Below are positions 1 to 24,000 of a DNA stretch of 24,000 nucleotides, piece by piece (within the stretch, counting starts at the first letter, position 1; the number at the start of each line of letters is the position of its first letter). This DNA is from Carnobacterium sp. 17-4. GTDB lineage: Bacteria; Bacillota; Bacilli; Lactobacillales; Carnobacteriaceae. The notes beneath the pieces are model-generated. The model did no database searches, was not told the DNA's origin, and worked only from the letters and a program-made list of their open reading frames with translations. A program made the position numbers and the translations under genes. Location of the stretch: assembly GCF_000195575.1 (NCBI RefSeq), contig NC_015391.1:1576363-1600362 (forward strand). Direction: 5' to 3'.

Positions 1-288
1 TCTATTTTTATTTTTTGACATTTCCAATAAGGTTTGGAGTACATCCTCCTTAATCTTTTTTTTATTCATATAACTTCTAGTAAAAACTACTTTCTGATCT
101 TTAGTAAATATGTCGGCAAATTCTTTAACTGTAATAAATAAATCAGCGTCTTTACCTATAGCAGCATTTGAATCGATTGATTCCACTTCAATTTCTATAC
201 CATTATCTTTCGCTAACTCTTCAACTTTCATTTTCAGCATTAAACTACTGCCAATACCATTTCCACATACAGTAACAACTTTTAACAT
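1..288 (-). CDS. PTS sugar transporter subunit EIIB (Lac/ascorbate-galactitol type); the 3' end runs off the window
   Basis: Absent from the ORF track because there is no stop codon in the window. The minus-strand ATG at 288-286 follows an AAGGAGGAAG RBS, 17 nt after the upstream gene's stop. All 96 codons down to position 1 are open: MLKVVTVCGNGIGSSLMLKMKVEELAKDNGIEIEVESIDSNAAIGKDADLFITVKEF... The N-terminal strand-Cys-Gly-rich loop (VCGNGIGSS) is the EIIB phospho-cysteine hallmark. Confidence 0.8.
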   Translation of the reverse strand, partial: MLKVVTVCGNGIGSSLMLKMKVEELAKDNGIEIEVESIDSNAAIGKDADLFITVKEFADIFTKDQKVVFTRSYMNKKKIKEDVLQTLLEMSKNKNR

Positions 289-305
289 ACCTAACTTCCT
301 CCTTG

Positions 306-2355
306 TTATCTCTCTAAAATTTCGTTTATTTTATTAAATAACTCTCTAGCATTTGTTGCATCAATTAATTCAGTAATATTTTCTTCATCTTCTAGGATTT
401 TAGATAATTGCTTTAAAGCTTTTAAATGACCTGTACTGTCCACAGCAGCAAGTATAAATATTAGTTTAACTTCTTTATCTTCATCGTATTCACTATCCAT
501 ATTGAAATCTACTGGTTGGTCAAGATGCAGCAAACTTACACCTAATTTTGCTACACCTTCTTCAGGTCTAGCATGAGGAACAGCCACTTTCGGAGCTAAA
601 ACAATGTATGCTCCCATCTTTTTTACCATGCTGATCATTGCATTAATATAATTTCCATTAATGTATCCTTCTTTTAAAAGAGGGTCAGCAGCTATTGAAA
701 TAGCCTCTTGCCATTCCATTTTTTTATTAGTGAATTTTATTAAGTCTTCCTGTAATAACTCTGTCAAGTTTTTACCTCCTTCATAATTTCTATCAGTTTC
801 ATAGAGAATGTTAGAAATACTTTCATAAAGTTCTTTTCTATTTTCAATTGTTGCATGTTGTTCGATTGCTTTTATTAATTTTTGTATATCTAAATTTTGG
901 ATTCCAACTTCAATATCAAAATTTTGGCTTACTTCAGTCTTCAGGATCTCTTGTTCTACTTTATTTAAAATTGGCTTCGTTAAAAAAAGTTGCTTCTCTG
1001 TTTGAAAATATGTTGTAGAAAAAACCATATCGTAATCTTCTATACGTAATGCTTTTGCTTCCTCCAAACTATGCACACTACTAAATACAATCGAAGGAAA
1101 TAACTCTTTCAATTGTGTTCTCATAATTAAAGAAGAACTTATTCCGTTTGGACAAATAGACAACCCTTTATAAGTTCTTTTTTCTTCCCTATTTAGAGAC
1201 AAAAAGCCACCAAAATGTACTGTAAAGTAAGCTACTTCGTCTTCTGGTATTGCTTTACCAGTAAGTTCTGCTAAAGGTTCTAATCCTTTCTCAACTAAGT
1301 AATATAATTCATTGTATTCTTCCATTATTTGAGCTGTATATGGGTTTTTAGAAACAATATCGAATTTTATTCTGAAGTAAGCTGGCACTAAGTGTTCAAA
1401 AAGATTATCAAATAATTCTTTTGGATTTTCAAAGACGATACCCGTAATAGCTTGAACTCTTGCAATAATATTTTTTGTAACTTCTTTAAAAAATTCTTCT
1501 TCGTAAACCTTTTCATTTCCCTGAAGAGCACTCAACAACCTTATTGTTATATATATTTTTTCTTTTTCACAATTTTTATAAAAAATATCTTTTACAATAA
1601 AATGACTCATTTTGTATAAAGGGTGTTGTTCTAAATACTTTATATCTTTATCATCAAAATTAAGCTTAAATGAATTTTTTCTTTTCTGTAAAAAATCAAA
1701 AAAGTAAATAACTTCTTTTATTCTATCGTAGGTAAAGGTCACATTGTATTCTTTCGAAAGCTTTATAATCACTTTATTAATTATTTCTTTATTAGACGTG
1801 TATTCCCAAGATTCAAAAATATAGTTAATTAACCATTCTCCAATGGTTAAAGATAATATTTTTCCTATCGAATAAGAAACTAAGCTTCTTATATCATATT
1901 CTTCTCCTTTCAATTCGTAGCCACTATTTCTACTATAAATCAAATCAATTTTGTATCTTTCACAAATTTCTTTCACTTTCCTTAGATCCAATAACACTGA
2001 GTTTTTACTTAACTGAAGGAATTCTTGGTAATGATTATTGGAAATAATATCCGTTTTTATAAACGTGTATAAAATAATCATGTATACCCTTTCATCTTGT
2101 AAAATTAAATCTTTCTTTCGTAGTTTCTTCTTTTCAGCTTTCCATGCTACTTTTGATTCTTCAGAAAAAATAACTTTTTCATCTTCTAAAACTATTTCTG
2201 GAATTTTCATCATTATAAATTCAGAGTTAATTTTATTAAGCTCCTGCCAAAATTTTTTTTTTAGTAATTTGAAGAATACCTGAAATATTTGATACAGACC
2301 GTCCATCATTTTCCATCAAAGAATGAATAAAAAAAACTGACTCATTATTTAACAT
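306..2355 (-). CDS. PRD-domain PTS-controlled transcriptional regulator (MtlR/LicR/BglG family: HTH, PRD1, PRD2, EIIB-Gat-like, EIIA-Mtl-like), interrupted by a 1-nt frameshift in an A10 tract; possibly a pseudogene
   Basis: The 667-aa ORF (306-2309) carries PRD-like segments (AYFTVHFGG). It also has an EIIB-like Cys loop (GLSICPNGISSSLIM) and a C-terminal EIIA-2 domain with the PHARPE histidine motif. The likely real start is the ATG at 2355, behind AAAGGAGAAGAGT, giving MLNNESVFFIHSLMENDGRSVSNISGILQITKKK (HTH-like). That frame leaves the main frame at T10/A10 (2253-2262). The span 2355 to 306 is 2050 nt, which is 3n+1. Confidence 0.8.
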
Positions 2356-2557
2356 ACTCTTCTCCTTTCATTTATCATCTTATGATAAAACGCTTACTTT
2401 TAAAACCATTATTGGGCCCTAGTTTATAGACTCACTTTTGGGACCAATAGTGCTTAAGTGAATTTTAGGGTAATGAATAAACTTGAATGCTTCCTATAAA
2501 TAATGTTACTACATTTACTACAAAGTTATCTGAAACAACAAATTAATATCTATACTT

Positions 2558-2869
2558 CGTCCAATGTATATGAACTTAGAGAACCTTTAATTTTTTTTGG
2601 ATACTAAATTAATTAATTGAGCTTTTTTGATCATAGAAGAAGGACCTATTGATTATTTAGATTTTAAATATACAGCCATCGAACATATGGTAAAAAAATA
2701 TGTTCAGCAATTGCTAGAAATAAATGATGTATTTCTGAGCTTGGCAAATACAATAGCTATAGTCGTGCCTAAAAATGTGTTTGCTACTGGTCATGTTTTA
2801 ATATGCGAGACTACATCAGAAAAAGCTGCTCTGTCTCCTAAACAATTAGTAAATCATTATTTTTCATAA
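2558..2869 (+). pseudogene. Decayed C-terminal remnant of an amidase-signature-like gene, paralog of the CDS at 11123-12169
   Basis: The ORF at 2627-2869 (LIIEEGPIDYLDF..AIVVPKNVFATGHVLICETTSEK..LVNHYFS) aligns by eye with the C-terminus of the 348-aa protein (LISEEGPVDYHGF..AIVVPKKEFATGYVLICESTTEK..LITHYFT). The same frame continues upstream to about 2558 (RPMYMNLENL*FFLDTKLIN*AFL versus HPVIYGPRNPLITFLKAHLTSCDFL), with in-frame stops at 2588-2590 and 2618-2620. No N-terminal catalytic half is present. Confidence 0.7.
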
Positions 2870-2972
2870 AAGTTTAAGCTATTAGTTTTCAATAATAAAA
2901 ATACCCGAGAGAGTTAAATTATTAGCTGCTCTAGGGTATTTTAAAAAAAATTTCACTTGTTTATTATATTAC

Positions 2973-3378
2973 TTAGTGTTCAAATACATTTAAATCCGCT
3001 TTTAAATAATCAATTGCTCTTTTCAATCTTTCTAATCCATCTATTACCTTTTCTTTGGAGCACCCTATATTCATTCTCAGAAAATCTGGGCCGCCATAAA
3101 TCGACCCATCCATAATGGCAACTCCACCTATGTTAACTAAGGCTTGCTGAATCTCCTCCATTTTAAAAGGGAATTCACTTATGTCTAGCCAAGCTAAAAA
3201 TGTTGATTCTGGAATAGTGAACTTAATCTCCGGAATTTTTTGTTTCAAGTAATCAAACGTAAAATTCATTTTTCAGAGATATACACATTCAATTCATTAA
3301 CGCATAAGATCCTATCAACCCAGAAGTATTAAAGGTTTTACTGGTTGAGGTACAAATAGCAACATTCTTTAATCCCTC
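2973..3378 (-). pseudogene. Remnant of a PLP-dependent aminotransferase class I/II gene (PatB/MalY-type cystathionine beta-lyase) with the 5' part missing and an internal deletion
   Basis: The 98-aa ORF 2973-3269 matches the C-terminus of PatB/MalY-type enzymes (TFLAWLDISEF...FLRMNIGCSKEKVIDGLERLKRAI). Just upstream in another frame, about 3290-3375 reads GLKNVAICTSTSKTFNTSGLIGSYALMN*, the SxSKTFN PLP-lysine motif. About 100 aa between the two pieces and the whole N-terminal part are missing. Confidence 0.7.
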
Positions 3379-3402
3379 TCTTTATCCCATAGATAAACTT
3401 AT

Positions 3403-3444
3403 AAAACCATACACCTCTCACTACAATAAGAGTTGTATGGTTTT
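3403..3444 (-). terminator. Rho-independent terminator-like hairpin downstream of yhfW
   Basis: AAAACCATACA (3403-3413) and TGTATGGTTTT (3434-3444) are perfect 11-nt inverted repeats starting 9 nt after the stop at 3453. On the minus-strand RNA the 3' arm ends in UUUU followed by AU-rich sequence. Confidence 0.55.
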
Positions 3445-3452
3445 CCATCAAA

Positions 3453-4664
3453 TTATCTTAATTTCCCTAAAAATGATTCGCCATGTTGTGGCTTCTTAAC
3501 GCCAAAATACTCTGCTGCTGTAGCGGCAACATCTGACATCGTTTCTCTTTCTCCTATTTCTCTTCCTTCAAGTCCTTTACGGTAAATCAGCAGTGGAACT
3601 CGTTCTCTAGTATGTTGACTATGTCCAATAGTTGGATCATTTCCGTGATCAGCCATAACTATTAAAAGATCTTCTTCATCTAACCGTTTCATTACCTCAC
3701 CAATATTTGTATCGCTTACTTCCAAACGATCAGCATAACGATTAACGTCTTCTCCGTGCCCTGCTAAATCAGTTTCTTGTACGTTCAAACAGATAAAACC
3801 ATTGTCCATCTCGCTTATCTCTTGCAATGAGGAATTGAACAATTGCTGTGTATCGACACCAGGATAGAGGTGAGTACTTGAAGTCTGAATGATATCCGCT
3901 GCTTTACCGATCAATGCCACTGGAATGTTTTGATGATTCAAAATCGTTGGAATTTGTACCTCAGGGTTTATCCCGTATCCCAAATGAATAACTTGATACC
4001 CTTGATCGTATACGCCGGACTCCGGAGCATCCACACCAGCAAATTTATTTTGTTTCACTTTTCTGGCTTTCAATAAATCATTCAACACAATATGTTCTCC
4101 ACCAAATACTATTACACGTGATACTTTTACCACTTCACGGATAGCTCTGCCTACCCGTTTGACTTCTTCAAAAGGCATAATATCAAGGCAAGCTGATACA
4201 TTATATACTTGCCCTAAATCTGTCTCTAAATTGTCTCCAACAGTTGCACATTCGTTGATGACTAAGATTTTAGGTTCAGAATTTTTTCCTTCGCGCCGAA
4301 CAGAATAGCCTTTTTTTACCAATTGTTGTTCTACTTCATCAATTACTTCATTAAAAGGCATATTAAAAGGAATCGGAGGGGTTGTGCCCATAATTTCCTG
4401 ATGCCCTAGAAAAGAATCCGCACCTTGATGAGCTAAATTAGAAGTTCCCCAATTAGCTTTTTTTGATTTTTTCAGTTTTTCTGTTTCTTTACCAATGGCA
4501 TTCATTAAACCTAATCTAACTAAATTTTTTATTTGAATGTCTGGTTTCCTTTCAATAATATGATAGGCCGTGTTACTTCCCACATCTTCTGGACGAACTT
4601 TGGATACATCATTCATATACCCTACTCCAAAGCTATCTAGTACGATGACGATAAATTTACCCAT
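3453..4664 (-). CDS. yhfW: YhfW-like phosphopentomutase-family metalloenzyme (alkaline-phosphatase superfamily)
   Basis: 403 aa. The N-terminus MGKFIVIVLDSFGVGYM is the DeoB/metalloenzyme metal-binding start, and the C-terminal part has MADHGNDPTIGHSQHTRERVPLL. The RBS GAGAGGGTGA overlaps the end of yhfX (4-nt gap). Position within a yhf-type cluster supports the call. Confidence 0.85.
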   Translation of the reverse strand: MGKFIVIVLDSFGVGYMNDVSKVRPEDVGSNTAYHIIERKPDIQIKNLVRLGLMNAIGKETEKLKKSKKANWGTSNLAHQGADSFLGHQEIMGTTPPIPFNMPFNEVIDEVEQQLVKKGYSVRREGKNSEPKILVINECATVGDNLETDLGQVYNVSACLDIMPFEEVKRVGRAIREVVKVSRVIVFGGEHIVLNDLLKARKVKQNKFAGVDAPESGVYDQGYQVIHLGYGINPEVQIPTILNHQNIPVALIGKAADIIQTSSTHLYPGVDTQQLFNSSLQEISEMDNGFICLNVQETDLAGHGEDVNRYADRLEVSDTNIGEVMKRLDEEDLLIVMADHGNDPTIGHSQHTRERVPLLIYRKGLEGREIGERETMSDVAATAAEYFGVKKPQHGESFLGKLR

Positions 4665-4668
4665 TTTT

Positions 4669-5826
4669 TCACCCTCTCAAATAGTTGCCTTGACTATCGT
4701 ATATACCTTCTATTGTTGGTTTGCCTTCTTGTATGCCACTCACTAAAGCAACTTCACTTCTCGTCACAAAAATTTGTGTCCGAAAGGCCATAATAGCTGT
4801 AGCACCAATGGGTTCTGTTTCATCAATTTCTAAATAATAATCAATATTCTCATCTGAAAGAGCATTTATATGAGCTTCTGTTTGTTTTCCATGATTATCA
4901 ATTAAAACATTTTTCAGGTGCCCTCTTCTGTAAAATCCACCGCCAAAAAGGTAACCTTTTCTTTTAAAGTTATGGGAAACTTCACTTACATAAACCATTG
5001 CTGGTTTTTCAGCTAATTCTTTTTCAGCATGCATGGGTGTTGTACCTGTTAACGCATGTCCTGGCTCCCCCTGTGTGCCCCCTATTTTTTTGATGAATGG
5101 AAGTGTGTATACAGAAGTAGCTGAAGGGATATTCAATTCTTGGATAGTGATTCCTTCTTTTTCAAGTAATTTTTTAGCCGCTTTTACAGTTTCTGTATTA
5201 TGCGTCGGTTCCAATATTTCTTTTTCAGCATTATATAAAAAACATGGAAATGAAGTTACTCCTGAGATTTCAATATATTTTAATTCCTTGAACAAGCTGA
5301 TTAACGAAGGCAACTCTTTAAGTGTAAAGCCTCCGTATTGTCCAGGATAAAGTTCGTCTTCATCGCTTACTACTCTTAATAAAATCTTTTGCTTAATGCC
5401 TATTTCTTTTGCCAAACCATTAATAGCTTGTAATTTTTCTAGTGAATAAACGGTTAAATATTTTGAGCCATACATCATGATATCTTTCAGTAACATCTGT
5501 GGAATTTGCACGAGGTGGCCTACATTTCCCAAAGGAATATTATTTTCCATCATAATCTTTGCTTCTCGAAAATCCACTACCACAGCATTCTTTATTCCTA
5601 ATTCAACCAACATTTTTGCAATAGTCGGATTTCTTCCAATTTGTTTAAGCATAAAAAATAGTTCAATATCATTTTTCTTCGCTGTCTCTATTAATTTCTT
5701 GGCATTTTCACGGATAATATCTAAATCAAGCACATACGTATCTGGAAGAATTTTTTCTGATTGATGCAGCGTTATGGCTTCTTGGATAAGTTTAGGATTT
5801 CTTTTTTTGACAACATCCATAAACAT
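4669..5826 (-). CDS. yhfX: YhfX-like fold-type III PLP protein (alanine racemase N-terminal domain family)
   Basis: 385 aa. MFMDVVKKRNPKLIQEAITLHQSEKILPDTYVLDLD... closely parallels my recollection of E. coli YhfX (MFLDVVRRHNPALI...). The candidate PLP lysine sits in FMLKQIGRNP. The conserved tail reads FRTQIFVTRSEVALVSGI. RBS AGGGGGGA. Confidence 0.85.
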   Translation of the reverse strand: MFMDVVKKRNPKLIQEAITLHQSEKILPDTYVLDLDIIRENAKKLIETAKKNDIELFFMLKQIGRNPTIAKMLVELGIKNAVVVDFREAKIMMENNIPLGNVGHLVQIPQMLLKDIMMYGSKYLTVYSLEKLQAINGLAKEIGIKQKILLRVVSDEDELYPGQYGGFTLKELPSLISLFKELKYIEISGVTSFPCFLYNAEKEILEPTHNTETVKAAKKLLEKEGITIQELNIPSATSVYTLPFIKKIGGTQGEPGHALTGTTPMHAEKELAEKPAMVYVSEVSHNFKRKGYLFGGGFYRRGHLKNVLIDNHGKQTEAHINALSDENIDYYLEIDETEPIGATAIMAFRTQIFVTRSEVALVSGIQEGKPTIEGIYDSQGNYLRG

Positions 5827-5848
5827 GCTTTTCCCCCCTAAACTTCTA

Positions 5849-6196
5849 TTAATGATTCAATAATGTTACCAAATGCAAATGAAAATATTCTGCCTCATTT
5901 TCTCTAAAAGAAACTGGGGCTAATGCTGCAATTTTATTCCAGTAGTTTAAAGCTTCGTCATATTTTTGATCCGCTTTTATTTGTTCATTTATCATTTGAT
6001 CTACCGAATTAATTGTTTCTTCTGTATATTGTCGTGCAGTTGCCATCACTAAATGAGTAATAAAAGTATCTGCTTCATCTTCATTACTAATGATATTTTG
6101 AGCTTTCATAAATTTCAACACTTCTTGCGCATAATCATATACTGAATCATTGATTACATTATTCTCTCTTAAAATCGTTAGTTTTTCTTGAATCAT
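5849..6196 (-). CDS. yhfY: YhfY-like stand-alone PRD-domain protein
   Basis: 115 aa with the two PRD-type histidine contexts (FITHLVMATAR and EYFHLHLVTL) and no DNA- or RNA-binding domain. RBS AAGGAGAG sits 9 nt upstream. The gene lies between yhfZ and yhfX, as in E. coli. Confidence 0.8.
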   Translation of the reverse strand: MIQEKLTILRENNVINDSVYDYAQEVLKFMKAQNIISNEDEADTFITHLVMATARQYTEETINSVDQMINEQIKADQKYDEALNYWNKIAALAPVSFRENEAEYFHLHLVTLLNH

Positions 6197-6213
6197 CTTA
6201 AAGATCTCTCCTT

Positions 6214-7137
6214 TTAATAACGAGGTGTCATTAACCCATTTTTTATTTTATTTTGAGTTTCCAACATTTTTTCTACTTCTATGTTCTTTCTACAAATAGA
6301 TTCAATGACTAAGTTATCTTTTTGGCAAATAATGACAGCTTCGTTCATAGCTTTGTGTTGTTCTTTCAAAGAAATGAATTGAACATTTAAATCTTCATAG
6401 TTTTTATCTATAATTTCATCATAGTTCCAAATACCGGCATCAATCTGATTTTCCCGTAAGGCATAAATCAACTGGTTAGCTGGAACCTCTACCAGCTCTA
6501 CATTTTTTCCTTCTATATGTTCATTTGTCAACATAAGGTGATCTAGTGAATCTCTGTCAATGCCAACTCTCATACCATCAATAATGGACTCATGTTTCTT
6601 TGAAGCCAATAACAAAACATGTTCTGAAAGGTATGATTTTGGTCCAAACCTTAAAGCTATATCAATAGTTCCATTTGTCCTTATCTCATGTTCGGCAGCA
6701 AATCTAGAAACTACTGCCATATCATATAATCCCTTTTTAACAGCATCTATCCGATCTTCTGAACCACGAATATACACCATATTTAGCTTAATATCGCTTT
6801 CTTTAAAAGCTAAATAAAGACCTGTAGCAAAGCCTTCATAAAGTTTTGAGTAAGGTAATGGCATGGTAGCTGTTAATTGATCTTTAACAACATATGATTG
6901 AAGAATTTGATAATCCATTTTTTTGATATACGTTCCTAAATGCCCTTTACTTTCAGTTTCAATTGCACTTATTTCCTTTAAAAATGAAAGTGCATTTTGT
7001 ACGGTTCCTCTAGACAATTCATATTTTTCTTGCAGTTCACTGATATTGGGCATTCTGTCATCTTTTGATAGCAAAAATAATTCTGCTGCTACTTTCTCAA
7101 TAGCTAATCCTTTTTTTTGATAAAATGTTTCTTTCAT
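6214..7137 (-). CDS. yhfZ: YhfZ-like transcriptional regulator (GntR-type winged HTH plus a YhfZ C-terminal, periplasmic-binding-protein-like domain)
   Basis: 307 aa. The N-terminal wHTH reads MPNISELQEKYELSRGTVQNALSFLKE and is followed by a roughly 230-aa ligand-binding-like domain. RBS GAAAGGA. Cluster context supports the call. Confidence 0.8.
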   Translation of the reverse strand: MKETFYQKKGLAIEKVAAELFLLSKDDRMPNISELQEKYELSRGTVQNALSFLKEISAIETESKGHLGTYIKKMDYQILQSYVVKDQLTATMPLPYSKLYEGFATGLYLAFKESDIKLNMVYIRGSEDRIDAVKKGLYDMAVVSRFAAEHEIRTNGTIDIALRFGPKSYLSEHVLLLASKKHESIIDGMRVGIDRDSLDHLMLTNEHIEGKNVELVEVPANQLIYALRENQIDAGIWNYDEIIDKNYEDLNVQFISLKEQHKAMNEAVIICQKDNLVIESICRKNIEVEKMLETQNKIKNGLMTPRY

Positions 7138-7166
7138 AATGCTATGATCCTTTCAATTTCAAACTA

Positions 7167-8273
7167 TTACCTGCTTTGTTTAGATACAGCTATAATCGAT
7201 TCATGTAAAATCCTTATGATGGTTTCACTACCTGCTCGCATTGGGTTGATTCGAATCATGGTTCTTTCTGCATCTGGATTGGCTGCTCTAAAAGTTCCAG
7301 ATAAACGATAAAACATTGGTACAAACTCGTATTGTGATTCTGCTCCAACTGGATTAGGTGCTGCTCCCAGTTTTTCAGCTTCTTCTAGGACAGCACTTGC
7401 TATGGGTTCATCTAACTCAACTAAAATCACTTTCGATTGAGCATTAGCAATGTAGGCTTGTTTTACGCCCTTTACTTCTCCAGCATTCAAGCTATTTTTT
7501 ACTTCTTCAAGTACTTTAGCTGAGAGTGCTAGCGCTACTGGCGCATAAATCATTCCCCTCAAAACGTCGATTGCTTCATGACCTTGCACTTGCAATCCAC
7601 CAGAATAATTTTCTGCTTTCAATTTTTCAATAGCTTTTTCATTTCCAACGATACACCCAATTCCTTCAGGACCCAACAACTTAAAAGTCGAGAAACACGC
7701 TAAAGTAGCTCCCATTTGTGAGCCTATTTCCGGCGTTTTTAACACCGCGTAATTATCATCTGTTACAATTGGTGTATTTGGCAAGTAATTTTGGATACAC
7801 TGTATCACTTCTTTTGCATCATAAGAATCATCCGGTTTTTGGCGCGTAATCTGGATCAACACCCCATCAATAGCTTGATTTTTTAATGTGACTTGCAATT
7901 TTTCTAAATCATTAAAATCCGTTGCAATTGTTTTTAATCCCATAGTATCAATAGATACTTTTGTAGTCGGATAAACGGGAGCATCATGTACTAACAATGT
8001 ATCTCCAATATTCATTGTGGCATGTAAAGCCATTCGGATCGCCATAGTTCCTGCTCCGCGAACCAGCATCGTTGCTTCAGCATTAAAGTAATTCTCTAGA
8101 ACTTTTTCAACTTTGTTCGTTGTTCTAGGCTGATTTAAGCCAGGAATCACTCCTAAATCGCCACGAGTTAAAATATCGCTTCCTCTAAAGACTTTAGTGA
8201 TCTCATCAATTAAAGAAAATTGTTTTTTTGTAGCTTCTTCTATGTTTAAACTAGTAAGAGGATACGTCTTCAT
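7167..8273 (-). CDS. yhfS: YhfS-like fold-type I PLP-dependent enzyme
   Basis: 368 aa. MKTYPLTSLNIEEATKKQFSLIDE...LVHDAPVYPTT...DDNYAVLK...FSTFKLLGPEGIG...IANAQSKV...FYRLSGTFRAANP tracks my recollection of E. coli YhfS nearly motif for motif. The candidate PLP lysine is in STFKLLG. Confidence 0.85.
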   Translation of the reverse strand: MKTYPLTSLNIEEATKKQFSLIDEITKVFRGSDILTRGDLGVIPGLNQPRTTNKVEKVLENYFNAEATMLVRGAGTMAIRMALHATMNIGDTLLVHDAPVYPTTKVSIDTMGLKTIATDFNDLEKLQVTLKNQAIDGVLIQITRQKPDDSYDAKEVIQCIQNYLPNTPIVTDDNYAVLKTPEIGSQMGATLACFSTFKLLGPEGIGCIVGNEKAIEKLKAENYSGGLQVQGHEAIDVLRGMIYAPVALALSAKVLEEVKNSLNAGEVKGVKQAYIANAQSKVILVELDEPIASAVLEEAEKLGAAPNPVGAESQYEFVPMFYRLSGTFRAANPDAERTMIRINPMRAGSETIIRILHESIIAVSKQSR

Positions 8274-8299
8274 TTTTTCCCACCTTTTTTGTTAGTGCT

Positions 8300-9175
8300 T
8301 TATAAATAAAATTGTTGTGGATTTTTGATCAACATCTTCTCAACAAATAATTCTGAAATACCACCTTTTAAAATCATTGGGACAAAAGTATCCAATAAAT
8401 AAGAGTAACCAATGCCATTTTTATATTTCAGATTGGATTTCCTCGTTATATCCATTGATAAGAAAATTTTATCTGTAAATCCAGCTGCTTCTATCGCTAA
8501 TAGCATTTCCAGTCGTTTCTCATCTGGCATATAGTTTTCTTTTCCCACGGTGTCAAACTCAACATACACGCCTTCTTTCAGTAAAGACAACACGTAGTTA
8601 GAATCACCCGTTAAATCAACATGACCGATCACAACCTTTTTTAAATCAACTTTGTTCTCTTTAAAGAATTGAACTTGTTCTTTTCCATGAGTTCCTAGAG
8701 TTGTATGCGTCGTAATAGGAACTCCTGTCTGATGGTGGGCAATAACAGCTGCTTTAAAAACCTTATGTTCTCGTTCAGTCATTTGATTTTTACTTGTTGC
8801 AATTTCGCCTATTAACTCAGCTCGGCTATCAGTCCCATTTATTCCAACCGTAATATCTTGTATCATAACCTCTGCCATTTCTTCTACCGTATGTTCATCT
8901 ACAAAAGACGGAAGAAATTTATCTTGATACCATCCGGTTGACTGGATGATATTTATACCAGATAATTCACCAACTTTTTTCACATAATCTGGATTGCGAT
9001 TCATTCCCATCACAGTCACATCAATGATATTTCGAACGCCTTTTTTGTACAGTTCTTTATACTCTGCAACTGTCTCGTCAAAGCAATTCAAATTTGTATC
9101 TTCCGTTTTTTTTAAAGAAGATAAGTCTATTGTTGTATGTTCATGAGCATATGTTATTCCTTCTTTTAAAGGCAT
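8300..9175 (-). CDS. php: Phosphotriesterase homology protein (Php/YhfV), amidohydrolase superfamily
   Basis: 291 aa. All the binuclear-metal ligand contexts I recall from E. coli Php are visible: YAHEH, IGEIATS (a Glu at the bridging position), PITTHT, IGHVDL and LSMDITR. RBS GAGGAG. Confidence 0.9.
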   Translation of the reverse strand: MPLKEGITYAHEHTTIDLSSLKKTEDTNLNCFDETVAEYKELYKKGVRNIIDVTVMGMNRNPDYVKKVGELSGINIIQSTGWYQDKFLPSFVDEHTVEEMAEVMIQDITVGINGTDSRAELIGEIATSKNQMTEREHKVFKAAVIAHHQTGVPITTHTTLGTHGKEQVQFFKENKVDLKKVVIGHVDLTGDSNYVLSLLKEGVYVEFDTVGKENYMPDEKRLEMLLAIEAAGFTDKIFLSMDITRKSNLKYKNGIGYSYLLDTFVPMILKGGISELFVEKMLIKNPQQFYL

Positions 9176-9208
9176 GCCATCTCTCCTCTTTTTTCATTTA
9201 AAGATAAT

Positions 9209-9237
9209 GGTGCTAAACAAATAGATCATTTAGCACC
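9209..9237 (-). terminator. Intra-operon stem-loop between yhfT and php (possible attenuator or processing/stability element)
   Basis: GGTGCTAAA (9209-9217) and TTTAGCACC (9229-9237) form a perfect 9-bp stem with an 11-nt loop. It lies 14 nt after the yhfT stop, in the only sizeable gap (75 nt) of the operon. The sequence after it is only moderately U-rich. Confidence 0.25.
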
Positions 9238-9250
9238 TCACTTTTATTCA

Positions 9251-10552
9251 TTATCCAGCAACTGGCGCCCACAGGCCTAGTACATATAAAATATTCACAA
9301 CAATTCCTAATACAATAGCAGCTACAGGTCCAACAGCCATATTAACCAATGGTTTTTTAGCTGTTTGATTTAATAAGTAAGCCCCAATCAGCCAGAAATA
9401 ACCAATTCCTGGTGCAATTTGCTCACTTGCCAACGCCCCACCAATTAGTAAAGCAATTTCTAACACACGATTCATCGAAGTACGGATATGTTCTCCCATT
9501 TCTCTAACTCCCGGGAAACGATCTAATCCTTTAGCAGCACCATTCAATAACATAATTTCAAGAAACATTACAATGGCTCCAGCAATGAAAGCAAATATAG
9601 GATGACCTTGTAATAAAATACCAATAACAAAAACAAAAGTAGTTCCAGATGGACTGTATACTCCAGTTACAATAGCGGTAGAAAATACTAATGGAATGAA
9701 ACCAATTCCACGAGCAAATGCAGCTAATGCTGCTTCACCAAATTTACCTTCACTCATCAAGTTCAGTGAAATGGGGTCACCTGCAATAATTACTAAACTT
9801 GTTGCAGCAGCCACTAACCCTCCAGTAAGCGATAATAAAAGAGCATTTTTTTTGATTCTTGTCACACGCTCTACAAAAATACTAACAAGATTTTGATTGT
9901 CTGTTCCTTCGCCTTTTACACGAACAGCAAAGAATACCATTAAGACCATTCCAACCAATAAGGCCATACCTTCAGCACTTAATGTAAAAGTAGTTCCGCT
10001 TGCTAATGTAATTATTCCAAATCGCTTAACCAAGACCAAAGCTAATGTACTAAATCCTAAAGTAAGTGCTCCTTTTGTAAACCCATGTTGATAGGCAATA
10101 GCTAGTGCTGGGAAAACAGCAAAACCTATCACGATCGGTGTTCCAACTGCTCCTAAAGCATCTAAGAAGTTAACTGGCATTAAGCCAAATAAATCCACTA
10201 CAACTTGTAACCCAATCGTAATTCCAATTCCCCACAAGGCTCCAATGATTCCAGCAATGATTGTTCCTTTTTTTCCTTCTGGAGCCCAAGTACCAATAAT
10301 ATCTGTCATTAAAAGAATACTATGAACTAAAATAACGCTCGCACCAAGTGAAACTGGGATTCCAAAACCAATAACCAACCCAAAACTAACAGCAAAACTT
10401 GTTGCGGCTAATTCCTTTTTTCCAATTACTCCCTCTAAATACTCTGGCATAACCGGACGTAACCCATCATTAAAAACAGCAATTCCTTTATTGGCCATCA
10501 TGGCTGCTAGTGCTCCCAATGCCCCTACAACTACTAATTCAATAATATCCAC
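9251..10552 (-). CDS. yhfT: YhfT-like polytopic inner-membrane transporter
   Basis: 433 aa, very hydrophobic and Gly/Ala/Ile-rich, with many predicted TM segments. GTG start at 10552 behind AAGGAGGAG. Adjacent to the yhfU homolog, as in E. coli. Confidence 0.8.
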   Translation of the reverse strand: MDIIELVVVGALGALAAMMANKGIAVFNDGLRPVMPEYLEGVIGKKELAATSFAVSFGLVIGFGIPVSLGASVILVHSILLMTDIIGTWAPEGKKGTIIAGIIGALWGIGITIGLQVVVDLFGLMPVNFLDALGAVGTPIVIGFAVFPALAIAYQHGFTKGALTLGFSTLALVLVKRFGIITLASGTTFTLSAEGMALLVGMVLMVFFAVRVKGEGTDNQNLVSIFVERVTRIKKNALLLSLTGGLVAAATSLVIIAGDPISLNLMSEGKFGEAALAAFARGIGFIPLVFSTAIVTGVYSPSGTTFVFVIGILLQGHPIFAFIAGAIVMFLEIMLLNGAAKGLDRFPGVREMGEHIRTSMNRVLEIALLIGGALASEQIAPGIGYFWLIGAYLLNQTAKKPLVNMAVGPVAAIVLGIVVNILYVLGLWAPVAG

Positions 10553-10575
10553 TTTTCTTTCTCCTCCTTAAACTT

Positions 10576-10941
10576 TTAATTTATTTTTTTTAGTTCATCC
10601 ATGATAATTGGAATAACAGTCTCTTTATGTTGAGCTGTAAATCCAAATGCTTTTTTGCCGTTATTAACATTCTCTCTGATTTTTTCATCAGACATAAGAT
10701 TGCTTGGCATAGATACGGTAACGGTTGCATCTCTTCCAACTAAAGCAATTGCCATTGCAAGAGCTCCTCCACCTCCCGTGTTACAAGCACCAAAGTAATA
10801 GTCAGCTAACCCATTTTTCAATGCCATCGCTGCTTCTAAATCACTTTTAGTTTCTATCGTAAATTTTCCTTCTCCATATTTTTCTACTAGTGCCGCTACT
10901 TCTTTTTTATCAATTTGTCCTCCGATAACAATCCTTTTCAT
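10576..10941 (-). CDS. yhfU: YhfU-like small soluble protein (DUF2620 family)
   Basis: The preferred start is the ATG at 10941 (MKRIVIGGQ...) behind GGGGAG, rather than the TTG at 10959 used by the ORF track. 121 aa with a conserved glycine-rich Cys loop, YYFGACNTGGGGALAMAIALVG. Confidence 0.8.
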   Translation of the reverse strand: MKRIVIGGQIDKKEVAALVEKYGEGKFTIETKSDLEAAMALKNGLADYYFGACNTGGGGALAMAIALVGRDATVTVSMPSNLMSDEKIRENVNNGKKAFGFTAQHKETVIPIIMDELKKIN

Positions 10942-10962
10942 TGTTCTCTCCCCTTTCAATTC

Positions 10963-10988
10963 CCAATATACATTTTTTTGTATATTGG
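10963..10988. promoter_or_regulatory. Perfect 10-bp inverted repeat in the yhf operon leader (candidate operator or 5' stem-loop)
   Basis: CCAATATACA (10963-10972), a TTTTTT spacer, then TGTATATTGG (10979-10988). It lies between the predicted promoter and the yhfU RBS. The arms contain the TGTATA/TATACA half-sites typical of GntR-family operators. Confidence 0.4.
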
Positions 10989-10991
10989 TAA

Positions 10992-11005
10992 AGAAAACGT
11001 TCTCT
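10992..11005. promoter_or_regulatory. cre-like (CcpA) site overlapping the predicted transcription start of the yhf operon
   Basis: AGAAAACGTTCTCT matches the palindromic core of the cre consensus TGWNANCGNTNWCA at the central positions (G.A.ACGTT.TC). It mismatches at both terminal bases. Confidence 0.3.
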
Positions 11006-11013
11006 TTAAAAAG

Positions 11014-11042
11014 AGTATAGCGGACATTTTAAAGAGATACAA
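11014..11042 (-). promoter_or_regulatory. Putative sigma-A promoter of the yhfU-T-php-S-Z-Y-X-W operon
   Basis: The minus strand reads TTGTAT (11042-11037), a 17-nt spacer, then TATACT (11019-11014), about 70 nt upstream of the yhfU ATG. Confidence 0.4.
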
Positions 11043-11064
11043 GTATTAGTTCATAATTTATTAT

Positions 11065-11092
11065 TTGCTTATTTAATTTTTAGAGGTACTAT
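11065..11092 (+). promoter_or_regulatory. Putative divergent promoter of the amidase-like gene
   Basis: TTGCTT (11065-11070), a 16-nt spacer, then TACTAT (11087-11092). The RBS AAAAAGGAG follows, then the ATG at 11123. This is a weak match. Confidence 0.25.
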
Positions 11093-11122
11093 AAAGCTAA
11101 AGTCTAAAAAAGGAGTCCAACT

Positions 11123-12169
11123 ATGAATAAAGATATTATTATAATCGCAGCAAAAAAAAGCTTTATTGCTTTAAAAAATCCTTATCAATCTGTAATAAAA
11201 GTTTTCCCAGAAGCCTTGAATCATTTTGAAAAAGAGAATGCAAACTACCATTATATCGGTGTAAAAAATAAAAAACACATTCCTCATTCACTTTTAGATA
11301 AGTTAACAAAAAACGAGGATTATCTCTTACATACACTGGATGCTTACAGTTTAGGCGGAAGAGCCGTTGATATTTCTTTAAAAAATCCTATTAGTGGAAA
11401 GCCTATGACTGGTTCTTCAAGTGGTACTGCAATCAACGTCTTAGTTGGTATCAACGATTTAGGTATTGGTACGGATGGTGGCGGATCAGTATTAGCACCC
11501 GCAATGTCCGTAAACCTTTTTGGCTTTATTAGCAATTTGATTGAAGAAGAACATGTAAAACAATTCGTAAATCGTTCAACAGATAACATTTCTTTTACGG
11601 TTTCGATTGGGTATATCACCCGGACTTTTCAAGAAATGCAACGCGCATTAACTGCTACGTTTTCTGAATTACAACTACCAGTAAAAAATGCTAAACGACT
11701 ATCAATCTTTACACTAGATGAACAAAATAGTACTTCTGAATTGGCTACAGCACTTAAGAGTGAGAGCGTGACGTCTCTTTCTCATCCAGTTATTTATGGA
11801 CCTAGAAATCCATTAATTACATTTCTAAAAGCACACCTAACCAGCTGTGATTTTCTCATTTCTGAAGAAGGTCCTGTAGATTACCACGGCTTTGGAGATA
11901 CGGTTATTGGGCATATGGGAAAACAAACACATGAACAACAAGTATTAGCTAAAAAAGGATTGATACGTGTAGTAAATATGGCAAATGCATCAGCCATTGT
12001 TGTTCCTAAAAAAGAATTTGCTACCGGATACGTTTTGATATGTGAATCTACTACCGAAAAGATTCAACTCATGTTAAGCTTTGCTGAAAAAATAGCTCTA
12101 CCTCCCGATGAATTAATTACCCATTATTTTACTAATTTTGATCATTATTTTCCAGAAGAATTTATTTAG
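11123..12169 (+). CDS. Compact amidase-signature (AS) family protein, divergent from the yhf operon
   Basis: 348 aa. The AS core TGSSSGTAINVLVGINDLGIGTDGGGSVLAPA aligns with GGSSGG...GTDTGGSIRIPA. Candidate Ser-cisSer-Lys triad: S122, S98 (24 residues apart) and K26 in VIKV. Good RBS, followed by a strong terminator. Confidence 0.75.
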   Translation: MNKDIIIIAAKKSFIALKNPYQSVIKVFPEALNHFEKENANYHYIGVKNKKHIPHSLLDKLTKNEDYLLHTLDAYSLGGRAVDISLKNPISGKPMTGSSSGTAINVLVGINDLGIGTDGGGSVLAPAMSVNLFGFISNLIEEEHVKQFVNRSTDNISFTVSIGYITRTFQEMQRALTATFSELQLPVKNAKRLSIFTLDEQNSTSELATALKSESVTSLSHPVIYGPRNPLITFLKAHLTSCDFLISEEGPVDYHGFGDTVIGHMGKQTHEQQVLAKKGLIRVVNMANASAIVVPKKEFATGYVLICESTTEKIQLMLSFAEKIALPPDELITHYFTNFDHYFPEEFI

Positions 12170-12177
12170 AGATAATT

Positions 12178-12217
12178 AAACAAAACTCCAGATGTTTCCC
12201 CATCTGGAGTTTTGTTT
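12178..12217. terminator. Strong bidirectional rho-independent terminator
   Basis: AAACAAAACTCCAGATG (12178-12194), loop TTTCCC, then CATCTGGAGTTTTGTTT (12201-12217): a perfect 17-bp stem with U-rich 3' arms on both strands. It begins 9 nt after the amidase stop. It is also the first strong terminator downstream of rmlD and the ywqE remnant on the minus strand. Confidence 0.85.
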
Positions 12218-12352
12218 ATAGTTACATCCCTTATAGGCTACATACTAATAAATAAAAAGTGAATTTTTAACCATTCGAAACTGCGTGTGGCAGCTAAAGA
12301 TTCCTTTTCTAATTCTATAATGTCCTACAAATTAATTAAATCTATAATTTTT

Positions 12353-12910
12353 TTTAAAACAGCACTAAATTTGCTTCAATGAGTTGTTTACTCAACTTCT
12401 GTATATTCTTTCCAAAACCACCTGTATAACTAGCAGCAGTGAGTTGAGCCAAAACTCACTTTTCAACAAATGGCAACAATACGTCTGGATCTTTCAGCAC
12501 TTCTCGGTTGCGCTCTGGATAAACAATTATTGGTGTAATACCTTATTTTTGTAATTCAAAGAATAGTGATTCTGTATACGCAGGTATAGCAGGTGTTGGA
12601 AATTCAATTAAAACATATTGATTGCCTTCAACAATAAATTGTACCTTATCTTCATCTAGTTCTTCAAATAATTCACCATTAATTCGGACCTTTTGACCAG
12701 GACAAATAGTTAACGGAATGCCTCATTCATCTAACTCTTTCTGCAATTCATCTACTAGAATTAAAATACCTTTTTTTCATTATCCTAAAGTCCATTCTTA
12801 TAATGTGGTGTAGTCAAAATATGAGTAATACCTTCTGAAACAGCTTCTCGCGCCATATTTTTTGCTCCGTCATCAATACCAGGCAAAATATGACAGTGTA
12901 AATCAATCAT
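12353..12910 (-). pseudogene. ywqE: ywqE/cpsB-type PHP-family protein-tyrosine phosphatase pseudogene (frameshift, several in-frame stops, 3' truncation)
   Basis: ATG at 12910 behind GAGGGA gives MIDLHCHILPGIDDGAKNMAREAVSEGITHILTTPHYKNGL, then TAG (12787-12785). After a frame change it continues VDELQKELDE*GIPLTICPGQKVRINGE...YVLIEFP...LQK*GITPIIVYPERNREV...VEK*VLAQLTAASYTGGFGKNIQKLSKQLIEANLVLF*. This is collinear with my recollection of B. subtilis YwqE, but it stops before the ASDAHN motif. Confidence 0.8.
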
Positions 12911-13034
12911 TTTTTATCCCTCAATCTATTTGGTACTTCCTTTATAGAATATAATTACAGTACTATCTAGTTGAAAAATTATTGTATAGATAAAATAATA
13001 TAATGGTTTTGAAATTCAAAATGATTATACTTCA

Positions 13035-13871
13035 TTACTTCATTACATTCATAAATTCCTCTAGCGCTTCTTGCCAAGTCGGGATATTAAACCCTGTAGA
13101 TTTAGCTTTAGATAAATCCAGCACTGAATGTTTTGGCCGATACGCTTTTTGTGGATACTCTTCAGAAGTAACGGGTGCAACTTCTACCGATGTATCTTTT
13201 AGAATTTCTGTTGCAAATTCATACCAAGAGCATTCCCCTTCATTTGACAAGTGATAAAGTCCATACTCTTGATGAGTAGCTGTCAAATGTAGCATAAACT
13301 CTGCAAGAGTTCGTGTCCAGGTCGGTCGTCCTACTTGATCGCTGACAACTGTTAAACGAGAATGTGTTTCAGCTAAATGTTGCATGGTAAACACGAAATT
13401 TTTTCCAAACTCTCCGAAAACCCAAGATGTACGAATGATATAGGCTTTAGTTGATATTTCTTGAACAATTTTTTCGCCTTCAAGTTTTGCACGGCCATAC
13501 TCGTTTTTAGGATTAGGTAGCGAATCTACTCTGTATTCGTCTTGGTTGGTTCCATCAAAAACATAATCCGTACTTATGTAAACTAATTCAGCGCCTACTT
13601 CTTCAGCAGTTTCTGCTATATTTCTTGTTCCTATGATATTTACTAACTGATTAAATTCTTTCCCTTCCTCTTCAGCAGCATCCACTGCTGTGTAGGCCGC
13701 ACAATGATAAATCACCGACGGTTTTAATGCCGATACAAACTGATGAACAGCGGACTTGTCTGCAACGTCTAATTCTTTCGAACCAGTTGCTACATAAGTT
13801 AGGTCTTTCTCATCCAATACTTTTTTCAACTCTGTTCCCAGTTGCCCATTTGCTCCTGTAATTAAGATCAT
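13035..13871 (-). CDS. rmlD: dTDP-4-dehydrorhamnose reductase
   Basis: 278 aa. MILITGANGQLG Rossmann start, YISTDYVFDG and YGRAKLEGE (the YxxxK motif). Last gene of an rmlACBD block. Confidence 0.9.
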   Translation of the reverse strand: MILITGANGQLGTELKKVLDEKDLTYVATGSKELDVADKSAVHQFVSALKPSVIYHCAAYTAVDAAEEEGKEFNQLVNIIGTRNIAETAEEVGAELVYISTDYVFDGTNQDEYRVDSLPNPKNEYGRAKLEGEKIVQEISTKAYIIRTSWVFGEFGKNFVFTMQHLAETHSRLTVVSDQVGRPTWTRTLAEFMLHLTATHQEYGLYHLSNEGECSWYEFATEILKDTSVEVAPVTSEEYPQKAYRPKHSVLDLSKAKSTGFNIPTWQEALEEFMNVMK

Positions 13872-13891
13872 TTGATCTCCTCCTCTATATG

Positions 13892-13921
13892 AAAAAAGAT
13901 AGGAAATCTCCTATCTTTTTT
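13892..13921 (-). terminator. Terminator-like hairpin inside the rml block, between rmlB and rmlD
   Basis: AAAAAAGATAGGA (13892-13904), loop AATC, then TCCTATCTTTTTT (13909-13921). On the minus-strand RNA the stem ends in U6. It starts 12 nt after the rmlB stop and sits directly before the rmlD RBS GAGGAGGAG. Confidence 0.4.
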
Positions 13922-13933
13922 AACTATATTTTA

Positions 13934-15545
<1,612 letters not shown>

Positions 15546-15561
15546 TTTATTTAACTCCTTT

Positions 15562-16434
15562 CTATCTATCTTCTTCTGCAATTCGTAACAGATATTGACC
15601 ATATCCATTCTTTTTCAATGGTTGTGCCAGTTCAATTAACTGTTCATGAGATATGTATCCCATACGATAAGCAATTTCCTCTAGACAAGCTACCTTAAGA
15701 TTTTGTCGCTTTTCAATAGTTTCAATAAAAGTTCCTGCTTCTAATAATGATTCATGAGTTCCTGTGTCTAGCCATGCATAGCCACGACCCATTACTTCAA
15801 CATCCAATTCACCAGCTTCTAAATAAGCTTTATTGACATCTGTAATCTCAAGTTCACCTCTATGAGAGGGTTGGATAGTTTTAGCAATCTCAACAACTTT
15901 GTTATCATAGAAATATAAACCTGTTACAGCATAATTACTTTTAGCTTTTTCTGGCTTTTCTTCAATTGATAATGCTTTCATATGCTCATCAAATTCAACC
16001 ACTCCAAAGCGTTCAGGATCATTCACATGATATCCGAAGACTGTTGCCCCTTTTTCTTTCTCAGCAGCTCGTTGTAATAATTTAGATAACCCACCACCAT
16101 AGTAAATATTATCCCCTAGAATCAAACAAACTGAATCTTCTCCAATAAAATCTTCACCTATAATAAAAGCTTCTGCTAACCCATTCGGTTGGTCTTGTAC
16201 TTTAAATTCTAAATTTATTCCTAATTCTGAACCATTTCCAAATAATTGTTTAAAACGTGGTGTATCATCTGGTGTTGAAATAATTAAAATATCTTTAATA
16301 CCTGCTAACATTAATGTGGACATAGGATAATAAATCATCGGTTTATCGTAAATCGGCATTAATTGTTTTGATGTTGCTTTCGTTAAAGGATACAAGCGTG
16401 TTCCGCTTCCTCCTGCTAAAATGATTCCTCTCAT
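15562..16434 (-). CDS. rmlA: Glucose-1-phosphate thymidylyltransferase
   Basis: [18 protein letters not shown]...; the ATG at 16434 follows GGGGGAG. The track's start at 16449 lacks an RBS. Confidence 0.92.
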
Positions 16435-16462
16435 AATTGACTCCCCCATGTAAAAAGATAAT

Positions 16463-17884
16463 TTATACCTTTAATAATTTTTTTATAAAATTATACGTAT
16501 ACATAATTTCTTTTCTTTTTATCAATAAGTATATAAAATAGAACAAGATATAAATAAAAATACCTATAATTGATTTTATATACCATGACGTGATGATAAA
16601 AATAATACTCATAAAAATTTCTAAATATATATCGCTAACTACATTAACTTTTATTATCTTTGATAATAAAAGCTCTGCAACTATGCTTCTAAATGCCAGT
16701 AAAACTCCAATTGAAAGCATAGCAACTGTCAAATTTTCTAATATGAGTGTCGAAATCATTGTTATTATGATACTTACGCAAACTGTGTAAATATTTACTT
16801 TTAAAATTATACGTTCTTTTCTTATTGTTTTTAAATACGTATTAATTAATAAAGCAGTTTTACTTTCAAACAAAATCATTGGGAAGATTAATGCCATATA
16901 ATTTAAACTTTCAGCATATTCAGGTAACCATAATGATAAAACATATTTTAATGGATAGTACATAATTAAAACACCAATTAGAGGAACTATTAATAAAGTT
17001 CTCATTAAGCTATAAAGATCTTTAAGTTTTTCGGTATTAGTTCGACGCAGCATTGGATATATAACTAAACTAGTTGCATTTACAAATACCATCAATAAGT
17101 TTGATACACTTAATGTGAGTGAAATTTTGCCAAAAATAGCTACGCTCCATACTCTTTCAATACCAAATCTTACTATTCCTAAAATTAGGCTGCTAGCTAT
17201 GTTGGCAAACATCAAACTTATACCAACTCTTATATTTTCTACAGTTTCTATTAAATCAAAATAAAAATCCTCAAATTTTCCAAAAACTATATCTCTACAC
17301 AAATACATAGCATAGAGCAAGGAAACACTTTTTCCAACTAAATCTGCAATAATTAATAATTTAAAGTCTCTATTTCCGGTTAACAACAAGATACTAATAA
17401 GTATTACATATACAAGCCGATCTAAAATAGTACTTATTGAATAAGTTTTAATTAGATTAGTTGCTTGTAATATATTGTGTAAAAAAGATCTCACATTAAC
17501 AATTAGTAAAAAAATCGATAACATTGTAAATATAAATATATCATTTGGTGTCTCCATATATTTATGTATTACTAACAATAATATTAATGAAACAATAAAT
17601 TGAAAGATAAAAAAACTCCAAAATTGAGAATAAAACTTTCTTTTATCCAATTTCTTATAATTTTCTCCACCATATCTTAAATAAATCCCATCATTCCAAC
17701 CTAAATGCAGTAAAACAATGTATGAGCCATAAAACAAATAAATTTGCCAGTAACCATATTCTTCCACCCCTATTAATTTAGGTATAATAAGTACAACAAA
17801 GGTAGATATTAATAAAGAAATCAGATTGGAAGAGATTGTGTATGACATATTTTTTAGTAGACTCAGAAATTTTTTACTTTGCAT
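16463..17884 (-). CDS. wzx: Wzx-type polysaccharide flippase (MOP superfamily)
   Basis: 473 aa, polytopic, extremely AT-rich and Ile/Leu/Phe/Tyr-rich. Its position next to wzy and the glycosyltransferases supports the call. Confidence 0.75.
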
Positions 17885-17988
17885 TTTATCCTCTATTCTT
17901 TGCAGAATTTTAAATAATTAAAATACTTACAATTTTTATTCAACACTTATAAAAATGACATTCTAAATGATGACATAATTTTATTAAG

Positions 17989-19155
17989 TCAAGTTTCAAT
18001 CACCATCGTTTTTTTTAATGACAATTTTTTTTGTGCAATGATATTGCCTAAAAGCAATGCAGTATAATTAAATTCAATATTGAGAGGTATTCCCTCTGTT
18101 AATCCATACACAAAAAAAGTAAAAATGAGAAGTATTGCAATTTCATTTTTTTCGTTAAATAATTTTTTTATTAGCTTAGTGTACAATACTATATAAATTA
18201 TTGTAAAAACTACACCCTGGGAAATCAATAAATTAAAATATACATTATCCAATATGTATGCACGTTGATTAGTCAATAATGCGTCTATAGTACTTAGCCT
18301 ATTTGTGGGTTGACCTAAAATAGATAATCCATAAGTGTTCCAATAATATGCAGCACTTCTAATTCTACCCGTAATCATAGTATCTAATATATAAACTAAA
18401 CTACTAGAATTGTTATACGCATAAACTAAAAAGTAAGTTGAAAGAGTAAAAATTGAAATAGAATACGTAATGATAATCCTTATTATTTTTGATTTATTTA
18501 AAATATTAAATTTCTTTTGCAAGAAAATTAATATGGATAAACAAATGAATACAATCATTCCCGTTCGGCTGCTAGTAATATTAGAAAACACTCCTAAAAA
18601 AAAATTTAGAATTAAAAGGGTTTTAAAATTTAATTTATTGTACCTTAAAACTATTATATCTATTGCGATAATAAATACATGCATAAATAAAGTATTAGGA
18701 TGTGCATATCCTAAAGAATGTCTTATACTACTGACTCCTTCATCAATACGATATAAATTATATTCTTCTATTATGCCTAATAAAAATAATGTTATCGTGA
18801 TAAATAAACCACTAAACCTAAAAAAAACATCTAAGTAAGCTATCTTTTCTAATTTAATATTTTTTGAAGCAATAACTGCTACAGTAAAATAAAGCAATGA
18901 AATAGATTTTGTTTGATAAAATACTATCACTATTATAATAACTATTATTAATTTTTTAATAATAGTTTTAGGTGTAGTTTTCTGTAAAAATAGAGTACTT
19001 ATAAACAATAACACTGAAATTATTTTTGTTGCATAAAATAATCGAGATTCTATGTTCACAATTAATGAAGATGATATAACCATCATAGCGTAAGCAGAAT
19101 AAAATAAAATATTCTCATTAGTTATAGTTCGATTTTTTGTTATTTTATTGATCAT
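17989..19155 (-). CDS. wzy: Wzy-type repeat-unit polymerase / O-antigen-ligase-like membrane protein
   Basis: 388 aa, about 10 TM segments, with a loop containing RHSLGYAHPNTLFMH, typical of Wzy_C-like proteins. Locus context supports the call. Confidence 0.65.
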   Translation of the reverse strand: MINKITKNRTITNENILFYSAYAMMVISSSLIVNIESRLFYATKIISVLLFISTLFLQKTTPKTIIKKLIIVIIIVIVFYQTKSISLLYFTVAVIASKNIKLEKIAYLDVFFRFSGLFITITLFLLGIIEEYNLYRIDEGVSSIRHSLGYAHPNTLFMHVFIIAIDIIVLRYNKLNFKTLLILNFFLGVFSNITSSRTGMIVFICLSILIFLQKKFNILNKSKIIRIIITYSISIFTLSTYFLVYAYNNSSSLVYILDTMITGRIRSAAYYWNTYGLSILGQPTNRLSTIDALLTNQRAYILDNVYFNLLISQGVVFTIIYIVLYTKLIKKLFNEKNEIAILLIFTFFVYGLTEGIPLNIEFNYTALLLGNIIAQKKLSLKKTMVIET

Positions 19156-19304
19156 ACATATTACACCACTTTATATTTTTTTGACTTTCAAACTTTTCCG
19201 TACCTCATTTTAATAATACAAGTACTAATTTTTGAGTCAGAGTTAGTAACTATTCAGGTACATTATCCTAGGTAAGAGTTTGGCGATTTTTTCAACTTTT
19301 TTAA

Positions 19305-20435
19305 TTAAATACTAGCATCCATATTAATAATCATTTTTTCACATATGCTATCCCACAAATATTTATCTTTGACAGTTTCATGAGCACTTTCTCCCATTTT
19401 ACCCCGAATTTCTTTATTTTCAAGAAGGTTTATTGTACTATTTACCCACTTTGTAATATCAAACTCATTCTCAATTATTCCATTATATCCACTTTTTATT
19501 AATGTTCCGGATCCTCCATTCAAACTGGAGATAACTGGAGTCCTAAAATACATTGATTCTAACATAACCATACCAAAAATTTCCTGTGTAGATGGCAACA
19601 AAAATATTTCTGCTAATGGATATATGTTTTTTAACTGACCGTTTTCTATAAAATCAAAAATAATTACAGATTTTTTTTCATCACTTGATAAATCAATTAA
19701 ACAACTATCTATATATCTTTTATTGCCTTTTCCGATAATTATTAATTGAAGATCTTTATAGTTTTTAGTTTGTTTTATTTTTTGAAAAACTTTAATAAGA
19801 AAGCCAAAATTTTTTCTTTCTATCAAACTTCCTACATATAATAAATTTCTCTTATTAATCATTTTATTGATTAATTTTTTAGTCTCTTCATTAACTTTAT
19901 TTTCCATTTCATACTTTTTAATGTCCAACCCTACTCCTATAACTAATGAATCATTTAATCCTTTGTTATCTAAATATACTTTAGATAACTCAGATTTAAC
20001 AAAAGTTTTTTTTACATTTTTTTTTAACATACCGATAAATAATTTATCGTAAACTTTTTCTACAAATGGTATTTTAAACAAATTATAATATGGACCATTA
20101 TATAAATATACATCTTTTTTTAAATAACTTATCAAAATAGACATTATCTGACTATATTCTGACACTATGACAATATCATATTGAGATAAAAAATCTTTAT
20201 TTAATATTTGAGGATAAATTCCACTTCTTAAGATTTTAATCCCTTTTCTCCATAATATTCGTATACTATTATTACCTACTTTTATCAATTGATCTTTATT
20301 CTCTTTGCTATAATATACTACATCACAATCATAGCCTTTCTTACAAAAGGCAGTAGCCAAACCAATTTCCTGTAAGTTATAATTATTAAAATCTAATTCA
20401 TATGGGCCACTACGCACATATAATAATTTTTTCAT
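19305..20435 (-). CDS. Glycosyltransferase family 4 (GT-B, retaining)
   Basis: 376 aa. The C-terminal EX7E-type region reads PSTQEIFGMVMLESMYFRTPVISSLNGG. Confidence 0.8.
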   Translation of the reverse strand: MKKLLYVRSGPYELDFNNYNLQEIGLATAFCKKGYDCDVVYYSKENKDQLIKVGNNSIRILWRKGIKILRSGIYPQILNKDFLSQYDIVIVSEYSQIMSILISYLKKDVYLYNGPYYNLFKIPFVEKVYDKLFIGMLKKNVKKTFVKSELSKVYLDNKGLNDSLVIGVGLDIKKYEMENKVNEETKKLINKMINKRNLLYVGSLIERKNFGFLIKVFQKIKQTKNYKDLQLIIIGKGNKRYIDSCLIDLSSDEKKSVIIFDFIENGQLKNIYPLAEIFLLPSTQEIFGMVMLESMYFRTPVISSLNGGSGTLIKSGYNGIIENEFDITKWVNSTINLLENKEIRGKMGESAHETVKDKYLWDSICEKMIINMDASI

Positions 20436-20456
20436 GACGTTGTATCTACTCCAATC

Positions 20457-21107
20457 CTACTCTCTCCTTGTAATAATCTTACTTCTTTTATCCTTTACAA
20501 TACTTTTAGCTGGAATGTCTTTTGCTACCAGAGTTCCTGCAGCTATTACGCTACCTTTTCCAATTGTTACTCCATCCAATATAATAACACCACTACCAAT
20601 CCAACAGTCATCTTCAATAGTAATCCCTTTTCTATTAATACCTTGGAATTTTATACTAGTTTCAGAATCAGAAAAATTATGATTCTCAGCAAATAAGCTT
20701 ACCCTAGGCCCTAACATAACATTATCACCAATTCTAACCATACCTGCACATCCTATATAACAAAAAGGTCCCAATGAAGAATTATTTCCTATGAAGAATC
20801 CCTCGCCTATCTCCCCGCTCCCATAGTAACTTGATGGTCTAATCATTGCAGTATTGCCTATTGTTACATTACTACCAATAACTATACCATTTATGCTCAA
20901 TCCTTGAATCTCACTATTTCTTTCAAATTTAACATTCTTGCCAAGTGAAATATATTGTTTATTAAGAATTGAAATATTTCTTCCAATAAATAATAATCCC
21001 TTAGAACTTTTGAAAAAAGGTTTGAAAAATAAGCCCCTTACTAATTTAATACCAATGGAAAAAAAAATCTGTAGTTTATCCAGTAATAATAATCGTTTAT
21101 TAATCAT
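20457..21107 (-). CDS. Hexapeptide-repeat (left-handed beta-helix) O-acetyltransferase
   Basis: 216 aa with imperfect [LIV]-G-x4 repeats (IGSNVTIGNTAMI, IGDNVMLGPRV, IEDDCWIGSGVIILDGVTIGKGSVIAAGTLV). Confidence 0.8.
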   Translation of the reverse strand: MINKRLLLLDKLQIFFSIGIKLVRGLFFKPFFKSSKGLLFIGRNISILNKQYISLGKNVKFERNSEIQGLSINGIVIGSNVTIGNTAMIRPSSYYGSGEIGEGFFIGNNSSLGPFCYIGCAGMVRIGDNVMLGPRVSLFAENHNFSDSETSIKFQGINRKGITIEDDCWIGSGVIILDGVTIGKGSVIAAGTLVAKDIPAKSIVKDKRSKIITRRE

Positions 21108-21111
21108 GTAC

Positions 21112-22281
21112 TTATTTTTGCTCCTTTGCGACAGTCAAACAATCATATAATTCTTGAAAATTTTCAACATATGATTTAATTGAAAACATTTCAAGTTGTC
21201 TCTTTCTTGAATTTTCTCCCATTTTTTTTCTGAGCTGATGATCTTTAAGTAATATTTCAATTTTACTTGCTAAATCATCGGGATTATTAGCCTCTGCAAG
21301 TAAACCATTATATCCTTCCTCAACCATTTCACAAACTCCTCCATGCTTATAACCTATAATAGGCTTACCTGTAGCCATAGCTTCTAGGACTACAGTAGGT
21401 AGAGGATCTGGATTAGTACTTGGTAAAATCAACATATCATACAACTTATATATTCCTTTACTATCATTTCGGTAACCTTCAACAATAATTCTGTCATGAT
21501 AAGGTGATTCAGAAACATCTTTTTTTAATTGTTCCACGCGCCATTCTTCACCCTCAAATGCGCTTCCCACTAATATAGTATATACGTCAGAATATTTGCT
21601 CATTATTAGATTTGCAGCTTGAACAAAATCATTTTGGCCTTTCCAAGAGTTTACTCTTCCCATCATACCGATAATCTGTGAATTTTCAGGAATAGAAAAT
21701 TCTTTATACAGATATTTACTATCATTTGTTGGATTAAAATCTGTACTATTTACACCATTATAAATGACTTTTATGTTACCATTAAAAAATTCTGATGACT
21801 CTAAATGAAGTTTAACTGCATTAGAATCTGTAACTACAACTTTTGAGGTTTTTGCAATTATAAAACTTGTTAATTTAAATACAACTTTTGGTTTAACTAT
21901 AATTTCGTGGATATTCCATATTTGAGGTATTTTCATTTTTTTGCTAACATACACACCTTCCATAACAGCTGCTGTATTAGTATGTATAACATTTATATTT
22001 TTATTTTTCGCGATTTTTAAAAGTTGTTTAGAAAATTTTATATATTCAATTCCATATTTAATAATTCCTATTGGATTAAATATTTTTCTTCGCATAATAG
22101 GATAGGGTACAATTTTAACATTTATATTATTTTTTTTAAAAGCATCAACTAAAACACCATCACTAGGCAATATAACATATGGATTATACTTGCTTCTATC
22201 TAAATTTTTCACTAAATCTAGTAATACCTTATCCGCACCGTACATTTCAGCTCCTGCATGTAAGTATAAAATATTTATCAT
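21112..22281 (-). CDS. Glycosyltransferase family 4
   Basis: 389 aa. N-terminal MINILYLHAGAEMYGADK, and C-terminal PSTNPDPLPTVVLEAMATGKPIIGYKHGG (EX7E region). Confidence 0.8.
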   Translation of the reverse strand: MINILYLHAGAEMYGADKVLLDLVKNLDRSKYNPYVILPSDGVLVDAFKKNNINVKIVPYPIMRRKIFNPIGIIKYGIEYIKFSKQLLKIAKNKNINVIHTNTAAVMEGVYVSKKMKIPQIWNIHEIIVKPKVVFKLTSFIIAKTSKVVVTDSNAVKLHLESSEFFNGNIKVIYNGVNSTDFNPTNDSKYLYKEFSIPENSQIIGMMGRVNSWKGQNDFVQAANLIMSKYSDVYTILVGSAFEGEEWRVEQLKKDVSESPYHDRIIVEGYRNDSKGIYKLYDMLILPSTNPDPLPTVVLEAMATGKPIIGYKHGGVCEMVEEGYNGLLAEANNPDDLASKIEILLKDHQLRKKMGENSRKRQLEMFSIKSYVENFQELYDCLTVAKEQK

Positions 22282-22300
22282 AATACTGATATTCCTCCAT

Positions 22301-23515
22301 CTATGTTCTATTATTAATACTTAAAAATGCATTTTCATATTCTGACACAATTTTGCTCCAGCTGTATGAATCCTTAATACGTATTTTCGCTCTTTTTCCA
22401 ATTTTTTCAATTTCTGTTAAAGTCATTTTATCTGCTTTTTGAATTAAACTAGCTAAGTCCTTATTGTTTTTACTCCAATATATGGCCCCTTTTTCGCCAA
22501 CTTCATAATTAAATCCAACATCTAATAACAGGTTTAAATCAGTAATAGCAAGAGATTCCAATAAAGATGGATTTGTTCCTCCTACTTCATGACCATGTAA
22601 ATAACCAAAAGCATTTTCTCTTATTTTTTTTAAAAGTTCTTGATCATACACTGTGCCTGAAAATTTAATTCGCTTATCTCTATCAAAACTAGTAGATTTT
22701 TTTAACTTACTAAAAAAATCATTGTTTTCAATATTAGTTATCAATACAAAATCTTTTTCAGTATTAGACTTCATAAACTCGCGTATCATAGTTTCGTAAT
22801 TATTTTCTGGTACAAACCTTCCTACTACAAGATAGTAATGTTTTGGTATAATATTATTTTTTTTATACCAATCTATAAGTATTCTATTACTATTTTCCAA
22901 TTTTGATTTTTCAGTATCTGCCCCATATGCAATAAAACTTGTCTCAGGATTGTATTTTTTGTAATCATTTTTTATATATATTTCTATATTTTTGCTATCA
23001 CAAATAAGTAAATCTGCATGCTTTACCATAAGACGTTCTGAAAATTTCCAATATTTTCTTACTAGAAAGTTCCACTTAGCTCTTTTCCATTCATGTCCAT
23101 CTGGATTAACATAAATTTCGCCCCCAAATTTATTAATTTGTTTCTTATAATGACTAATGAAAGGTCCGATACGACAAGCTAAAATATAAATAATTGGTTT
23201 TTGTATATTCTTTTCTTTTATGTATTGTAAACAGTGTTTTAAAGATTTCAAATCATAAATAATAGCTTTAGCAGGGCCAATATCTGGAACCCCAATGTTA
23301 AAACAATCTGCATTATTATATTCAAAATTAGGTTCTAGAGTATTATAGTCCACTGAATTAACCATACAAGCTATATGATACTGAATATTCGAACTTTTTT
23401 TATAGTAAGTAAGATTTTCTACAAAAGATTCAAAACCACCATATTTTGCTGGTATTCCTTTCGATCCTATTATAAAAACATGTTGTTTTTTATTTTCATT
23501 ATTATTAAATACCAT
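22301..23515 (-). CDS. DUF1972-containing GT4 glycosyltransferase (WchF/RgpA-like, probable rhamnosyltransferase)
   Basis: 404 aa. The N-terminal HVFIIGSKGIPAKYGGFESFVENL is the DUF1972 signature. The C-terminal part has HGHEVGGTNPSLLESL. Its ATG overlaps the upstream epimerase gene by 11 nt. Confidence 0.7.
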   Translation of the reverse strand: MVFNNNENKKQHVFIIGSKGIPAKYGGFESFVENLTYYKKSSNIQYHIACMVNSVDYNTLEPNFEYNNADCFNIGVPDIGPAKAIIYDLKSLKHCLQYIKEKNIQKPIIYILACRIGPFISHYKKQINKFGGEIYVNPDGHEWKRAKWNFLVRKYWKFSERLMVKHADLLICDSKNIEIYIKNDYKKYNPETSFIAYGADTEKSKLENSNRILIDWYKKNNIIPKHYYLVVGRFVPENNYETMIREFMKSNTEKDFVLITNIENNDFFSKLKKSTSFDRDKRIKFSGTVYDQELLKKIRENAFGYLHGHEVGGTNPSLLESLAITDLNLLLDVGFNYEVGEKGAIYWSKNNKDLASLIQKADKMTLTEIEKIGKRAKIRIKDSYSWSKIVSEYENAFLSINNRT

Positions 23516-24000
23516 ACGTTTCCCTCATAAATTCTGCAGTTTTTTTAATTCCTTCTGTTAAATTAATTGTTTTGAATTCTCCATAATTCTCTTCATATTT
23601 ATCTATGTCTAACACATTAGTTGGTACATCAACTGACCTGCTCGCGATATATTCTACACTTGCTTCTAATTGTAGGACACTTTGAATCGAATCTATAACT
23701 TCTTTTATGCTTTTACCTATTCCTGAACCAAGGTTAAATACTCGATCTTTACTATTACCATTTGCAATATTTATAATTCCATTTATAGCATCATCAATGT
23801 AAATAAAGTCACGAACTACTGTACCATCCCCAAATACTTGAATTTTTTCACCTAGTAAAATTTTGTATATAAAAGTTGTAACCGCTCCTTGAACTCCATT
23901 AGGTTTCTGATAAGGCCCATAAGGGTTTGCTAATCTTATTACTCTATAATCTAATTTATATAAATAGTTATATAAGTAGAGAACTTTTTCAATGGCTAAC
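23505..24000 (-). CDS. NAD-dependent epimerase/dehydratase (GalE-like), C-terminal 165 codons; the 5' end lies outside the window
   Basis: The minus-strand frame is open from 23999 to a TAA at 23507-23505: ...RVIRLANPYGPYQKPNGVQGAVTTFIYKILLGEKIQVFGDGTVVRDFIYIDDAINGI...VFNLGSGIGKSIKEVI... These are typical SDR-epimerase C-terminal motifs. Confidence 0.75.
   Translation of the reverse strand, partial: LAIEKVLYLYNYLYKLDYRVIRLANPYGPYQKPNGVQGAVTTFIYKILLGEKIQVFGDGTVVRDFIYIDDAINGIINIANGNSKDRVFNLGSGIGKSIKEVIDSIQSVLQLEASVEYIASRSVDVPTNVLDIDKYEENYGEFKTINLTEGIKKTAEFMRETYGI

Follow-up and report, generated by a model that had tools for sequence, protein, structure and literature searches.

What do the eight genes of the Escherichia coli php-yhfSTUWXYZ cluster do together, and what can a relative from a Gram-positive bacterium tell us about their substrate? 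The searchable full-text literature assigns neither a substrate nor a pathway to this cluster. In E. coli, overexpression of php feeds a by-pass whose suggested product is 2-oxo-3-hydroxy-4-phosphobutanoate (PMC3010111), and a 2021 review still gives Php as "unknown function". Within that literature, the label of orphan that a preliminary description had given to the cluster is a fair one.

To address this question, we analysed a stretch of 24,000 nucleotides from Carnobacterium sp. 17-4 (the window) and compared its php-yhf locus with those of other genomes. We find that the window carries an intact Gram-positive copy of the E. coli cluster, which occupies 3453-10959 on the minus strand as eight co-directional genes. 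Most likely, these genes form a catabolic operon under YhfZ repression, for a compound that bears an amino group and is probably phosphorylated or held in a lactone/amide linkage.

An intact php-yhf cluster in Carnobacterium

Reading down U-T-php-S-Z-Y-X-W, the genes are separated by 23, 75, 26, 29, 17, 22 and 4 nt (Table 1), and from this spacing alone we infer that the eight are co-transcribed. The U gene probably starts at ATG 10941 rather than at TTG 10959, because a GGGGAG ribosome-binding site precedes the ATG and the homologues are 120-122 aa long. The ORF coordinates agree with the preliminary description, in which the eight genes run in one direction and lie 4-75 nt apart, and a promoter-like site and a terminator-like hairpin occur where it proposed one upstream promoter-like region and one terminator. 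Its eight family calls also hold: seven of the proteins (U, T, Php, S, Z, X and W) have full-length E. coli K-12 homologues at 31-55% identity (BLASTP), and YhfY is recovered at the profile level only. Every catalytic residue that we checked is conserved. Public annotation already gives YhfT, YhfX and YhfZ family names to the cluster proteins.

Table 1. Features of the php-yhf locus, with positions in the window.
Feature	Position	Strand	Basis
yhfU-like gene (DUF2620)	10576..10941, ORF extendable to 10959	-	Pfam, BLASTP, AF2
yhfT-like polytopic membrane protein, presumed permease	9251..10552	-	Pfam, BLASTP, AF2
php, phosphotriesterase-family binuclear metallohydrolase	8300..9175	-	Pfam, NCBIfam, BLASTP
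yhfS-like fold-type I PLP enzyme	7167..8273	-	BLASTP, PDB match
yhfZ-like regulator, GntR-type winged helix + periplasmic-binding-protein-like effector domain	6214..7137	-	NCBIfam, Pfam, PDB
yhfY-like stand-alone PRD protein	5849..6196	-	profile level only
yhfX-like fold-type III PLP enzyme	4669..5826	-	BLASTP, PDB match
yhfW-like phosphopentomutase-family metalloenzyme	3453..4664	-	NCBIfam, BLASTP
Compact amidase-signature-like protein, 348 aa, divergently transcribed	11123..12169	+	Pfam, homologues
Candidate YhfZ operator, perfect 10-bp inverted repeat CCAATATACA-aaaaaa-TGTATATTGG	10963..10988	-	read from sequence
Operon promoter-like site, -35 TTTACC, 16-nt spacer, -10 TATATT	10965..10992	-	consensus scan, 9/12 matches
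Terminator-like hairpin + U-rich tail, directly after yhfW stop codon	3392..3449	-	folding energy
Intra-operon hairpin directly 3' of yhfT stop codon	9209..9237	-	folding energy

Enzymes of the cluster

Php belongs to the PTE family (Pfam, 4e-80) and is 45% identical to E. coli Php over its full length (BLASTP). Its score against NCBIfam PRK09875 is 327 bits, under the equivalog cut-off of 486, and the next-best NCBIfam models are the organophosphate hydrolase OPH (1.4e-21) and a phospho-furanose lactonase (6.8e-20). The metal-ligand contexts had been read as intact and, in fact, H11, H13, E124, H157, H185 and D242 match all six E. coli ligands (H12, H14, E125, H158, H186 and D243), each kept by 95% or more of the 52 family members compared. 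YhfW matches NCBIfam PRK12383 at 589.8 bits (cut-off 254; 2.7e-177) and is 48% identical to its E. coli counterpart (BLASTP, full length). Its residues D10, D83, D299, H303, D339, H340 and H351 are invariant (48/48 sequences); at the nucleophile position 84, which is Ser in the window, 33 sequences have Thr and 15 have Ser. Aligned to Bacillus cereus phosphopentomutase, YhfW retains all metal ligands and the nucleophile.

The two PLP enzymes both match solved structures. YhfS (Pfam YhfS-like_C, 2e-44; 55% full-length identity to E. coli YhfS by BLASTP) matches PDB 4J8L at 5e-123; its other nearest solved relatives are methionine gamma-lyase, cystathionine gamma-synthase and cysteine desulfurase, and K198 and D172 are invariant in 56/56 sequences. 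YhfX combines YhfX-like_C (Pfam, 5e-36) with Ala_racemase_N, is 44% identical to E. coli YhfX (BLASTP, full length) and has an invariant K61. It matches PDB 4KBX (8e-106), followed among solved relatives by alanine racemase and D-threonine aldolase.

YhfU falls in DUF2620 (Pfam, 3e-44), with 39% full-length identity to E. coli YhfU (BLASTP). Its AlphaFold2 (AF2) model (pLDDT 96) is alpha/beta, and the top Foldseek PDB matches are ribose-5-phosphate isomerase B (RpiB; probability 1.0, TM about 0.7). All 51 sequences share a C-x-T/S-G-x-G motif in which C59, T/S61, G62 and G64 are each invariant. The Cys is aligned onto RpiB C66 by hhalign, in a profile comparison that is itself insignificant (probability 1.4%). 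The model suggests an RpiB-like fold with an invariant Cys at the RpiB catalytic position, a predicted likeness that is structural and not sequence-level. YhfT (Pfam YhfT, 1e-168) is 34% identical to E. coli YhfT (BLASTP, full length) and 96% identical to a YhfT family protein of Carnobacterium mobile. Its AF2 model is all-helical (pLDDT 78) and finds no solved-fold match in Foldseek (best E 0.02, TM below 0.2); we presume it to be a transporter simply from its polytopic membrane character.

Regulators and a candidate operator

YhfZ (NCBIfam YhfZ_full at 400.7 bits, cut-off 260; Pfam HTH_41 and YhfZ_C) matches PDB 2OZZ at 3e-84. Next come GntR/FadR/CodY helix-turn-helix domains, and also amino-acid-binding proteins, which the effector domain weakly resembles. 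YhfY (115 aa), when searched alone, has no match in Pfam, NCBIfam, PDB or BLASTP. As a family it is recognizable: 14 of 15 members match Pfam PRD (best E 1.6e-6), and the family profile aligns with E. coli YhfY over 107 columns (hhalign, 95% probability, E 2.9e-8). H48 and R55 are invariant in 45/45 sequences, and position 108 is His in 27 of these and Asn in 18. YhfY adjoins YhfZ in all three main gene orders.

What might YhfZ bind? A palindrome, CCAATATACA-N6-TGTATATTGG, is placed between the -35 and the -10 of the promoter predicted 5' of U. Promoter-like sites overall are not enriched in the region and this one is a positional match only, made stronger because it overlaps the conserved palindrome. 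In 1.04 Mb of loci there are 11 copies of the strict motif T[AT]TACA-N6-TGTA[AT]A, each within the 212 nt that precede the first gene of the cluster. A relaxed motif precedes that gene in 21 of 45 loci; its density there is 2.47 per kb as against 0.047 per kb elsewhere (an approximately 50-fold enrichment), and the enrichment holds whether U or Z comes first. The motif was not found in the loci without Z (L029, L058) nor, in the relaxed scan of 45 loci, in those of Enterobacteriaceae and a few Gram-positive ones. This pattern points to the palindrome as the likely YhfZ operator, a prediction made from sequence.

At the other end of the cluster, the hairpin after yhfW folds at -21.9 kcal/mol (z = -4.98), a stability that no shuffled sequence out of 200 reaches. 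The hairpin after yhfT folds at -18.5 kcal/mol (z = -3.9), and four other Carnobacteriaceae loci have a hairpin of different sequence at the same position.

The cluster across genomes

The same eight families, always co-directional, were found in 57 loci from at least four phyla, including Carnobacteriaceae, Enterococcus, Lactobacillus, Bacillaceae, Clostridia, Erysipelotrichales, Coriobacteriia, Fusobacteria and Enterobacteriaceae. The commonest orders are Z-Y-X-W-php-U-T-S (14 loci), U-T-php-S-Z-Y-X-W (13) and Z-Y-U-T-php-S-X-W (11), with minor variants besides, and the flanking genes are unrelated. The cluster is patchy, and degraded in some E. coli/Shigella strains (L026, L052, L053) and in Thermoanaerobacter (L017).

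A further gene often accompanies it. It had been suggested that the compact amidase next to U may co-vary with the cluster and, in fact, about 20 non-enterobacterial loci have a homologue (27-82% identity) within or next to the cluster, in four positions. The protein barely passes Pfam Amidase (27.2 bits, cut-off 27), over the signature core only, and the core alone is matched by GatA, FAAH and malonamidase in PDB profiles; K48, S98 and S122 are invariant. It belongs to a small family (164 clusters at 50% identity) in which full-length members have 300-390 aa. By these sequence comparisons it is a recurrent accessory, or putative ninth, cluster gene and a lead to the substrate. In five loci, a PBP4B-like gene directly follows W.

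Proposed function and alternatives

Beyond family membership, what these proteins do is something we infer. We judge it somewhat more probable than otherwise that the operon, orthologous to E. coli yhfZYXW-php-yhfUTS, is substrate-inducible and serves the uptake and breakdown of an amino-bearing small molecule that is probably phosphorylated at some time and lactone-, ester- or amide-linked. YhfZ would sit on the promoter-overlapping palindrome, of which the motif position is what we observe, and repress until an effector fills its binding-protein-like domain. YhfY, a PRD protein with an invariant His, may tune this control, most simply through phosphorylation by the PTS protein HPr. YhfT would import the compound, and the compact amidase where present, or the PBP4B-like serine hydrolase in other genera, could cut the amide link that joins the core molecule to a partner. 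Php would open a lactone or ester, YhfW would shift a phosphate, and YhfU, with its RpiB-like fold and Cys/Thr motif, might isomerise a sugar-phosphate-like intermediate. YhfX would invert or cleave at the amino-bearing carbon and YhfS would eliminate the amino group, leaving a keto acid that enters central metabolism. As candidate substrates, the phosphorylated amino compound, amino-sugar or lactonised amino-acid derivative suggested earlier would fit the enzyme families. The cluster contains no kinase or phosphorylase, which leaves the origin of the phosphate for YhfW unexplained.

The missing kinase, the patchy distribution with its degraded copies, and the fact that the sole experimental effect of Php on record is a promiscuous or underground one would all suit metabolite repair, salvage or detoxification instead of a nutrient pathway. 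A damaged or toxic compound, endogenous or environmental (such as an antimetabolite, or an amino-acid phosphate that has become lactonised, racemised or glycated), would be reopened, re-phosphorylated, racemised and deaminated. We consider this possible but unlikely: a permease-like gene and a substrate-type repressor with a predicted operator are typical of inducible catabolism, and eight or nine genes are many for repair.

The absence of a kinase from the cluster would also be explained if YhfU (EIIB-like, phosphorylated on Cys) and YhfT (EIIC-like) formed a new PTS-like group translocator delivering a phosphorylated substrate, with YhfY sensing phosphorylation. In fact, U adjoins T in every gene order, the invariant YhfU Cys lies at a strand-helix junction and the PRD protein is a core member. 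However, in structure YhfU matches RpiB isomerases best, with PTS EIIB absent from the Foldseek top 50, the YhfT model resembles no solved EIIC or other transporter, and a Pfam search assigned a PTS domain to neither protein. PTS genes do lie next to the clusters of Carnobacterium and Enterococcus avium; they are separate, non-homologous systems. We thus regard a PTS-like translocator as doubtful.

It is more doubtful still that the cluster makes a small amino-acid- or sugar-derived product exported by YhfT. PLP enzymes and mutases are common in biosynthesis too, and on a Bacillus thuringiensis megaplasmid two ATP-grasp ligase genes and an MFS transporter come after a reduced cluster, Y-U-T-php-S-X, but such ATP-grasp neighbours are confined to that one locus. 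The accessories that recur, namely the amidase and the PBP4B-like protein, are both hydrolases. The regulator is of the GntR-like repressor type with a predicted operator overlapping the promoter, and none of the core enzymes is a ligase, a synthetase or otherwise energy-consuming. A likeness due to inherited synteny, or to unrelated genes that adjoin by chance and share no function, is effectively refuted, the eight families staying together through at least three orders, at least four phyla and unrelated flanks.

Comparison with the E. coli cluster

With a catabolic operon as the preferred reading, the candidate YhfZ operator and the amidase as ninth gene provide new leads for finding the substrate. 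As noted before, the order in the window is permuted: Carnobacterium has U-T-php-S-Z-Y-X-W where E. coli has Z-Y-X-W-php-U-T-S. This arrangement is not peculiar to the window, being standard in Carnobacteriaceae and Enterococcus. The earlier argument that a conserved set in a non-conserved order marks a functional unit is strongly reinforced by the 57 loci: the same set recurs in three main permuted orders, in at least four phyla and between unrelated flanks.

Gene content of the cluster

The window carries eight co-directional genes in the order U-T-php-S-Z-Y-X-W (yhfU, yhfT, php, yhfS, yhfZ, yhfY, yhfX and yhfW-like), separated by gaps of 23, 75, 26, 29, 17, 22 and 4 nt. The preliminary description had given them one upstream promoter-like region and one terminator, and this layout holds: the gaps range from 4 to 75 nt, with one promoter-like site bearing a palindrome and one terminator-like hairpin. 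Contiguity and shared direction are consistent with a single operon, whose genes would be co-transcribed. The coordinates of the cluster and its surroundings are collected in the table.

Features of the window (coordinates are window positions)
Feature	Position	Strand	Remarks
EIIB gene	1-288, to window edge		PTS_IIB 1.3e-17
PRD + EIIA regulator	306-2309	-	667 aa
Segment between yhfW and the PRD-EIIA regulator	2434-3402		missing in the Carnobacterium antarcticum locus, which is collinear elsewhere
Gene remnant, amidase-like	2627-2869	+	80-aa ORF; 46% identity to amidase-like protein residues 245-337
Gene remnant, aminotransferase	2973-3269	-	98-aa C-terminal class I/II aminotransferase fragment
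Cluster U-T-php-S-Z-Y-X-W	3453-10959	-	eight genes
Hairpin directly after the yhfT stop codon	9209-9237		-18.5 kcal/mol, z = -3.9
Perfect palindrome CCAATATACA-N6-TGTATATTGG	10963-10988		upstream of U; read from sequence
Amidase-like gene	11123-12169	+	348 aa, divergent from U
Hairpin just after the amidase-like gene	12177-12218		18 bp; likely bidirectional terminator
CpsB/CapC-like ORF	12785-12910	-	41 aa; matches the first 45 CpsB/CapC positions only, 2.2e-13
dTDP-rhamnose and polysaccharide genes	13035-23515		G+C drops to 24-30%

All eight php-yhfSTUWXYZ families are present, seven of them recognised by Pfam, NCBIfam or BLASTP and YhfY by profile comparison. In profile searches U matches DUF2620 (3e-44), T matches YhfT (1e-168) and php the phosphotriesterase family PF02126 (4e-80); S contains the YhfS-like C-terminal domain, and X a YhfX-like C-terminal domain together with an alanine-racemase N-terminal domain. 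Z is a full-length match to NF041241 (400.7 bits, cut-off 260) with the Pfam domains HTH_41 and YhfZ_C, and W fits the YhfW-type model NF009049/PRK12383 (589.8 bits, cut-off 254). Full-length BLASTP identity to the E. coli K-12 proteins is 39% for U, 34% for T, 45% for Php, 55% for S, 31% for Z, 44% for X and 48% for W. Strong PDB matches link YhfS and YhfX to the E. coli structures 4J8L and 4KBX, and the C-terminal domain of YhfZ to 2OZZ (3e-84). Profile-HMM and structure searches thus bear out the family calls made earlier, for YhfY at the profile level only. Within the genus, YhfT is 96% identical to a Carnobacterium mobile protein and YhfY 93% identical to one from Carnobacterium sp. AT7. 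The locus is an ordinary orthologue of an already known orphan cluster, whose families public annotation already names.

The start of yhfU deserves a comment. The mechanically called ORF begins at the TTG at 10959, and AAAGGGGAG precedes an ATG at 10941; from this ATG the protein is 121 aa long, a length common to its homologues.

The 115-aa protein encoded between Z and X, YhfY, has no match of its own in Pfam, NCBIfam or the PDB, or by BLASTP to E. coli YhfY. It was therefore placed through its family, by an alignment of the window protein with 14 homologues (from Carnobacterium, Marinilactibacillus, Alkalibacterium and Isobaculum). Pfam PRD (PF00874) is matched by 14 of these 15 sequences, the window protein itself being unmatched (best E 1.6e-6), and the family profile can be aligned to E. 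coli YhfY with 95% probability across 107 columns. H48 and R55 are invariant in 45 sequences. The PRD call proposed at first sight is probably correct on the strength of family profiles, and is not verifiable from the window sequence alone. We infer that YhfY acts as a PTS-responsive modulator.

Active sites of the enzymes

The catalytic residues of the enzymes are intact. Php had been described as retaining its metal-ligand contexts, and in fact all six E. coli ligands (HxH, Glu, His, His, Asp) are there: H11, H13, E124, H157, H185 and D242 align to E. coli H12, H14, E125, H158, H186 and D243, and conservation of the six is at least 95% across 52 family members. Php scores 327.4 bits on NCBIfam PRK09875, under the equivalog cut-off of 486, and is therefore a Php-type relative and no equivalog by the NCBI rule. 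Beyond this model, its next NCBIfam matches are the OPH organophosphate hydrolase (1.4e-21) and the phospho-furanose lactonase (6.8e-20).

YhfS has an invariant PLP lysine, K198, and an equally invariant D172, and the closest proteins outside its own family are methionine gamma-lyase, cystathionine gamma-synthase and cysteine desulfurases; in YhfX K61 is invariant, and the closest relatives are alanine racemase and D-threonine aldolase. Aligned to Bacillus cereus phosphopentomutase, YhfW keeps every metal ligand; D10, D83, S84, D299, H303, D339, H340 and H351 are conserved. Its nucleophile position holds Ser in the window, while 33 relatives have Thr and 15 have Ser. Judged by these residues, YhfW would be a competent phosphotransfer enzyme, probably acting on a substrate other than that of DeoB, because its middle cap domain aligns poorly to phosphopentomutase. 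The effector domain of YhfZ weakly resembles amino-acid-binding proteins.

The cluster as a functional unit

We compared 57 loci from one YhfS-alignment scan of species-representative genomes, calling ORFs in each and assigning them to the eight families by BLASTP; the order tallies include the window itself. The cluster genes are co-directional in every locus. U adjoins T throughout, and Z-Y are kept together in the three main orders, Z-Y-X-W-php-U-T-S, U-T-php-S-Z-Y-X-W and Z-Y-U-T-php-S-X-W. Around these lie variants in Xenorhabdus (without W), Heyndrickxia (W and X swapped), Holdemania (Y moved) and a Solobacterium type in which T precedes U, Z is missing, and php and the yhfS-like gene are each joined by a second one. 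From lineage to lineage the flanking genes are unrelated; when all flanking ORFs were clustered, the only recurrent families were amidase-like and PBP4B-like proteins and a few DeoR regulators or aminotransferases. By plasmid tblastn, large replicons in Cetobacterium and Bacillus thuringiensis that are non-mobilizable also carry the cluster. Rearranged orders, constant co-direction and unrelated flanks argue for a selected functional unit, so that a case first made from the permuted order relative to E. coli K-12 is now supported by neighbourhoods across all 57 loci.

Several loci depart from the intact cluster. In the Solobacterium/Erysipelotrichaceae loci L029 (at 12328-14654), L030 and L058, the second php and the longer, 451-aa yhfS-like gene follow W; the latter also matches Cys/Met-metabolism PLP models, and yhfZ is absent. 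Decayed clusters were seen at L017, L026, L052 and L053, among them an E. coli strain with part of T plus S only; a second E. coli strain and one of Shigella flexneri carry degraded copies. Thermoanaerobacter thermocopriae has both its amidase-like gene and its yhfX broken into fragments.

A conserved candidate operator

The palindrome upstream of U sits between the -35 and -10 elements of the only well-placed promoter-like site, and this promoter-proximal element is conserved. Its strict core, T[AT]TACA-N6-TGTA[AT]A, is found 11 times in 1.04 Mb of locus sequence, always at most 212 nt upstream of the first cluster gene. A relaxed motif lies upstream in 21 of 45 loci, at 2.47 per kb there versus 0.047 per kb elsewhere. 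The motif marks the operon start wherever this falls, at U in Carnobacteriaceae, Enterococcus and Holdemania or at Z in Lactobacillus, Clostridia and Olsenella, and loci with a divergent amidase gene often have two copies. It is absent from Enterobacteriaceae and from the Z-less L029 and L058; the contig of L030, also Z-less, starts inside the cluster. The simplest reading of these distributions is that the palindrome is a candidate operator at which YhfZ would act as a repressor.

At the other end, a strong hairpin with a U-rich tail lies 3' of W. A search for riboswitches and other known RNAs found no part of the window that reaches the gathering score of an Rfam family. The hairpin after the yhfT stop codon has counterparts of different sequence in the same place in all four other Carnobacteriaceae loci examined (9021-9099 in L002, 9016-9103 in L005, 7741-7808 in L042 and 4633-4703 in L051); a role as a partial terminator or as an mRNA-stability element, separating U-T from the enzyme genes, is possible.

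Accessory hydrolases

The divergent amidase-like protein reaches Pfam Amidase PF01425 at 27.2 bits against a cut-off of 27, over about 40 residues that cover only positions 127-167 of a model of about 445, and so falls short of the full-length domain. The preliminary description had wondered whether this adjacent gene co-varies with the cluster, and it does: homologues with 27-82% identity are part of the cluster or adjoin it in about 20 loci. Four placements occur: upstream of U in divergent orientation, between T and php, between X and S, and after W. K48, S98 and S122 do not vary in any of the 15 sequences, and the two Ser lie 24 residues apart, as is typical of a Lys-cisSer-Ser triad. PDB profile matches to GatA, FAAH, malonamidase E2 and peptide amidase are confined to the signature core, and the relatives form a small family, 164 clusters at 50% identity among 1.84 billion representative proteins, full-length at 300-390 aa. 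The triad, the core-only matches and the family size mark it as a small, compact and distinct amidase-signature branch that travels with the cluster.

A second hydrolase, a PBP4B-like serine hydrolase of the beta-lactamase family, directly follows W in five loci (Guptibacillus, Caldanaerobacter, Holdemania). The amidase is absent from the Guptibacillus and Holdemania loci with this gene; Caldanaerobacter has both. As both hydrolases cleave amide-type bonds, their presence suggests that the Gram-positive clusters take a conjugated form of the substrate, which in these bacteria would be amide-linked and possibly D-amino-acid-related.

YhfU and YhfT

The AlphaFold2 model of YhfU (pLDDT 96) finds its best structural matches in RpiB (probability 1.0, TM 0.65-0.73, E 3e-4), with flavodoxin, B12-binding and receiver domains lower in the ranking. 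By hhalign, the invariant C-x-T/S-G-x-G of YhfU falls on the catalytic C66-G-T68-G-x-G segment of RpiB, in an alignment that is insignificant on its own, and YhfU has no Pfam LacAB_rpiB match. The RpiB likeness may thus serve as a structural lead from a predicted fold. The YhfT model (pLDDT 78) resembles no solved structure to a meaningful degree (best E 0.02, TM <0.2); the name "transporter" therefore comes from its membrane topology.

Neighbouring regions

Upstream in coordinate order, the segment between yhfW and the PRD-EIIA regulator holds two gene remnants; in a few other loci, L018 among them, a complete aminotransferase gene is found a short way downstream of W. C. antarcticum has an equivalent regulator and EIIB, followed by a 456-aa ORF taken as EIIC, and in Enterococcus avium a PRD-EIIA regulator and a Gat-type PTS come after the cluster. 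A PTS link through the neighbouring regulator (1-2309) was rejected, and we treat this as a separate unit because the E. avium EIIC is non-homologous to the Carnobacterium one and other loci are without PTS genes.

On the far side, the hairpin after the amidase-like gene would separate it from the rml/polysaccharide region. The CpsB/CapC-like ORF, which lies at the margin of the polysaccharide locus, reads as a truncated gene for a capsule tyrosine phosphatase, and about 800 bp around it hold no long ORF. Beyond it run dTDP-rhamnose genes (rmlD, B, C, A), then a flippase, glycosyltransferases, an acetyltransferase and a DUF1972 protein, with a 388-aa ORF that has no Pfam match; the drop in G+C suggests a variable surface-polysaccharide locus.

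A model for the pathway

Full-text literature searches found no assigned substrate, inducer, phenotype or pathway for the cluster, and its orphan status, claimed at the outset, stands within the literature searched. Php is still called "of unknown function" (PMC3010111, PMC7954711). The only experimental result found for the cluster is that a pdxB deletion mutant regains growth when E. coli php is overexpressed as a multicopy suppressor; this by-pass is uncharacterised and was suggested to form 2-oxo-3-hydroxy-4-phosphobutanoate (PMC3010111).

We propose that the cluster is probably a YhfZ-repressed, inducible operon for the uptake and breakdown of an amino-bearing compound. The earlier interpretation is supported wherever it could be put to the test. 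In many Gram-positives the amidase or the PBP4B-like hydrolase would first release the compound from a conjugate. Php would then open a lactone or ester, YhfW would let a phosphate migrate and YhfU would isomerise the product, after which YhfX would invert the stereochemistry or cleave a C-C bond at the amino carbon and YhfS would carry out a PLP-dependent elimination. The catabolic direction, the order of these steps and the substrate class are what we infer. The main weakness of the mechanism is the source of the phosphate, which no cluster gene explains.

Rival readings would give the same genes a role in repair or detoxification, or a biosynthetic one. A third would make the cluster a novel PTS-like translocator. 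YhfU and YhfT as an EIIB/EIIC pair were rejected: neither has a PTS Pfam domain and fold searches are unsupportive, EIIB being absent from the top 50 structural matches of YhfU and YhfT matching no EIIC.

Returning to uptake and breakdown, a more specific version, which we hold tentatively and at rather less than even confidence, combines three novelties: a catabolic route, so far undescribed, for an amino compound bound in an amide, ester or lactone linkage; a new uptake module, made of YhfT, which lacks a solved-fold match, and the RpiB-like Cys protein YhfU; and a new regulator pair, in which the GntR/binding-protein hybrid YhfZ would act at a TATACA-N6-TGTATA operator beside the free-standing PRD protein YhfY. 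Possible sources of the substrate are D-amino-acid-containing, peptidoglycan-derived or glycation-derived conjugates.

The comparison yields three handles, the candidate operator, the accessory hydrolases and structural leads for YhfU/YhfT. The conserved operator offers a grip on YhfZ and its inducers, and together with the hydrolases and the YhfU fold it makes the function of Php and its neighbours more tractable. If solved, the pathway would give annotations to about nine gene families, found in such gut and food bacteria as Enterococcus, Carnobacterium, Escherichia and Citrobacter.

Comparison with known systems

The E. coli K-12 cluster yhfZ-yhfY-yhfX-yhfW-php-yhfU-yhfT-yhfS (b3383-b3376) has the same eight families, co-directional and with the same conserved catalytic residues. 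The permuted order reported before is confirmed, with the sub-blocks Z-Y-X-W and U-T kept: [Z-Y-X-W][php][U-T][S] in E. coli versus [U-T][php][S][Z-Y-X-W] in the window. The window has both an amidase-like gene and the TATACA-N6-TGTATA palindrome, whereas neither was found in the Enterobacteriaceae loci, and the second PRD His of YhfY, H108, is His in the window and the other Gram-positive proteins but Asn in enterobacterial ones. A link to the fructoselysine (frl) operon of E. coli K-12 was rejected; the adjacency is local to E. coli, because other Enterobacteriaceae loci have cysG-nirC-nirD-nirB after yhfS.

Single components also have relatives of known type. YhfU is about 30 residues shorter than RpiB/LacAB and, unlike these, is always encoded beside a membrane protein. 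Amidase-signature enzymes span about 410-640 aa, the cluster family only 300-390 aa, of which about 45-100 residues align; a Gly/Ser-rich core with Lys-Ser-Ser is common to both. Php, whose E. coli structure dates from 1998, shares the PTE-family TIM barrel and binuclear metal centre with the phospho-sugar lactonases (NF045706), of which Lmo2620/Bh0225 and Mycoplasma enzymes were reportedly studied in the Raushel laboratory. Php-type proteins nevertheless form their own subfamily, PRK09875, apart from these lactonases: the window Php scores 71 bits on the phospho-furanose lactonase model, far under its cut-off of 630, and we know of no activity for the subfamily. Finally, YhfW and DeoB (Bacillus cereus PDB 3M8W) have in common the alkaline-phosphatase-superfamily core, the metal ligands and a Thr/Ser nucleophile, yet YhfW stays under the cut-off on both DeoB models (TIGR01696, 151.7 versus 341 bits; PRK05362, 192.9 versus 256) and fits PRK12383 far better (590 bits against 193 and 152).
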